Part shown: in pieces, positions 1 through 64,000 of the stretch
Layout of the letters: each line of letters starts with the position of its first letter
Position numbering within the stretch: position 1 is the stretch's first letter
Assembly (NCBI GenBank): GCA_050084515.1
Contig: CM114271.1
Coordinates: forward strand, 13,578,001-13,642,000
Direction of reading: 5' to 3'
Source of the DNA: Blasia pusilla
Taxonomy: Eukaryota
Length of the DNA stretch: 64,000 nt
The notes under the pieces: generated by a model
Seen by the model: the letters and a program-made list of their open reading frames with translations, nothing else
Database searches by the model: none
Told to the model about the DNA's origin: nothing
Position numbers and translations under genes: made by a program

Positions 1-1482
1 TCTCGAGTACTGTAGACTTTGCTCAAAAGGCAACCATGTCTCATAAACTGTAGACTCTACTCAAAAAGTTCTCTCAGAAAACAATAGTAGACATTCCGCC
101 TACTTGCGGAGTGCACTTAGAGGAATAGTCGCTCTAGTTGTGGACGACTCCCTAGACACTCCACAACCAAGCACGACCTACACATGAGCAAAGCTCATTC
201 ACATGTCCTAGCCGCATAGGGACAGAAATTGACCCGAATCCAAAAGTAGGCGCGGAACCATCCTCGGAAGCGCATAGTGCTGGAACGTCCTCCCCCTCCT
301 AGTCACACAAGAACAAAAATCTACCCAAATCTAAAAGTAGGCGCGGAACCATCCTCAGAAGCGCAGAGTGTAGAAAGCAAGATTGTAGAGCAGAAAACAG
401 AGTCGGTACTGGCAGAAGATAGAGTCTCAAGGAACTGTCAATCGCCAGAAGACGAAAACGGGAGCGCGGACAAACACAAGAGCAGGATGCTCTCCCCACT
501 CAAAAACCAACATGGAAAGAGAACGTTTTAGGAGCGGAAAACACTCAAGCACCAGACATGAGAAAAAAACCACGGGCCGCTCTCCCGCTCACGAGGGCAA
601 TCGCGTCCGAAACAGGTTCTGGCCTTGGAGCGCAAACGAACAGAACAAGATGCCCACGGACGCATACAAGCGGAAATGGAGCAAGAACAAGAGACAAATG
701 CCAGAGGCGGAGCAACGCAGGAGTGCGGAGGTGCGAATCTGCACTGGCCGAGCAACGCGGGAGTAGCGAAGTGCAGGAGGAGCGAGGGACGAGCACGAAT
801 GAGGGCGCGCTCACAAATGACAAAAATGGGATGGGATGGGGGATAGACGACAAAGGGTTTGGGTCGAGGGTGCTCGACTTGCGCCTTGGGCCATTGGATC
901 AAAGATTTAACGGCCAGGATCGTCCGACCCGTTGGATGTGGGGGGCCATTAGATCGGGCCGCACGATCTGGGGAGGCGGCAATGGTGGGAGGGTTGGGCG
1001 GGGTTTTAGGTTAGGCATAGGTTCGGGTGGGTGAACCTAGGCTTATGGCCCGAACCTAGCCAATTAATATTAATTATTTTTATTTAAACTAGTATTTTTA
1101 TTTTTAAAAAGAAATTGGTTTTTCTCTCTAGGACTAATTTTCTCACTACCACTGTTTTTTCTCACTACCACTAATTTTCCCCTTTTTATTCTTCTACTAA
1201 GAAATTCTAACAAACTTATTTTCTTTCCCATTTTCCCCTTTAGGGTTTTCATCAAACTCTATTGTAAGAATAAAAGAAATTAGATTTGTTTTCTCTACTA
1301 CTAATTTACCTTCTTATTATTTACCCTATTCTTTTCTCTTTCATATTTTTTTTAAATTAAAAAAATGGGCATCTATCCTCTATCCTCCAAATTTATGATT
1401 TATTTTTTTGTGTATACACTTTAATTTCATCTATCTCTTTAACCTTTAACCCTAATTAATAGTTCCGTGTTGTATGTTGAAG

Positions 1483-4400
1483 ATGGTGACTTCTAGTGGA
1501 TTATTACCGAACGTGGAGAGACGACCATTTGGTGTCATCACAAATATACCGCAAATTTCAGAGAGACAAATTGAAGTACTGAAGAACACCTCTACAATGT
1601 AAGTATGCAGCTTGCACTACTTATTCGATGTATAAACATATTTTCAAAAATGATCTTTTTTAATCATGCAATTCCTGCAATTGTTGCACAGACTTCCTAT
1701 CCCATTAAATCCTACAAATTTACGTGACTTCCAAAAATTGATGTGTGTGAACGCACAATCAAAAAGGCGTGCACGTCGCAAGGAAATCCTAGCACAACAT
1801 ACACAGTTTAAAGATTAACTCCACCCGGAAACATCTCCAACGTAAGTTCATTGCATTGAAAATCATTTAGCATGTCCAAATTCCCATCCTACATAATCTC
1901 TACTTCTAATTTTCTTTCCTCTTAACATTTTTGTGTTGTTTCAGACTTCCCATTCCATTGAATCATGTTGATATACGTGATTTTTGGAAGGTTCTCCACG
2001 ACGAAGCCCAAAAAAGAGAACGTGCTCTTCGCGCTAATAAAATGAAAGCTCTCAAAGAAAAAAAGAAGGACATATTATCGGGAGTATAGAAAAATAAGGA
2101 AGGCGAATCATGTTTAAGTTGCGCCTATGTTGGTGGTTGAAAGGATTGCAACTACTCCAAATGAGGAGGTTTTGACTATTGGTAGTCAATTCATAAGGTA
2201 TATATATAAGTATTCATAAGTCAACTCAAAATCTTTCTTTCTTTGATGGGTGTCTATTCTTTATAACATGTGGATAATTTTTCAGGCCTTTTAATGAGGA
2301 TGGAGTAATGCTAGGAGAAAGTTAAGAAGTTCATCTTCGATCGACAGAGTGTATATCACCAAGACTTGAGTTGGTTGACAGTGCATTCGAAGAAGTGCAT
2401 GGGAATACATCCATAATAGGGCCAACTACTTATATCACAACATGAGTTGAGTTACCTACTACTCTTCCTATTTTGGTTGAACCTGAAGTTGTCAACAATT
2501 CTTCAACTCTTCCCCAACTCGAGGATGAAGTAAGGTCAAGAGTAGATGACGTGTCTTCTAATGGAGTTGTGTTATCTCCCGAAAGAATTCGTCCAGAGTC
2601 TACTGTTAATAGGGTTGTAAGATTAAATACATTACTCAATCTTGCCAGGAGACCAAATTTCCAAGAAAGTGATATTAGGAAGTTGCGATTACAAAGGAGT
2701 TTGAATTGTACCAACGGTTGTCATACATTAGGTTGTATGAGAGAGATATGTCCCTCATGTCGGGCTCTGCATTGAAAATGTGAAATGGTCAAAGGTACAA
2801 AGTTTAGTGACTCACCATATGGCATGTGTTGTGGCCATGGGAGAATACATTTATCCCTCTTGAAATCGTCTCCTCCATTTTTGAAATCCTTGATTTCGGG
2901 TGTTGGTCCAAGAAGTCTTCATTTTCTTACACATGCGCAAGCTTACAAGTGTGCACTTCAACTTGCATATTTTCAACTTCAAACACAGATTAGAGAAGAG
3001 GATGACAATCACTTATTGCGGTTTGATCGACTTACTCAAGAATATATGGTTGACCTCTATGCCACTGGGGAGATGCAACGATGATCATGGATTTGATTAA
3101 ATCAAAAGGAGTTAAGGGCCGAATTATATCAAGGTGTAAAGGCTGCCATGCATCGACAAGATGTGGATAGTCAAAGGTTTGGGAGACGCATAATATTACC
3201 TTCTTCCTTACTGGTGGGCCACATCATATGCATCAAATATATCAGGATGCAATGGCAATCGGAAGATATTTGGGGGAGCCTGACTACTTTTTGATCATGA
3301 CATGCAATCCAAAGTAGGAGGAGATTACATCCGCTTTATTACCTAGCCAATCTGCTATGGATCGAATAGATTTGGTTGTGCATGTTTTGGAGAAGAAAAA
3401 AAAGGAGTTGTTACGACTTATCGTCAAGAAGCAAATATTGGATCGAGTTGCAAGGTGCATCCATGTGGTGGAATTCCAAAAACAAGGTTTGCCACATGTG
3501 CACGTTCTTATTATTTTAGGTCGTGAGGATAAACCACGTACTACTTATGATTATGATCGTATTATTTTAGCAAAAATCCTTGATCAATCTACCCATCCAA
3601 GGTTGTTTTCTACCGTTGCTAATTGCATGGTCCATGGATCATATGGACCATTAAATCCAAATGCACCATGTATTGATAAGGAAACAAAGAAGTGTACAAA
3701 AGACTATCCTAAAGCTTTTGCGTCCAACATTGTAGAGACAGAAGATGGCTAGCCGATCTATCGTAGATTGGAGAATGGGAGGGCGATAATTAAGGGAGAA
3801 CATTCATTGGACAATCGTTGGGTCGTGCCTTATAATCCTATGTTATGCATCCTCTTCGATTGTCACATTAATTTGGAAATCACGAATAGTGTTTCTCCCG
3901 TCAAGTACTTATACAAATATGTTTATAAGGGCTCTGATGCTGTGTCATTTAAGTTGTTAAAGGATATGGGTACATCCAACACAATTGACGTTATTGACGA
4001 GACAACGTCATATCTTGATTCGAAGTATGCTTCTTGTAATTGATTGTTCTGATGTTTCATTATTTTCTAGGAACTTCATTTCATTCTTCTTACTCTACTA
4101 CTTGGAATTTTTATTTTTGCAGATATATATCTCTTTCATAGGTGAAGGAGAACGTCATTGGTTGAGATTGCTCCTCCATCATGTTCGAGAAGCAACTACA
4201 TACGAATGCTTAAGAAGTATTCAAGGGGTATTATGTCCAACATTCAAAGAAGCTCGTATTCAACTAGGACTTCTTGAGGATGATACGGAAGTGTTCTCTT
4301 GCTTTGAAGAAGCTTCTATCATCCGTACAGGTTCTTCACTTCACTGTCTATTTGCAATTATATTAGCGTATAACACACGTGCTCAACTTGCTACACTATG

Positions 4401-6309
4401 GAATCAATTCTTATTTCCATTGGTGGAAGATCTCTTATATGAATGACGTCAAGTAAGAATTCATCAATACCACTTCTTATATCATTTGTTTTCATTCTAA
4501 TAGTGTCTTCTATGGAGCATTCAATATACTAACCATAATTTTGACCTCTTCCGAAACTTTTCCATTGCAAAAAATAGGGATTCCTAATCTTCGAGTTGAT
4601 GATGGGATTGTTAATACTGTATTGTTGGAAGTCCATTACTATCTACAAGATCAAGGAAAGAGATTTTATGACTTTCCATACATGCCCCAAGCTAATTTCG
4701 AAAGCCTCCATTCACAATCCTATCTGGAGAAACAAGAGCTATTATATGATACTGAAGAATTATTTGAGCGAGTGCAATTGGGAGAAGCGTGTCTACATGA
4801 AGGACAACGTATTATTTGGGACGCTATACATGATGAGCTTGATCAAATATGCGTGAATGCTCCACCATCTCCAAAAGTGTTTTTCATCGATGGTCCACGT
4901 GGAATGGGAATTCTTTTTTATATAACCTTCTCCTTGCAAGTGTTAAGAGTGCAAGAGGTATAGCTTTGGCTGTAGCGTCATCCGGGATAGTTGCTCTATT
5001 ATTAGACAGAGGACGAACTGCTCATTTGCGCTCCAAGATCCCCATCAATCTTCATGAAAACTCTACTTGCAAGTAAGTGCAAGTAGTATTTTTAATTAGC
5101 TCAAATTATGTTTCCTGAATAACATTCTATTAATACAAGTATTACAACTTCTAATTTAATTCCGGTTTTTTTTTTTTAGTTAAGTAGTTGATAGCGATAG
5201 AGCGCGCTTATTCCGTGATGCGATTCTCATTATATGGGATGAGGCACCTATGGCTCATCGTCATGCATTTGAGGCCGTGAATCAAACTTTACAAGATATT
5301 ATGGGAGTTGTTTTGGATGAAGACAATTGCCATTTGGTGGAAAATTGATGGTATTTGGTGGTGATTTTCAAGTTTTGCCTGTTGTTCGTCATGGGGATCG
5401 GCCGCAAATCATCCAAGCTACTATAAAGAGGTCATCTCTTTGGTCTAATGTAAAGGTAATGAAGTTGACAACAAATATGCGAGTTCAAAGGTTGGAAGGT
5501 CACTTGCGTAATAAACAACAAGCTTTTGGTGATTGATTGTTGGAAGTGGGAGAGGGTCGTATACCTTTGCACCCTCATATGGGAGAAGACTTTATACGAT
5601 TACCTTCTGAAATTGTTACTAAAAGTAACAAAATATGCGAACTTATTGATTTGATCTATGGCAATATTCCTAGTTGATTCCATGACATTGATTTCTTGAG
5701 AGATACAACAATTTTGACTTTGAGAAATAAAGACGTGGACTATATAAATGCAAGCGTTATGTCTCGGTTTCCTCGCAAAGTAATCTTTTTAACATGGGAA
5801 CTTTGTTTGAGAGAAGTTAAATTGAATTCGAGCGATAGATTACCTTTTCTCACCAATTCATTACATATTGTGTACACGAGCATATTTACCTCAACATCGA
5901 TTCTATTCCGAATGAGAGGATGAGTCGTATCTATCCAACTGAATTTTTGAACACATGCTTGCCTTCTGGACTCCCTCCACATCGGTTGTGTTTGAAGATT
6001 GGTGCACCAATCATGCTCTTACGGAACATGAATGGATCACACGGACAAGAAAACGGGACAAGATTGGAAATTCATTGCATCGATGCTGAAATTATCACTC
6101 GGAATAATTATTGGAGATCGAGTTTTTATTCCACTTGATTCGTTGGTTGGTACTGGTGGAAACGATGAACGTTCAAACAAGGAAGGTCACTACATACGAA
6201 ATGTATACAAAGAAATATTGGGATGAGATAAAATTTGAAGTCTAACCCACCTTTCCTATAGACTATCTTACTTCACCCATGGCACGGGCATGGGTGAAGT
6301 ATGAACGAG
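1483..6309 (+). mobile_element. Degenerate autonomous Helitron (intron-containing Rep/PIF1 helicase)
   Basis: N-terminal 'CCGHGRIHL' (2785-3084), 'RLTQEYMVDLY', Rep HUH motif 'EFQKQGLPHVH' (3357-3752), 'DNRWVVPYNP...KYLYKYVYKG' (3768-4043). PIF1 motifs 'FFIDGP', 'AVASSGIVALLL..GRTAH', 'IIWDEAPM', 'PFGGKLMVFGGDFQVLPV', 'GLPPHRLCLKIGAPIMLLRN'. Many stops and frameshifts. 13-bp hairpin at 6269-6301. The 5' boundary is uncertain. Confidence 0.92.
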
Positions 6310-7108
6310 TTGTTTGTGACTCGTGACTTCAGCCCCTCTCTCAACAACAGACCAACAGGAGGAGGATTTTCTTTAGAATTTTGTTTGTAACTATTTCCAT
6401 GGTGATCCAATCTTTTCAATTTAAGGCCCAATGTGTTCATCTTCTCAAGCTTGAACTTTGGGTTCTTCTTTTTTCCACTTAAGATTGAGATTTCCAAAGT
6501 TCTTGGGATCTTTGGACCTCCTTCTCTCCTAAATTTGCTCATAGATTCCTATATGCAATTTCAAACATAGCGCTCTCCTTATAGAGTGATACCAGCTTAC
6601 CATCGGTTTAACGGATTCCTCTTGCTTTTCTGGATCTTTTGATACGGGCTGGGCCCAACATTACGAACTCATTCCCTCATAGCGGTCATTGGTGGGTGCC
6701 TCACTTCCTCCCCCACATCCTCTTTTTTGGTGTTTCCAATTTCTTTCATAACTTTCTTCTCGAATGTCGGTTTTGGGCGTGTATGGGCTTGTTTTGATCG
6801 TCTTGACGAGCTCTTTCTTTCGATATCAAGTAGATTTTCTACTTTTTATTTCTTCTTTGTAGGCGCCTATTTTTGTGTACGGGTTTGTTTTAGGTCAATT
6901 CCTCCCAAAAGTCTTCCTTGCTCTTTCAACTCCTTACCTTATTGTTTCGCCCCTACATACGTTTAGAACATTAGAAATTCATATTCTTGAGCCACCTCTT
7001 CCGATACCATATCCATCACTTTTCCTTTTCAATTACTTTTTATATTTTTCTTATAGTAACTTTCAATTTTAAATTCGGTATTGCCTAATCTTCATCTCTC
7101 CACTACTT

Positions 7109-10100
7109 TTGCTTTGCTCATTATCCTCATGCTTTCTCCAAACCACGTTCCGGATGTCTTTTCTTATCTCCGGAGACTTGCCTACCTTTACTTCTATGTC
7201 ATCAGAGATGGAGTTGGATTCTCCATCTACTCGCTTATCTGGTTTTACACGCCCTCCTACAGCCGTAACCTCTCCCCCTGGTTCACCTCCTCATCGTCGA
7301 TCTCGCCATTTTCCTCCAGATGCTAATACACCCATTACACTCGCTACATTTCTTCCGGATTCTCCTCTTCTCCTTTCTTCGCCTTGTCCTATTGAGCCTA
7401 ATCCTGATCCATTATTACCAAATCCTTCTACTTTGCCATCCCCACATATCTCATCTATGCCCTTGCTTCCAACTCCCATCTATTCTACCCGAATCTCCCC
7501 TCTTCCTCCTCCTCCTTCCCCAACCTATTTACCCCCTCATTGTCGGCCATCACCACCTCTTGCACCTCCCATCTCCTCTCCTTGTAACCCTTATACTTCT
7601 CCATTTGTACCAAAGGTTCGTTGCATACCTTGTGGTAAGGACTTTGCTCCTAATGGGATCAAAAGACATCAGCGGTACTGTCGATCCATGCATGGGCCTT
7701 CAATCCCTAACCCGATACCAACTCCTACTGCACTCCCCATAACAACTGCTTGGACGTGGTTAAGCCAAATTGATCTCCTTCACTCTTTCCATCCAGGTCT
7801 TCATCGTCCTAGACTCTACACTCGCATTCCTATTGCTCTTCGCCCCATCACCCAACAAGCTTTGCTATTCCCATTAGAAAGGTTAGCGCGTGACCCCACA
7901 GATATAAATGCTTGGTATCTCCTATTACTCTTCCCGCAATGGGGTTTAGTCCTCCTCCAAGGGGGTGCAATGGGTCATCGTGAAACCTCCACACGTATTC
8001 AACGCTTTATGTCGGGATTGGGAGAATCTTGAGAATGAGCATGTACTTGAAAGCCGAGGCCTTAGCCGCGGCTCATGCCACTCAACATGCCAATCATGGG
8101 AGGCCTTCAATACAACAACGCCGACTAAGTCTACTATTGGGGCAGGTTGGTGAGTTTTCAAGTGCAGCTCGAGCATTGGGTCCTCTTTCTCCGGCGGTTC
8201 CAAGTGCGGAAACAGTGACTCTCTTAGAAGCTCTTCATCCTCCTTCAAGTGGCGATGCTCCATCTTTTGTGGAAGACTATAAATGACCTTGACTTGGAGC
8301 TTGACTTGGAGGTTTTCACTAGGCTTTTTTGCATACTCCTCGCTTATCGCCAAGCGGGCTATCGGGATGGTTTTGAGCATCTCGCGATTGCTTTATCCCA
8401 GCAGATTCAGCAAGTGGCTTTGTCTCTCTATATAAGGTGTGTGCACATATGGCGGCAGGTCGTCTCCCATTCTCTATCTCTAGGCTCTTAGGGGCTTGTC
8501 GTTTGTTGGCTATGGATAAGCCTCCTTCAGGTGTGCGCCCTTTGGCTATTGGAGAGGTTTTATACCGCTTGGTCAGTCGATCCCTATGCTTGCAATTTCG
8601 TCCTCACTTTAGTGCCCACTTATTTCCTCATCAATTTGGAGTGGCAACTCCTGGAGGTTGTGAGGCTGTGGTGCATGGGATTCGCTCCACTCTTGATATT
8701 CATCCAGATTGGGTAGCAATTCAAGTCGATGTGGCTAACGCATTCAATTCAATTTCTCGTGCGGCCATCTTTGAGGAATTATGTTGTGCAGGATGACAAC
8801 TCGCGAGCCTCATTCCATTTGTTCGCTCCTTCTATGCCTATGATACGCCCATTATCTATTCCCATCATGCTACTTCTGGGGAATATAGTATTCTCCAATC
8901 GGCTTGTGGCACACGTCAAGGTGATCCCATGGGAGGCCCACTCTTTGCCATTGCCCATTTTTGTGCCCTTCGAACATCAACGCAAGCATTTCCATCTTGT
9001 CTTTTTCCTTCTATTGCCGATGACACTCACATTTTAGGTCCTCCTTCTGAAGTGGTTCCTGCTTATACCCATTTCGTGGAGCAACTCTCTTTCTTAAAAC
9101 TTAAAGTCCAACCTAGTAAATGTGGAGTATGGTCTCCTTCATGCCTTCCCTCAACATTCACCCCACCTACTCCTGATTTTCCCATTTACATTGAAGGGGT
9201 TAGAGTTCTTGGGGTCCCAATTGGCTTCATCGACTATGTCTCAAAGTTCTTGGATGAGGCCCTTTTGAAAGACGTGGAATGACTTCATTTATTACCTCAT
9301 CTTGGGGATCCCCAAGTGGCTTATGGGATTCTCTCCCAATGTTTTCTTCGATGACCTTCCTATCTTCTTCGCACTTGTCCTCCCACTTCAAGCTTCTTAC
9401 ATTGGATGGCCTCTTTTGATGCTTCTATCTTGGCAACTTTTGGTCAACTTCTTGGCCCGAATACCTTTGAGGGAGAGGATGGTGTCTTTGCTTCACGACA
9501 AGCTATCATGCCTATTTCTTTTGGAGGGCTGGGACTATCCTCCACAGTCACATCTGCCCCCGCAGCCTTTTTGGGGAGTTGGGCGTTGGTAGCACCGATT
9601 ATGGCTTCAAGGTTTCTCCAAGGAGATACACCTATCTTGATGGATCATATCGCCCATGTCGAGGAGGGGGACTTGTTATTTCAACAACAACTAAGATCTG
9701 CACGAGCTCTTCTTCCTCTTGCTACACAAGCAATTCTACCCCCTTTCAGTCAACTAATTATAGAAGGGCTTGATCGACTTCAAGAGCATATCTCGAGAAT
9801 GCATCAAATCAACTTTTCCAAAGATTCTCTCAGAGGCATCCTCCGACGCTAATCGAGCTCGTCTCACGTTCATGTGCCGGGTACCGGAGCGGGAGCGTGG
9901 CTACCATCGCAAATCCTCTTATTCTTCCATTTCGTCTTCCTCAAGTATATTCTCGATGACTTTGCGGTTACGTCTTGGACTTCCCCATCCTTCTCTCTTA
10001 GGTGTGCCAAATTGTGTATGCGGGGATCCTATTGATGCCAAGGGTATCAATATTCTCCGATGTGCACATGGTGGAGAACGAACGGCCACACATGATGTCA

Positions 10101-10682
10101 TTAGAGAGGCGGTAGCATCGGTGGCTCAGACGGGCAGGATATACCGTTGGGCAAGAGCAACTCCACGTCCTACCTTCAACCACACAAGCAACCTCTCGTC
10201 AGAGAGTGGATCTTGTTATGTCTCGAGGTGGATTCCGGACACTAGGTGATGTGGTGGTTGCTGATCCAACACGTTCTGACTTGGTGTGTAGAGTTGCACA
10301 TACCAAAGGTTTGGCGGCCGAAGCTACAGCAAGAATCAAGGAGTTAAGTTATGCTGTGAGACATGCGACTGAGGGATTTAGTCCGTTTCCAATGGAAGTA
10401 TTCGGTCATTTACATGTGTCTTTTGATACTTTCCTGAAAACATGTGCTCACCACTGCCTCGAGAATCATCACCTTGCCCCTTCCCGTAGTCCTTCTCTCT
10501 CGGTAGTTACTACTTATTTTAGGCAATGCATCTCAGTGGCCTTACAACGTGCACAAGCCTTGGCATTAATACGTCGTGCGGAGGTGGTGGGAGGTCGCTC
10601 GCCTCGTTGTCCATTCACGTCTGACCAACCACTCATGTTCTTGTCAGATTTGTTTCAAGCAATCAATCGTGTTGCTCGTTGA
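7109..10682 (+). mobile_element. CRE-like non-LTR retrotransposon (single ORF: Zn finger, RT, CCHC, restriction-like endonuclease), frameshifted
   Basis: Zn finger 'CIPCGKDF...KRHQRYC'. RT motifs 'VRPLAIGEVLYRL', 'QFGV..PGGCEAVVH', 'DVANAFNSISR', 'QGDPMGGPLF', 'IADD', 'VLGVPIG'. Knuckle 'CVCG...ILRCAHGGERTATHD'. RLE 'VDLV...GDVVVADP...KELSY...PFPMEVFG'. No APE domain seen. Confidence 0.85.
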
Positions 10683-10934
10683 GCCGGTGTTTACGTGGGC
10701 TTGTTGCCATTTTCTTTTTGCATTCTTTTATGCATTTTTTTACTCCTCTTTTGAGTTGTTATTACCTTTCTTTGTCCTCTTTTGAGGTTTATTTTATAAT
10801 AAAGTGGTTTCTGTTTCCTAGTACCAAATATAATCATCTACCGCCTGACCTTCACAAATGATTGCACTTTTTATTATTTTATCCATTGCTCGTTTGAGAA
10901 TACCGGGCCCGCGTTCTTGTTGCTTTTAATGCAA

Positions 10935-11151
10935 CTAGTGAGAATGCCCGTGCGATGCACCGGCATCAAATTTTACACTAAAATAAATTTTAAATTTATT
11001 TTTAAGTAATAACATACGTCCAATTTCACACCCAACCTGCGTGCACTCAGATTCGAGCATACAACTTCCCAATCCTCTAGCCTTCAACCCACTTAACGTT
11101 CACACTTTGTCCACCATGGCGAGAGAGACGATATAGTCTCTACTTATAAGA
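10935..11151 (-). mobile_element. Helitron 3' terminus (possibly a ~217-bp non-autonomous Helitron)
   Basis: Minus strand reads atgccggtgc-atc-gcacgggcat (hairpin, 10944-10966) then tctcaCTAG|t (CTAG 10935-10938). A candidate 5' end a|TCttataagtagag lies at 11151, but that end is tentative. Confidence 0.6.
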
Positions 11152-11623
11152 TCCTATGTGATCCTCAGAAAAAAAGTTTGTAAATTAATGGCGTGCATGG
11201 GACTTTCTTGTGTTCAATCCAAAGGACTTCCACGAATACACTCTCCAACCAATGAAGAATATGACCCTCTCCAACCAATTTTCCCACCTTCGCCTGTCGC
11301 TCATAGAGTTGGAACCATGCTATCGAACCTGCTACCGCGCAACCAAAACACACAGGGCCGTCGCTCGGAAGACCCAATCAGTTGTGAGTAGACTTTCAGG
11401 TGCAGGAGTAATGAAATACATGTGTGCAAGAGGAGATGAACGTAAGGTCCAAAATTGTAGTCTCACAATTTAGAGAGGGATAGTTGCTAGAGAGGAAGTT
11501 AACTAAATCAGTAGTTGGTAATGACAATGGTAAAGCATGCACCGGACCGGAGAAGAGATAATTTTTGGCTCATAATTACGACAAGATCTGACTTGGCACC
11601 CACCAAGAAAATTTTGTTAGAAG

Positions 11624-12420
11624 CTAGGATAGGAAAAATGACAGCCCGATTGCATAGAAGCATTTTGTGCAATTGCGAATCCCATACTGGGTGACTGCAA
11701 AGTACATTTTACAAGAAACCACAATAAGGATCACCGTGGTGTCACACACATGGAACTTTACGTGCTTGAGTTGGCTCAACTGCTTCTTGAGCGCAGACGT
11801 ATTTCCTTGGCTGGCATTACAGTCGATATTGCTGGTGGGCACGAACTTGAATGTGGACTTGAAGTTGAAGAGAGCATCCATGATCATCTTGACAAAGAAG
11901 GGGGTCATCCACCAAAAGGTGGATTCATCCCGGTTCCGGCTCTCTACGCCTTGGGGCACCGTTAGCCACATGGACATCCATGCGAGGCGCTAGAGGATGA
12001 GGTTGTAAGCGAGGCCGGCGAAGAGTTGGCGACTTCCGAGGTCAGATTCGATTCGGAATCGACTTTGAAGATTAGAGAACTGCACATGGTTGAGACAAGT
12101 ATGACGTTCACAATGGAGAGGAAGTAATATCGTGAGTGCGTAGAGGACTTTGAGGTCAAAGTTGAGTTTGCTTTTCCTATCGACCATGACTTTCGATGTG
12201 GCTTGGGATTTCTGCATTAATTGCTCCTTGGCCCCATCTTGTGCGCTGCTTGATGTATCCTTCAAATGTCCACGGCGTAAGTCCGATTTGCAACTTCTCG
12301 CTTAGGTAGACTGATCTGAAGCCTTCCTTGACCAGAGCATAAGCGGTGGTGGTGTCTTCAGTGATCGATTGAGGTTGGAATCCGCCTATTGGGTTAAGAT
12401 GCTCCCGCAGAGCATGTAAG
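11624..12420 (-). pseudogene. GT2 processive glucan synthase C-terminal fragment (fungal/bacterial cellulose-synthase-like type)
   Basis: 'REHLNPIGGFQPQSITEDTTTAYAL...GLTPWTFEGYIKQRTRWGQG' contains the TED and QxxRW motifs. It is followed by hydrophobic segments and an 'FKFVPT' motif. Frameshifted; the N-terminal half was not found. Confidence 0.8.
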
Positions 12421-12963
12421 AAATGCACAGAGCTGAAAATTCATAGCTATAGACATCGTTCTCCGATCGTTCCATCAATATGAGCCCCAATGTCTGTCGA
12501 GCGTTCAGAAACTGTGAGGAGGGTTGTTTGCACAATGCTTCATATTCTTGTTCACGCTAATTATGAGTTGATTGCGTGAATTAAACCAATTCATCTCTTG
12601 GTTAGCCTTCCACTGACCAGATTGCATGTTACAAGTTGAACCCAAGAGCAACCTCGAAATCTTGCTCATTTTTCTAAGATCGGCTATGACGAGCAACTCA
12701 ACAGTCCAAAGAACCTTGCGTTCACAATTTTTCTCCTCAGAGATCAATTCATCTCACTGAGAGAGAGAGGACTACATGTTCAAAAGTTGGGATTGCAAGT
12801 ATTCGGAAGCTTTTCTTTGACAGAAACTGTAGTTTTAACTGTGGTTCGCGAGTGAGAAGACCATGGATGGAGGAGTTTGTTCGGAGGGATGAAGAGGAGT
12901 GTGTTCGGATGCAGTTTTGTTGTCTCACTCGTGTTTGTTAACAGGACGGATCGATCCTAAAGC

Positions 12964-14700
12964 ATGGCGCCAGCAATTAGAGGGAAGCCGATGAGAGCTA
13001 AGGCGGCCTCGAGCTGGTTGGGTGGATCATGGAAAACTCTCCTCCTAGCTTTGATGTCTTTGGTGTTACCGGCCACGACGCTCATGGTCAGTCAAGATTT
13101 CGAAGCTGAGTACCTTTCACAGCCGCAGTAGTAGATTGCATCTAGCCAGATGAGGTCTCTCCAGGGAAAGAAACGAATCCTCCATCGACTTCTCAATGAT
13201 CGATCATGGAATGAGCGTAAGAGAGTAGGAATGCTCATTGAAGTCGCAGTAGACAGAGAGAGGGAGTGTAGAATCAGACACCGTGGAACCCTTGAAGCAA
13301 TTGTGTTGAATTTCAGCCACCAGCTCTGTTGTCGATGTAGAAACCCTCCAATCGAATTACTAATAGTGAAGGAACCCTGCAATCGAATGAGTAACAGTGA
13401 GGGCACCCTGTGATCTGACCGAGTCACTGACTGGCGTCAATCGACCTGTGTGCGAATGATCGCTTGATTGTGCAAACACCCGGCACAACTCGTGGAGGGT
13501 TGGCATATTCGAACTAAAACGGGCAGGCTGCAAGCGTCCTGGGATCTCGTCGAGGATCCCTACCATGTTATCCCCCACAGCTCCGGTGTAGTGACAGTTC
13601 GAGACATCGTGGAATTTCCGGATGAAGTTATGCTGTTTGTGAAAACAGTGGACAGGTCCAATCTGCCCAGAAAGGACGCAATCCAGTGCTTGTTCGGTAA
13701 GAAGTACAAGAGCGGAATCTTCACCGTCGAGTGGAAAGATGACGAGAAAACGGTCGTGGCTGTGAGGTGCGAGCATCCGAGTGGGCCGCTGTCTGAATCC
13801 AAAGAGGCCACACTCATCTTCACGGACTCTAAGGTCGTCCTGCATTCGACGGCTCAGTACCTGTCGAATTCTTCCTACCAACAACTGGTCTATGAGACCG
13901 TGACCCTTTCCGACGACGTGCTGTTGTTCGCCAAGGGGCTTGTGGATAGCCAAGGGAAACCCAACAACCATTCGAAAGATCTGGACCGATTGAGCTGCCG
14001 TTTCGGCTGGCCGTTTGAAGTCTCATTCGTTTGATCGCTCAAGAAGTGGTGAGGTGCGAGCTACCGCCTTTGGATCTCATTCCACAATCGAAGGGATCGC
14101 CTGTGAGCCTCTTTGTCCCCAAGGTCGGTGTTTTCCGCACAGTCACGTACTTCGACACTCCCAAGGCCGCCATGAATCCGCAGCCGGCGCAAAGGAGGTT
14201 CCACATCTGTGCGTGTACCATGCTCTGGAACGAGGGCGCCTTTCTGAAAGAGTGGATCATTTATCATGGATTTCTAGGGATAGTGAAATGGTACCTGTAC
14301 GACAACAACAGCGACGACGACATCGTAGAGGTTCTCAAGAGCCTGGAAGGGAAGTAGACATCAGTCGCATAATCGAATTCTGTGGCCCTGGATCAAGATG
14401 CAAGAGGCGGGTTTCTCCCACTGCACTCTGCGCGCGAGGGCGGATTGCGAGTGGATTCTCTTCGCAGACGTCGACGAGTTCGTCTATCCCGCGAAGGAGT
14501 TGCATGACGTCGTCGCCCGGAGCTCATCCACGCAGGGAGGGCGAAAATCCGCTTCCGCCCCCGCGAAGACACCACCATCTCTGGATGACCTGCGCGGCAT
14601 TCTGGAAGCTCAGAAAACCACCATTCTGCGGAGGCTCATAGACAGCACGCTGCATCTGGGGCTGCAGATGGGGAAGAGAGTGGGCGAGGTGCGCCACCTC
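12964..14700 (+). pseudogene. Glycosyltransferase family 92 (DUF23) protein, disrupted and 3'-truncated
   Basis: N-terminal TM-like segment from ATG 12964. 'LVYET...VLLFAKGL', 'AQEVVRC', 'HICACTMLWNEGAFLKEWIIYH...WYLYDNNSDD', 'WPWIKMQEAGFSHC..RARADCEWILFADVDEF'. Frameshifts near 14030 and 14380, stop at 14357. Confidence 0.85.
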
Positions 14701-15124
14701 TTCCCCATCTGCAGCCCCAAACATCGTAACTATCACACACTATTGTGTGGATACAATAACCCCTGCCTCCTCACAATGACACATGTAACTAAGAGGAGCA
14801 GAAACTGAAACGACTCCACTTTTAGGTAGCAGATTTGATTGGGACGGGAAAATTAGCGTGGGTCCCTTATTGGTCTCCTAAATGGCTTTTTCTTCTCCCT
14901 TCCTCCATTTAGTAACCCCATGTTAAGAGTATAGATTATTTATGGAGGGCTTCACTTCTTTGGGAATTTTTTTCTTTCCAAGGTAACCCCCCCTTCCTCG
15001 CATTATAGTATAGATACTCCGTCTAATGCTCAGCGTCGAGGGCTTAGGAGTCGTTTTAGGCGGTGATGGGGTCGGTGTACTGACGCTCGTTCGCTGGCTC
15101 GCTCAGTGGGTCAATTCAGCAGCG

Positions 15125-18100
15125 ATGGAGTTTGTACGCTCAGGAGCGGATAGGGATCTTTTACAGCTTCCGCCGGTGCTAATTCTGGTAAAATTTGAGC
15201 TTAACATGTGAATGAGTTCCTTAAACCCTCGGGCTCGGGCCCTTTCGTTCTTGCAATCGTATGCATGCTTGCGATGGAGAACACATGTGGCTCGTCAGTT
15301 GCGCAATTGATGTAAGGCGATTCTTTCTCGTGACGGATCTCCTTGGTGTCTCTGGAACTTGGCAGCCGGCTCTGTCTATAGGGAATGCGGGGCAACTGGC
15401 CACGGATCTGCTCATTTCGACGCGTTCTGTGACCAGGGCAGGATTTCTGGACGATTCGTTGGTACTGGCGTGCGTCGGGAACGATCCTATAGGTCCGCTT
15501 GCGGTGGGAGCACTGACTGTGGCTCTGGAGGGTACGTATCCCCAGAAGGAGACGGCAGCTCAATGCCGCGAAAGGGAGGGTTTTTCGGTGGATGTTGCAG
15601 TCTGGGGTCTTGAAAGAACGAAACTTTTGTGACATCGACCAGCTTTGATGAAGTAGTCGGTTCTTGTAATGTGACTGCGCTATAAGCCTTGGAAGTGGTA
15701 CTCCAGTTTTACAGTTGAGCTAAGAAGCCCTTGCAGTGTCAGGAATCATGTATGGCAGAGTAGTAGGGTTCTTGAGGTCCTACTCACACTGCGGACATTA
15801 AAACTGACGTTCTTCTGATAATTTTATCACTGTTTGCTCGGCAGTTTTTGAAGACGTTGGAAGTGGACTGGCAATCGTGCAGCAGCGAAGTCCGGTTGCG
15901 AAGGTGCAGCTTTTGTCTAACGCTGTCCGTTCTAGATTTTGGTGTTGAGGAGTCGCACCCAAAATTTTTCCTGCTTCTATAGCACCCATTGATGCTGAGA
16001 GAAATTGTTCTGGACCAGATCTTATGGGAAGATTGTGATGTCACAAGTTCTTGCATATATTGTTAAGGTAGAACGGGAATAGCTGCTTGGGCACTTCACG
16101 GACCTGGTTGAAAGAGATCGAATCATGATATTTGATTCAATACATTCCGTCGTATTGATGGTCTTCTCATTTCCACCCCTATGTGGTGTAGGGGTTCTCT
16201 TTGAGTTCATGTGTAGTCTATCTCTGGACCTCATGGATTTGCTGTAAATTCTTTGACCTCTCTCTCTCTCCTCTCATATGGTACTTTCTTCACTTGTTCT
16301 TCTCTCTACACCCATCCCAGTCTCAATCACCGTCCAACCAGGGCGCGGGGTCTATGTTCGCAAGGCTACGACAGGCACTACTTAATGAGTACAGTCTCTC
16401 ACATACAGTTCTCTGTCTTTGAGGTTTCTAAAAGTAGTGCGACTCTTGGTGCAAAAAATTAGTACTATGACTGCAAGGAGTGGCTCATAGAATGGGGTAT
16501 CTCCATCGATGACCTGCCTACAGTCACTCACCAGGACCGGGCTGAACAATTACACAGCAATTACATTTCCACCAACTGGGGTCGGCACCAGTGGCTTTGG
16601 GAAACCAGAGGGAATACATCTCACAAAAATGGAGAGAGAATGTGGCGCTACCACACTCTCATGAACACCGGCAGATCCATGCGGCAAGCCTCTTACAGCT
16701 CTGCCCCCATTCCCAGTAAGTGAGAGATTCCGATGTGGCTCAACTGACCTTGAGATTGAGAAAGGAAAATTCTCACAGAATAAAAGGGAGGACAGATTGT
16801 GTAGATTTTGCAACACGGGGCTCGTTGATGATGAACATCATCACCGCTTCGACTTCACCTTTCACAGTCAAATTAGGCTTGACTTCCCGGATCTCTTAGC
16901 TCACCCGGCCCTCAAGGTCTCGAATTCATGGCTAGGCAAAATCATATTCAGATTCCTAAATTCTTGCTTAGCTGTGTTAAGACTAGGGAAAATCACTTGG
17001 CTCAATGGACCTCTTAGGCCCTTGCTGGTGCTTTGCTTGGTCTTTCTTCAAATTGTTGTTAATTCGCAAAACTAAGTCCCATGGCTCTGTGGGGTCCCCG
17101 TAGACAATAAATCTATTCATTCATTCATTCTCTCTCACTCGCAAAGCAGGCCAAATCTTGATGAAAAAGGTTCAAGAGATTGTCCAAGTAACCAAGCTCC
17201 CAGCAGGGCCTGAACTGTGGGAGCAAGATGAGAAAGCATCTGTGGATACCACAACCAAAGCAGTGGGCAAACGCTCACAGCAGAACAGCACGGAGGAAGC
17301 CATGAAAATATCTGACCTCTCTCTTTTGACGGTATATCCTAAAAAGGCAGAAATGAAGAACTATTTGCGGGGAACCCCTTGCTTGGGAACCTGGCTCAAG
17401 TTCAAGTTTAGGACAGGGACAATCCCCTTGAACCACAAGAAAAGCAGGATGGGAACACAACTAAATTCTTGCGCCTTGTGTGACAATGGGGATGAAACCT
17501 CTAGTCATTACTTGGTCTCCTGCACAAAATTCACAGCACACAGAGCAAGAGCATATGCTGATATTGCTAAATTGTTCATCACATTCAGTAGCCTTGATTC
17601 ATTGCCCAAAGCTGCTGCACTGGTAAGTAATGTCTATTGGGGATCCCCAGGGGAGGCAGCTGGAGACAATGGACTCCCATCGCCAATGAGATCAGAACTA
17701 GGTGTGGAACCCTTGGAGGATAGGCGTGACATTGCCAAGTTGAAATGGCGGAGGCATCTGGAGACAATGGACTCCCATCGCTATCCTAAAGAGGTGATGG
17801 GGAAAATATGGATCCAAAGAAGACCCATAAAGCAGGCCAAATCTTGGACGAAAAAGGTTCAAGAGATTGTGCAAGCATCCAAGCTCCCAGCAGGGCCTGA
17901 ACTGTGGGAGCAAGATGAGAAAGCATTCGTGGATACCATAACCAAAGCAGTGGGCAAATGCTCACAGCAGAACAAGATGGAGGAAGCCATGAAAATGTCT
18001 GACCTCTCTCTTTTGACGGTATATCCCGAGAAGGCAGAACTGAAGAACTATTTGCGGGGAACGCCTTGCTTGGGAACCCGGCTCAAGTTCAAGTTCAGAA

Positions 18101-21100
18101 CGGGAGCAATCCCCTTGAACCATAAGAAAAGCAGGATGGGAACACAACTAAACTCTCGCGCCTTGTGTGATGAAACCTCTAGTCATTACTTGGTCTCCTG
18201 CGCAAAATTCACAACACACAGAGCAAGAGCATATGCTGATATTGCTAAGCTGGTAGTACCAGAATTGTTCAACACATTCAGTAGCCTTGATTCATTGCCC
18301 AAAGCTGCTGCACTGGTAAGTAATGTATATTGGGGATCCCAATCAGGTTAAGTAGATGGTGTGGTGAAGAGTTTCTTGGTTGACACTTGGAAGCTCCGCA
18401 CGAACACGTTGTTTGGTCAGCACTCACACTATATGAGAGTGTCTCCCTCCTCTCATGTGGTATCTTCTTCACTTGCTTCTCTCTCTACACCCATCCCAGT
18501 CTCAAGCACCGTCCAACCAGGGCGCGGGGTCTATGGTTGCAAGGCAACGACAGGCACTACTTAATGAGTACAGTCTCATCCCAGTCTCAAGCACGGTCCA
18601 ACCAGGGCGCGGGGTCTATGGTCTCTCTGATTGGGGATGACCTCTCTCAGGTCAGACATTTTCAGCCATGAAAATGTCTGACCTCTCTCTTTTGACGGTA
18701 TATCCCGAGAGGGCAGAACTGAAGAACTATTTGCGGGGAACCCCTTGCTTGGGAACCCGGCTCAAGTTCAAGTTCAGGATGGGGGCAATCCCCTTGAACC
18801 ATAAGAAAAGCAAGATGGGAACACAACTAAACTCTTGCGCCTTGTGTGACGATGGGGACGAAACCTCTAGTCATTACTTGGTCTCCTGCGCAAAATTCAC
18901 AACACACAGAGCAAGAGCATATGCTGATATTGCTAAGCTGGTAGCACCAGAATTGTTCAACACATTCAGTAGCCTTGATTCATTGCCCAAAGCTGCTGCA
19001 CTTGTAAGTAATGTCTATTGGGGATCCCAATCAGGTAAAGTAGATTGTGTGGTGAAGAGTTTCTTGGTTGACACTTGGAAGCTCTGCACAAACACGTTGT
19101 TTGGTCAGCACTCACACTATATGAAGTGTCTCCCTCCTCTCATATGGTACCTTCTTCACTTGCTTCTCTCTCTACACCCATCCCAGTCTCAAGCACCGTC
19201 CAACCAGGGTGCGGGGTCTATGGTCGCAAGGCTACGACAGGCACTACTTAATGAGTACAGTCTCTGATTGGGGATCCCAATCAGATAAAGTAGATGGTGT
19301 GGTGAAGAGTTTCTTGGTCGACACTTGAAAGCTCTGCACAAACACGTTGTTTGCTCAGCACTCACACTATATGAGAGTGTCTCCCTCCTCTCATATGGTA
19401 CCTTCTTCACTTGCTCCTGTCTCTACACCCATCCCAGTCTCAAGCACCATCCAACCAGGGCGCGGGGTCTATGGTCGCAAGGCTACGACAGGCACTACTT
19501 TAATGAGTACAGTCTCTCTCTGTGTGGTGTATGATTTTGAGGAATTGTCGTGCAAGATTTAAGAAGGAACAGTGAATCCCACAAGTCTTGTCAAATAACA
19601 GTTTCTTCATAGTACACTTCTACTTTCCATGTGTGTTGTAATCAGGGAATGATGATCGAATATGCAAGGCATGTTGCCGAGTTGGCAGAAAGCATGGGCT
19701 GCAAAGAGGTTATAATACTGTCCGGGTTCGATTCTGGTAAACGAGACAGACAAGAGATGGTTGGGTATGTGGTCAAATCAGCTGATTGTGGTTACAGAAA
19801 TCAATCTGGCTGCCTACTCAGATTTTTTACCTTGGTCATGAAAATGTGCAAGTACTGACCATAGCATGCCTTAGGGTTCATCATTGGCTTACCTTCTCCC
19901 ACTATATACATGCATTCTCGCAGAATTCAGTGGGTAGTCTGAAGTTAGACAGCTACAGGATAGTCCAACTCACATGTCTTTTGAGTAGTATCAAGTTCAC
20001 AAAATCACGAGTCTCCTCTGGATGAACATGGAATCATGAGCCAGTGCAAAGAAGTGAAATTACAGCCATCTGTTCTAGCACACTCCACCTAGGCATGAGT
20101 TGAAGGAGTTGACAACTCATGCCTATTAAGCCACAGAGCAGTCTACTGGATTTGATTCTAGTAATGATTCCTGGCTTGGATGGACTCCTGATATATTCAA
20201 TTTCCTATTGCACTCACATAATGAGCCCCGATGATGACATATATACATGATGCCACTGTGCCTTGCAGACCACAAATTTTTTACGTTTCAAATGAGTCAG
20301 ATGTTGCAATCTATGAGCAACTGGGGTGGAAAAGACTTGCCCAGCAAAAATTGTTGGATCAGCCAGGTCAGGTGGATCAAGTTCAGGCTGATGACCTTGC
20401 AGGCCCAAGCGACAAGACAGTACCCTTGACTGAAGAGACTTACTATGCTGGGTTGCCATTCTCATTGTTGTATACTAGCTGCAAGGTACTTGTAGATACC
20501 AACCTGCAGTACATAGTGGTCTTTATATCTAATTTATGATGGTGAATTGCATGCATAGTTTTAGAGAAAGTGATTTGGTCAGGAGAAATTGCAAAAATAA
20601 GCCTTACTTCTTTTGTTCCTTGGTCTGAGCTAAACAGTAGTCCTCTTTGTGAGTCTACGTAAGGTAGTCCTGTTCAAGACCTCATCATTGATTTCAAGAT
20701 GGGCTAAGGTTTCAATGTTTCACTTTGATGTCAGAAGCTCAACAACCCCCTAACCCCCCCCCCCTCTCCTCACTCTTCTTCCTCCTTCCTCCACTACCTG
20801 GACAGCTTCCAATCACATGTCTTGCATGAGTGTCTAATTTTGCTTCTTATATCTGTGACACAAATGAAACTCACACAATGACTACCTGCAGGCCCGAGGG
20901 TTGAAGGTAACATGCTTGCTCACATTCTGTGGGGAAGGAGATAATATACCTGATGCCTTCTTTCTTGCGGACTCCCTTCAGCAGATGCTAGAAAAGAAAA
21001 GCGGTAATGAACCAGGTAATCAGCATATCCTCAGATTGGTTCATTGCTTTCTTTACTCATTGAAGGTTACCTTGATTTTGGATTATTATTGAATCTTTTT

Positions 21101-21195
21101 TTGGATAAATGGTCAATGCAGGGGAGACACAGTGGAGGATTCCACTGTCTTGGAAAACAGTTTATGGTCCTCCACTTGATGACTCCATCTTCTGA
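15125..21195 (+). CDS. PAC2: Proteasome assembly chaperone 2 (PAC2/PSMG2 family), 7 exons, 273 aa
   Basis: Exons 15125-15187, 15366-15531, 15845-15903, 19646-19764, 20269-20485, 20892-21015, 21122-21195. All introns are GT-AG and phases are consistent (822 nt, open). Motifs 'PALSIGNAGQLATDLL', 'VQQRSP', 'CGEGDNIPDAF', 'WRIPLSWKTVYGPP'. Confidence 0.93.
16256..16400 (+). mobile_element. Short 3'-end copy of (TC)n-tailed LINE (family A)
   Basis: Carries the same 3' terminus '...ggctacgacaggcactacttaatgagtacagtctctc' as the longer copies and is flanked by TC tracts. Confidence 0.8.
16450..17130 (+). mobile_element. 3' fragment of a second LINE (family B, RTEX-like C-terminus) with (ATTC)n tail
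   Basis: Translates 'RFRCGSTDLEIEKGK...REDRLCRFCNTGLVDDEHH' (C-terminal zinc-binding region). Ends aataaatct(attc)4 at ~17106-17130. Confidence 0.7.
17131..19521 (+). mobile_element. Head-to-tail array of 5'-truncated family A LINE copies in PAC2 intron 3
   Basis: The block 'LKFKFRTGAIPLNHKK...CALCDDGDETSSHYLVSC' is repeated three times. 3' termini 'ttaatgagtacagtctc' at ~18577, ~19265 and ~19520. Confidence 0.9.
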
Positions 21196-22040
21196 GACTG
21201 TTGGATGAGAAAGCAGCACACTGCAAGGATTCCTTAACCTGTTACTGCTTCAGGTCCTATAAAATTCCCAAAAGAAGAGGAAGATTTGCTTTTAAGAAGC
21301 AAGAATTCCCTGGCCAATTGTGCTATGGAAGGAAAGGGATTCCAATTGCACTGGGTAGAGATGAGTTCTGTTCATGCTCTTAACCACTGCATTGAATGCA
21401 TCTAACGGACACCATGGCACGGAAGGACTACGGCACCATAATTGTTCTAGGATATAAGTGAGAATCACCTTATTGCCCACAATCATAGAATGGGGCAATT
21501 CTTACTTACTGCCTTACCACCAGTGTAGATCTTCACCATCAACCTGGTTTCCGGTGATAATTTGAAGTTCCTAGTGCCCAGCATAGCGTGCCTCTCACAG
21601 AAGGTGGATAGAAGAGCTTTGTTCGTTGGAATCTCGCAGCATATGGATGAGGAACTGCAGTAATATGTCCCCTTTCTTTTGGGGAAGGGGGATCTTTTTT
21701 CAATGCCATCCCTCCCTGTGCACTGTTTTCCTTTGCCATTTGAGATGTTAACGAGGAGCATTGGGGCCACGTACCTTGAAGATCCACAGATGCTCTGAAG
21801 CTCTTCTGGCTTATTAGTCCTGATTTGCCTTTTCTGTTTGAAGTCTTAAACCCTTGATCTTGCTAGTACTTAAGCAATCTGGAAAGCACCTAAATTATTT
21901 GCACTCTTCAGTAAACATCCATTACGAGATATTCAGCACCAGCTACGAGATAATAGTAGAGTCTCAACATACTGGAGTCCCCAAGTTATTGGGGCTCTCT
22001 GAAGAACACTCCATTAGTTCTTAGTTGTACACCGTTGACA

Positions 22041-25000
22041 ATCCCCCATCTAAAACAAAAGGGTGATTTACCAATTAACAACACACGCTAAGAGCCACGA
22101 TTCTTTTGCAAAGTCACCTGATTCATTTTTTAAGTTTTGGTAACTCTTAAAACATTGATTGGGAACATAGTTTCACACTTTTAAAAAAGCCTTGTCTACT
22201 AAGTGTCTCCCCCTGGATTTCCTAGACACTAAAAGGTTAGACCAGTTAAATTTAAAGCTTCTATGCCCACCACCAAGCTAGTTGCTAGAAACATTCCCAT
22301 GCCATGATTCGACTTTGGTGTGACTTACTGCCTGAGAAACTGGTAATTGGAAGAGGATTCAATGACAGCATGATGGAATGAATAAGGAGGCAGTGGTATG
22401 AAGTGCTAAAAAATCACTCCTTAGTATCGAGTGGTTTATGTGTACATAGTAAAGTGGATGAGCCGAAATTACCCTAAACTCGGTGGATTTTGATGGAGGT
22501 TCCTCAAGGTGGAGCCTCCAAGCTTGTGTTCACTCTTTCAGCCTTCACAACCACATAGGAGCCCATTGAGATAGTTATATGTAGCTTTTGATTTCAATTC
22601 CAACCAAAGACTACGTTTTGACTTGTGCCAAGTCGTCCTCACTTTAGGCTATATCCCTTGTAGTTCACTCGGAGGTGGTGCGGTTCATCATCTTTGATCT
22701 CAAGATCATGGCGGATCCTGGGCTACAGGTCTTGAAGTAGGATTCTTGTATGATCTTTTATGTATGAATGCCTGATTGCATTAGAGGGAGTAATTGGCCC
22801 TACGTCTGGACAACATAATATGAGCCAACGACTTCGAAAACTATAGCCCACCACTACTAGTTGGAAAACCTCTTCTTTACTCACTTGTTGTCATGTGGAT
22901 GTAGACAAGTCCATGAATAAAAGTTGCAGTTCTTCCTTTTTGTTTGAATTGTTGCATCTTGATCCTTGTATACCCATTCACTCATTCTTGGAGGTTTGCC
23001 TTAGTATCTTCCCCTATGCACATTCTTTCAAGATTTTGTTGAAGCACATTCTGATTAGGGTGCATGATGTGAATTTGTTTTGCTACTCGTTTAGGGTGCT
23101 ATTGATACACTCATACATTATGAGTGTATCAATAGTCGAGTCAATCAAGTTTATTGATCATAGGCATTCAACATAGTTCTCAATTTACTTAGGGTGCTAG
23201 AGGCATGATGCAAGGACTGTGACTTTTGTGAGGACCTTATGTTGCATGGGGTGAGTGGAAGACCAATATCAAGGGGTAACATAAATCCAACGTCAATGGG
23301 TAGTGATGGCAATGTCTATTTAGATCTTTAGTTTTCCACCTCTAAAAGATATTGTTTCGTAGACAACACTTGATAGATATTGCACTCAAAAGCCTCGAGA
23401 GGTTATAGTTCTTGCACCCAAAAGTTTTGGGCGTAAGAAATTTGACAACCTTGTCAAATTTTAAGCAACTCCGGCGGATAGAAACGTCATCTCAACCATA
23501 GGATCATTGTAATATGGTCTAAGACACTAGCCCATGGGATAAGGCCTTAAGGTAAAACCTCCGCACTTATTGCCACGGATATTCGGGGCACAGGCCTTCA
23601 CATGCCCGCTCCCTTCTCATGGTGGCATGGGGCAAGATGTTTCCATGGCTTATGTGCCATGGAAGGAATTCATCATTCGAAACCCAATCATGTATGACCC
23701 CGCAATGGAGGCATGTTGATGAAGCCCCGGGGAAATGGCTCTTGTTTGTCTGTCCTCCTCCTTATGGTTCAGTCCCTTTTACTACATGGATCCAAATTCC
23801 ATGCATCAACCAACAAGAAGGTAGGAATGGCGATCTGTCTCTCTCCAGCCAATAGCTTCCACCCGGTGAAGAAAATCGTGGGGCACCTCCGAGTAAACAT
23901 ACTTTTCCCTCTATCAAAGGCTTTTAACCCACTCCCATTATTTTACATCCAGATCTGGCGGTGGACAATGAATGTCAGGAATTCACGCCAATGTTGGAAT
24001 GACGAATGATCTCATAGATTCCAAAAACTCGTCCTCTTTTCACAACCCCCTTGGAGCCTTCTCACCAACCTCATGTGGAATGGTTTCTACGTCAGACGGA
24101 ATGGTTTAAGTCCTCGAGTTAGAATGGTTTCGGGCTAGGGTTGAGTCTTTCATACAAGAGGCCGACATTTTCTCTCAAGCAATTGTGAAAATTTTCCTCT
24201 CCATCATTTCGTGTAATCTTTGTGTTTATGATGGTATTGCATATATCAGTAATAAGGTGGTAACGTTGGAGGGGTCGTGTTGAGGGTGCGATCAAATCCT
24301 ACTGATTTTGCAAAATTGCAAGGCACAAATTCGATCAGCATACAAACTTCCTCCTGCTACCTACGGAAAGCATCAGCCTACGCTGTGTGCTTTTGTGTGC
24401 GGTGTATTAGCTTGTGGTCTTCATCATACTTTTGAAGGGTTGACATGGTGAAGACAAGGATATGGAAGCAAGAGCACACGATTTGTCGCGATCAACTAGG
24501 GAGAATATGAAAGATTGATGACTGTGCGTGATGTCCAATGCATAGTAAGTTTCATCCTCCTCAACTCGATCAACTTTGTTTCCCTCCTTCCATCTATGTG
24601 CCTTGGGTCTACACTGGATTTCCAAAATTTGACAATTTCCCTCTACAAAACTTTAAAATGCCAACAAATTCAGCCTCATACGATTCCTTAAATACTTCTA
24701 TTTTCGGACTATGGATCTGGACCACCAATTTCTCTTGTGAAGACTCCCCTTGCCGTGTATGTTAAAACAAGTTGCACGCTATTGTCGATCAAGAAACCCG
24801 AACAACCCAACATCTATAATCAGATGTCAATAGTGAACGGTCGGACAAGTAAGAAGAAGGAAGGGGAAGCTCGTGCAAGGAAAAGGAGAAGCTGGTTGAT
24901 TCTTCTGGGCCTATATATCAACAATGAGTTCCTACAATCAATCAAAAGAGAGAACAGCCGAACATCTGATTCTCGAAGAGGATGAAAATTAGACAACGTA

Positions 25001-25300
25001 TCGAGAAAGGGATCCGAACTTTTCAGCATTAGAACGTCCTAGTTTCCAAGGGGAGTATCCACTTTCATTGTCGTACTATGAAAGTGGAACCCACAACATT
25101 CCATTATGGTGCCATTGACCTCTACATGGGTTTTGGACTGAGTAGCAAATCCCGAACAAGGCTTGATTCTACTATGCGATGAACTCGTGCAAGACCAATC
25201 GGTAGCGTAGGAGTAAATGAAAAAGGTCGATTCTAGTTTAAGTCTGCTCATACAATCGTTATGTACCTATCACAATGCTTTACATGCTTGTTGTTCTTTG
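22041..25300 (-). mobile_element. Possible highly degraded LTR-retrotransposon remnant
   Basis: Minus-strand purine-rich 'tagatggggat' followed by TGTCAAC at ~22040. The interior has no clean ORFs. Weak support, and boundaries are approximate. Confidence 0.25.
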
Positions 25301-25649
25301 ATTTTCATCACTTGAAGGAACCCGTTGGAATCTCATGACCAAGCGAGAGCACATATCCATTTAGCCGATTGGGATTGTATACTTACTCAAGTATAGTAAG
25401 ACTGAGGTGATGAATAAGGCCACGTCCTCACATGTGCCTTCATCCTCACATTCTACCGCTTCAAAATTACTGTCTAATGTTGTTGCACCAATAAATACTA
25501 TCTTTTACAAATAAAGAGTCTCCTTCCTCTCATCTACGACTTTTCTTATATTTTTCCTCTGCATCCATCTAAGTTGGAAAGAGGCTATGACCGGGACAAG
25601 TTAATGATGGTAATCCCTCTCCACACAAGCCCCTCTTGCAAAATTTTAA

Positions 25650-25940
25650 GCATACGTATTAGTCATAGCAACAACTTGGTTGCTTTGCCATCAGATAGTT
25701 GGTTGTGTTTGCAGTTGATTTCAGTAACTTGAATGCACAACATTCCTCGAGTTCTTTAAACATTGTCTTTACGTATTGAAAATATCTTGTTGCAACATGC
25801 ATATCACGAGCATAAGAAACACTTGCCAATATAGAATTAGGACATTGTCCAAAGTAACCCCCAAAGGGGAATTTATCAGTGACATTACTTGCATTATCTT
25901 GGGAAGCTTCACTATACTCCGAAGGGTAGTGTTGGGAGTT
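25650..25940 (-). pseudogene. Fragment of Aquarius (intron-binding spliceosomal helicase)
   Basis: 'DKFPFGGYF...RDMHVATRYFQYVKTMFKELEECCAFKLLKSTANTTNYLMAKQ' then, after a frameshift, 'VVAMT'. This matches my recollection of the AQR segment 'KTMFQELEECRAFELLKST.DR.NYLMTKQAKIVAMT'. Confidence 0.75.
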
Positions 25941-27779
25941 GTATAGTTCATGCGCAAGGAGTCTGTTTTCCCTTTCTGTGAGTGACAACTCTTGTGCTCC
26001 CAACTCTTAACTGTAATGATTCATATTTGAATCTGGGCATAGAAGGTTTTGTAGTCAATCTTTGCAACATCCCATGAAGATACTATATCTTCTCATTCCC
26101 CACAACGTGCAATAATCATCAGAGCCACATGAGAATGGGAAAAGGAGCCAAAAGGGTCTAGCGGGATGTGTTAACTCTGCAAGCTATGTTAATAGGCAAG
26201 GCCAACTAAGTTATGCTTCATCCTTGATGTCTAAATTGGTACTCCCCAAGGAATTAACACTAAGATGAGGAGTTATTATCCTTTTTCTCTATTTTAAATC
26301 ACACTACTCTTGAATTGACTAAGTGTGTGTTCGAACACAACTCCAATGCACGAGCCATAGTGCATCTTTTGACACTTGAGATATTGGCTAATCCTCTAAC
26401 TTGACTATTGAAAAGGCATAGAGATTGACTGACTATCTCAGATTAGGCACTCTGGTAGGTACTTCACAGCGTGCAAAGTATATTTGGATTTGTTTCTTAT
26501 GAACATTATGAGTTGAGGTATCGTTACTCAATCGTCTATCTATATGTGTGTGTATGAACTACTACTCAGAAGAGAATTTTTCGTCATAAATGCAGAGTTG
26601 GGACATAGTTACCTAAAAACTAGTTGGTGGCCTTGCAACTTCCGTAAAGGGAATACACTGCATATTTAGTACACACAGGGTGATTCATTATAAGTTTTCG
26701 AGTGCCTAACATCAAGAATAATAGTAGTAATATGGAGATCTATACATAACAAATTACGATTCCCCTATTTCATGTATGATGTTTCATGTATGCTTCTTAT
26801 CCAACTCTAGTAATAGTGTTTGTTGGGAAAGTAAGGAGGGTAGGGGTTGGTCAAGTACATATGCTTCTACATTGTTGGAGTGTAGAGCGGTGGTTTGGAG
26901 TCTTTGACCCTAGTTTCACTCTGGTGAGTGAATACTTCATAAGAACATTTGTAACATTTTGGTTTTTTTCCTATTTTCCATGCACTATAATGCTTCAATA
27001 TTTTATTACTCACATATTATGATGATAGTGGAGTGCAAAGAGGGAAACTCAAATTCCATGCTTGTACTCCACATATAATAGCTCCAACTTGTGTAGCTAG
27101 ATATTTTCTTTCAGATGGTAGATTCCCGATACGTGTAAGGGGTGGAGTACAAATAAAAATGAAAATATTGGATGTTATTAAAGTACTCGTGTGCCCCCCT
27201 TATGGAGGCTTCTAGTCCTCTCACTTCACCTTTCCTATGACACTATTCATTCAGTGTATCAAGCCTTGACTCTCCAAGATTTTGTTGTTTCATCTCTACA
27301 ACCTTTAACTTTTGAATAGGCACGCCCATCCTTGCCCATCTAGAGAACTTAGTCTCTCCTTCACTATTTTTGTAAGCTCCCCTAATTTTATATTTTGACC
27401 ATTGTTAATCATGATCACTCGAAAGCAATCATGATAAGCCTGTTGAGTTATATTACGTCTACAAATCGACAAAAAAATCACCTATACCCAACTCGAATTT
27501 GAGTTTAGTCAAGCAATTGCGGAAGCAATTTCTAAAATGTGCATTGGATGTTGAACATGTTGTCGTCATGTGATCTGATTATTTTTATCCTAAGAAATTT
27601 AGATTGTCCAATTTTTCAGTCTTCTCATGTGCACATAGAGTTCACAAGAAGACATAGGTTATTCTACTGGCAAGAAATTCAACGAGTTCTTTGTAGCCAT
27701 AATTTCACCAACTTCAATTGCAAATATTGAGATATTTTTTGGAGGTCTTTGGCTTGTGATTATGAAGTGTGGTCGAAGA

Positions 27780-29110
27780 GAATCTACACCAGTCGTTGGA
27801 CCTACTTACACATCTAGTGTTTGGAAATGAGGTTCTTCAACGTTGATGAGTACAGTTGATATATCCACATCACTATCCTTTTCATCTAGTTTTGCTACTT
27901 ACACTTGTTCTGGTTGAAGAGCCTTCTCCTTGATAGAGCTTGAGAGGGAAACTATTGATTTCAACCTTGAGAACATTGTTGGAGTAGGGGGTTTTGGTTT
28001 AGTTTATGAGGGTTGCCTCAATGATGGACTCATAATAGCACTGAAAGTGCTAAGACGGGATGATGAGAAAGGGGATTGTGAGTATTTACTTGAAGAAAAG
28101 TTTTCAAGGAGCCTTCATCATCAAAATTTGGTAAAATTTCTCGGAATCTATGCAAAGGATAGATTCCGATCTTTAGTTTATGACCTCATCTCAAATGGCA
28201 TTGTGGAGTCACACTTGCATGGTCCAGATGTAGTGAATCCTCTCAACTGGGATGCTCGTCTCAAGATAGCCCTTGGATCAACTCTCGTACTTGCCTACCT
28301 ACACGAGGATTCCAATCCCCGTGTAATTCATTGTGACTTGAAAGCAAACAAAATTTTGTTGGAGGAATATTTTGCTCCCAAAATATTTGAGATCGGTCTT
28401 GCAAAAGTGGCATCTAAAGGGGGTGGCGACCATATCTCGTGATTATTAATGGAAACCTTTCGTTATGTGGCACTTGAATATGCCATGACATGGCACCTTC
28501 TAGCGAAGAGTGATGTTTACATTTATGGTGTTGTCCTATTGGAGCTCCATTCTAGAAGGAAACCAGTGGATATAGACATATCCCCGTGGGCAAAGAAATT
28601 TGGTGACATGGGCACAACCCCTTCTCACCACTTATGAAGGAATGGACTTGTTGTTGGATCCAATTCTACAAGATAGTGTACCATTAGACCACGTTGCAAG
28701 GGTAGGAGCCATATCCTACATGTGTGTGCAACCCAAAGTTTGACATCAGTCTTTCAATGGTGAGGTCATCTAAGCTTTGAAACTCATCTACAATGATTCA
28801 GATGCCAATGATGGGAGGGCCTCAATGAATGGGAGTCAGACAGGAGATATGTGTATGGGAACAAGGGATCATCCTTTTCCCCGATCCTTTCACATGCTAA
28901 ATAGTGAACCAACAAATGACTTCAACTCTAGTCCAACTGAAAGCTATGATTTCAAACCTGCAAGGCCACTCTCAGCTTCTACTATAATGTCACAATCTTG
29001 CAGATTCATTCTCCTAATCCCAGGGAACTCTTAAGGTCCTTCACAAGACATAGTGCTTTTGGACCTTTTAGGACCACCAAAAGTAATCTTGTCCGATACA
29101 AAGTATGAAA
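27780..29110 (+). pseudogene. Receptor-like Ser/Thr kinase (ALE2/extensin-like RLK) kinase-domain pseudogene, intronless
   Basis: 'VGVGGFGLVYEG', 'LHHQNLVK', 'VESHLHG..PLNWDARLKIALG..LAYLHEDSNPRVIH', '[15 protein letters not shown]'. Catalytic motifs are decayed (HCD, FEIG), with stops and frameshifts. Confidence 0.88.
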
Positions 29111-29173
29111 CTCTAGAGGTGGTACTATGTGGTCGATATATCCAAATCTCAGTCATTTTCAACTAGTTTTATT

Positions 29174-29301
29174 TGTCGTGCGCATACACATCGCTACACA
29201 ACATACATGGCTGTCATCGAACACACACACAAACACACACGATCCCATGCTAACTCATGGCATCCATACACAGAGGCGAGAAGTACAAAAATATCTCCAA
29301 T
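29174..29301 (-). repeat. Terminal repeat segment Y2 (128 bp)
   Basis: Near-identical to 29799-29926 (tgtcgtgcgcat...aaatatctccaat). Confidence 0.95.
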
Positions 29302-29796
29302 AAAGTAAGATCCAATGTCTCTCTACACCATCTCACACCATAGCTCTCAAAGGTGTGGACTCTCTCTCATGTCAAACCAAACCCACTCTCCTAATGAGAG
29401 GCTTGTGTTACACTCACAAGGCAAGAGACCATAACTCCGCCGCCTCATGCCAAGAGGTTCAACAAAGAGAGAATGAGCCCTCAAGCTCTCTCTCCTTGAG
29501 GTATACCCCTCCCCTCTCCCAAGCTCTCTCCATGGTAACCTATGCTCCCAAGTCACCTCTTTGGCTCTTGACCTGATGTAGGAGGTCAAGGCCCACTTAT
29601 CAAAAATAGAAAGTCAATGATCACCAACATGGAAACTTACCCGAAATAGTAAGTTTCTCTATATTGCTCCAAATGAGCCGAAACAAAGGGGAAACCCGCG
29701 GCCTCAACAGGTTATTCTCGACCTCTTGGGCATGTCCTCCACTACTCGTGAAGACGCTCTGCTAGATCCCACCGATCTATCTTAACACTCGTGACA
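29301..29796 (-). repeat. Terminal repeat segment X2 (~496 bp)
   Basis: Near-identical to 38704-39200 (taaagtaagatcc...cgtgaca). Confidence 0.95.
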
Positions 29797-29798
29797 CT

Positions 29799-29926
29799 TA
29801 TCGTGCGCATATACATCGCTACACAACATACCTCGCTGTCATGGAACACACACACAAACACACACGATCCCATGCTAACTCATGGCATCCATACACAGAG
29901 GCAAGAAGTACCAAAATATCTCCAAT
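29799..29926 (-). repeat. Internal repeat segment Y1, directly after polypurine tract
   Basis: Copy of 29174-29301. PPT 'taagggggag' on the minus strand at 29927-29936. Confidence 0.93.
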
Positions 29927-30112
29927 CTCCCCCTTAGCTGATGGTTAGGTCCCTCTAACTCTAGATAGCCATCTATCCCCATCTATCAAGACAAACATCT
30001 CTAGGACGCTAAGAGCATAAAGGCCGGGTGCTCATGTGACCCCATCGTTAGTCGCCTTCATGTCATCCATGTCACTGAAAAAGTTGGAATCAAAACCTAC
30101 CTAGTATTTCCT

Positions 30113-30260
30113 CTATGTACATCTGGGACACATCCATCATCCCCGAGGAATCCTAGTGAGAGGTGGCGTCAGACATGCCATATGCCAATCTCTCGAACAT
30201 CCATCACAAACTAGCATCGTGGCCGCACCACGGGCAGAACCACACAACATATAACGCAAG
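30113..30260 (-). pseudogene. PHD finger at integrase C-terminus
   Basis: '(Y)MLCGSARGAATMLVCDGCSRDWHMACLTPPLTRIPRG*WMCPRCT' fits C4-H-C3, with the first Cys mutated and one in-frame stop. Confidence 0.88.
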
Positions 30261-33180
30261 CCTACAGGATCTACTGCTAAGCTTGGATCTACTATACAAT
30301 CAATGTTAAGAAGGTGACATGGCGCACAACGACGCACATGGTCCTTCCATACCATACCATCGCGTCCCTCCAACAAGAGAACACCGGATGGCAAAATGTC
30401 ACGCACTCTCAAGATAGTGCGCCCTACAATCACATCCAACGTCGTCGGTGCCGTCTACTGCACTGACGACGTTGATGTTCAGTAGACATAATCTCCTTGA
30501 TGAAACCTCTGGATAGTTGGTCGATAACCACCACCCCGAATAGTCGCATACCTCAACGTATCTCAATGCTGCGCAATCGCCAAGTTCTCGAACGCCATGG
30601 GCATCACTCTCCGAAACAACTCAGCCCTCTGAGAACATGCTCGCACCCAAACATCTGGGTCATGAAGGTCTAGCATCTCACCAGCATCTCGATGAATGGC
30701 CGCAGATAAATCTGGCTCTCGGCCATAAAGTAGCAAGTACGGTGAAAAAGACGCTAAGGATGCCTGCCTGCTGAATCTGTATCTCATCGCCAACCATGGC
30801 AACTGGAGGTCCCAATCTCCTAGGTGACCTCTATGCAAGCCATACTTGTGTAAACCCCTCTTCACCGTTTGCACAACTCTCTTGGCTAATCCCCCATTCG
30901 CCTCGGGATGATCTCGCGAAGTCGTACGGTGGTCGATCAGTGCCTGATCACACAAGGCCTGGAACTAACTGCAAAACTCGGTACGCTGGTCTATCAACAC
31001 CTCAGCCGGTGTGCCATAATGACTGAGCACTCTATCAAGTAAGGAATAAGCTACTCCCTCACTCGCTTTGTCAGGCAATACAACCAACTCGATCCACTTC
31101 GAGAAGTGCTCGACCATCACCAACACATAACGACTGTGACGCTCCGTCAAAGGCGAAGGTCCTGCAAAATCCAAACTCCATCTATACCCTAAGCCCATGA
31201 TCCGTAATGGATGCAACTGTGGAGTTGGAGCATTGAACGATGCTCGAACCCGATCACACACCATGCACCTGGCAACAAACTGCTGAACATCAGTCTCCAT
31301 GCCTCGCCACCAATCTTGAATCTGGAGCAAGCTGTATGTCCGCTTCACCCCAAAGTGACCCAACTCCTCGTGGGCATGCTGCACTAGTCGTGCTCTCTGT
31401 GAAGTATGCGGCACTACGAGTACTCTGCCATCCTCCCAAACCCTCAAAACATGTGTCCCCTCCCAACGGAACCGTCTGGCCCGCTGTAGGATCCGATCCC
31501 GCTCTCTAGCATCTACGGTGCTCACAGCGGTGCCAGTACGAAGGTACTCCAAGACTACTCCATCATCATGAATATCTCGACCACTTGTCGTCTCCTCATT
31601 GGCCTCGGGATCCAAGGACTCTCCACTAGACCTCACCATTGAAGTCTCCACACTCTAGCTCTCCATAGCCAACATGCCTAAATAGGCTGACGCGTGCCAT
31701 CCTGGCACCGACTCCTCATCACTCTCTCCATGCCATCGAGCTCCATTCGCATCTCGCTGACTCGGGAATGGGTTACGACTCAACTCATATGCATCCTGGT
31801 TGAGCGTCCCAGGTCTATGTACCACCTGAAAATCATACTCCTGCAACAACAGAGCCCATCTCGCAAGCTTCCCTATAAGCTTGTCGGACTCCATCAACCA
31901 CTTCAGTGGTTGATGATCAGTGATGATGGTAAAGAGGTTGCCGAATTAGTAACACCTGAAATGCATGACAGCCCATACCGCAACCAAGCACTCACCCTCA
32001 TACGAGTTGTACTTTGCCTGTGCAGCGTTGTTCGAGCGGCTAGCGTAAGCCACCACGAGCTCCCTACCCTCATCATCATGCTGGGTGAGCGCCGCTCCAA
32101 GCCCCAACATGCTCCAATCTGTGTGCAACTGGAAAGGACGTCCCCTGATTGGTCTCCTCAAGATGAGCGCGGACGTCAACCTATCCTTGAGCAACTGAAA
32201 TGCTCGCTCCTGCTCATCCCCCCAGTGCCACTCGTGATCCACCTTGGTGAGCAAGGTCAGCAACTTCACAATCGAACTGAATCCCTCGACGTACCGCCGA
32301 TAGAAGTTCGCCAATCCCATGAATGCGCGAACACGGCTCACATGTGTAGGGTGTGGAATGTGTGAGATAGCCTCTACCTTCGTCTGCTGAACACCAAGGC
32401 CCCCTGGGTATATCGTATGACCCAAGTACTCAATCTGGTCGTAGAAGAACTTGCACTTGCCGGAATGTAGTTTCAGCCCATGCAATTACAATCGTCAAAA
32501 CACCTCCTCTATATGTCGCTCATGCTCCTCAACCGTGGCGCTAAAGACTATAATTTTATCAATATAACACCTAGCAAAATCCAGACCAGACAAGATCCTA
32601 TCCATGACCCTCTGAAACTCAACCCGTGCATTCTTTAACCCAAATGGTAAGAACCGCCATTGGTACAAACAATCCTTCCCGTGAGGATTGATCCCCCAAA
32701 ATGCCGTCTTCTGCCTGTCCTCCAATCTGATAGGCAACTGATGATATCCGGCTCGCAAATCCAATAAACTGAAGACCTTTGCGTGACCAATCGCATCAAA
32801 GATATCCTCAAGGATGGCATGGCATACCTATCGGACTTTGTGTGCCGATTGATAGGTCGGTAATCCCCACACATCCATCTATTCATCCAATTGCCATGCA
32901 CATCCTTCTTGGCGGGCATGATAGTGGCAGATGCATACTCCCCATGCGACATCTCCACTAGTCCTGCTCTGACCAAGTCCTGGCTTTTACTCTGAATCAG
33001 ATCCCTCTCCATATCACTATACCTGTAGGGTCGTCAGAAGATTGGCGTATCACTTGACAACTCAATGCGGATCCCCGGTCCCTTCAGCGTACCCAAATCC
33101 TCCATGCTAAACGCAAAGCAGCTCCTATAACTCCTGAGGAACTGATGTATTCGGCGCCGCTCTCCTCTTGTCAACTTAGG
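30260..33180 (-). pseudogene. Gypsy pol: RT-RNaseH-integrase (frameshifted)
   Basis: ORF pieces 32635-33012, 32495-32764, 31946-32485, 31655-31897, 30965-31651 and 30563-30955 carry canonical motifs in Gypsy order. Confidence 0.93.
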
Positions 33181-33329
33181 GCCCATATCTGGCTCCCTAG
33201 TTTCCATCGTGACTACGGTAGGACTCTCCGGCGCGGGTATCTGTGGTTGCTATGGTACAACCCCATCTCGAACAACAACACTTGGCCGCTCTCTTGCAGC
33301 CAACTGCAAACTCTGATCTCCTCCACGTG

Positions 33330-34290
33330 CAGTGCCCGAAACCACACTCAATGTTCTGGCCTGACCTAAGACATGGCGTCGTGATGCCTCTGACATTGAC
33401 GGTAGTGCCGTCAATCCTATGGGAAATCCCATCGCTCGCTCTCTCTCATCGGCGTTGGGCTCCACCAACCGCTGAACTTGGTCTTTCCAAACCAAGCCAG
33501 GACTGACCTCCTTGTATGCATAGGAAGTGGGAAAACTCACAAACATAGGCAAGGCTGCCCGCGGCCTGCCTACCCTGTTGACCACAATCAACGATGGTCA
33601 ATCATCGTGCCTCACTGCTTGTGATCGACGACCTGGATCGAGAATGGAATCCACTAACAAATAGGAGGGGCGCTCCACTCTCACATACGCCCTCCGTAAC
33701 ACCGTATGGGGCACCAAGTTGGTCCACCATAGACGCGGGCGATGGGCTCTAGAACCTACACTCGCCGCATCCAAGAACACTGCTGGGCCGATCCAAGCAC
33801 CCACCTGAAGAGCACTCATCACTACCCGTGACGTGGAGTCTCCTAAGATCGGCACATTCTTCAGAATATAGGTTGGAGAACAAGACTGATGCTCCTGCAA
33901 TTGCCGTAAGACCCTCAACATCTCCCAAAACAACCTGAACCAAGTGTCAGCCAACCCGCTGCATCGTCCAGCACTTCATTGGCCCTGACATGGCCAACCG
34001 GAAATGACCAAATCAATGGTCCCTACCCGCTCTAAGTCCTACGCCCCCAACAACGAAATATCCCTCAGTAGGGAACCCTTGTACTACGGACGCAGATAAT
34101 AAGTGGAGAAAACGTAGGTGTAACTACGCCACATGTCGTAGTGAAACGCGCCTCGTAACATCATCACTCTCCACATACAAGTACTTCTGCACTCTCACTC
34201 ATGTCTGCACAACAGCAGCTAACCTGGTGCTAATCCCTCCAAAGAGATCTAACACTCGAATACCCTCCTCCAAGATACACCACACAATGG
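33330..34290 (-). pseudogene. C5 cytosine DNA methyltransferase domain (DNMT3/DRM-like) within pol
   Basis: Motif I 'IRVLDLFGGIS' (~34230-34265); motif IV 'IDLVISGWPCQG' (33982-34017); motif VI 'YILKNV' (E to K); motif VIII 'AHRPRLWWTNL'; motifs IX-X 'ERERAMGFP...RRHVLGQA'. All in order. Confidence 0.92.
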
Positions 34291-34599
34291 GTGTGGTATC
34301 GAAGGGTGTCATTGTAGCACTCCCAGCTACCTCGGGTTCCTCAGACCTATCATGCTCCGGTGCAAAAGCCTCGCTCCACGCGGTCTGCACGTGCTCATCT
34401 GCCAATCGTTGAAGCTCCTCAGTTGAGCCCCACTGCAGCTCCTCTCCTCCATGGAATGATGCGGCTACCATAACACTCCTCTCCATTGAAATGTCAGGAA
34501 AGGGATTATCTTTTGCATGGACATGTCCCTCGATCAAATCACTAGGCCAAGTGATGGCACTGCTAAATGCTGCCAAGGTCGCCATCTCTCCTAGCCGTT

Positions 34600-37180
34600 G
34601 CTCAATCACTGCACATGTGAATCGAACGGGTAATGAACTAAGGCGTCCATCACTTGACTGTCATCGTGGTCTGTACGACGTTGACTCCTCTCAAATATCC
34701 AGGGAAAACCCCATCGGGTATAACACAACTGTACCAACCAAGATGTCGTAGGACTTTGCATTAGTCACTATCACCTTGGCTCGCACCACGGACTCATCTG
34801 TAGGATGTCTCGGGAAAATCCTCATCACGACCTACTGTCGGGTGATATACTGTGTGGTACTCGCTCCACCCAAGGATGTCTGTATCTGGAATGGACAACG
34901 CTCCACATCGGCTCTCGTCAAGCCCAATCCTCTGAATGACGCTTTCCCCAACATCAGGGGTTGTGCTCCTGAATCCAACAAGACGCGTTGCGGACTAAAA
35001 GCTCTACCCTCGGGACTCACAAACTGGAAGACCTCTCCTTGGTTATCCAGCAACACAACACCAGGAGAAGCCATGGCACGCTCTATCGCGGGTCTAGCAA
35101 GCATCTCCGCCATCATAGCAGCCACAGCCTGCCATGAATCTGACGTGGACGGTCCGAGCATCTGCTCCAAAGGTAGGTCCATCACCTCCTCTGCAAGAAC
35201 TCCAACTCCACGCTCACATAGTGTAGCGGCCAGCCGAACAGCCTCGGCGGGCGTACCCGCCAACGTCATAACATCGGAAGCAGAAAATAAAGGAGTGCGG
35301 TACACAATGGTGGTCGCCCCCAACAACGTGCTCGACACGTGCCCCTCCTAAGCATCAACAATAGGAGTCGTCGCACTCGTTTCTCCCATCGCCTCCGTGC
35401 GTGCACACCAACAACATCACCAACTCTCCAGGAACTCTGATCAAGACCCATTGATGGGGTCCTCATCGCCTCAGACATCATGAAAGACTGAGGAAGCCTA
35501 GTCTTTTTCCTGGCTTCCCCTCGCTGTGGATCCAACTCTGCAGCTGCTCTACGCGTCACAATTGCGGCTGCCTCCATCTGGGCAGCCCCGCACATCCAAC
35601 CAGGATCCTTCATATCTCTGGCTGCTCCATATGATGTCGATGCCATGGATCCGACATTGGGTAATCTCAATGCCATAGCGGCAATCTGCTGTTGTAGCTG
35701 CTGTATCTGAGCAGCCATCCCAGCCTCATGTCCGGCGTCTCCCTCGGCCCGTCTAGGTGGTGGTACTCTACCTCCTCCATGGGCAGCTCCACCACCCTGT
35801 CGGGCAACTCTAGCTCCTCGTCCCCCAACGCGACCACCTGGTGCACGATCTCTAGGCCCACCTGGACCGGCTACTCGCTGTGGTGCCCTCTCGAGCCCTC
35901 GGTCCGGATGTAACTCAGGATGTAAACTAAAAATGGCGTGTGTATGACCATACCTCTGACAATAGTCACATTGATAACCTCCTGGTGCAGCACCATCTCC
36001 TCCTCTATGCTAAGGCACACGTCCATAACCCTGACGAGTGCAATCGCGCTGATGATGGGCTCCACCACATGACCAACAAGTAATAGTAGGCGGCTGCTGT
36101 TGAGCCGCATATGAAGGCGCAGGTCTTTGTGGCACGGGCTCTCGGTATCCTCCCTGAGCTCGTGGTGCCACAGTTGACCTATCTCGGAGTCCACGTTGTT
36201 GCATAGGTGGTGCAGACAATCGTGATTGCTCTCGCCCATAACCCATGGTGGCTACGCTCTCCTCCGCCATGTTGCGCTCAATGTTCTCGGCGGTCCTAAA
36301 AACATCTCTCAACGTAGGGGAGGTATTCATAAGAAGCACCCCTCCGTACCCGTGTCCGCAGGGTCCGATCCAAGTCTGCGTACCATGACTGGACAGCTTG
36401 AGCGTTTATCACCCCCTCAGTGATGTTGATCAACCGGCGCAAGCGAGTGTAAGCCTAACGCAAACTCTCACCCGGGCACCTCTGGAATTCGTGGATGCTC
36501 CGCAACTTCTCCGTCCGTACCCTCTGATAGCTCGCCCTCAACTCAACAAAGAACTCAACGACGAGGTTGAACCTCGGACAAACCCGACTAGACGGTGCAA
36601 CTGCTCGAGTGCAAGTGACCCCTCCTAAAACATCACTAGTGGAAGAGGAAGTAGCCTCTCCTGAATCCTCCTCCTCATCTGGGAACGGCTCAGTCCATGA
36701 TACATAGTGTGGGTCATAGTAGAGTCGCCATGCCTCAATCTCCTCGACATATCTGTGGGAGAACTCATGGTAATCGTCCATGGATGGCCCCTCTAAATGC
36801 TGGAACATACCGTTCCATGCTGTAAACGGGTTGAACTCTCTAAAGTTTCTAGCCCGCTGTGAGTCACACTAACTCCTAAACTCCGCAATGAAGTCGTGTA
36901 TCTCTATGGTGCCTACAGCACCCGAAAACCTACGCGGTCCTCTACCCCGGTTGTCCATCTCGTACGCCCAACTAGTAGGACCACTCAATGTGTACGATGG
37001 ATCACTAAAACACTTGTGCGAGGTTTCGAGGGTCTCCACGTGAGAGACCACCTCGATCTCCTTCTGTGTCGTCTTCAGATAAGGGGGAGCGTGTAGACCC
37101 TCCACAAGTACTCTCAAGTCCACTACCTCGCCTCTCAAAATCTTGAAAGGACATCGTGATGGCCCTTGTGCCCCTCTCAC
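34600..37180 (-). pseudogene. gag (zinc knuckle) and aspartic protease of the Gypsy element
   Basis: 'FQRCPGESLR', 'CWSCGGAHHQRDC', a second knuckle-like 'CDYCQRYGH', 'RVLLDSGAQPLMLG', 'YDILVG'. Confidence 0.85.
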
Positions 37181-38703
37181 ATGATCACTCTCAACCTTGC
37201 GAGTAATCCCTCAATTACTCATCCCAAACATGTGGCACTCGATCTACACTCTCCCTCCCCGAGACGTGTAACGTGCGGCAACAAGCGGCGTGATACGGCA
37301 AATCGACCAGGCTATCATCTCATTGACAACCTACCCTCAACTCCAGACATCCCACACAGGTCTATGTCCCCTAAACCTCATACATAAGTGATCCTCTCAG
37401 CATCCACACAACCCAATATCCCCAAATAAACTACCCAAATCCCAGAATCCCTCATGCGTGTAAGGTAAATGACCAAAATGGATAACCTGAACACATGTCG
37501 ATGTCGCTCCTCAGCAACTGCAAATCTCAACCCAAATTGGTTGTGGAGAAAACTCCTCCAATCATCAAGTCATACTCCTCCCGTACTGACACTACTCAAA
37601 ACCTCTCGATAGACAGTGCGGTTCCAGTGGAACGGTGCGGCGTTGCAGGCGGCACGGAACGGCTACGAACGACACGGCCCTCGATGGTGGGACGTGGCAC
37701 TCGGAGGCATACCCTCCTCAATCAACAATAAACCCACACTGTGCCCCACAATGATGATGCGGCTCCGCGATAGAGACGGTGCGGTGCCGCCACGAGCGAC
37801 ACGACGCGGCAATCGGCGGCGCGTTGCGGCTACGGGCGTCACGGCACAGTACTCGATCGTCGTCGAGCGGCTACCAATTACAACATAGCAGCATGAAATC
37901 AAAACTCAAACACCATAACCAGAGGTCATATGCCATCATTGGTTGATGACGAAATTGCGATGACGGTGGCGGTCAAAACAAAGTACGTGGTGGCGAAGCA
38001 AGTCAGAGAATCAACGAACGTCGTGAAAGACCCTCCACTCCGTAACGACGGCAATGGCAACCAAAGGGTGGAAAACGGATGGTGGACCATTGATGGTGAG
38101 GGTTGATTGTCGATGGCAGAATGTTGACGGCGACGGCCCCCGCCAGCGTGGCGCGTGATTTAGGGTTTGAACAATTTAACCCTAAAAATCGCCTAGCAAT
38201 GGCAGTTTTGCAAGATTGACCATAACTTTTCACTCGCAACTCCAAATTGCGCATTGTTTGTTGCACAACATGCACAACTTCACGATCTACGACAGTGTGA
38301 ACAAATAATTGGAATTGGACATTCCAGAAAAAAAAATTGAAGGGGACTGTCGTGAAGCCCAATATCTCTTTCTCCTACAAAAAATTCGACAGCGCTTCTG
38401 CGCTGATTTCTCCCAATGAAAATGTAAAACCTGTAAAAATACAAATCAGCAAGCTACATGGTGCTCCCGAGAGCATCAGCATGGGGCAACCCGCCCCCAT
38501 ACTCAATCCCTATCAAAAATTGGGTAGCGCTTCCGCGCGCCACTCTTCCACACGAAAAATCGACAAATGCAAAGAACAATCAAAGCTGCCCTTGCTCCGG
38601 TGAGCACTCCCATGAGCTTCTGAATGGGAAACAAGGTCCCCAACCTACAAAAACAATGAGTGACCAGCGAGCTCCCCCATGAAACTCTCTCATTCTCTCT
38701 TTG

Positions 38704-39200
38704 TAAAGTAAGATCCAATCTCTCTCTACACCATCTCACACCATAGCTCTCAAAGGTGTGCACTCTCTCTCATGTCAAACCAAACCCACTCTCCTAATGA
38801 GAGGCTTGGGTTACACTCACAAGGCAAGGGACCATAGCTCTGCCGCCTCATGCCAAGAGGTTCAACAAAGAGAGAATGAGCTCTCAAGCTCTCTATCCTT
38901 GAGGTATACCTCTCCCCTCTCCCAAGCTCTCTCCATGGTAACCTATGCTCCCAAGTCATCTCCTTGGCTCTTGACCTGATGTAGGAGGTCAAGGGACACT
39001 TACCAAAAAATAGAAAGTCAATGATCCCCAACATGGAAACTTACCCGAAATAGTAAGTTTCTCTATATTGCTCCAAATGAGCCGAAATGAAGGGGAAACC
39101 GGGGGCTTCAGCATGTCATTCTCGACCTCTTGGGCCTGTCCTCCACCACTTGTGAAGACGCTCTGCTAGATCCCACCGATCTATCCTAACAATCGTGACA
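38704..39200 (-). repeat. 5' terminal repeat segment X1 (~497 bp)
   Basis: Copy of 29301-29796. It is not followed (on the minus strand) by Y or by a TGG-starting PBS. Confidence 0.95.
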
Positions 39201-39213
39201 TATTGAATTTCAT

Positions 39214-39645
39214 TTGGACTTCTTGTTGGATTCAATTCTAAGAGATAGTGTATCATTTACCACGTTGCAAGGATAGCAATCATAGCCTTCGTATATGTGC
39301 AACCCAAAATTTTACATCAGCCTTTCATGGGCGAGGTCATCCAGGCTTTGAAACGCGTCTACAATGATTCACATGCCATTGATGGAAGGGGCTCAATGAA
39401 TGGGAGTCACATAGGAGATTTGTGTAGGGGAACATATACATGCCAAATACTGAACCAACAAGTGATTTCAACTCTAGTCCAACTAAAAGTTGTGATTTCC
39501 AACCTGCAAATCCATTTTCACCTCCTATTGTATTGTCAGAATCCAACAGATTGAGTCACCAACTCTCAAGGTCCTTCAGAAGACATAGTGATAGTGGATC
39601 TCTTAAGACGACCAAAAGTAAGCATGTCTGTGTGATTGGAACTTG
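39214..39645 (+). pseudogene. Second, diverged copy of the RLK C-terminal segment
   Basis: Aligns by eye with 28643-29095; 'QPFMGEVIQALKRVYNDS'. Confidence 0.85.
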
Positions 39646-40793
39646 ATGATGTGTTCTACATTAGATGGTGAACATTAACGTAACTGGGAATACATTTAGG
39701 GTTATCTACTCTCTCAAGTTACGCGAGGCCTCGATATGTCATTCTCAACCTCTTAAAGCTATCTTCCAATCTTCTTAAAGGCACTCTACCAAAACTTGTC
39801 GATCTATTCTAAAAAAATGTGACAAATGTCTGAATTTTTTAGCTTAGGCTTTAGATGTTCAAGTCCCAATTCAAAGAGTATAAGGATTTGAAATATTGAC
39901 ATAGGATTGAATGAACTAAATTCAATACTCTAGGAGATTTGAGCACCAACCAAAATTGAGAGCAAACGTGGGATCTATCCACAGGGCACGTAGGCACCAA
40001 TTGCAATAAGATGTGCTAGTCTATTCTCGTGCATTTTGGGAAGTCAAAATTTATGGTTAAATTTGAAATACCCATTATTATTATTTATTTGAATGATTTA
40101 ATCTCTAAATCAATTTTGAACAATCCTATTGACTAAGGACGAGTGATTATATTGGTTTAAGGGGACAAGTATCAAGAGGAGAGGTGTTTGAAAATTAAGA
40201 AAGCTTTTGCAATAATAATATACATGCTCATGACAACTAAGATCCTTCCGGATGCACTCCTAGTGAGCAATCTTGATTGAGATAGATAGGCTATCATATT
40301 TCCATCGCTGGAAATTCCTTATCACAATAAACCAAAACTTAAGGTTTTCACATTAATTTTCTCAAGTTATGAAATTCCCAGCCAAAATTGTCATTCCAAA
40401 TTTTTTTATTTATTACCCTTTTCTAGTCTCCGTCCCTCCCACCAAATACATGGCATGAGAATCAAATTTTTAACACACATTAATTTGAATGAATTTGTCA
40501 TAAGTCACACATTGCCCTTGTGCGTAGCAACGGTGGAAAACTAGTGAGGAGTCGTGAGATGCATAGTCTTTATAATCCTAAACGCTCGATTTAATTTCTT
40601 CAACCACACATATATGCCACGCGTCATAAATGTATGGAGTGAGAAAGTTCAAGTTTTCCCATTTGGGAAAGAAAAGTTCCTCAAATAATAATATAGATTT
40701 GGGGTGTTAGGAGAACTTAACTAAGCTAAATCGTAACCATTCTTGTTTCCAATATTGAAACACGACTGACGACTCCACGTTGGGCCGATACAA

Positions 40794-41240
40794 TCTATAT
40801 TATTATAGGAGAGTGCCTTTATTTGCAAACATCTCTCTGCTTTACACGTGGCAACTGGGCAGTACGAAAATGTTTCACATGCTACGGGTAACAAGAAAAA
40901 ATTGAATTTTATGTGCAACATCATTAATCTCTTCCTTTCACGGGCTATACGATATCTCTTCAAATACTTTTTTATTTATCATGCATCGCACGGGCACCTT
41001 ACATCTATATTATTATTGGAAAGTGCTTATTGATTTGCAAACTCCTCTTTGTTTGACACATGGCTATTGGGCAGCAAGAAAAGGTTTCAATTACTACCGG
41101 CAGCGAAAAAAAATAAATTTGAATTTATGTACAATATCACTAATTTCTTCCATTCAAAGACTATACACGGGCACCTTATTAATAAATTTGTATGAGAAAA
41201 TATATGATTGATTTGCATAAACCTCTTTACATGACAATTA
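40794..41240 (+). mobile_element. Tandem ~210-bp mini-Helitron-like units
   Basis: Units start a|TCtatattattat at 40794 and 41004. Unit ends carry 'cacgggcacctta' (the first 'tgcatcgcacgggc'), the same hairpin arm as the Helitron end at 10944-10966. The third unit is partial. Confidence 0.6.
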
Positions 41241-42422
41241 AAAATAAGATATTTTATATATTACATAAAAAACTTTTTTTATTTCCCATACATTCACATA
41301 CACCTTTCTACCTGAGTTTTAAACACGAGATGCGACAGGGACGACAGCAGACCTCAAGGTCGGCGAAGGGCGTACGATGGTAGTTGAAACGAAGGATGGA
41401 CGAAGACTGGAAAGAGATAATTTTCATTTACCTTCTTTTCCTCAGTGTCCTCGACTCCTCACCTCTACAGAGTACAGATACGGTTCCATCACAAGCGACC
41501 GACTGCGGATCGAAAACCAAGATTTGCTTTGAATCCTTTCATATACGTCGTCCCTGCAGGCGTAACATTCAATGCTACAGTTCCAACACCCGGCCCAGCG
41601 AACTAATTGAAATCGCATGCGTACGATGCGTAGTTCTGGTCATAATTCGTCGACCAACACATTGCCAGGAGGATCTCTGGAGTCTGGATCAAAACCGGCA
41701 ACCCGAGGCGAAGCAAGCGCGAGCAAATCCACCGCAGGGGAGCGGGAGCCACTCCGAGCCCAGCCCCCAGGTGCAGCTTTGCCTTGCAATTTTCATCCTG
41801 ATTATTGAATTCGGAATCATCATCATCCCTGACTAGTTCACAACTTCACGAGGTTTGGAAACTGGATTATTGGAATCTTCCTCATCTAGGTTCCGCTCCT
41901 GCACGGCCTACAACGACCTCGACAATGATGTTGAGTAATCATTGCTCGCTCTTTTAGACGCTTTTACCGACTTGATAGTACACTGTGTAATTTCTTTTCT
42001 GTTTCGACCTAATTTCGGACCAAAATAATTGCGAGCACCTTTTGAGACAATGGATGGCGTTTCCGGAACGCTAGCTAGTTTCTGTGCATCGCACAGTTTT
42101 AGTAAGAATCCCCCTGCACTGTTAGGGAAGTGATGATACTCGGGAAGACCGAGCAGCCGAATACTAAACGTAAAACATTAATTTCCACAGGATATTCTTC
42201 TGTCTGCAGTGGCCGTGGGATGCACGGATGCCTGTTTAAGAATTCATGTTTCGATGTCATTTCCTACCGATCTCTGCATAATTTGATGAAATTGTTTTTT
42301 TTTGAGAAATCTAATGATACTTGTAAAGTAAAATAAATGCTTGCATGGTGATGTTTATATGTTTAGCAAAACCTTCCTCCTCTTAACAATGAGAAAAGAG
42401 AAAAAAAGGAAAGCATAGGTTT

Positions 42423-42541
42423 GGATGTGGCAACCCGGAATTCTCACCCGGTAACCCCACCCAATACAATTGTGGCCGGAGGGCGTTTAACTGCATAATT
42501 CTGATGGGATTTGATGTACTAGCCTTGGTATGACCACATCA
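42423..42541 (-). rRNA. Orphan, diverged 5S rRNA gene copy (probable pseudogene)
   Basis: Minus strand 'gatgtggtcataccaaggctagtacatcaaatcccatcagaattatgcagttaaacgccc...ccacatcc' (119 nt) is colinear with plant 5S rRNA. It has the bryophyte/fern-like 'GGTCATACCAAGGCTA' and a T7 run ~15 nt downstream. Confidence 0.85.
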
Positions 42542-44084
42542 TGTTCTCAGCATACCCACTTTGCCTATGCACAAGTACTCTCTAAGAAAATCAACGGTAT
42601 TTCAAGAATAGTAAGAGGCCCGTACATGATTTGGCACTCACATAAATAAATCAATCAATCAATCAGTCAATCTATCCGTCAAGGATAGATCAATCAACCT
42701 TCCAATTTGTTCTTAAAATTTATAAATTTAGCTTTTTATTCTTTTCTTGTTCTGGGTTTTATACTATTCAAAACTTCTACATGTGAGAAAAGATCCTTCT
42801 AATATTGCAAAAGTATAGTGGGACAATTTTGAGGGTAAAACCATACAACTATGAAAAAGAGCAAATGGAGAATTTGGAAATTGAAAAGGCTCATAAAATT
42901 CAGACAATATAAAAAATCAGAAATTCTCTTCAAGAGCTATTATTTCTACTTGATTGAAACAGAATCTCACTTATTTCAAGCCCAATAACCATGACTAAAA
43001 CATAACTTGGAATAATTTTCCAAACCTAATCTGAAAGATTCTTTCCCTCTAAGATATTAAATTGGTAGAAATTTCAAAAGTAATTGTGACAACCTTGTAC
43101 AATTCAATATTAACAGCTGTTAATATTTTAGACTTGTGGAATTCAAAAAGGGATGAGCTAGAACAAATAATAGTATACATTTCTAGATTTACATTTGAAT
43201 TTATCATATTTATAAAATTAGTATTTGTAGTCTTATAATTCATGGGCAAGTTGTATTGTTGGATAAAAACTTTCAAAATATTTAATGAATAGAATAAGGA
43301 ATTTAAATAAATAAAAAAAATTGTCTTGTTATAAGGATCAAGGTGTCATTGTGGTGGTTCTTTTTCCATAAATTTTGGATTTGAAACGATATGTAAAATA
43401 TAGACATCTGAAAATTTTCAAATAAAATAAAATTTAGATGGCATGGAACAAAATCAAGGTTTGGCATAATCTGAATATTTTCCCTTTTTTAAATAAAAAA
43501 TAAGAAATTAAAATCCTAATTTTTCCGTTGGGTATTTCATCATTAATGTGGCATCTCTTTTCTGCCTATGTGGTAACTAAAAACCCAAATATTCAGTAAT
43601 TTTTCATAAATTCAATCCCAAATATTATGATAAATGCCGACTATGACACGTCTTTTGTGGTGCAACAAAGAGTATATGCATGATGCATTTGAGGAGTCCA
43701 AAGGTTCGCCCAGGTAATCAAGGATGACATGTAAAGGAGCAAGGTATCCTATGACTGCAAGTTTCCTTTGTTTCGAACTCATTTGATGATTTGAGGAATA
43801 TACTATTTTAGGCACATTCCCTTCTTCTGGAATACCCAAGAAATTCAGTTCAATTTACCCTATTTCTATCTATAGAAAATTCCCATTGATCCACTACTAC
43901 ATGTTATGGTTGAGGAGGTGACTTGCGTGCATTAAGCACCAAGGAGAGAGTATACCTCAATGAGGGAAAGATTATGAGTTTATTGCCTCTTTCTTAATCC
44001 TCCTTAAATGAGGTGGCGGAGCTATGGTGCTCCTTTCTTTGTGAGTAACCCAAGCTTGGGCTCTCACCATTTGATTAGGTTTGG

Positions 44085-44086
<2 letters not shown>

Positions 44087-44180
<94 letters not shown>

Positions 44181-46132
44181 TCATTAAGTAGCGTATGTCG
44201 TAGCCTTGCGACCATAGACCCCGCGCCCTGGTTGGACGGTGCTTGAGATTGGTATGGGTGTAGAGAGAGAAGCAAGTGAAGAAGGTACCATATGAGAGGA
44301 GGGAGAAACTCTGATATAGTGTGAGTGCTGACCAAACAACGTGTTTGTGCGGAGCTTCCAAGTGTCAACCAAGAAACTCTTCACCACACCATCTACTTTA
44401 CCTGATTGGGATCCCCAACAGACATTACTTACTAGTGCAACAGCTTTGGGCAATGAATCAAGGCTACTGAACGTGTTGAACAATTCTGGTACTACCAGCT
44501 TAGCAATATGAGCATATGCTCTTGCTCTGTGTGTTGTGAATTTTGCGTAGGAGACCAAGTAATGACTAGAGGTTTCGTCCCCATCATCACACAAGGCACA
44601 AGAGTTTAGTTATGTTCCCATTCTACTTTTCTTATGGTTCAAGGGGATTTCCCCCATCTTGAACTTGAACTTGAGCCGGGTTTCCAAGCAAGGGGTTCCC
44701 CGCAAATAGTTCTTAAGTTCTACCCTCTGGGGATATACCGTCAAAAGAGAGAGGTCAGACATTTTCATGGCTTCCTCCGTGTTGTTCAGCTATGAGCGTT
44801 TGCCCATTGCTTTGGTTATGGTATCCACGAATGCTTTCTCATCTTGCTCCCACAGTTCAGGCCTTGCTAGGAGCTTGGATGCTTGCACAATCTCTTGCAC
44901 CTTTTTTGTCCAAGATTTGGCCTGCTTTACGGGTCTTCTTTGGGTCCAGGTTTTACCCCATCACCTCCTTAGGATAGCGATGGGAGTCCATCGTCTCCAA
45001 GTGCCTCCGCCATTTCAACTTGGCGATATCACGTCTATCCTCCAAGGGTTCCATACCAAGTTCTGATCTCACACCAACTTAGGCTGTTTGTAAGGAAGTT
45101 GACATCATACCTCGAAATGCCCTCACCTGCACACCTTCAAGCCTATCCCTTTGTTTGGTGTTGGCATCCCACACTGCTGCCTTGTATTCCTACGAGGGAC
45201 GAATGGTATGCAAAATGACACAGCGCTTTACTTTTGATGTGATATCTCAGTAGTCTTCTTAATGTGTACATCCCACATGCCATCTTACGAGAATTATATG
45301 CCCAGATAGGTGTATGTAGCCACACAGGGGATCTCTTGGTCACCCCAGTACCACTGTTGGTCTTGGTCCTCCTCCTTGCCATTGAAAATCATCACACTGC
45401 ACTTTAGTACATTTGCCTCCATGCCCCACATGTCACGCTAGAGTTTGGTCAAGGATATCATCTCTTGGAGTTTCTCTCCTATTTCCTTGAGGCCACCAAA
45501 GTCATCAGCAAACATGAGGGCAACAATAGAGTTGTTGCCCACATGTATGCCTAGTCCACTATCCTCCATTTCTTCCAATAGGGAATTCACAAAAATGTTG
45601 AAGAGGGTGGGGGAGAGCGAGCATCCTTGAGCCACTCCTTGCTTGATGTCGAATGTCCCACTCTTTTGGCCATTCACCACAACTCTACTCCTTGTGTTCT
45701 GGTATATCTTCTCCACCACCCTCCACATTTTCCCTCTCAACCCCACCTTCCACAAGCTATAAGAAAGCCCGTCACGCCATACAATGTCGTATGCCTTCTT
45801 GAGGTCCAAGAAGAAGCAATAGGTGGGTTTCCCCTCTTTTTTCCTACCCTAGATGATCTGACTGAAGGTGAAGATGTGGTCCACGCATCCTCGGGCTTGC
45901 CAGAAGCCAGCCTTGACTTCCTTGATGACAAAATTCTCCTCCAGGTACACAGAGATCCTATTGTTGAGTATACGGCAAAGGAGATTCGTAACATCACTCA
46001 GCAATGTAATACCCCTGTAGTTTCTAGGGTCTTCTCGCTCACCCTTCTTGAAGAGGTTCACGATGACTCCCATCCGCCATCTTTGTGGGATAACTTCTGC
46101 CCACCAGACCAGGTTGAAGAGACTCACTAGAG
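44087..46132 (-). mobile_element. Family A LINE, 5'-truncated, with (TC)n tail
   Basis: RT motifs 'NYRGITLLS', 'DLKKAYD', 'GVAQGCSLSPTLF', 'LMFADD'; C-terminal CCHC. Tail 44087-44177. Confidence 0.92.
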
Positions 46133-46225
46133 GGGGATACTGCATCATTGAATTTTTGGTTATTTGGTAGGATCCATTTCTTAAAATAATTCATGTGTCA
46201 GAGTAGTGGTTATGCGGTATCCCCC

Positions 46226-46639
46226 GGCAATCTCAATGCCATGATTTCACTTTGTTGTTGTAACACCTCTATTTGGGCAACCATCCTAGCCTCACGACTA
46301 AGGCCTCTCTTGCCATGTCCAAGTGGCGAGCCTTGGCATCCTCTAGTGACCCTAACAACTTAGCAAGTAGGCTTCCATTGGGACCACTATCAAATATATG
46401 GCCATACCTACAATAGATGCTTCATCTTATGCAATGCAGAAGAGAGTTGAAGGACTATATGGAGCCAGTGGCCATGGAGTAGGTAGTCTTAGAGGAGGAA
46501 GAGGTGGAGGGTTAATCCATAGAGGATGCCAAGGCTCGCCACTTGGACATGGCAAGAGAGGCCTTAGTCGTGAGGCTATGATGGTTTCCCAAATAGAGGT
46601 GTTACAACAACAAAGTGAAATCATGGCATTGAGATTGCC
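46226..46639. repeat. 120-bp inverted repeat (arms 46226-46345 and 46520-46639)
   Basis: The arms are reverse complements with 2 mismatches by eye; 174-bp spacer. Confidence 0.92.
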
Positions 46640-47050
46640 TACTGTTTAGTTGGTGAGATCTATATCATATCGGGCATATAGAGACACAAAAAGTCTTGGA
46701 TGGATGTGTGGGATACCACAAATAGAGGAAACCTCTATGGTTAGACAAAAATAAATAGTAAAGTTGGATCCTTAGTGAGGGAATTTGATTGACATACCAC
46801 ACTTTCTCATTTATTTCCATTGTTTGAGGAAATAAGAACTCCATCCATGGATTTTGATCTCACTAGCAAGAGGTTGGATGTTGGTGGTGTATTGACATGA
46901 CATGTGATGAGGAATTCAAGTACCTCAATACCCATTATTAATGCTCAAGGGGATCTACATTAAGTTCATTTTTTAGGGTGGCCATAATTATGTATAGTGT
47001 CATATGCTTTTCTACCACAAATGTTATGACCTTGGGAGGCATGCTATCAA
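46400..47050 (+). mobile_element. Diverged gag fragment related to the MTase-Gypsy family
   Basis: 'MVSQIEVLQQQSEIMALRLPTV...GWMCG' parallels 'MAAQIQQLQQQIAAMALRLPNV...GWMCG' at 35266-35718. Confidence 0.7.
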
Positions 47051-47067
47051 AGTTTTTGGCTTATCAC

Positions 47068-47950
47068 CACTAGAAGAATCATCATATTTTATCACTAGGT
47101 TTTTTACCAACTCCATTATATATCATGATCCATGACTTGAAACAATCAACGGCTTGTTGAGTCACAAAAGGCAAGTCATAGCTTTGGAATAACTAGGGCA
47201 ACTATAACAGTTTGCTAACATGGAAGTATTTTCCTCCTTATATGACTCAATGGTTGAGTCATACAAAGAGGGTTACAACGTTCACAAAGGTGATGTGGCA
47301 AGTGCCATGGAAAAACATAATAGTGACGTATAAAACATCATATGTTAGCACAAGATGTGGACAAAAGGATAATTATGCTATTTATAATAATACAACTATC
47401 ATAGTTAGCTAGTAGGAGGGACTTATATGGCTATCGGAGTCATTTTTTCATGACTAGTGGTAGGGGAAATGAACCAAGCAATTCATTAAAGTTGACCATT
47501 GGAGTCATGAAAAGATTAAATTTTAGGGTTTGGGACATATATGACTATTAGAACAGAACTAAAGTAGTCATGAAAGTTTACTATCCTAGTCATGAAAAGA
47601 GTAAAATCTTGGGTTTGTTACATAAATGAATATGGGAGTCAAATTTTCATGACTAATAGTTAGAAAATTCAACCAGGGTAATAATTAAAGTTAACGATCC
47701 TAGTCAAGATATGACTAAGAGAGTTAGCAACAATGAATCAACTTACGACTAAATGTATCTTATGATGAGTTCTCAATTCTGAATCAATGAGTGATTATAT
47801 TGTGAGGAGTTTGGCATACATTTTATTCTTTGTATGACTCTAGTAGTCTGATGTATAGTCATGCTTGTATGAGTGTGGGAGTCTTAAAGTTAAGATGCAG
47901 ATCTCATGTAACACAACAAGAATGACTTGATGAGTCATTCAACTATGACT
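47068..47950 (+). mobile_element. Probable CACTA terminus with subterminal repeats
   Basis: 'CACTAGAAGAA' at 47068 followed by many 'catgact/agtcat' motifs in both orientations. No matching second end was found. Confidence 0.45.
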
Positions 47951-50900
47951 TCTTGAATTACAATTTCTAAATATGTTTGTAGGCATTTGAAAGTTTATTT
48001 TAAAAAATTCAAAATCATATCAATTTTGTCCAATAACGATCAGAAAAGTCAAAGAATTAGTCCATGCACTTGATTGAGGGCCAAAAAAGTTTGACTTGCT
48101 TGCTTATATGGAAAGTGGGCATCATGCAAGTAAGAGTTGAAACAAGTAAAAACCTTGCTACAGTATTGAATTTGGCTAGGTTTTTGTTTGCAACCTGCAT
48201 GAGAACAAGTAAAATGGAAGAGCTTCACAAGTCTCATATATTTATTCTATGCACTTGCACAAATAAATGGAGTATGAACAAAAAGACAATTAGTTGTTAT
48301 ATGAGCCATCTAATAATAAAAAATGCATGACTTGGGTAGCAATGGATAAGAGATAGACAACCATCAAATAGAATTCTTAAAGGAGAAAGTAAAATAGGTG
48401 GATGGACTATTCCACTAAGTCACATCTAAAACCTTGGCATGCAAAATACATATAAAAGAATCTCTTTACCATAAAAGAGTGAAGATGTTTCAGAAGTGTT
48501 TGAAATTGATCTAAACTTATTTGCAATGATAGTTTGAACACTTATCTAGTTGAAGTGTTGGATATTAGATAGGTCTAACCTATACACTTCCTTACATGCA
48601 TTTCTAGCGAGAGCATGGTTGAACATGATGCATCTCCAAAAGTGACTTGAGACGGTTCATTATCTACATTGGGAGTCCACAAGGAATGATCAGATCTATC
48701 ACATTGATCAAGTTGATTCTCACCATGCCAAGTGGAATGTCATTGCCATGGAACTTTTCTTGGGCTCCAAATCTTGTAATAACCCCAAAGCCAAGGACCA
48801 TCCTACTTAACTATGGCTTAGTGAGGTGAACATGATTCCCTATACCCAATTATAAACATCGCCAAAACAAATTTGCGCTTATTAATCTATGGAAAATTAC
48901 ATTCTCCATTAATAGCTATAACCAAATAAGCAATGTATATTATATTTTACCTTCTTGAGTGACCGTCCCTATCTTGGTAGACTATATGAGAATTTCACGA
49001 GTCTTATACCAAGAAGTAATTGTCCACAGAAATAATTATCAATGAATCATGTAGCATGAAACAATATGAGTAGTGAACGTACATGGGAAGAACTTACCTT
49101 GGTCTATTTTTTTAACCTCTGGACCCGGTGTCACTTCCCTGCTCTTGCCGAACATTAGCTTATCCTTTTGCCTTTTTTTTGGAGAGGACTTATCCTTGTT
49201 ATCTACACTCTAATAGTCTACATATTTTCACAAATGATTCAAGCAAGAAAATATTGTAGAATAGAATCCCAAGAAAATCATAATTCATTACAATATAAAA
49301 AGCATCAACTAAATAAGATTTGAAACTAATCAACCCTAACGCACGTTCTTTGTTAGATCTTCATCATCACTTTCTATGAAGCTCTTCTTATATTGGCAAA
49401 CCAAGGGTTGTAAATCTATATTGATTGGATGAAGAAATCAATCCATAAAGATATAGAAAGATCAATGGGGCCTTGAACCAAAATGTAGATGAAAGAAAAG
49501 AAAATATTATGTAGGTGGACTATGATATCACACATTCTTCACTTGGGGCAATAGTCTTACTCCTCAATCCAACTTTGATTGGGGGATCGGGATCAATAGG
49601 ACCATCCCCACATGCAGTGACTCATTTGGAACTTGAGTTCCGATTGCTCACTCCTCCCATGCATGGTAACAAGTCTAAGCTAAGGGAACCAACAATGGAT
49701 AAAACTTAAGACGACCTTCGTCTTTGAAAACAAAATGTCTTATGCTAAAAAAATGCCATGAGTATTCTCTTATTATGGTTATTACTCACCCAAAAACTTC
49801 TCCCTACTATATGAAAGGATCTACTAAAACTCTGATAGAAATATAAGAAGTACTATCATAAAAGCATCTTTAAAATATAAGAGAATGCACCAAAATCTAC
49901 ACACTAGAAATAGAGTTTGGATTGGGAGTAGGGTTGAATTTAGGGATAGGATTTGGAAAAATGGATATTAATGGAGAAGGAGAGGGATGATCTTGCCTTG
50001 CTAACTTTGACACCATAGATATAAGCTCGCTCCATATTTTTTTTGTTGCTCCATTTATGCCTTCACAACATCCAAGTCGTTTCTCCATGTCCTCTCTACT
50101 TCCTCCAATAGATTGGATGGTCACTCTAGACTCCACACTCTTCACATCTAAAAAGCAAAAACTCAATTCAACACCTAGATATTAAACTACGGACAATAAA
50201 GGGGATAATATATTCCAATATACTAACTTCAAGCAAAAAAGAGATTAAGGAAATTTTATCCATGAGCTTAAATTTGTGAAAATTTGATTTAGGGGGATGG
50301 ATTTAGGCTTTACTCCTTTTGTGCCACATGTAGCAATCTATGATTTTGTGCCTTACACAAAATAAAACATGCTAGAGACTCGTTAGGATCCTTACCAAGA
50401 TACAGATTCACAGACATTCTCCTCATAGATAGATATGAAGAAATGAGCAATTATGAGTATGTTTACAAATAATAAAAGTTATCACTCTATCCTCCTTGGA
50501 GGATAGAGTGAGATGTTGCTCCAACGTAGGTGTGCGCCCCAAGGATATGGTTTTGTACAAGTGCCATACTTATAGCATTCTACTTACTAAGTTTGACACA
50601 AGACGAGTCCAAGTATCTCATAGACCATACCTTTAACTCATTCAACCAAGGTTCATAACCTCAAATCTTCATGGTAGGATGGTTTTTGGGCATCAACTCA
50701 CACCTATGCTTCGCATTTTTCTCTTTACGAGCAGAGATATCTTGTGCCCAGAAGTCTTACTTGGTTCTACTTTTCCTTTCTAGAATAGATGCGAGGAATC
50801 TCCACTCTTTACTACAATTAGTTCCTCATGATTTAGGTTGTTATATTAGGGATGTCATTATTTATCACTCAAGTGCTTTAGGCATTGGTTAGGATAAGAC

Positions 50901-52139
50901 TTATAAGGTCTTGCCTCTTTTGATTTGTTACTTATGATGATGTGTTTTCTAGCGTTTTGACCCTTGGGGTCCCACGAACTTGATTTATTTACCATTTCCC
51001 ATTTACCATATTGAAAGTGGAATCTCCGGGAAACAAGGGCAACTTAGATAACTACTTGCTAATTCTGATTTACAATAGCCAAAATATACAACAATAGAAC
51101 TCTAAGAACCCATAGCTATTACATATTACTACATGCATAAGTACTACTAGGAATGGTTGCAGCCTCTGTAGTACTTGGCGTTGTATCTTATAAAAGACTG
51201 TGTTTGACTAAGAAACGGTGGGTACTTGTCGTCCTTTAAGCTTATAGTGCGTACATGCGTTGGAGACGAGATGGATGTGGGAACGATGATCTGCCCTACA
51301 AGAGGCCATGGCCATTGCATGCCATATTATTGGGAGGACTCATATATTAGATTCTCATACGATTATGCTTAAGTGAGAGATTCACACGTACCCAAGGTGG
51401 TTTTTGGGATATGTGAGCATTTTGCCCTTTTCGGCCATGTTTGTTTTATGTTGAGTTTGAGCATTTACAGCCCAATTTGTTGGTTTCCATAGCCTAATGA
51501 TGATTGGATAACTATGGGAAGCCAAAAAGGAATTCCAACTTGAGACCAAGATGGAGAAGGATATGTTCCTATTTGTGGGATGGCTTGTGATGTAGAACCT
51601 TCATATCCTTGCAACTGTAAATATGAAATATTCATCATTTGTATTATCTGAAGGGATGTGTGTAGATGAAGTAAAAATCCTCTGACATAGAAATTAATGG
51701 TGCTTTAGAACAATGGAAAATGTATCCTTTCTAGTGGAGTTGAAGGTTTTTGACCATTTTGTGTTTTTTGCATTTTTGGTCTTGGTAGTAAGGGTTATTT
51801 TCCTTTGTTGTATCCTACAACACATCAAAGATCCAAAAAATCAATGAGCAGATTTTGATGCATAATCTTCAAGAAAAAAATCATTTCAAAAGTTGAAATG
51901 AATCCAATTACCCTCCCCTCCTCTAGCCACGCCTCATTGTCATCATCATCAAAGGTGTAATGTCTCATTCTCTTAGCAAAGGAACTATCTTGTACTTTCG
52001 CTTTGCCCTCCAATCTGCAACTTCACCATAAGAGAAGAGTAGAAGTTGAAGAGTGTAGTACCTTCCTCCTCTTCTAACCCCTTGGCGCCTCAAATGTTAC
52101 AAATAAAACCAAAATGTGTAAGAGCAAGGGGCCATAAAC

Positions 52140-53912
52140 ATGCACATACGCATCGCTAGACAACATACATCATTGTCATCGAATATACACACAAACACAC
52201 AAGATATCATACTGACTCATGACTCCAAATATCTCCAATAAATCACAAGCACTCAAAATGTCTCACCATGTGCACACAAACTAAATCTCTCTCTCTCTTC
52301 TATATATATAGAAGGTAGATGATGAGGTGGAGTTGGCAACCCATATAACGATTGGTTCTCCCTAGCTGAGGTGGGAGCAGCAATCAAAGAACTTGTGAAC
52401 CACAAAGTAGGCGGTGGTGATGAGCTTGTGAATGAATTGTTGAAGTATGGAGATGCTGCTATGGCTCGTTCTCTAGTGAGTCTCTTCAACCTGGTCTGGC
52501 GGGAAAAAGTTATCCCACAAAGATGGCGGGTGGGAGTCATCGTGAACCTCTTCAAGAAGGGTGAGCGAGAAGACCCTAGAAACTACAGGGGTATTACATT
52601 GCTGAGTGTAGTTGGGAAGCTCTTTTGCCGTATACTCAACAATAGGATCTCTGTGTACTTGGAGGAGAATTCTGTCATCAAGGAAGGCCAGGCTGGCTTC
52701 CGGCAAGCCCGAGGATGCATGGATCACATCTTCACTTTCAGTCAGATTATTCAGGGTAGGAAAAAAGAGGGGAAACCCACCTATTGCTTCTTCTTGGACC
52801 TCAAGAGGATATACAACACTGTATGGCGTGATGGGCTATCTTATAGCTTGTGGAAGGCGGGGCTGAGAGGGAAAATATGGAGGGTGGTGGAGAAGATGTA
52901 CCAGAACACAAGGAGTAGAGTTCTGGTGAATGGCCAAAAGAGTGAGACATTCAACATCAAGCAAGGAGTGGCTCAAGGATACCCGCTCTCCCCCACCCTC
53001 TTCAACATTTTCCTGAATTCCCTATTGGAATAAATGGAGGATAGTGGACTAGGCATACGGGTGGGAAACAACTCTGTTGTTGCTGATGACTTTGATGGCC
53101 TCGAGGAAATAGGAGAGAAACTCCAAGAGATGATCTCCTTGACCAAAATCTGATGTGACACGTGGGGCATGGAGGCAAATGTGATGAAGTGCGTTGTGAT
53201 GATTTTCAATGGCAAGAAGGAGGACCAAGATTGAGCTCCCAGCAGGGCTTGAATTGTAGGAGCAAGATGAGAAAGCATTCATGGATACCATAACCAAAGC
53301 AGTGGGCAAACGCTCACAGCAAAACAGCATGGAGAAAGCCATGAAAATGTCTGACCTTTCTCTTTTGACGGTATATCTCGAGAAGGCATAATTGAAGAAC
53401 TGTTTGCGGGGAAATCCTTGCTTGGGAACCTAGCTCAAGTTCTAGTTCAGAACGGGAGAAATCCCCTTGAACCATAAGAAAAATAGGATGGGAACACAAC
53501 TAAACTCTTGCGCCTTGTGTGAGGATGGGGATGAAACCTCTAGTCATTATTTGGTCTCCTATGAAAAATTCACAATATACAGAGCTAGAGCATATGCTAA
53601 TATTGCTAAGTTGGTAGCACCAGAATTGTTCAACACATTGAGTAGCCTTGATTCATTGCCCAAAGCTGCTGCACTGGTAAGTAATGTCTATTGGGGATCC
53701 CAATCAGGTAAAGTAGATGGTGTGGTGAAGAGTTTCTTGGTTGACACTTGGAAGCTCTGCACAAACACGTTATTTGGTCAGCACTCACACTATGTGAGAG
53801 TGTCTCCCTCCTCTCACTTGCTTCTCTCTCTACATCCATCCCAATCTCAAGTACCGTCCAACCAGGGCGCGGGGTCTATGGTGGCAAGGCTACGACATGC
53901 ACTACTTAATGA

Positions 53913-53985
<73 letters not shown>

Positions 53986-54686
53986 CATACATACATACAA
54001 GAGAATGGAGCCTGTCTATCCTTGAGGTAGGAGGTGATAGGTTTCATGTAGAAGGTGATAGGTTTAGGGTCCACGGGATCTTTGTTGAACCTCTTAGCAT
54101 GAGGCGGTAGAGTTATAGTCCTCCCTACCTTTTCAGTAATCTAAAACTCTCATTAGGAGAGTGGATTTGGTAGAGAGAGAGAGAGAGAGAGATGTAGTTT
54201 GGGCCTATTTGATGAACTTACTATTCAAGAAAAAAGTTTTATGCTATTTTTAGAGTATTTCCTTTCCCTTATCTTTGTAGAAAGCAACCCTTGAACTACT
54301 ATTTTAGGTTTAGGGTTGAGGAGGTTCAACACAGATAATAAGCTCCAAAACTCTCTCTCCTTGAGCTTACCCCCTTCCCTCTCTGGGGCTCTCCCAAGCT
54401 CTCTCCAAGGTAACTTGTGCTCACATATCATCTCCTTGGGTCTTCAATTGTTGTAAGGGATCAATGGTAACTTCCCAAACCTAAAAGTAAACTTTACTCC
54501 TAACAATAACTTACCCAAAATATTAAGTTTCTCTATGTAGCTCTAAATGAGTAAAAAAGAGGGAAAACGTGCTCTCTCAAGTGATCCAAGGCCTAAGAAA
54601 GTCACCTCCAGCCTTCAGAGGCTCTTCTCTAATATCTTTGAAGGCACTCTACCAAAATTCATCAATCTATCCTAAACAATGTGACA
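52140..54686 (-). mobile_element. Diverged solo X-Y terminal unit of the Gypsy family, interrupted by a LINE
   Basis: 52141-52240 resembles Y, including the junction 'aaatatctccaataaa'. 54350-54686 resembles X and ends 'tgtgaca'. An internal piece (~54075-54175) is inverted. Confidence 0.7.
52311..53982 (+). mobile_element. Family A LINE, 5'-truncated and internally deleted, with (TC)n tail
   Basis: RT ORF 52371-53033 and C-terminal CCHC 53467 onward. Tail 53916-53982; TC tract upstream at ~52286-52300. Confidence 0.92.
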
Positions 54687-57243
54687 ATACAGTGCACAAA
54701 ATAAATTATTTTATTTTATTTTTAATTGATGTCAACGTCAAGCATCCATAAATAAACCTCTCAACTGAATGGGCATATAATAGTTATAATGTCTTTCAAA
54801 TACGTCAATCCACCGAACAAGAGAGCTTCTTGCCTTTCTCTCCCTTACTTTACCAACTTGTTGTAAAGTAAGAAGATAGGAATGGGTTTGTACCAGACTC
54901 ATTCCTAGCTTCTTGATCAGGCCCAAATTCTTGCTAAATCACTTCCTATTGTGGCTTCTCCACTCTACCCATCTAATACAGAGAGAATGGAAATAAGACC
55001 GATCTATGGTACTTACAATTTTTGTAGAGAGAAAAAACTCTTTTAGATTGAGATAGGAAGCTCCCCAATGACATTAGCATTTGAAGGTTGTAGGATTGGA
55101 AGGCGGTTCAAAGACGAATATCAGGTAATTAATTAACGTGTTGAAATTTCTTTCGTGAGATTCCTAAAAAATGCACGCATTCCATTTGTTAGCACCGCGT
55201 CGATTTCACTTCAACTCAAGAGAAGTAATTTGAAATGAATCAATCCATTATGTGATTTGGATTTTGTGATTTAGGAAGAGGAGATCAAAAGCCAATATTG
55301 TGAGGAAGACAATGGTGTTATCCATGATCTAGAGAATGACTCTTGGGAGTAAGAGCTTGCACATTGCTAGCTTGAGATAGATTGTTGGAACATCACCTAT
55401 ATATGGAAAGTACTATGTTATGGAGATAGGGCCATGCATGCTAGTGTGTTAACAATAGTTTTCAATTTCAATGCTCATTTCGGTTAGTTTCTGTCATGTA
55501 GTAAAGCGTCCTTTGCTCGATACACCTCTTGTGTAGGGAGTTACCTTGACCCACCTTCATAAATAAGTACTCAACAACACTACAAGTAGCTTTGGGCTTT
55601 TTCCAATTTAGATTTTAATCTACAGTAGCCAAAACCCAACCATAGAAAAAGATTAAATTTAGCCTAGGGAAAACGAACTAGCAATAGATTTTATGCTCTA
55701 GTAGAGCTCTAAATTTTTCTAGCCCACTCTATATTTAAAATGATTTTTGAGTGGCTAAAACAACCTAGCTATTAGGGTACAGTTGCACACTCAAAAAGTC
55801 TGTGTTTGCGAGCTTATGTCCGTGCGAGCCGGGGTGCTCGCGAAAATATTGGGGCCCATGCTACCCGAATTGTACGCCTTTGCTCGACTAGCTCGCACCT
55901 CTTCCTAACAATCCACAACCCATTTTTTTCGCCCGCTTTCTAGCCCGCGTCAGCCCTACATGACCTTCCAATCCTAACCATCCTCATTGGTCATCGCGTC
56001 CACCGCATGAGAGGCCCGTGTCCTGGCCCATGCCGACCTGCGTCGTACGTCTTCCCTCTCGACCTATCACAAGTTGCCATGTGGTAGCTTGCAATCCATC
56101 CTTCGGGCATGCAATTGGCTCGTATCCCACAAACTCGGCCCCGAGCAGACACATGGCATGTTTTCATTTATGGAGGCTAGGTGCAAAACCACCTTCTCCA
56201 TTCACAACACCTAAAATAGGTTTTAAACATAAACCCATAAGCTTGGGGCCCACAATTACTGATAAGTGGAGGATTACCCCCTAATTAAGCCACATATACC
56301 CTATTTCCTTTATGCTTTCCTCCTTTTGTTTGAAAGTAGGCCTAGGATTAGTCTTGGATTAAGCTTCAAGTTTCTATTGGTGCCTTTAGAGCTTTGGGCT
56401 TTCAAGATTGCTAGGACTTTTGGGAAAATTTGTTGGGTGCTTTTAGGGATAGTTACATTTTTTTCGTGATCGACTTGGATATTTTCGCTCTTTGTTGTGT
56501 CTTAAGCAAACTCTGATTTATTCCACATTAGGTGAGAGGTTGTGAGTGTGGAATTATCTTGTGTTACTAAACTTGTTTTGTGATCTTGAGATTTTCAATT
56601 CACCATCTTTAATTTTGACGTGTTTCATTGGCTTTCCTTAGCACATTAGGGATGTGGAGGTGGTCAAGAAAACTTATATGAGCGCACATATATTCCTTTT
56701 GAGTGCAAAACACTAAACCTGGATCCCACATTCTATCCTTCACGTATGTGTAGACCAAGCCATTGTTATAGCATCACCAATTGTTATCTTTTCAATACTT
56801 CCTGATCTCCACCTCAAAATTTTGACATATCTAGTACCATTTTCTTTTTTGGTTGTGTAGAAAATCTTCTTATCTTCCTTCTCTAAGCTATATGTTTAGC
56901 AGGGCTTGAGTCTTTGGGGGTGGGAGATAACATAATGGAGTCAAGAGATAGTGCTGAGAGACAAAGAGTCAATTCCACGAATGACTTTAACATGTCTATA
57001 AGAAAGGCATGGCTAGACTACTTTTTCCAACTACCATTAGGGAAGAGACAATCTTATATTTCCAAGGGTATGGATGAATTCCCTTACTTAACCTTGAAAT
57101 TGCAAAGATTGTGTAAGAGAGTTTCAAACGTATAAAATTGGGAATTCAATAGCAGAGAGGCTAAGAGATTAAGTGCATTTTATACCCAACAAGATATTAA
57201 CTTTGGGAGAGTGTATGTTGATCTCAAGACATACAAGAAGGAA

Positions 57244-57560
57244 CACTAGTAGAAAATGGGCCATTTTAAACCCATGTGTTTGTGACTCTGTTACTAAGAG
57301 TCTTATAAATTACTCATTGTTACTCCAAAACTGATGAAATAACTCCCAAATTACTTATACAAAAATGGAGTCACCTTTTTTTACTACATTAAACTTAGAG
57401 AGGGGGAAGAGTTTAGTTCACTTAAGATTGCCCAAATCACAACAACTAAACTTACTTGCAATGTACTTGTAACTTAAAGTTAAAAGATTGGTGCATTGAA
57501 TTTATAATAGTTGTGCTAGGGTGAGTAGCAAATAATTACTAAAAAGATTTTTTTAAAATC
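57244..57560 (+). mobile_element. CACTA-type terminal inverted repeat and subterminal region
   Basis: 'CACTAGTAGAAAA' at 57244 followed by repeated tactc/ttact motifs. Another 'CACTACAAG' lies at 55578. Confidence 0.5.
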
Positions 57561-58022
57561 GTGGTTACAAGAATATGTAGGTTAAACATGCATTTAACAT
57601 GACTATTTTAACATGCATTTCCAAGTAATCCTAATCTTCTCCTGCATTTAGGGTTTAATCACCTAATAACCTCCCGCGCAAACTTGTAAAGCCTAAACTT
57701 GTTCGATATTGACTTTAGAGCATGGACGAGAGAGAGAAGAAGACTCGAGAAGGGAGTAGCCGATTGAATTTTGTTGATGTAATCCGGATGAGAGAAAGTG
57801 TGAAGGTGGTGGCAAACACTCCGTTGTCAATCAAGTGTGTTATTTGTAATCCAATCCATAGTCAATTTTTTCTTAAGTAGAAAACCCCCATCTAGAGCAG
57901 ATGTGGCCCCATGAGTTCATGCGTCGTCTATTGAAGCTCAACCACAAGCTTTTTTGGCTATAGGGAAGATGGGCATGGTGATTCCAAATTTGAATCTGTC
58001 AAGCTTGTTCATCACTTTGCTG

Positions 58023-58161
<139 letters not shown>

Positions 58162-58196
58162 GATCAAACACAAATCAAAAGTCGTGAATCGTGCAG

Positions 58197-58870
58197 CTAT
58201 GCTCTGCGCACATAAATGTCCAACATCCGCAAGCCGTCCATGCCGCCCAACAATGTAGAAATGGTTTCGTCTAGGCTGTTCACATGCAGGTATAAGGTGT
58301 GCAACTTCTTCAAATTCCCCAAAGACTCAAGGAGCTGCCCCACCAAGCCATTGGTGTTTAGATCAAGATGTTGGAGATTGGTCAAGGTTCCAATGCCCGA
58401 AGGAAACCCCGAGCCAATAATTTTTGGATAGATCCAAGTACCATATCACTTTTTGATTGGCCATATCCTCTGAGATATTACCTGACAACAGATCTAGAAC
58501 TTCTATGTTGATGAGATTTTGAAAGCATGAGGGTATGATCCCGTTGAGGTTATTGGAGCTAAGGTCAAAGTGGTGGAGCGATGACAGATTGCAAGAAGAA
58601 AGGCGGGACTCGTGAAATTATTGAACCTCAGGGAAATGTCGAGAAGAGTATCGATGTCTACCAAACTCTCCGGATCTGAACCCAACAAGAAGTTGGATCC
58701 CAAACTCACATTTGGCAGAGATTTGACGCCTCCGATACTCTCTAGGAGCGTACCCAAAATGTTCAACGAATTGAGGTTGATTTCCGTCATCTACCCCTCA
58801 CTGCAAACGATGCCATTCCAATTACATGGAGTATATGGCATTTAGTTTGTTCCAATTTTTGAGAGAACGC
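58197..58870 (-). pseudogene. Plant LRR ectodomain fragment (LRR-RLK/RLP-like)
   Basis: LRRNT cap 'PCNWNGIVC', repeats 'LQHLDLNTNGLVGQLLESLGNLKKLHTLYLHVNSL' and 'VSLGSNFLLGSDPESL'. Frameshifted. Confidence 0.8.
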
Positions 58871-61800
58871 AGGGGATCATCTCGCGGAAAAAGATCTAGA
58901 GACCATACAGTAGTAGTGTTTCGTCCAGACGCTTTATTGCGTTCCTTTGTGTTTATTTTCTGTCGTAGGGTCTAGTGCAGCGGCAATATCGTGCGAGATA
59001 TATCACAAGCAGGAAATTTTTATCCCAGGTCAAGGTAAGGTTTGTACGGGACATTTGGGGAGCTGATGTAGATGTTTCTGTTCTTCATGTGGAATGTTCT
59101 TAGTTTGTGGAATTCCCTGACCAAATTTCACATGTGGGACCGGGAACATTTATTTGCCTCATCTCCAACTAGCTTATTCTCTTAGTCGTGCTCATGAATG
59201 GCCCATCTCCACAGTGGATGAAGAGAGAAATTCTCGAGGCACTCTCATTTGGACCGATTGTTGATTGTCCTTACAGATCGGAGAGAACACACACTGATGC
59301 CTCTGTGAGAGCTTGGTAATGTACCAAGACGAATCCTCTTTTGGGTAAGAGAACATTCAGATCTGACAATCATTGGTGGCTGGTAGAGCTTTGAAGGAGT
59401 CGGAGCATATAGTGAGCAGATACAAATTTTGGAAGCTACGTTTTCACCGCACACAACTCTAAGATATGATATTTGACTGAAATTCATGGGTTGTTTTTGT
59501 TGGAATTTATTAGATATGTTAATGGACATGTGCACTCTTTATATGTTAATGGACATGTGGATTGGAGAGAGAAGTTTTGTAGTCATTAAATATCTGTGTG
59601 ATATAGCCTTGTGAACCATGGAGAGAGAAGTCTTAGGAATGTAACATCCTTCATATCTCTAGATGGTATCAGAGTGATGGCGGGTGTTTCATTACAACCA
59701 ATGGCTCAGAACAACATAGGGTACTTTTTGTCCAGATTGAGGAGCCTTCCTTTTGAAGTGAAGGTAAGGATATGTACCATGAGCAGGCCTACTAGTCTCT
59801 TGGACCGTGTCCTTGCCCTCCCAGAATCTGCAAAGGCAAACATTTGCTACTTCCATGCTTACTCTAAGCGTTATTGGACCCCAAATAGGCAACAAAGGTA
59901 GACTAGGAATTGGCTATTTTTCTTGGAAGATCGCCACATGTATGTGCAATTTGTAGCCTTGTTATGTGGAGGGAGGATAGAGGACCACTATTAGCATGGC
60001 TAATGCTTGGGATCACCCGCAAAGTCACCCTTCATATGTGTCATGATGTAGGGGGGATTCTCCCTGGGGATGGATCATCCCATAGTTAGGAAGGCACTTT
60101 GAGGGGCCATGGTGTGTATACACTCTTCACCTTGGAGGATACAAGACCCTATTACGGGGATGTAGGCAACCAAACAATCAGTAAGAAGTAGTTGTTTCTG
60201 TAGAAACAAGTGCTTTTTATGCTACTTAACTTTAACTCGTTCTATGTACAGGTACCGTAGGATTGAGTATTGGAAATCCAAGTATCGTGAAGGGTACAGG
60301 TAACCTCAACATCCATTGAAATCCATTTTTAAGCTTTTGTTTGTCATGTTTGAATCATGGACATTCAATATGCATTGAAGTTCTACACCCGATAGTAATC
60401 TTCACTTGTTATTTAGCAAGGTTGATTGGATGCTATGCACCACATTGCAACACTCCCTTCAGATATTGTGGAGCACATTGTTTATAACATGGCTATTGTG
60501 CACGATCATGATGCAGAAGTTTTTTGTGTCTCTTAAGTTAGTGGGCCTCGCACATATTACTTTTCCCTAAGATGGTTGATGTGGGGTGCAGCTTGATTAT
60601 GATGGGAGGTTGGAGTCTATGAAGTTTTGCATTTAGTTGGGTATCGTCGACAATGTGGTACTTCACATTTGCCATGATGTAGGCTTTCGGATATTCTCAC
60701 ACGATGGCGAGCGCTTCCACTCCGAGCCCCACGTCTATGATGACAGAGAGTTTTCCATGATTGATGCCATTTGGAGAATCTGTATGGAGCTCAACATGCT
60801 TTTCTCTATAAAGAATTTTTGCCCTCAATTGAGTGCCTTGTGTCCTACCACCATTGACGTTGTTCACAGATAGAATGCCTTATCGGGCGCACAATGTGTG
60901 ATGGCTCAATTCTACGTGATCACACCTTCTGCCCTTGTTGTAGTGGTGATTGTGCATGGCCACCACAAGATAGGACCCTGGCCTAGTTGTTTCACCATCA
61001 AGGGAGAGTGATCTCGTGGACTTCCTTCAAGCCTAAATTTTCCGCTATCAATTTTGCTATCTATCTAGAGTGAATTCTTAGGCCACATACACTCATAAAA
61101 TGGACACTGAGATGATGAACTCAAAAAAACATATATTAATGTTTGGATAGGTTTGGGAATGACATTAAGTTTCAGTATGAATGGATATTGTATGGTGTAT
61201 ATATTAATAAGGTGTTCATATGGTATGTCCTCCTTCTTGTATACCTCTCAAACACTAGGTGCCTACCTAATATGAGGGTCTTGCAATTGTACTCCATAAG
61301 GCTTTCAGTCACACCTTGTCAGACCATAAAATGATGGTGAAGACGATCAATCCAGCTCAGATGAGCTTCCGGCTCTTAAGGAGCCCTGTCCATCAACTGT
61401 TGGGGGAAAGAAGAAGCAAGTAATTTCTCCGTTTCAATTAGATAGGATGTGTGTCTACAAGTATGTTTCAAGATTACTGGCATTTCAAAGACACCATCTT
61501 TAATTGGTTGTATGCATTGCATTAGCACAAAGGGAGAGTTGGGGGGCAAGGTACTTGGGCAAGGGCTGTTGTACTTGGGTGTGTACCTCACAATCGTATT
61601 CCTAGAAAACAACAAGTAGGTATATCATATAGTGGACAATAACAGACAGGCATATCTCAAGGTGGTACAGATGGACCCTATGCACAAAACTCCAAGCCAA
61701 GTTTGTTATACGGTGGATATTGTCCAACGGGGCAAGGGTGGAGTAGTACGAATCTATCTATTTGCAATTTCCATTTCATCTTTCATTATATTTTATAGGA

Positions 61801-62299
61801 TGATGGTTGGAAGGTCGTTTGATGTGTATGTACTACTCTGACATATATGTCATGTGTAGAATCTGTGCAGGGTGGATTCTCCAACTACACCGAGGGACCC
61901 TATCATGCGGTGCCAAATAGTCAAGATTGGTTTGGAACTAGCCAATACGTTTATAGACTCAATAATAGCACTCCAGACATGTATGGACAGCCCCAATGGT
62001 TGGGGCTAGGACCAACTCAAGGAGTGTAAATGACAAAGGGTACAAGTAATAGCAAGTCACATATATATAGAGAAGTATCTTCCCTATTGGGAAAATTTCT
62101 TCCTTGTGTTTTTAGTAATTAGTAAGTGACCTGACATCGATGTGCAAAGTCTGTTTTTAGGCACAAAGATTTGCAAAGTGGGATGGAGTCTTGATTGAAG
62201 TGTTGCATGTGTGTAGCAAAGTATACGACTCTAGGCTTGCAACGGGCAAGCGTAGGGAAAACATACACACCAAACTTAGTGAGTGAGAGCAACGTGTGT

Positions 62300-62793
62300 G
62301 GCGAGGGGGTGAAGGTCAGCAAAGTGGGTGTGAACAACTCTGGTTGGATCACCACAACTTCAGAAGGAAAGAATAGGTGGCATGCAGATTTTAGGGCGGA
62401 GGTGTTGCGATGGCTTGACTTCTCCATTGTGAGTTTTCAGACCAACACTTTGGTGATTGGAATTCAATGTTGAGTGATATTGCTGCTAGATGGAAGTATG
62501 TTGGAAACAATGGTAATGGAGTGGCTGTTCCATGTTCGGAGGAATATGCACAACGAATACTCAAGACAGAGAGATTTAGATTACGTCAGACACGGAAAGA
62601 AGCTGGAGGAGGCAAGAAAGTGGCCCCACCACCTCATGTAGACCCCAACCAATGGGGGAGATTACTAACGCACTTCATGAGTGAGAGTGCGAAGACAAAG
62701 AGTGAACAGATGTCCAAAGCACGGGTAGCGGTAACCAATCCAAACCCTGTAGGAAGAAAAGGGAATGCGCCAATTGCAGAGCGCCATGTATGA
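62300..62793 (+). mobile_element. CACTA/En-Spm-associated (Ptta/TnpA-like) coding remnant
   Basis: 'PPPHVDPNQWGRLLTHFMSESAKTKSEQMSKARVAVTNPNPVGRKG' fits the 'P....W..L...W.S.....SE.....R.......G..G' pattern of this family. CACTA-like termini lie upstream. Confidence 0.5.
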
Positions 62794-64000
62794 ATAATAT
62801 TGAAGGACCTGTCTTTAATTTCTATTACCATCATATATTTTTTGGCTTGGGCCAGTGTTTGATAGACTAAACTTGGTTGGTGTAACATGTCTTGTAGAGG
62901 AAAGAGAAGGGGCAAACCCCTACTAAGGCGTAAGTGCATGAGGAGGCAAAGAACCAAAGGAGTCATGGTACAACTATGGTGTCCAAGGAAGTATTTGCAT
63001 CTGGTTGCTATAGAGTTGAGGTGACTCTAGTGTATTTATAGTACATACTTGTTAATATAGAGTGAGATCGAGGTCTTGTGTTTCAGGCTGCAGGATCATC
63101 TAAGCTGACAGAGATCTCTACCCAATTAATGTCCATGGAGGAGTTGTTGCCTGAGTCTATGACTTACATAATTGATCACATGGATGCATTCTCCAACAAA
63201 TTGGATGTGCTAGAGGCAATAATACATATTGCTATTGCTAATCAACAAGAGAACTTCACAGAGTTGATGGAATTGATTTCCATAAGCTTGGGCAGGGACC
63301 ATGATGACATAAGGGGTTCCAAGGAGAGATCTGAAAATCCAAGAGTTGTATCCTCTCCTCATGGAGTTAGTGATGCGCACCCTGCTCCTAATGGAGCATT
63401 AGCCTTTATGCCGTTGAGTGTATCCTCTCCTCACCCAATCACCGGACCACCTTCAAGGGAGAGTGCACCCTCTCTGAAGTTGGTCACTATTGTGCCTTCG
63501 CCTCTAGTTCTTCCATAGGTTGCCAAGGATGTTCATAGAGTAAGAGGACTAGATAAAGTTGTTGCATTGGCATTGCACCAACTGATCCAAAGAAAAAGGG
63601 AGGCACAAAAGAGGTTAATGCTATTGTGTTTGCGGTGACCCTTTGAGTTCAGGTATGTGAGTTCAGAGTGATGTTGTGCACTTTACTTTGAAGTTGTTGA
63701 AGAATCATAATGTATTTGAAAGGGTGGTTAAATTTTCTTGTTGATTGTGATTGTAGAGACCACATATGAGGCCTCGGCCATTGTAGACAAACGCCAGGGT
63801 AGGACATCACGAAGATGCAATTTGGAGGCCACGGTAGTTTCAGAAGAGAATGAGGACATTGCAAGGATGTTGGTGGTGGACCACTGGAGTTGGATCATTT
63901 GGATCTTCTGCAAAAGCCAACGGTGGTGAGAGAGGCTACCAAGCCGGTGTTGAAATAATATGTTGTGCCTCCATTACAGCAATTGATGTCACACGAGAAT

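Follow-up and report, generated by a model that had tools for sequence, protein, structure and literature searches.

Retroelements of the DIRS order, such as PAT and Ngaro, carry split direct repeats in the order A1-internal-B1-A2-B2 (PMC8969392; PMC5890265), an arrangement that implies a circular or joined-end intermediate and in which the internal B1-A2 joint corresponds to joined termini. They use a tyrosine recombinase and, in the portion of PMC8969392 drawn on here, are described without target-site duplications (TSDs). A DIRS-like layout on a Gypsy element has already been noted in KnitGypsy-Dnmt3 of Klebsormidium nitens, whose Gypsy-type pol contains a C5 cytosine DNA methyltransferase (C5-DNMT) domain and whose DIRS-like repeats are mentioned in the legend of Fig. 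4c (de Mendoza et al. 2018, PMC5890265). The parts of that paper cited here, section 9 and the legend of Fig. 4, give no TSD, terminus, primer-binding site (PBS), polypurine tract (PPT) or mechanism for it.

Joined ends are also known from retroviruses. Foamy-virus integrase cuts 2-LTR circles at their palindromic junction, producing processed ends (PMC1180852), and reports on HIV-1, so far as the excerpts used here extend, point likewise to integrase cleavage of the LTR-LTR junction (PMC1905944, PMC4372172). In retroviruses the palindrome of facing CA...TG half-sites forms only once the ends have been ligated, and cutting it, which gives two processed ends, restores the normal linear genome. 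Tf1/sushi elements and plant Tcn1 are without an obvious tRNA-type PBS, and a 5' stretch of their predicted RNA complements the sequence after U5; according to the relevant section of Neumann et al. 2019 (PMC6317226) their LTRs form an ordinary pair and they carry a chromodomain. Chlamydomonas TOC1 is cited as a transposon of unusual long terminal repeat arrangement in a passage of Craig et al. 2022 (PMC9940879), where it is classed as a non-autonomous DIRS element.

The Blasia element and its repeats

The window analysed here is a stretch of 64,000 nucleotides from Blasia pusilla (GCA_050084515.1, CM114271.1, 13,578,001-13,642,000 of the forward strand), and the element occupies window positions 29,174-39,200. 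It is an old, degenerate and inactivated Ty3/Gypsy copy from a streptophyte (plant) lineage, with a C5-DNMT domain, a PHD finger and a DDE integrase in its pol and a PBS of the self-priming type. Read along the minus strand, the order of parts is TSD, X1, gag-pol, PPT, Y1, 2 nt, X2, Y2 and TSD (Table 1). The original prediction had described this X-internal-Y-X-Y arrangement of split repeats, a TATT duplication around the whole unit and an encoded DDE integrase, and all three were confirmed at the positions given in the table.

Table 1. Features of the element in window coordinates, in minus-strand order
Feature	Positions	Strand	Remarks
TSD, 5' side	39201-39204	-	AATA on the element strand, TATT on the plus strand; matches 29170-29173
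X1, integrated 5' terminal repeat	38704-39200	-	starts TGTCACGA at 39200, directly after AATA; TGTCACGA is the integrase left end; within the reverse-transcription LTR, X1 covers R-U5 and the 3' portion of U3
Predicted start of R / self-primer	38865-38880	-	exact 16-nt complement of the PBS; X ends 177 nt further on
PBS, self-priming type	38689-38704	-	overlaps the last base of X1
gag-like remnants with strings of CCHC-type zinc knuckles	35269-36868	-	seen in translations; frameshift-broken; no Pfam match
C5 cytosine DNA methyltransferase domain inside pol	33337-34083	-	PF00145, E 8.8e-7, scoring 29.1 bits where the cutoff is 22 (translation read through stops with X); interrupted by stops
Reverse transcriptase, two frame pieces	32498-33033	-	RVT_1, E 7e-16 at 32498-32827
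RNase H	31658-32485	-	RT_RNaseH_2, E 2.6e-27; RT_RNaseH
Integrase, HHCC zinc domain and DDE core, running into the next frame piece	30566-31654	-	Pfam: Integrase_H2C2, E 8.9e-16, and rve, E 1.7e-9, at 30968-31654
PHD finger, C-terminal end of pol	30152-30247	-	PF00628, E 9.5e-7
PPT, purine run AAGGGGGAG	29927-29935	-	adjoins Y1; kept as AGGGGGGCGAG in related loci
Y1	29799-29926	-	supplies the 5' portion of U3 in the reverse-transcription LTR; ends ...CACGATA at 29799, a mutated GACA integrase right end; 94.6% identical to Y2 over 129 nt (29798-29926 against 29173-29301, E 6e-53)
Spacer AG, 2 nt	29797-29798	-	centre of the internal palindromic joint GACA-NN-TGTC
X2	29301-29796	-	starts TGTCACGA at 29796; 94.2% identical to X1 over 497 nt (E 0)
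Y2	29174-29301	-	its U3 start meets the U5 end of X2; last letters ...GCACGACA at 29174 (integrase right end), then AATA
TSD, 3' side	29170-29173	-	AATA on the element strand

The placement of the PPT and PBS, as predicted from sequence, shows which unit is the LTR: the PPT lies directly before Y and a PBS of the self-priming type lies at the end of X, which makes Y+X the LTR of reverse transcription. The original prediction of a Y+X unit starting after the PPT thus stands, but its placing of the LTR end at the CA at 38702 does not, since X1/X2 homology stops at 38704 (...CTTACTTTA) and the CA at 38703-38702 lies outside the repeat and is missing from the X2/Y2 joint. The 16-nt PBS complement of the window was reached by none of 2000 shuffles, and one related copy, L012, has a 17-nt exact complement at 176 nt, matching in position and different in sequence, that was likewise reached by no shuffle. 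PBS complements of at least 10 nt occur at 156-181 nt in 7 of 15 distinct L-family copies, and minimum free energy (MFE) folds pair the predicted RNA 5' end with the PBS (z -3.7 and -2.9). With a start predicted from the window and L012 sequences, the Tf1/sushi-type criterion for self-priming, a transcript 5' end complementary to the PBS, is met.

Other criteria for Ty3/Gypsy elements are met in part. The pol order of reverse transcriptase (RT), RNase H and integrase on the minus strand conforms, going by the Pfam domain coordinates, and the TG...CA ends (TGTC...GACA) with a 4-bp TSD in the window are those of an LTR retrotransposon with a DDE integrase, in whose alignment the H, H, C, C and D residues are conserved. 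Two complete co-linear LTRs at the integrated ends are lacking, the 5' end in the window consisting of X only; a PBS by the U5 end and a PPT by the U3 start are found for the Y+X unit, not for the integrated termini. Nor is the chromovirus criterion of a chromodomain at the integrase C-terminus met: unlike Tf1/sushi and Tcn1, this lineage has a PHD finger there, present in most integrase homologues, and permuted repeats. Split direct repeats satisfy one criterion of the DIRS order, but the other two, a tyrosine recombinase and the absence of a TSD, are not satisfied; no tyrosine recombinase domain was found by Pfam in the 20 ORF pieces scanned, and the DNMT read-through, a 21st stretch, matched PF00145 only.

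The DNMT domain lies between the gag/protease region and RT. It scores E 3.5e-13 on the intact L002 copy, and a homologous stretch is present at 37 related loci. Two marks of a DNMT-bearing Gypsy element of the KnitGypsy-Dnmt3 kind, a C5-DNMT domain in the pol frame and a DIRS-like layout, are present. The host lineage is a different one, the best named relatives of the window element being liverwort and moss proteins; one K. nitens protein is 52% identical to it in the integrase, and no K. nitens protein is among the 76 DNMT matches listed.

The copies examined are all dead, with a longest ORF of at most 545 aa, and X1 and X2 are 82-94% identical in the window and related copies. The flanks of the window element form an older direct repeat (28643-29093 against 39215-39628, 76% over 451 nt), which the original prediction had missed; nor had it foreseen the X-internal-Y form described below.

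Recurrence among related loci

The comparison set consists of 80 related metagenome loci, on contigs that are short-read assemblies; 36 of them have a full Y1 next to the PPT and at least 40 nt downstream. Fifteen of these 36 (11 distinct) end in Y-2nt-X-Y, as does the window element, and the same 3' end occurs in two further subfamilies, L054 and L069=L070, whose integrases are 78% and 53% identical to that of the window. The 2-nt spacer and the termini TGTCA...GCACGACA are conserved in all 14 distinct cases. The other 21 loci (18 distinct, and so the majority of the 29 distinct loci) have a single-Y 3' end, X-internal-Y, without the terminal repeat. TSDs of 4 bp flank X1...Y2 in all four other full X-internal-Y-X-Y copies (L012, L022, L046 and L080); among seven full X-internal-Y copies they are perfect in four, match at 3/4 positions in two and at 2/4 in one. 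A complete LTR, with Y before X, was found at none of the 14 distinct related 5' ends.

These counts demonstrate that the palindrome is conserved and that the permuted layout is a lineage trait recurring across subfamilies, on the same footing as the repeat anatomy, the TSDs and the positions of PPT and PBS. The arrangement, spacer and TSD length that the original prediction proposed to look for in other family members all recurred, and copies with two complete LTRs, which would have refuted it, did not appear.

Ten of 12 distinct X2/Y2 joints consist of the U5 end, one G or A, and the U3 start. One of the remaining two has an extra nucleotide, and the other a 21-nt insert made up of U5-like filler and, after it, the final 4 nt of the PPT. 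Judged by its sequence, the X2/Y2 joint looks like joined cDNA ends.

Proposed integrase sites within the LTR

The reading to which we lean, with moderate confidence, is that the integrase appears to cut a palindrome within the LTR, the insert being a circular permutation of LTR-gene-LTR that arises when joined-end cDNA is opened at that point. In the best reading two enzymes set different ends: reverse transcription sets those of Y-NN-X, and the integrase sets TGTC... and ...GACA, which face each other across the internal 2-nt spacer. Linear cDNA of the form [Y-X]-internal-[Y-X] would have its U5 end joined to its U3 start, whether in a 2-LTR circle or once cleavage has taken place; integrase would nick the internal palindrome of the 5' LTR on the 3' side of each CA dinucleotide, giving two 3'-processed ends with 2-nt 5' overhangs; and these ends would insert with a 4-bp stagger to yield X-internal-Y-NN-X-joint-Y. 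Copies of the X-internal-Y form might arise through integrase cleavage, either at the two internal sites in a linear cDNA or at the only site in a 1-LTR circle, or else by later recombination between Y1 and Y2. That the ends are joined, that integrase does the cutting and how X-internal-Y copies arise are all inferences: neither cDNA, circular or linear, nor transcript ends nor enzyme activity have been observed.

That the layout is a one-off of this locus, whether a local rearrangement, a solo LTR nested by a truncated element or a misassembly, might be suggested by the single full copy within the window, but the layout, spacer length and TSD length are shared by 13 other distinct loci in three subfamilies, unique flanking sequence begins exactly where X starts and where Y ends, and the repeat copies, because they differ by 6-18%, are not collapsed repeats; recurrence in related loci rules such an event out. 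Mobilisation in the manner of DIRS, PAT or Ngaro, with a tyrosine recombinase, possibly supplied in trans, working on a circular form, would account for the A1-internal-B1-A2-B2 layout, which is as described for such elements. It is nevertheless very improbable, given the conserved DDE integrase, the TG...CA ends, the recurring 4-bp TSDs and the lack of any tyrosine recombinase domain in the stretches scanned. The reading of the original prediction, a 2-LTR circle opened inside one LTR, gains support from the recurrence, the TSDs and the PPT and PBS positions, but the circle is only inferred and meets a difficulty. Its two equivalent sites also predict copies of the form X-joint-Y-NN-X-internal-Y, and none was seen among the 14 distinct 5' ends; loci with both ends in view comprise five X-internal-Y-X-Y, seven X-internal-Y and none of the predicted form. 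By our own arithmetic a split of 5 to 0 has a probability of about 0.03 under symmetry, and the asymmetry remains unexplained. Passages on Chlamydomonas TOC1 and Gypsy-7a_cRei in the cited part of PMC9940879 could describe a mild form of it, by analogy, which is only a lead.

The same internal integrase sites could also be used without any ligated circle, which we regard as unlikely but worth keeping in view. Reverse transcriptase might switch templates end to end, from the U5 end onto the U3 start, and build a tandem LTR at the right cDNA end only, from which integrase would excise the stretch bounded by the first left half-site and the last (or next) right half-site. This would account for the lack of X-Y-X 5' ends alongside both Y-X-Y and single-Y 3' ends, though the restriction of switching to one end is an assumption. 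The fairly uniform X2/Y2 joint also fits one made by reverse transcriptase, not by host end joining, in that a polymerase may add one nucleotide before the switch; the joint insert carrying the last 4 nt of the PPT fits the joining of a true cDNA end. Alternatively, integrase might cut the palindrome of the left LTR, hold and integrate the new ends, and leave host end joining to close the outer cDNA ends later, a version that is as symmetric as the circle and leaves the asymmetry unexplained. Present data do not separate the circle from these routes. With either, every insertion may have been X-internal-Y-X-Y, the X-internal-Y copies being later deletions by Y1/Y2 recombination, a proposal that is quite possible although we would not bet on it. 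The Y1/Y2 direct repeats are 95-129 nt long and only 290-500 nt apart, the copies are all old enough to have had time for deletion, and TSDs would remain intact, as they do. Against this, the single-Y form is in the majority and has decayed to a similar degree, and the identical product would come, in one step fewer, from excising linear cDNA directly at its two internal sites. No single-Y copy can be classed as either a direct insertion or the product of a later deletion.

If integrase does cut within the LTR, as we prefer to think, the internal palindrome is like a built-in LTR-LTR circle junction. The retroviral palindrome is made by ligation and its cleavage regenerates the normal genome, whereas in this lineage every LTR has the palindrome within it, at 95-129 nt from the LTR start and with a 2-nt spacer, so that cutting permutes the genome. 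Only X-internal-Y-NN-X-joint-Y would then retain a promoter, the two integrase ends and, through R in X1 and X2, terminal redundancy, and this form alone would therefore be able to act as a master copy.

Repeat units and coding content of the element

The element lies on the minus strand and is built from two repeat units, X and Y, in the order X1, internal coding region, Y1, 2-nt spacer, X2 and Y2 (X-int-Y-X-Y for short). A repeat search and self-BLAST of the 26-42.5 kb region of the window, with the junctions read on the minus strand (see table), reproduced the repeat map of the original prediction with two amendments. X1 and X2 (29301-29796) are 94.2% identical over 497 nt (E 0), and Y1 (29798-29926) and Y2 (29173-29301) are 94.6% identical over 129 nt (E 6e-53). 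The placing of the LTR end at the CA of 38702 did not stand: homology between X1 and X2 stops at 38704, and the CA at 38703-38702 is unrepeated and missing from the X2/Y2 joint.

Features of the split-repeat element in the window (TSD, target-site duplication; PPT, polypurine tract)
Feature	Position	Strand	Sequence	Remark
TSD, 5' side	39204-39201	minus	AATA	read directly
X1	38704-39200	minus	starts TGTCACGA	then coding region
PPT	29935-29927	minus	AAGGGGGAG	read directly
Y1 end	29799	minus	CACGATA	read directly
Spacer	29798-29797	minus	AG	read directly
X2 start	29796	minus	TGTCACGA	read directly
Y2 end	29174	minus	GCACGACA	read directly
TSD, 3' side	29173-29170	minus	AATA	read directly

The minus-strand internal region carries 111 stops in frame 1 alone, and Pfam was run on its stop-free ORF pieces (n = 20), plus one read-through of the DNA methyltransferase (DNMT) region in which stops were written as the residue X. 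The pieces matched RVT_1 (E 7e-16), RT_RNaseH_2 (E 2.6e-27), Integrase_H2C2 (E 8.9e-16), rve (E 1.7e-9) and a C-terminal PHD finger (E 9.5e-7). The read-through, which lies between gag/protease and the reverse transcriptase, matched a C5 DNA methylase (PF00145, E 8.8e-7, 29.1 bits, cutoff 22), found at E 3.5e-13 in an unbroken metagenome relative, L002. None of the 20 scanned ORF pieces matched a tyrosine-recombinase domain, the read-through matched PF00145 only, and the gag, protease and 5' leader pieces had no Pfam match. On these domain matches, the element is classified as one of Ty3/Gypsy order with a DNMT and a PHD finger. Its interior (30001-38000) has a G+C content of 51-53% and a strongly negative GC skew on the plus strand; most surrounding DNA is at 34-44% G+C.

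In its integrase, the element shares 73-77% identity with proteins of two liverworts, Calypogeia fissa and Riccia sorocarpa, and 52% with one Klebsormidium nitens protein. The DNMT domain of its relatives matches many gene models of Marchantia polymorpha, Calypogeia fissa and Sphagnum at 51-70% identity (protein matches P0057-P0128), and is present in 37 of 80 related metagenome loci (among L002-L080). As far as such protein matches can tell, Gypsy elements with a DNMT are not confined to Klebsormidium, and the lineage extends to liverworts and mosses; the literature searched yielded no report of DNMT-bearing Gypsy elements in liverworts. A bryophyte origin is probable for the window.

The flanks of the element form a direct repeat that had escaped the original prediction (28643-29093 and 39215-39628, 76% identity over 451 nt), its two copies lying about 90 nt apart before the element inserted. 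It was not found in the rest of the window or in the 80 fetched loci, and it has no Pfam match. This repeat was considered both as the LTRs of an enclosing element and as a large target duplication, and was rejected as a cause, given 76% identity against 94% for X1/X2 and the absence of other copies. The difference in identity makes the flank repeat much older than X1/X2, and it is probably an old tandem duplication that already existed in the target.

Other repeats occur elsewhere in the window. A related subfamily (72-84% identical) has left a remnant at about 52135-54684 on the minus strand. Near 54684 unrelated DNA gives way to an X start (TGTCACATTG...), near 52236 an X end runs directly into a Y start, and LINE-like sequence lies between the X start and this joint. 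The remnant resembles a solo X-joint-Y that nested insertions split at a later time; the end of its Y is degraded and the TSD unreadable. A second repeat family, present as tandem and dispersed copies 87-95% identical (16263-19521, 44166-45071, 45361-46132 and 52326-53982), has ORFs matching RVT_1 (E 7.7e-23) and, weakly and under the Pfam cutoff, zf-RVT; these are probably non-LTR (LINE-like) fragments. Long period-2 microsatellite tracts are common to 58025-58160, 44087-44177 and 53916-53982, two of these three places being at edges of LINE-like repeats.

Recurrence of the layout and its termini

An integrase alignment was used to scan metagenome contigs, giving 520 matching stretches and 430 confirmed relatives, of which 80 loci were kept. 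Layouts were established by self-BLAST of loci longer than 7 kb and by searching all loci with X and Y probes in BLAST. Under a strict criterion, a full Y straight after a G-rich PPT with 40 nt or more downstream, the informative loci numbered 36 of 80; contigs with the same flank were merged in counting distinct cases. Y-2nt-X-Y was found in 15 of the 36 (11 distinct), and in the other 21 (18 distinct) a single Y was followed immediately by unrelated DNA. The uninformative loci (n = 44) comprise 40 without a PPT-adjacent Y, owing to an early contig end, a different subfamily or a degraded PPT, three with a truncated Y1 and one that ends at a contig edge. Y-2nt-X-Y is also present in two subfamilies missed by the probes, represented by L054 and L069=L070, whose integrases are 78% and 53% identical to that of the window.

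The layout thus recurs outside the window, in 15 of 36 informative loci and two further subfamilies. Copies with two complete LTRs, which would have refuted the original prediction, did not turn up: at none of 14 distinct 5' ends is X1 preceded by Y or followed by Y-X. Both ends are visible in five X-int-Y-X-Y loci and seven of the single-Y class (X-int-Y), and X-Y-X-int-Y was seen in none. Two elements, one of each class (L045=L047 and L067=L068), are internally deleted, down to interiors of 2.5 and 3.6 kb, and retain X, the primer-binding site (PBS), part of the integrase region, the PPT and Y; they are presumably non-autonomous derivatives.

The termini TGTCA... and ...GCACGACA are conserved, including in the 53% subfamily. 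The 4-bp TSD was expected to recur and does so around X1...Y2 in all four other full X-int-Y-X-Y copies (AAGG, TCTC, AATC and AATG, the last in a copy with the first 9 nt of X1 damaged); among seven full X-int-Y copies the duplication is perfect in four, holds at three of four positions in two and at two of four in one. The predicted 2-nt spacer recurs as well: in all 14 distinct cases, the window included, the Y1/X2 joint consists of the right end, 2 nt and the left end, with GC, AC, AT, GT or AG as spacer. The two CA dinucleotides of this internal palindrome lie on opposite strands, 2 nt apart. From the chemistry of DDE integrases it may be inferred that nicks 3' of each CA would leave two ends of the kind seen in processed retroviral DNA, each with a recessed CA-3'OH and a 2-nt 5' overhang.

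Priming signals and the limits of the LTR

The PPT (AGGGGGGCGAG in the L family, that of the metagenome loci) always adjoins the start of Y. At the other end of the coding region, 16 nt of window sequence from the end of X1 onward are exactly complementary to a site inside X, 177 nt upstream, and L012 has an exact 17-nt complement, of different sequence, at 176 nt; neither length was reached in 2000 shuffles. Complements of at least 10 nt at 156-181 nt are found in seven of 15 distinct L-family 5' ends, each matched by at most 9 of 1000 shuffles. In the remaining eight they reach only 6-8 nt and are not above chance, as expected of decayed copies. A MAFFT alignment offsets the window PBS by 10 columns from the L-family PBS, and the comparison across families rests on the complement and shuffle analyses. 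In the folds of the predicted RNAs, the PBS site pairs with the 5' end (z -3.7 and -2.9), an illustration and not independent proof, since the RNA ends were picked from the complementarity.

With the transcript start unmapped, this complementarity is interpreted as a self-priming signature of the same kind as in Tf1/sushi elements; in plants, according to PMC6317226, self-priming has also been predicted for the Tcn1 clade, which occurs in mosses and club-mosses. The RNA is predicted to start at the 16-nt self-primer (38880 in the window copy) and to be polyadenylated within X2, upstream of the X2/Y2 joint. Immediately 5' of the predicted start, X contains a hairpin whose left arm is the PBS sequence (CTCAAAGAAC-ATAG-TTCTTTGAG in the L family; about 1832-1860 in L012), with an imperfect equivalent in the window family. 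Because arm and PBS share a sequence, the self-primer can pair with either, and this alternative pairing could act as a switch.

The positions of PPT and PBS make the reverse-transcription LTR Y-NN-X (NN being the 2-nt spacer), so that the proposed LTR of Y+X holds; the putative U3 is Y plus the first ~320 nt of X, and the putative R-U5 is the last ~177 nt of X. It follows that the X2/Y2 joint is a U5 end joined to a U3 start. In 10 of 12 distinct joints a single G or A separates the two, one has one extra nucleotide, and one (L014=L022) has a 21-nt insert, in which 17 nt of filler, similar to the U5 sequence 30 nt upstream, precede CGAG, the last four PPT bases. Since CGAG derives from the PPT, the Y2 of this copy began at the plus-strand primer cut, a real cDNA end. 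Length is invariant in the spacer and variable in the X2/Y2 joint, in keeping with a copied, constrained spacer and a joint that would be newly made at each insertion.

Origin of the layout and its implications

The simplest route to the observed layout is inferred to be a joined-end cDNA cut at the internal palindrome; no circles, cDNA ends or transcripts have been observed. Canonical reverse transcription would yield [Y-X]-int-[Y-X], the two cDNA ends would be joined, and the integrase would cut the internal palindrome of the 5' LTR before ordinary strand transfer, giving X-int-Y-NN-X-joint-Y with TG...CA ends and a TSD. There is biochemical precedent for such cutting in foamy virus, whose integrase, according to PMC1180852, cuts 2-LTR circles at the palindromic LTR-LTR junction and thereby generates processed ends. 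X-int-Y-NN-X-joint-Y is the minimal integrated copy that keeps the promoter (X1) and terminal redundancy (R in X1 and X2), both of them predicted, and both integrase ends.

The original inference of a joined-end cDNA opened inside an LTR is thus supported by the recurrent layout, the spacer, the TSDs and the PPT and PBS, with the mechanism still inferred and an asymmetry unexplained. A 2-LTR circle has two equivalent palindromes, yet the X-joint-Y-NN-X-int-Y predicted from the other cut occurs at none of 14 distinct 5' ends, and five X-int-Y-X-Y copies against none of the complementary form have a probability of about 0.03 under symmetry, albeit on small numbers. The missing permutation would be explained by the main rival, a one-sided process in which reverse transcriptase switches from the U5 end onto the U3 start and builds a tandem LTR at the right end only. 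X-int-Y would be the product if the integrase cut a linear cDNA at both of its internal sites or a 1-LTR circle at its only site; such copies could equally arise later through Y1/Y2 recombination. With ORF intactness as the proxy for age, all copies of both classes are decayed, and direct insertion and later recombination are for this reason inseparable. Lacking a 3' R, X-int-Y copies should be unable to replicate.

A broader reading, held tentatively and with slightly less belief than doubt, is that a DDE-integrase retrotransposon lineage of charophytes, liverworts and mosses replicates obligatorily via joined-end (2-LTR-circle-like) cDNA, linearised by integrase at a palindromic attachment site that the LTR itself contains. 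It would be convergent with tyrosine-recombinase retroelements, and most of its insertions (X-int-Y) would be born without a terminal repeat, dead on arrival. If true, this would be a natural case of the "circle junction as integration substrate" model, long since abandoned.

De Mendoza et al. (PMC5890265) note DIRS-like repeats on the Klebsormidium nitens element KnitGypsy-Dnmt3 in the legend of their Fig. 4c; the main-text section and legend do not give its termini, TSD, PBS/PPT or mechanism. Beyond that 2018 legend, the literature searched, itself available only in part, describes no other Gypsy element in which split repeats accompany a DDE integrase, and the window element, whose host is of bryophyte type, therefore belongs to a kind on record once before. 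The element in the Fig. 6 legend of PMC9940879 might carry the same permutation with a short Y, a suggestion with no sequence basis. What is new here, at the level of sequence analysis, is the conserved internal palindrome with its fixed 2-nt spacer, the 4-bp TSDs, the putative self-priming PBS, the repeat-less majority form, the missing complementary permutation and the extension of the DNMT-Gypsy lineage into liverworts and mosses.

What defines LTR retrotransposons and retroviruses is that their integrase works on the LTR ends produced by reverse transcription. Here, integrase and reverse transcription define different ends, consistently across subfamilies. The retrotransposon-encoded DNA methyltransferase and the unusual layout are found together in two plant lineages, and the DNMT-Gypsy lineage is wider than the single alga from which it was described. 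If the joined-end route is true, extrachromosomal joined-end cDNA would be a productive intermediate and not a dead end, annotation tools that rely on paired LTRs would miss or misclassify the lineage, about 60% of whose copies lack any terminal repeat, and these elements would allow integrase cleavage of palindromic junctions to be studied in a natural setting.

Follow-up and report, generated by a model that had tools for sequence, protein, structure and literature searches.

The segment at 33250–34300 of the window, by which we mean the whole 64,000-nucleotide stretch of Blasia pusilla DNA that was analyzed, is very probably the decayed cytosine-5 methyltransferase (MTase) domain of a Ty3/Gypsy-like Gag-Pol, which belongs to the streptophyte Gypsy-DNMT3 lineage and resides in a liverwort-like host. 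Published examples of retrotransposons that encode the very enzyme by which they are normally silenced come from dinoflagellates and one charophyte alga. The same lineage is now found in liverwort-like, moss, and Closterium genomes, which makes the question of its role testable in land plants; Marchantia polymorpha is a transformable model with gene models of the Gypsy-DNMT3 family.

The domain lies within a Gypsy-type element of 10 kb, which occupies 29174–39200 on the minus strand and has TG..CA ends. The 4-bp duplication TATT was read outside the TG (29174) and the CA (39200), on both sides, in agreement with the preliminary description of a unit bounded by a target-site duplication (TSD). 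The parts follow one another in the order gag (CCHC), protease (PR), DNMT3-like C5-MTase, reverse transcriptase (RT), RNase H, DDE integrase (IN), and PHD finger, with the following coordinates:

29170–29173, no strand: left copy of the TSD, TATT, by direct reading; identical to 39201–39204
29174–29301, minus strand: B2, the 3′-terminal short repeat of ~128 bp, whose end on the element's strand reads ...GCACGACA
29301–29796, minus strand: A2, the 3′ long repeat (496 bp), 94.2% identical to 38704–39200 over 497 columns
29798–29926, minus strand: B1, the inner short repeat, which on the element's strand immediately precedes A2
29927–29945, minus strand: purine tract AGCTAAGGGGGAG (element's strand), a candidate polypurine tract directly 5′ of B1
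30137–30454, minus strand: PHD finger that closes the integrase region at its C terminus (PF00628, E 9.5e-7, 29.2 bits versus a cut-off of 24)
30563–31654, minus strand: integrase, with H2C2 zinc domain (PF17921, 8.9e-16) and DDE core (PF00665, 1.7e-9)
31655–32485, minus strand: RNase H and the RT-RNase H connection (PF17919, 2.6e-27; PF17917, 5.7e-17)
32495–33033, minus strand: reverse transcriptase (PF00078, 7e-16), with a frameshift at ~32809–32818 seen as a change of frame in tblastn
33250–34300, minus strand: decayed DNMT3-like C5-MTase domain with motifs I, IV, VI (K for E), VIII, IX, and X
34832–35347, minus strand: aspartic protease, LLDSGA, from the open reading frame (ORF) and from tblastn matches to the parts of P0017, P0163, and P0166 that contain the protease
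35449–36943, minus strand: Gag, including a zinc knuckle of the CCHC type, CWSCGGAHHQRDC, at ~36040–36078, from ORFs and tblastn
36970–38701, minus strand: long leader of ~1.7 kb with no recognizable coding content, covered by RNA reads from sister copies
38702–39200, minus strand: A1, the 5′ long repeat, TGTCACG...TTTACA on the element's strand
39201–39204, no strand: right copy of the TSD, TATT, by direct reading

The window holds a single MTase copy, located between protease and RT on the same strand. In tblastn, gag, PR, MTase, RT, and RNase H were colinear with the Marchantia proteins P0163 and P0166 at 43–61% identity. Within the gag region, residues 9–210 of P0163 aligned to 36943–36344 and residues 416–488 to 35652–35449, and farther along the element, residues 1448–2181 of P0017 aligned to 32809–30536. 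Neither the protease ORF (34832–35347) alone nor the gag ORFs matched Pfam. None of the seven leader ORFs matched Pfam at E ≤ 0.1, and a tyrosine recombinase was not found among them. At the C terminus of the integrase, a chromodomain is absent, with the PHD finger (PF00628) in its place; the chromodomain family PF00385 was among the precomputed domains of 1 of the 120 polyproteins listed. The earlier claim that the MTase is part of a Gypsy polyprotein, placed between protease and RT, is thus borne out by Pfam, by tblastn, and by the intact relatives described below.

We located the conserved MTase motifs in the translation of the minus strand:

34235–34249, minus strand: DLFGG (motif I, FxGxG, for AdoMet binding)
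33982–33999, minus strand: GWPCQG (motif IV, with the catalytic Cys)
33853–33861, minus strand: KNV (motif VI), in which the AAG codon at 33859–33861 stands for the Glu of ENV
33715–33741, minus strand: RPRLWWTNL
33421–33441, minus strand: ERAMGFP
33358–33369, minus strand: LGQA

Every string named in the preliminary description was therefore present on the minus strand at 33358–34249. The motif order, I-IV-VI-VIII-IX-X, is canonical and not DRM-rearranged, and the same order was found in the alignments of relatives. Taken singly, none of the three stop-bounded MTase pieces matched Pfam at E ≤ 0.01, and the N-terminal piece, which carries motif I, had no Pfam match even at E ≤ 10. The read-through translation of frame 33253–34035, with X at two TGA stops, matched PF00145 with an E value of 4.4e-6 and 26.8 bits, above the curated cut-off of 22. 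A phmmer search against 1.84 billion representatives returned 1051 proteins with E ≤ 1e-3; 434 of them reached ≤1e-10 and 58 reached ≤1e-30, with 8.5e-70 for the best. By these statistics, the MTase match is far beyond chance.

The window copy had been described as inactivated by frameshifts. We did find a frameshift in the MTase at ~34073–34083, in addition to the one in RT; however, the description was incomplete, as the MTase also carries six in-frame stops (34199, 34124, 34039, 33976, 33598, and 33250). Both the ENV glutamate, replaced by Lys, and the open reading frame are lost in this copy. As judged from the reading frame, the window copy is dead, and an enzyme cannot be made from its MTase.

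Comparison with solved structures placed the domain close to DNMT3. The window translation matched DNMT3A at 6e-9, DNMT3B at 4e-6, and DNMT3C at 2e-5, followed by HaeIII, HhaI, and DRM2 at 0.04–0.1. A profile built from six relatives gave the same preference, with DNMT3A at 2.6e-17, DNMT3C at 9e-15, and DNMT3B at 1.7e-14; the other matches were tobacco DRM (1.4e-8), DRM2 (2e-7), HhaI (2e-5), and DNMT2 (0.02), and DNMT1 was not among the solved structures matched at E ≤ 1. We also used an AlphaFold model of the relative P0160, which is 61% identical to the window translation; the prediction, based on an input of 50 sequences, had a pLDDT of 84.3. In Foldseek, among ranks 1–50 the rows listed for this model were all DNMT3A, 3B, or 3C, with a best E value of 1.7e-17 and a TM score of 0.82. 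Sequence and fold ranking together point to a DNMT3-type domain, the trees having covered element-borne domains only. The earlier DNMT3-type assignment is upheld by the leading position of DNMT3A/B/C in both rankings and by the motif order.

The domain shares with cellular DNMT3A/3B/3C the canonical motif order, a short VIII–IX region, ERxxGFP, and LLG(R/Q), at an identity of ~20–22% in structural alignment. Motif IV differs, being GWPCQG in the window versus a GGSPCN-type sequence in the DNMT3A alignment. Cellular DNMT3 enzymes have companion reader domains, PWWP and ADD in animals and DUF3444 in plants. None of these was found in the window ORFs or in the full-length relatives, and the sole reader domain of the element is the PHD finger after the integrase. 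Thus, the MTase, located inside a retrotransposon polyprotein, is DNMT3-like but not an orthologue of cellular DNMT3.

These data bear directly on whether a cellular DNMT3 gene or pseudogene merely adjoins the Gypsy element or is interrupted by it. Some Marchantia gene models are named "DNA (cytosine-5-)-methyltransferase" in UniProt, as one would expect of a cellular gene. Such a gene would not, however, be expected to lie colinear and intron-free between PR and RT on their strand, within a repeat-bounded, TSD-flanked unit and without the companion domains, nor would it account for intact relatives that read PR, MTase, and RT in one frame. We assign this explanation practically no probability.

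Next, we examined relatives of the element. The PR-MTase-RT order was also found in proteins of Marchantia, Calypogeia, Sphagnum, Closterium, and Klebsormidium. The 276 MTase proteins collected comprised 32 with the order PR-MT-RT and 157 with RNase H-MT-IN, the remaining 87 being too short to tell. A metagenome scan, with an alignment of six sequences as the query, yielded 37 loci of at least 8 kb, of which 29 had RT downstream of the MTase in the same orientation; the remaining eight loci either ended or carried a deletion. In P0212 (2358 amino acids) and P0283, PR, MTase, RT, RNase H, and IN are read in one open frame, and P0212 has the PHD finger in the same place as the window element. 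P0017 likewise carries the MTase inside an open Pol frame. The Klebsormidium nitens protein GAQ93235.1, with the order CCHC-PR-MTase, was 36% identical to the window domain over 240 amino acids (E 5e-39). All six motifs are kept in 3 of the 10 Marchantia polymorpha gene models checked.

In a quick tree whose rows were element-borne domains only, the window domain grouped with Calypogeia and eight Marchantia rows in a clade of 14 rows (support 100). This clade was nested in a 46-row group with Closterium and Klebsormidium, GAQ93235.1 included, and the separation of that group from the algal elements of the RNase H-MT-IN type had an SH-aLRT of 97. The nearest relatives of the element are liverwort proteins. 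A host GT92 ORF in the window was closest to Marchantia (60%), Riccia (56–59%), and Calypogeia (47%), and both lines of evidence agree with the land-plant host proposed in the preliminary description. We conclude that the element represents, in a land plant, the Gypsy-DNMT3 kind already known from streptophytes.

To look at sister copies in the host, we analyzed RNA and DNA depth. Two RNA runs with the same species label covered all 30 element bins at a likeness of at least 85%, with a depth of 22–60 over the MTase bins and with coverage almost only in one direction (strand assigned by the usual library convention). Only 11 and 15 RNA reads were at least 99% alike to the window, which indicates that the RNA comes from sister copies. 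Such copies are numerous and transcribed in the same organism; reads at 85–95% could come from related families. One joint, 32011→33082, was present in RNA only. Read as an intron, it would have CT..CC on the plus strand with at most three places of slack, and no GT..AG on the element's strand, so we rejected an intron and tentatively attribute the joint to template switching or to transcription of a deletion variant.

Summed DNA contig depth was 9,800–32,000 over the MTase bins versus 38,000–71,000 over RT and IN. The lower MTase depth may mean that some relatives are without the domain or that the domain diverges faster. A deficit of this kind would also be expected if a piece of a host DNMT3 had been captured once, by the window copy alone, with the rest of the family lacking it. 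Yet the host's own sister-copy contigs and RNA reads cover the MTase bins, the window clusters with liverwort element copies at a support of 100, and the PR-MTase-RT order recurs from Marchantia, Calypogeia, and Sphagnum to Closterium and Klebsormidium as well as in 29 of the 37 long metagenome loci. We give a one-off capture next to no chance, and the examination of other copies, named at the outset as the way to detect it, did not bear it out. Together, the observations refute both this explanation and that of an adjoining cellular gene. As far as the compared proteins and loci go, the MTase is shown to be an inherited and conserved part of the family, not one captured by the window copy.

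Because copies of the element carry "methyltransferase" or hypothetical annotations, they can inflate the DNMT3 counts of bryophyte genomes.

We then evaluated how far the relatives retain the enzyme. The catalytic Cys and the Glu of ENV were invariant in all 50 relatives, which are 27–66% identical; the AdoMet motif was also retained, as was the RxR motif, which was invariant or nearly so in the 50. The residues that the preliminary description had singled out as decisive, the Cys of PC and the Glu of ENV, are therefore kept outside the window copy. In several relatives, EC or LC replaces the usual PC dipeptide (GWECQ, GWLCQ). The median pairwise dN/dS of the MTase was 0.57 (interquartile range 0.49–0.66) among 34 decayed metagenome copies, a value below 1 yet inflated by neutral decay; RT, RNase H, and IN gave 0.44, 0.37, and 0.43, all from non-independent pseudogene pairs of another host, aligned via protein similarity. 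Of the full-length MTase segments recovered from the metagenome loci, 29 in all, none was free of stops, and an ORF of at least 400 amino acids was present in only 2 of the 46 loci of at least 6 kb. Intact frames were found only as database proteins, and the DNA copies seen were all non-intact.

In intact copies, the MTase would be translated with Pol and then freed by the protease. We infer that the freed enzyme would methylate cytosines of the element's own DNA, either in the cDNA before integration or in the new insertion, much as the preliminary description had proposed for nascent cDNA or the insertion site. The PHD finger of the integrase would read histone tails and so choose or mark the site, and the two domains together would let the element arrive already with host-like methylation, as proposed by de Mendoza et al. 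2018 (PMC5890265).

The family could instead retain the domain for methylation of RNA, such as the genomic RNA or the tRNA primer, or solely as a structural part of Pol or one that binds DNA or chromatin. The EC/LC replacements and a dN/dS looser for the MTase than for RT, RNase H, and IN fit this alternative, and so does the absence of DNA methylation reported for the KnitGypsy-Dnmt3 domain in yeast, the sole published assay of the lineage (PMC5890265); the same paper raises the possibility of RNA methylation for another retrotransposon DNMT. However, the yeast assay was called inconclusive by its authors, as human DNMT3B, used as a control, failed as well (PMC5890265). Moreover, a purely structural role would not need the (near-)constancy of the Cys, the ENV Glu, and RxR in 50 relatives, and both the fold and the best matches are those of DNA-methylating DNMT3, with the tRNA methylase DNMT2 reaching only 0.02. 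We therefore regard this alternative as improbable and retain methylation of the element's own DNA as the proposed function.

The closest described system is KnitGypsy-Dnmt3 of Klebsormidium nitens, with which the Gypsy-DNMT3 lineage was first described (de Mendoza 2018, PMC5890265). Its Pol is likewise of the Gypsy type and includes a DNMT3-like domain that is not rearranged, and a figure legend in that paper describes repeats arranged like those of DIRS together with Gypsy-like domains, an arrangement matched by the split direct repeats of the window element. GAQ93235.1, which may or may not be among the copies of PMC5890265, has the CCHC-PR-MTase order of the window and lies on the same side of the tree. 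In contrast to KnitGypsy-Dnmt3, whose host is a charophyte alga, the window element resides in a liverwort-like land plant, and the bryophyte copies form a clade of their own (support 100). The window copy is, in addition, dead.

PMC5890265 places the acquisition of the MTase "in the K. nitens lineage." Because Closterium, mosses, and liverworts carry the family too, the sequences point to an origin older than that lineage, or to transfer. If the family is common to Klebsormidium, Zygnematophyceae, and bryophytes, this dating is too narrow. Two papers that cite the Klebsormidium work speak of "streptophytes." Our literature search found no paper naming element-borne DNMT3 in liverworts or mosses; the supplementary DNMT trees of PMC5890265 and PMC12344493 might hold bryophyte rows.

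Gypsy elements of green algae (database proteins of Monoraphidium, Haematococcus, Chromochloris, and Cymbomonas, and many metagenome ORFs) carry a homologous MTase at 30–44% identity; their Gypsy enzymes are those of the window element, and they too end in a PHD finger. Their MTase, however, follows RNase H, whereas that of the window element precedes RT. All 155 RNase H-MT-IN rows of the tree fell into one clade (support 97), which contained no PR-MT-RT rows. A paper describing these green-algal elements as a group was not found in the literature searched. Other retrotransposons with a cytosine MTase, namely SymbioDIRS-Dnmt3 and SymbioLINE-Dnmt of dinoflagellates and the EpiLTRs of Cymbomonas and Euglena, belong to other element classes or DNMT clades. 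The EpiLTR DNMTs are presented as sister to DNMT4 and distinct from streptophyte Gypsy-DNMT3 in a preprint (bioRxiv 10.64898/2026.05.21.726589).

Last, we analyzed the repeats. Their layout is that of split direct repeats, A1-internal-B1-A2-B2, with B1 and B2 94.6% identical (29173–29301 against 29798–29926). At the B1|A2 junction, CA (TA in the window copy), two bases, and TG follow one another, and the same holds for L044. This independent copy has TG..CA ends, flanked by a 4-bp duplication, AAGG, where the window element has TATT, and its B2 shares the terminal GCACGACA with that of the window. A similar purine tract was present 5′ of B1 in L044, L055, and L037, the complete layout in L044, L055, and L068, and B-A-B at the 3′ end in L009, L033, and L049/L058. 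No primer-binding site was recognized beside A1.

Split direct repeats are the textbook companion of tyrosine recombinases, and DIRS/PAT/Ngaro elements, which have this layout, are not known to make a target-site duplication. The window element shares only the split direct repeats, in the arrangement A1-B1-A2-B2, with them and has instead a DDE integrase (H2C2 and rve core), TG..CA ends, and a 4-bp TSD, a combination at odds with the textbook link. PMC4157794 defines DIRS/PAT/Ngaro by split direct repeats whose internal copies follow the coding region on its downstream side. The window copy may derive from a canonical element with B+A long terminal repeats, permuted in the way expected if a two-LTR circle were cut open between B and A, at the palindrome-like B|A junction. 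Combining these lines of evidence, one may tentatively picture an old, still transcribed, integrase-bearing Gypsy lineage across streptophytes (Klebsormidium, Closterium, mosses, and liverworts) with a DNMT3-like epigenetic writer and a PHD reader, which inserts as circularly permuted copies (A-internal-B-A-B, 4-bp TSD), the integrase acting as the opener of the circle; we hold this combined reading to be rather unlikely in its entirety. If it is true and intact copies are active, the element-encoded DNMT3 would methylate the cDNA of the element itself, and conceivably host DNA in trans as well, in land plants such as the genetic model Marchantia polymorpha. The capture of DNMT3 would then predate land plants and would not be a Klebsormidium event.

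The observed/expected CpG ratio was 0.75 in the element versus 0.40–0.49 in the flanks. CpG depletion was discarded as evidence that methylation had driven the decay, because the ratio says no more than that the element is younger than its surroundings. The flanks themselves (28643–29093 and 39215–39628) are 76–85% alike. This is far below the 94% of the element's repeats, and the similarity represents the tail of a kinase pseudogene; we accordingly rejected the ideas that it belongs to the element and that it reflects a giant duplication. We read the flanks as an older tandem duplication that later became the site of insertion of the element.

Stop-to-stop ORFs and Pfam searches placed a Ty3/Gypsy-type retrotransposon on the minus strand of the window, from ~39200 to 29174, with the following coding domains:

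CCHC knuckle, minus strand, within the element (stop-to-stop ORFs)
Protease (PR) with LLDSGA, minus strand, within the element (stop-to-stop ORFs)
Reverse transcriptase (RT), minus strand (PF00078, 7e-16)
RNase H, minus strand (PF17919, 2.6e-27)
Integrase (IN) zinc domain, minus strand (Pfam, 8.9e-16)
Integrase core, minus strand (Pfam, 1.7e-9)
PHD finger, minus strand (Pfam, 9.5e-7)

Our analysis confirmed the cytosine methyltransferase (MTase) observed in this element. Three-frame translations contained the motifs VLDLFGG, ISGWPCQG, YILKNVP, HRPRLWWTNL, ERERAMGFP, and VLGQA; these lie in the orientation of the element, between its protease and its RT, and span 34249-33358 as counted from the translations. 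All motif strings that the preliminary description had listed at 33330-34290 were recovered, and the domain is seated inside the Gypsy pol, as stated there. The three stop-bounded MTase pieces had no Pfam match when taken singly, while the proposed HMM check on a read-through translation (a single frame, with X written for each of its two TGA codons) gave 26.8 bits against PF00145, above the curated cut-off of 22. A HMMER search against 1.84 billion representative proteins yielded 1051 matches at E ≤ 1e-3, of which 58 reached E ≤ 1e-30; the top match had E 8.5e-70 and 62% identity. The window copy itself cannot produce a methyltransferase. Comparison with full-length relatives by tblastn showed that its frame shifts at ~34073-34083 and returns at ~32809-32818, in agreement with the claimed inactivation by frameshifts; besides, the MTase segment carries in-frame stops at 34199, 34124, 34039, 33976, 33598, and 33250, and the Glu of the ENV motif is replaced by Lys (AAG).

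The preliminary assignment to the DNMT3 type was supported by the ranking of solved structures and folds. Compared with all solved structures, the window translation matched DNMT3A (6e-9), DNMT3B (4e-6), and DNMT3C (2e-5), with HaeIII, HhaI, and DRM2 at 0.04-0.1 only. A profile of six relatives widened this gap: DNMT3A, DNMT3C, and DNMT3B matched at 2.6e-17, 9e-15, and 1.7e-14, as against 1.4e-8 for tobacco DRM, 2e-7 for DRM2, 2e-5 for HhaI, and 0.02 for DNMT2, and DNMT1 was absent from the matches at E ≤ 1. An AlphaFold model of a relative 61% identical to the window translation, built from a 50-sequence alignment (pLDDT 84.3, pTM 0.84), gave only DNMT3A, 3B, or 3C among the Foldseek matches to PDB listed at ranks 1-50, the best at E 1.7e-17 with a TM of 0.82 on the target. 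The motif order is canonical, and the DRM rearrangement is not present. Neither the ORFs of the window nor the full-length relatives contained a PWWP, ADD, or other DNMT3 companion domain. The MTase is thus called DNMT3-like by the ranking of its matches and not by a tree, the trees described below covering element-borne domains.

The MTase recurs in relatives of the element. These include proteins from Calypogeia fissa (62-65% identity), ten Marchantia polymorpha gene models (55-60%), Sphagnum, several Closterium strains, and Klebsormidium nitens. The stretch running from gag to RNase H is colinear between the window and two Marchantia proteins (P0163 and P0166), with 43-61% identity, and P0166 has the MTase followed by RT and then RNase H. 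In three further relatives (P0017, P0283, and P0212), a single open frame runs from CCHC or PR through MTase, RT, and RNase H to IN, and P0212 ends in a C-terminal PHD finger, as in the window element. Among the 276 MTase proteins collected, the order was PR-MT-RT in 32 and RNase H-MT-IN(-PHD) in 157, and 87 were too short for an order to be read. A scan of metagenome contigs from another host gave 78 loci; of the 37 loci of at least 8 kb, 29 have RT after the MTase in the same orientation, and the remaining 8 stop short or carry a deletion. Furthermore, a 50-sequence alignment (27-66% identity to the first row) shows no exception to the catalytic Cys or to the ENV Glu, and W, Q, N, both Arg of RxR, and further residues reach ≥90% conservation in it. 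A pattern search found all six motifs in 3 of the 10 Marchantia models checked. Because the order is conserved in relatives and the Cys and Glu are invariant, neither of the two situations named beforehand as contradicting the reading, other copies lacking the domain or missing PC/ENV catalytic residues, is what we found. These comparisons show that the MTase is a family trait and not a capture. Motif IV, usually Pro-Cys, reads GWECQ in many relatives and GWLCQ in one, with the Cys retained (noted in P0015, P0016, P0027, P0014, P0032, P0046, P0017, and P0212); this form of the catalytic loop is unusual.

The copies from this one set of metagenomes are pseudogenes: all 29 full-length MTase segments contain stops (1-23 each), only 2 of the 46 loci of at least 6 kb have an ORF of at least 400 aa, and all copies in that host appear dead. 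In contrast, open frames of 2138-2358 aa were present in database proteins from other samples. Pairwise Nei-Gojobori dN/dS in 34 metagenome copies was 0.57 for the MTase (IQR 0.49-0.66, 366 pairs), a value from non-independent pairs of pseudogenes of another host that neutral decay inflates; a first pass with 16 copies gave 0.60. RT, RNase H, and IN of the same copies gave 0.44, 0.37, and 0.43, so that the MTase value, from decayed and non-independent copies, is below 1 and near those of the core enzymes.

In a FastTree of 232 MTase domains, every one of the 155 RNase H-MT-IN rows belonged to a single clade (support 97) that lacked PR-MT-RT rows, and the window was placed in a 14-row clade with Calypogeia and eight Marchantia rows (support 100). 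A quick IQ-TREE with a mixture model on 54 rows (46 chosen from the PR-MT-RT side and 8 algal outgroup rows) agreed, with SH-aLRT 97 for the split and 100 for the clade of the window; it also gave a Closterium clade at 100 and grouped the Klebsormidium row with two others at 99. The K. nitens protein GAQ93235.1, ordered CCHC, protease, MTase, is 36% identical to the window MTase over 240 residues (E 5e-39). The algae named as sources of RNase H-MT-IN proteins are all chlorophytes (Monoraphidium, Haematococcus, Chromochloris, and Cymbomonas). The sole clear host gene seen in the window is a glycosyltransferase family 92 (GT92) gene or pseudogene, in pieces at 13468-14808 on the plus strand (PF01697, 1.5e-8), whose ORF at 13468-14031 is nearest to Marchantia (60%), Riccia (56-59%), and Calypogeia (47%). 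Together with the kinship of the element, the GT92 affinities support a liverwort-like land plant as the host, consistent with the land-plant origin given earlier.

DNMT-bearing retrotransposons have been described in Symbiodinium and Gypsy-Dnmt3 in K. nitens (de Mendoza et al. 2018, PMC5890265). In that account, the K. nitens element has Ka/Ks <0.2, showed no detectable activity in yeast, which the authors called "inconclusive," and was assigned to acquisition in the K. nitens lineage; two later texts citing this work speak of "streptophytes" (PMC12344493; bioRxiv 10.64898/2026.05.21.726589). Literature searches with Marchantia gene identifiers, and with Marchantia or liverwort plus DNMT3 and retrotransposon terms, found no paper naming bryophyte copies, though supplementary DNMT trees may include bryophyte rows. 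The preliminary finding is real and was correctly interpreted; the element adds a land-plant member to an already published kind, which is not itself new. The host range of Gypsy-DNMT3 elements now reaches bryophytes, including a genetic model, and the bryophyte copies imply an older origin.

The element is bounded by split direct repeats. A long repeat A (29301-29796 and 38704-39200, 94.2% identical) and a short repeat B (29173-29301 and 29798-29926, 94.6%) are ordered A1-internal-B1-A2-B2 on the strand of the element, and the two pairs are about equally diverged, fitting an origin of both at insertion. The element ends in TG...CA with TATT on either side, which bears out the target-site duplication claimed for it. 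The metagenome locus L044, an independent copy, has the same layout (A at 1679-2017 and 10353-10691; B at 10238-10350 and 10693-10805), shares with the window the ends TGTCAYGA... and ...GCACGACA, and carries the target duplication AAGG. The full layout recurs in L055, whose ends are too decayed to read a duplication, and in L068, and B-A-B is found at the 3' end in L009, L033, and L049/L058. In the window, L044, L055, and L037, the purine tract AAGGGGG immediately precedes B1 on its 5' side. The B1|A2 junction reads CA, two bases, TG in L044 and nearly the same in the window. The repeat order A1-internal-B1-A2-B2 is the split arrangement that defines PAT and Ngaro elements (PMC4157794), and its combination with Gypsy domains matches a remark on KnitGypsy-Dnmt3, whose domains are of Gypsy type and whose repeats are DIRS-like (de Mendoza et al., PMC5890265). 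No tyrosine recombinase was found in the element, and its integrase is DDE. The layout could represent a canonical element with a B+A LTR, permuted in the way expected of a two-LTR circle cut open where B meets A; alternatively, the internal junction may serve as a template in a DIRS-like manner. Part of the value of the element lies in uniting split direct repeats with a DDE integrase, a target duplication, and a PHD finger. The leader between the 5' repeat and gag is unusually long (~1.7 kb, 36970-38701, minus strand) and contained no ORF matching Pfam; no primer-binding site was recognized beside A1.

The sequences on either side of the element (28643-29093 and 39215-39628) have a likeness of 76%, or 79-85% within blocks, and differ much more than the element's own repeats do. 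Each corresponds to the C-terminal end of a receptor-like kinase pseudogene, and the pair looks like a tandem duplication that is older than the element and received its insertion. The protein-kinase pseudogene at 27918-29034 on the plus strand (Pkinase, 1.3e-18) is interrupted by an in-frame stop where two ORFs meet (28442/28443), and no introns are visible within its kinase domain.

Reads and contigs were matched to the element at ≥85% likeness in 30 bins. In two DNA-contig runs bearing the same species label, 30/30 bins were covered, with very large summed depths and tens to >100 contigs per variant; the family is abundant in these runs, although depth is not a copy number. Summed depth was 9,800-32,000 in MTase bins versus 38,000-71,000 in RT/IN bins. 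Coverage was likewise 30/30 bins in two RNA runs with that label (depth 22-60 across the MTase), with the first mate almost wholly on the plus strand, which means RNA sense to the element if the usual stranded-protocol convention is assumed. Because only 11 and 15 of about 5,900-6,100 matched reads were ≥99% alike, the RNA comes from sister copies, whose transcription is part of the value of the finding. At the RT frameshift of the window copy, 47/56 and 33/42 RNA reads differ by one base in length, and the expressed sisters lack this break. An RNA-only joint, 32011-33082, skips 1070 bases, most of RT (12 and 24 reads with 9 and 14 start places in the two runs); no DNA contig shows it and no GT..AG is readable on the strand of the element, which leaves transcription of a deletion variant or template switching as its source. 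Joints between opposite strands at 37016-37093 (10 and 4 RNA reads, 3 DNA contigs of one run) suggest a small inverted arrangement near the gag start in some sister copies.

Other transposon fragments in the window were as follows:

3318-3752, plus strand, Helitron replication-protein fragment (Helitron_like_N, 3.4e-12)
8377-10682, plus strand, non-LTR-type RT fragment (RVT_1 weak at 8797-9282)
45438-45848, minus strand, non-LTR-type RT fragment
52326-53033, plus strand, non-LTR-type RT fragment (RVT_1, 7.7e-23)
17104-18351, plus strand, ORF family copy with zf-RVT-like cysteine motif (1.9e-5; two tandem units)
18641-19267, plus strand, zf-RVT-like ORF family copy
53446-54030, plus strand, zf-RVT-like ORF family copy
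44184-44609, minus strand, zf-RVT-like ORF family copy

The ORFs downstream of the Helitron fragment, to 4963, had no Pfam match. The four zf-RVT-like ORFs are probably the C-terminal part of the non-LTR family of the window.
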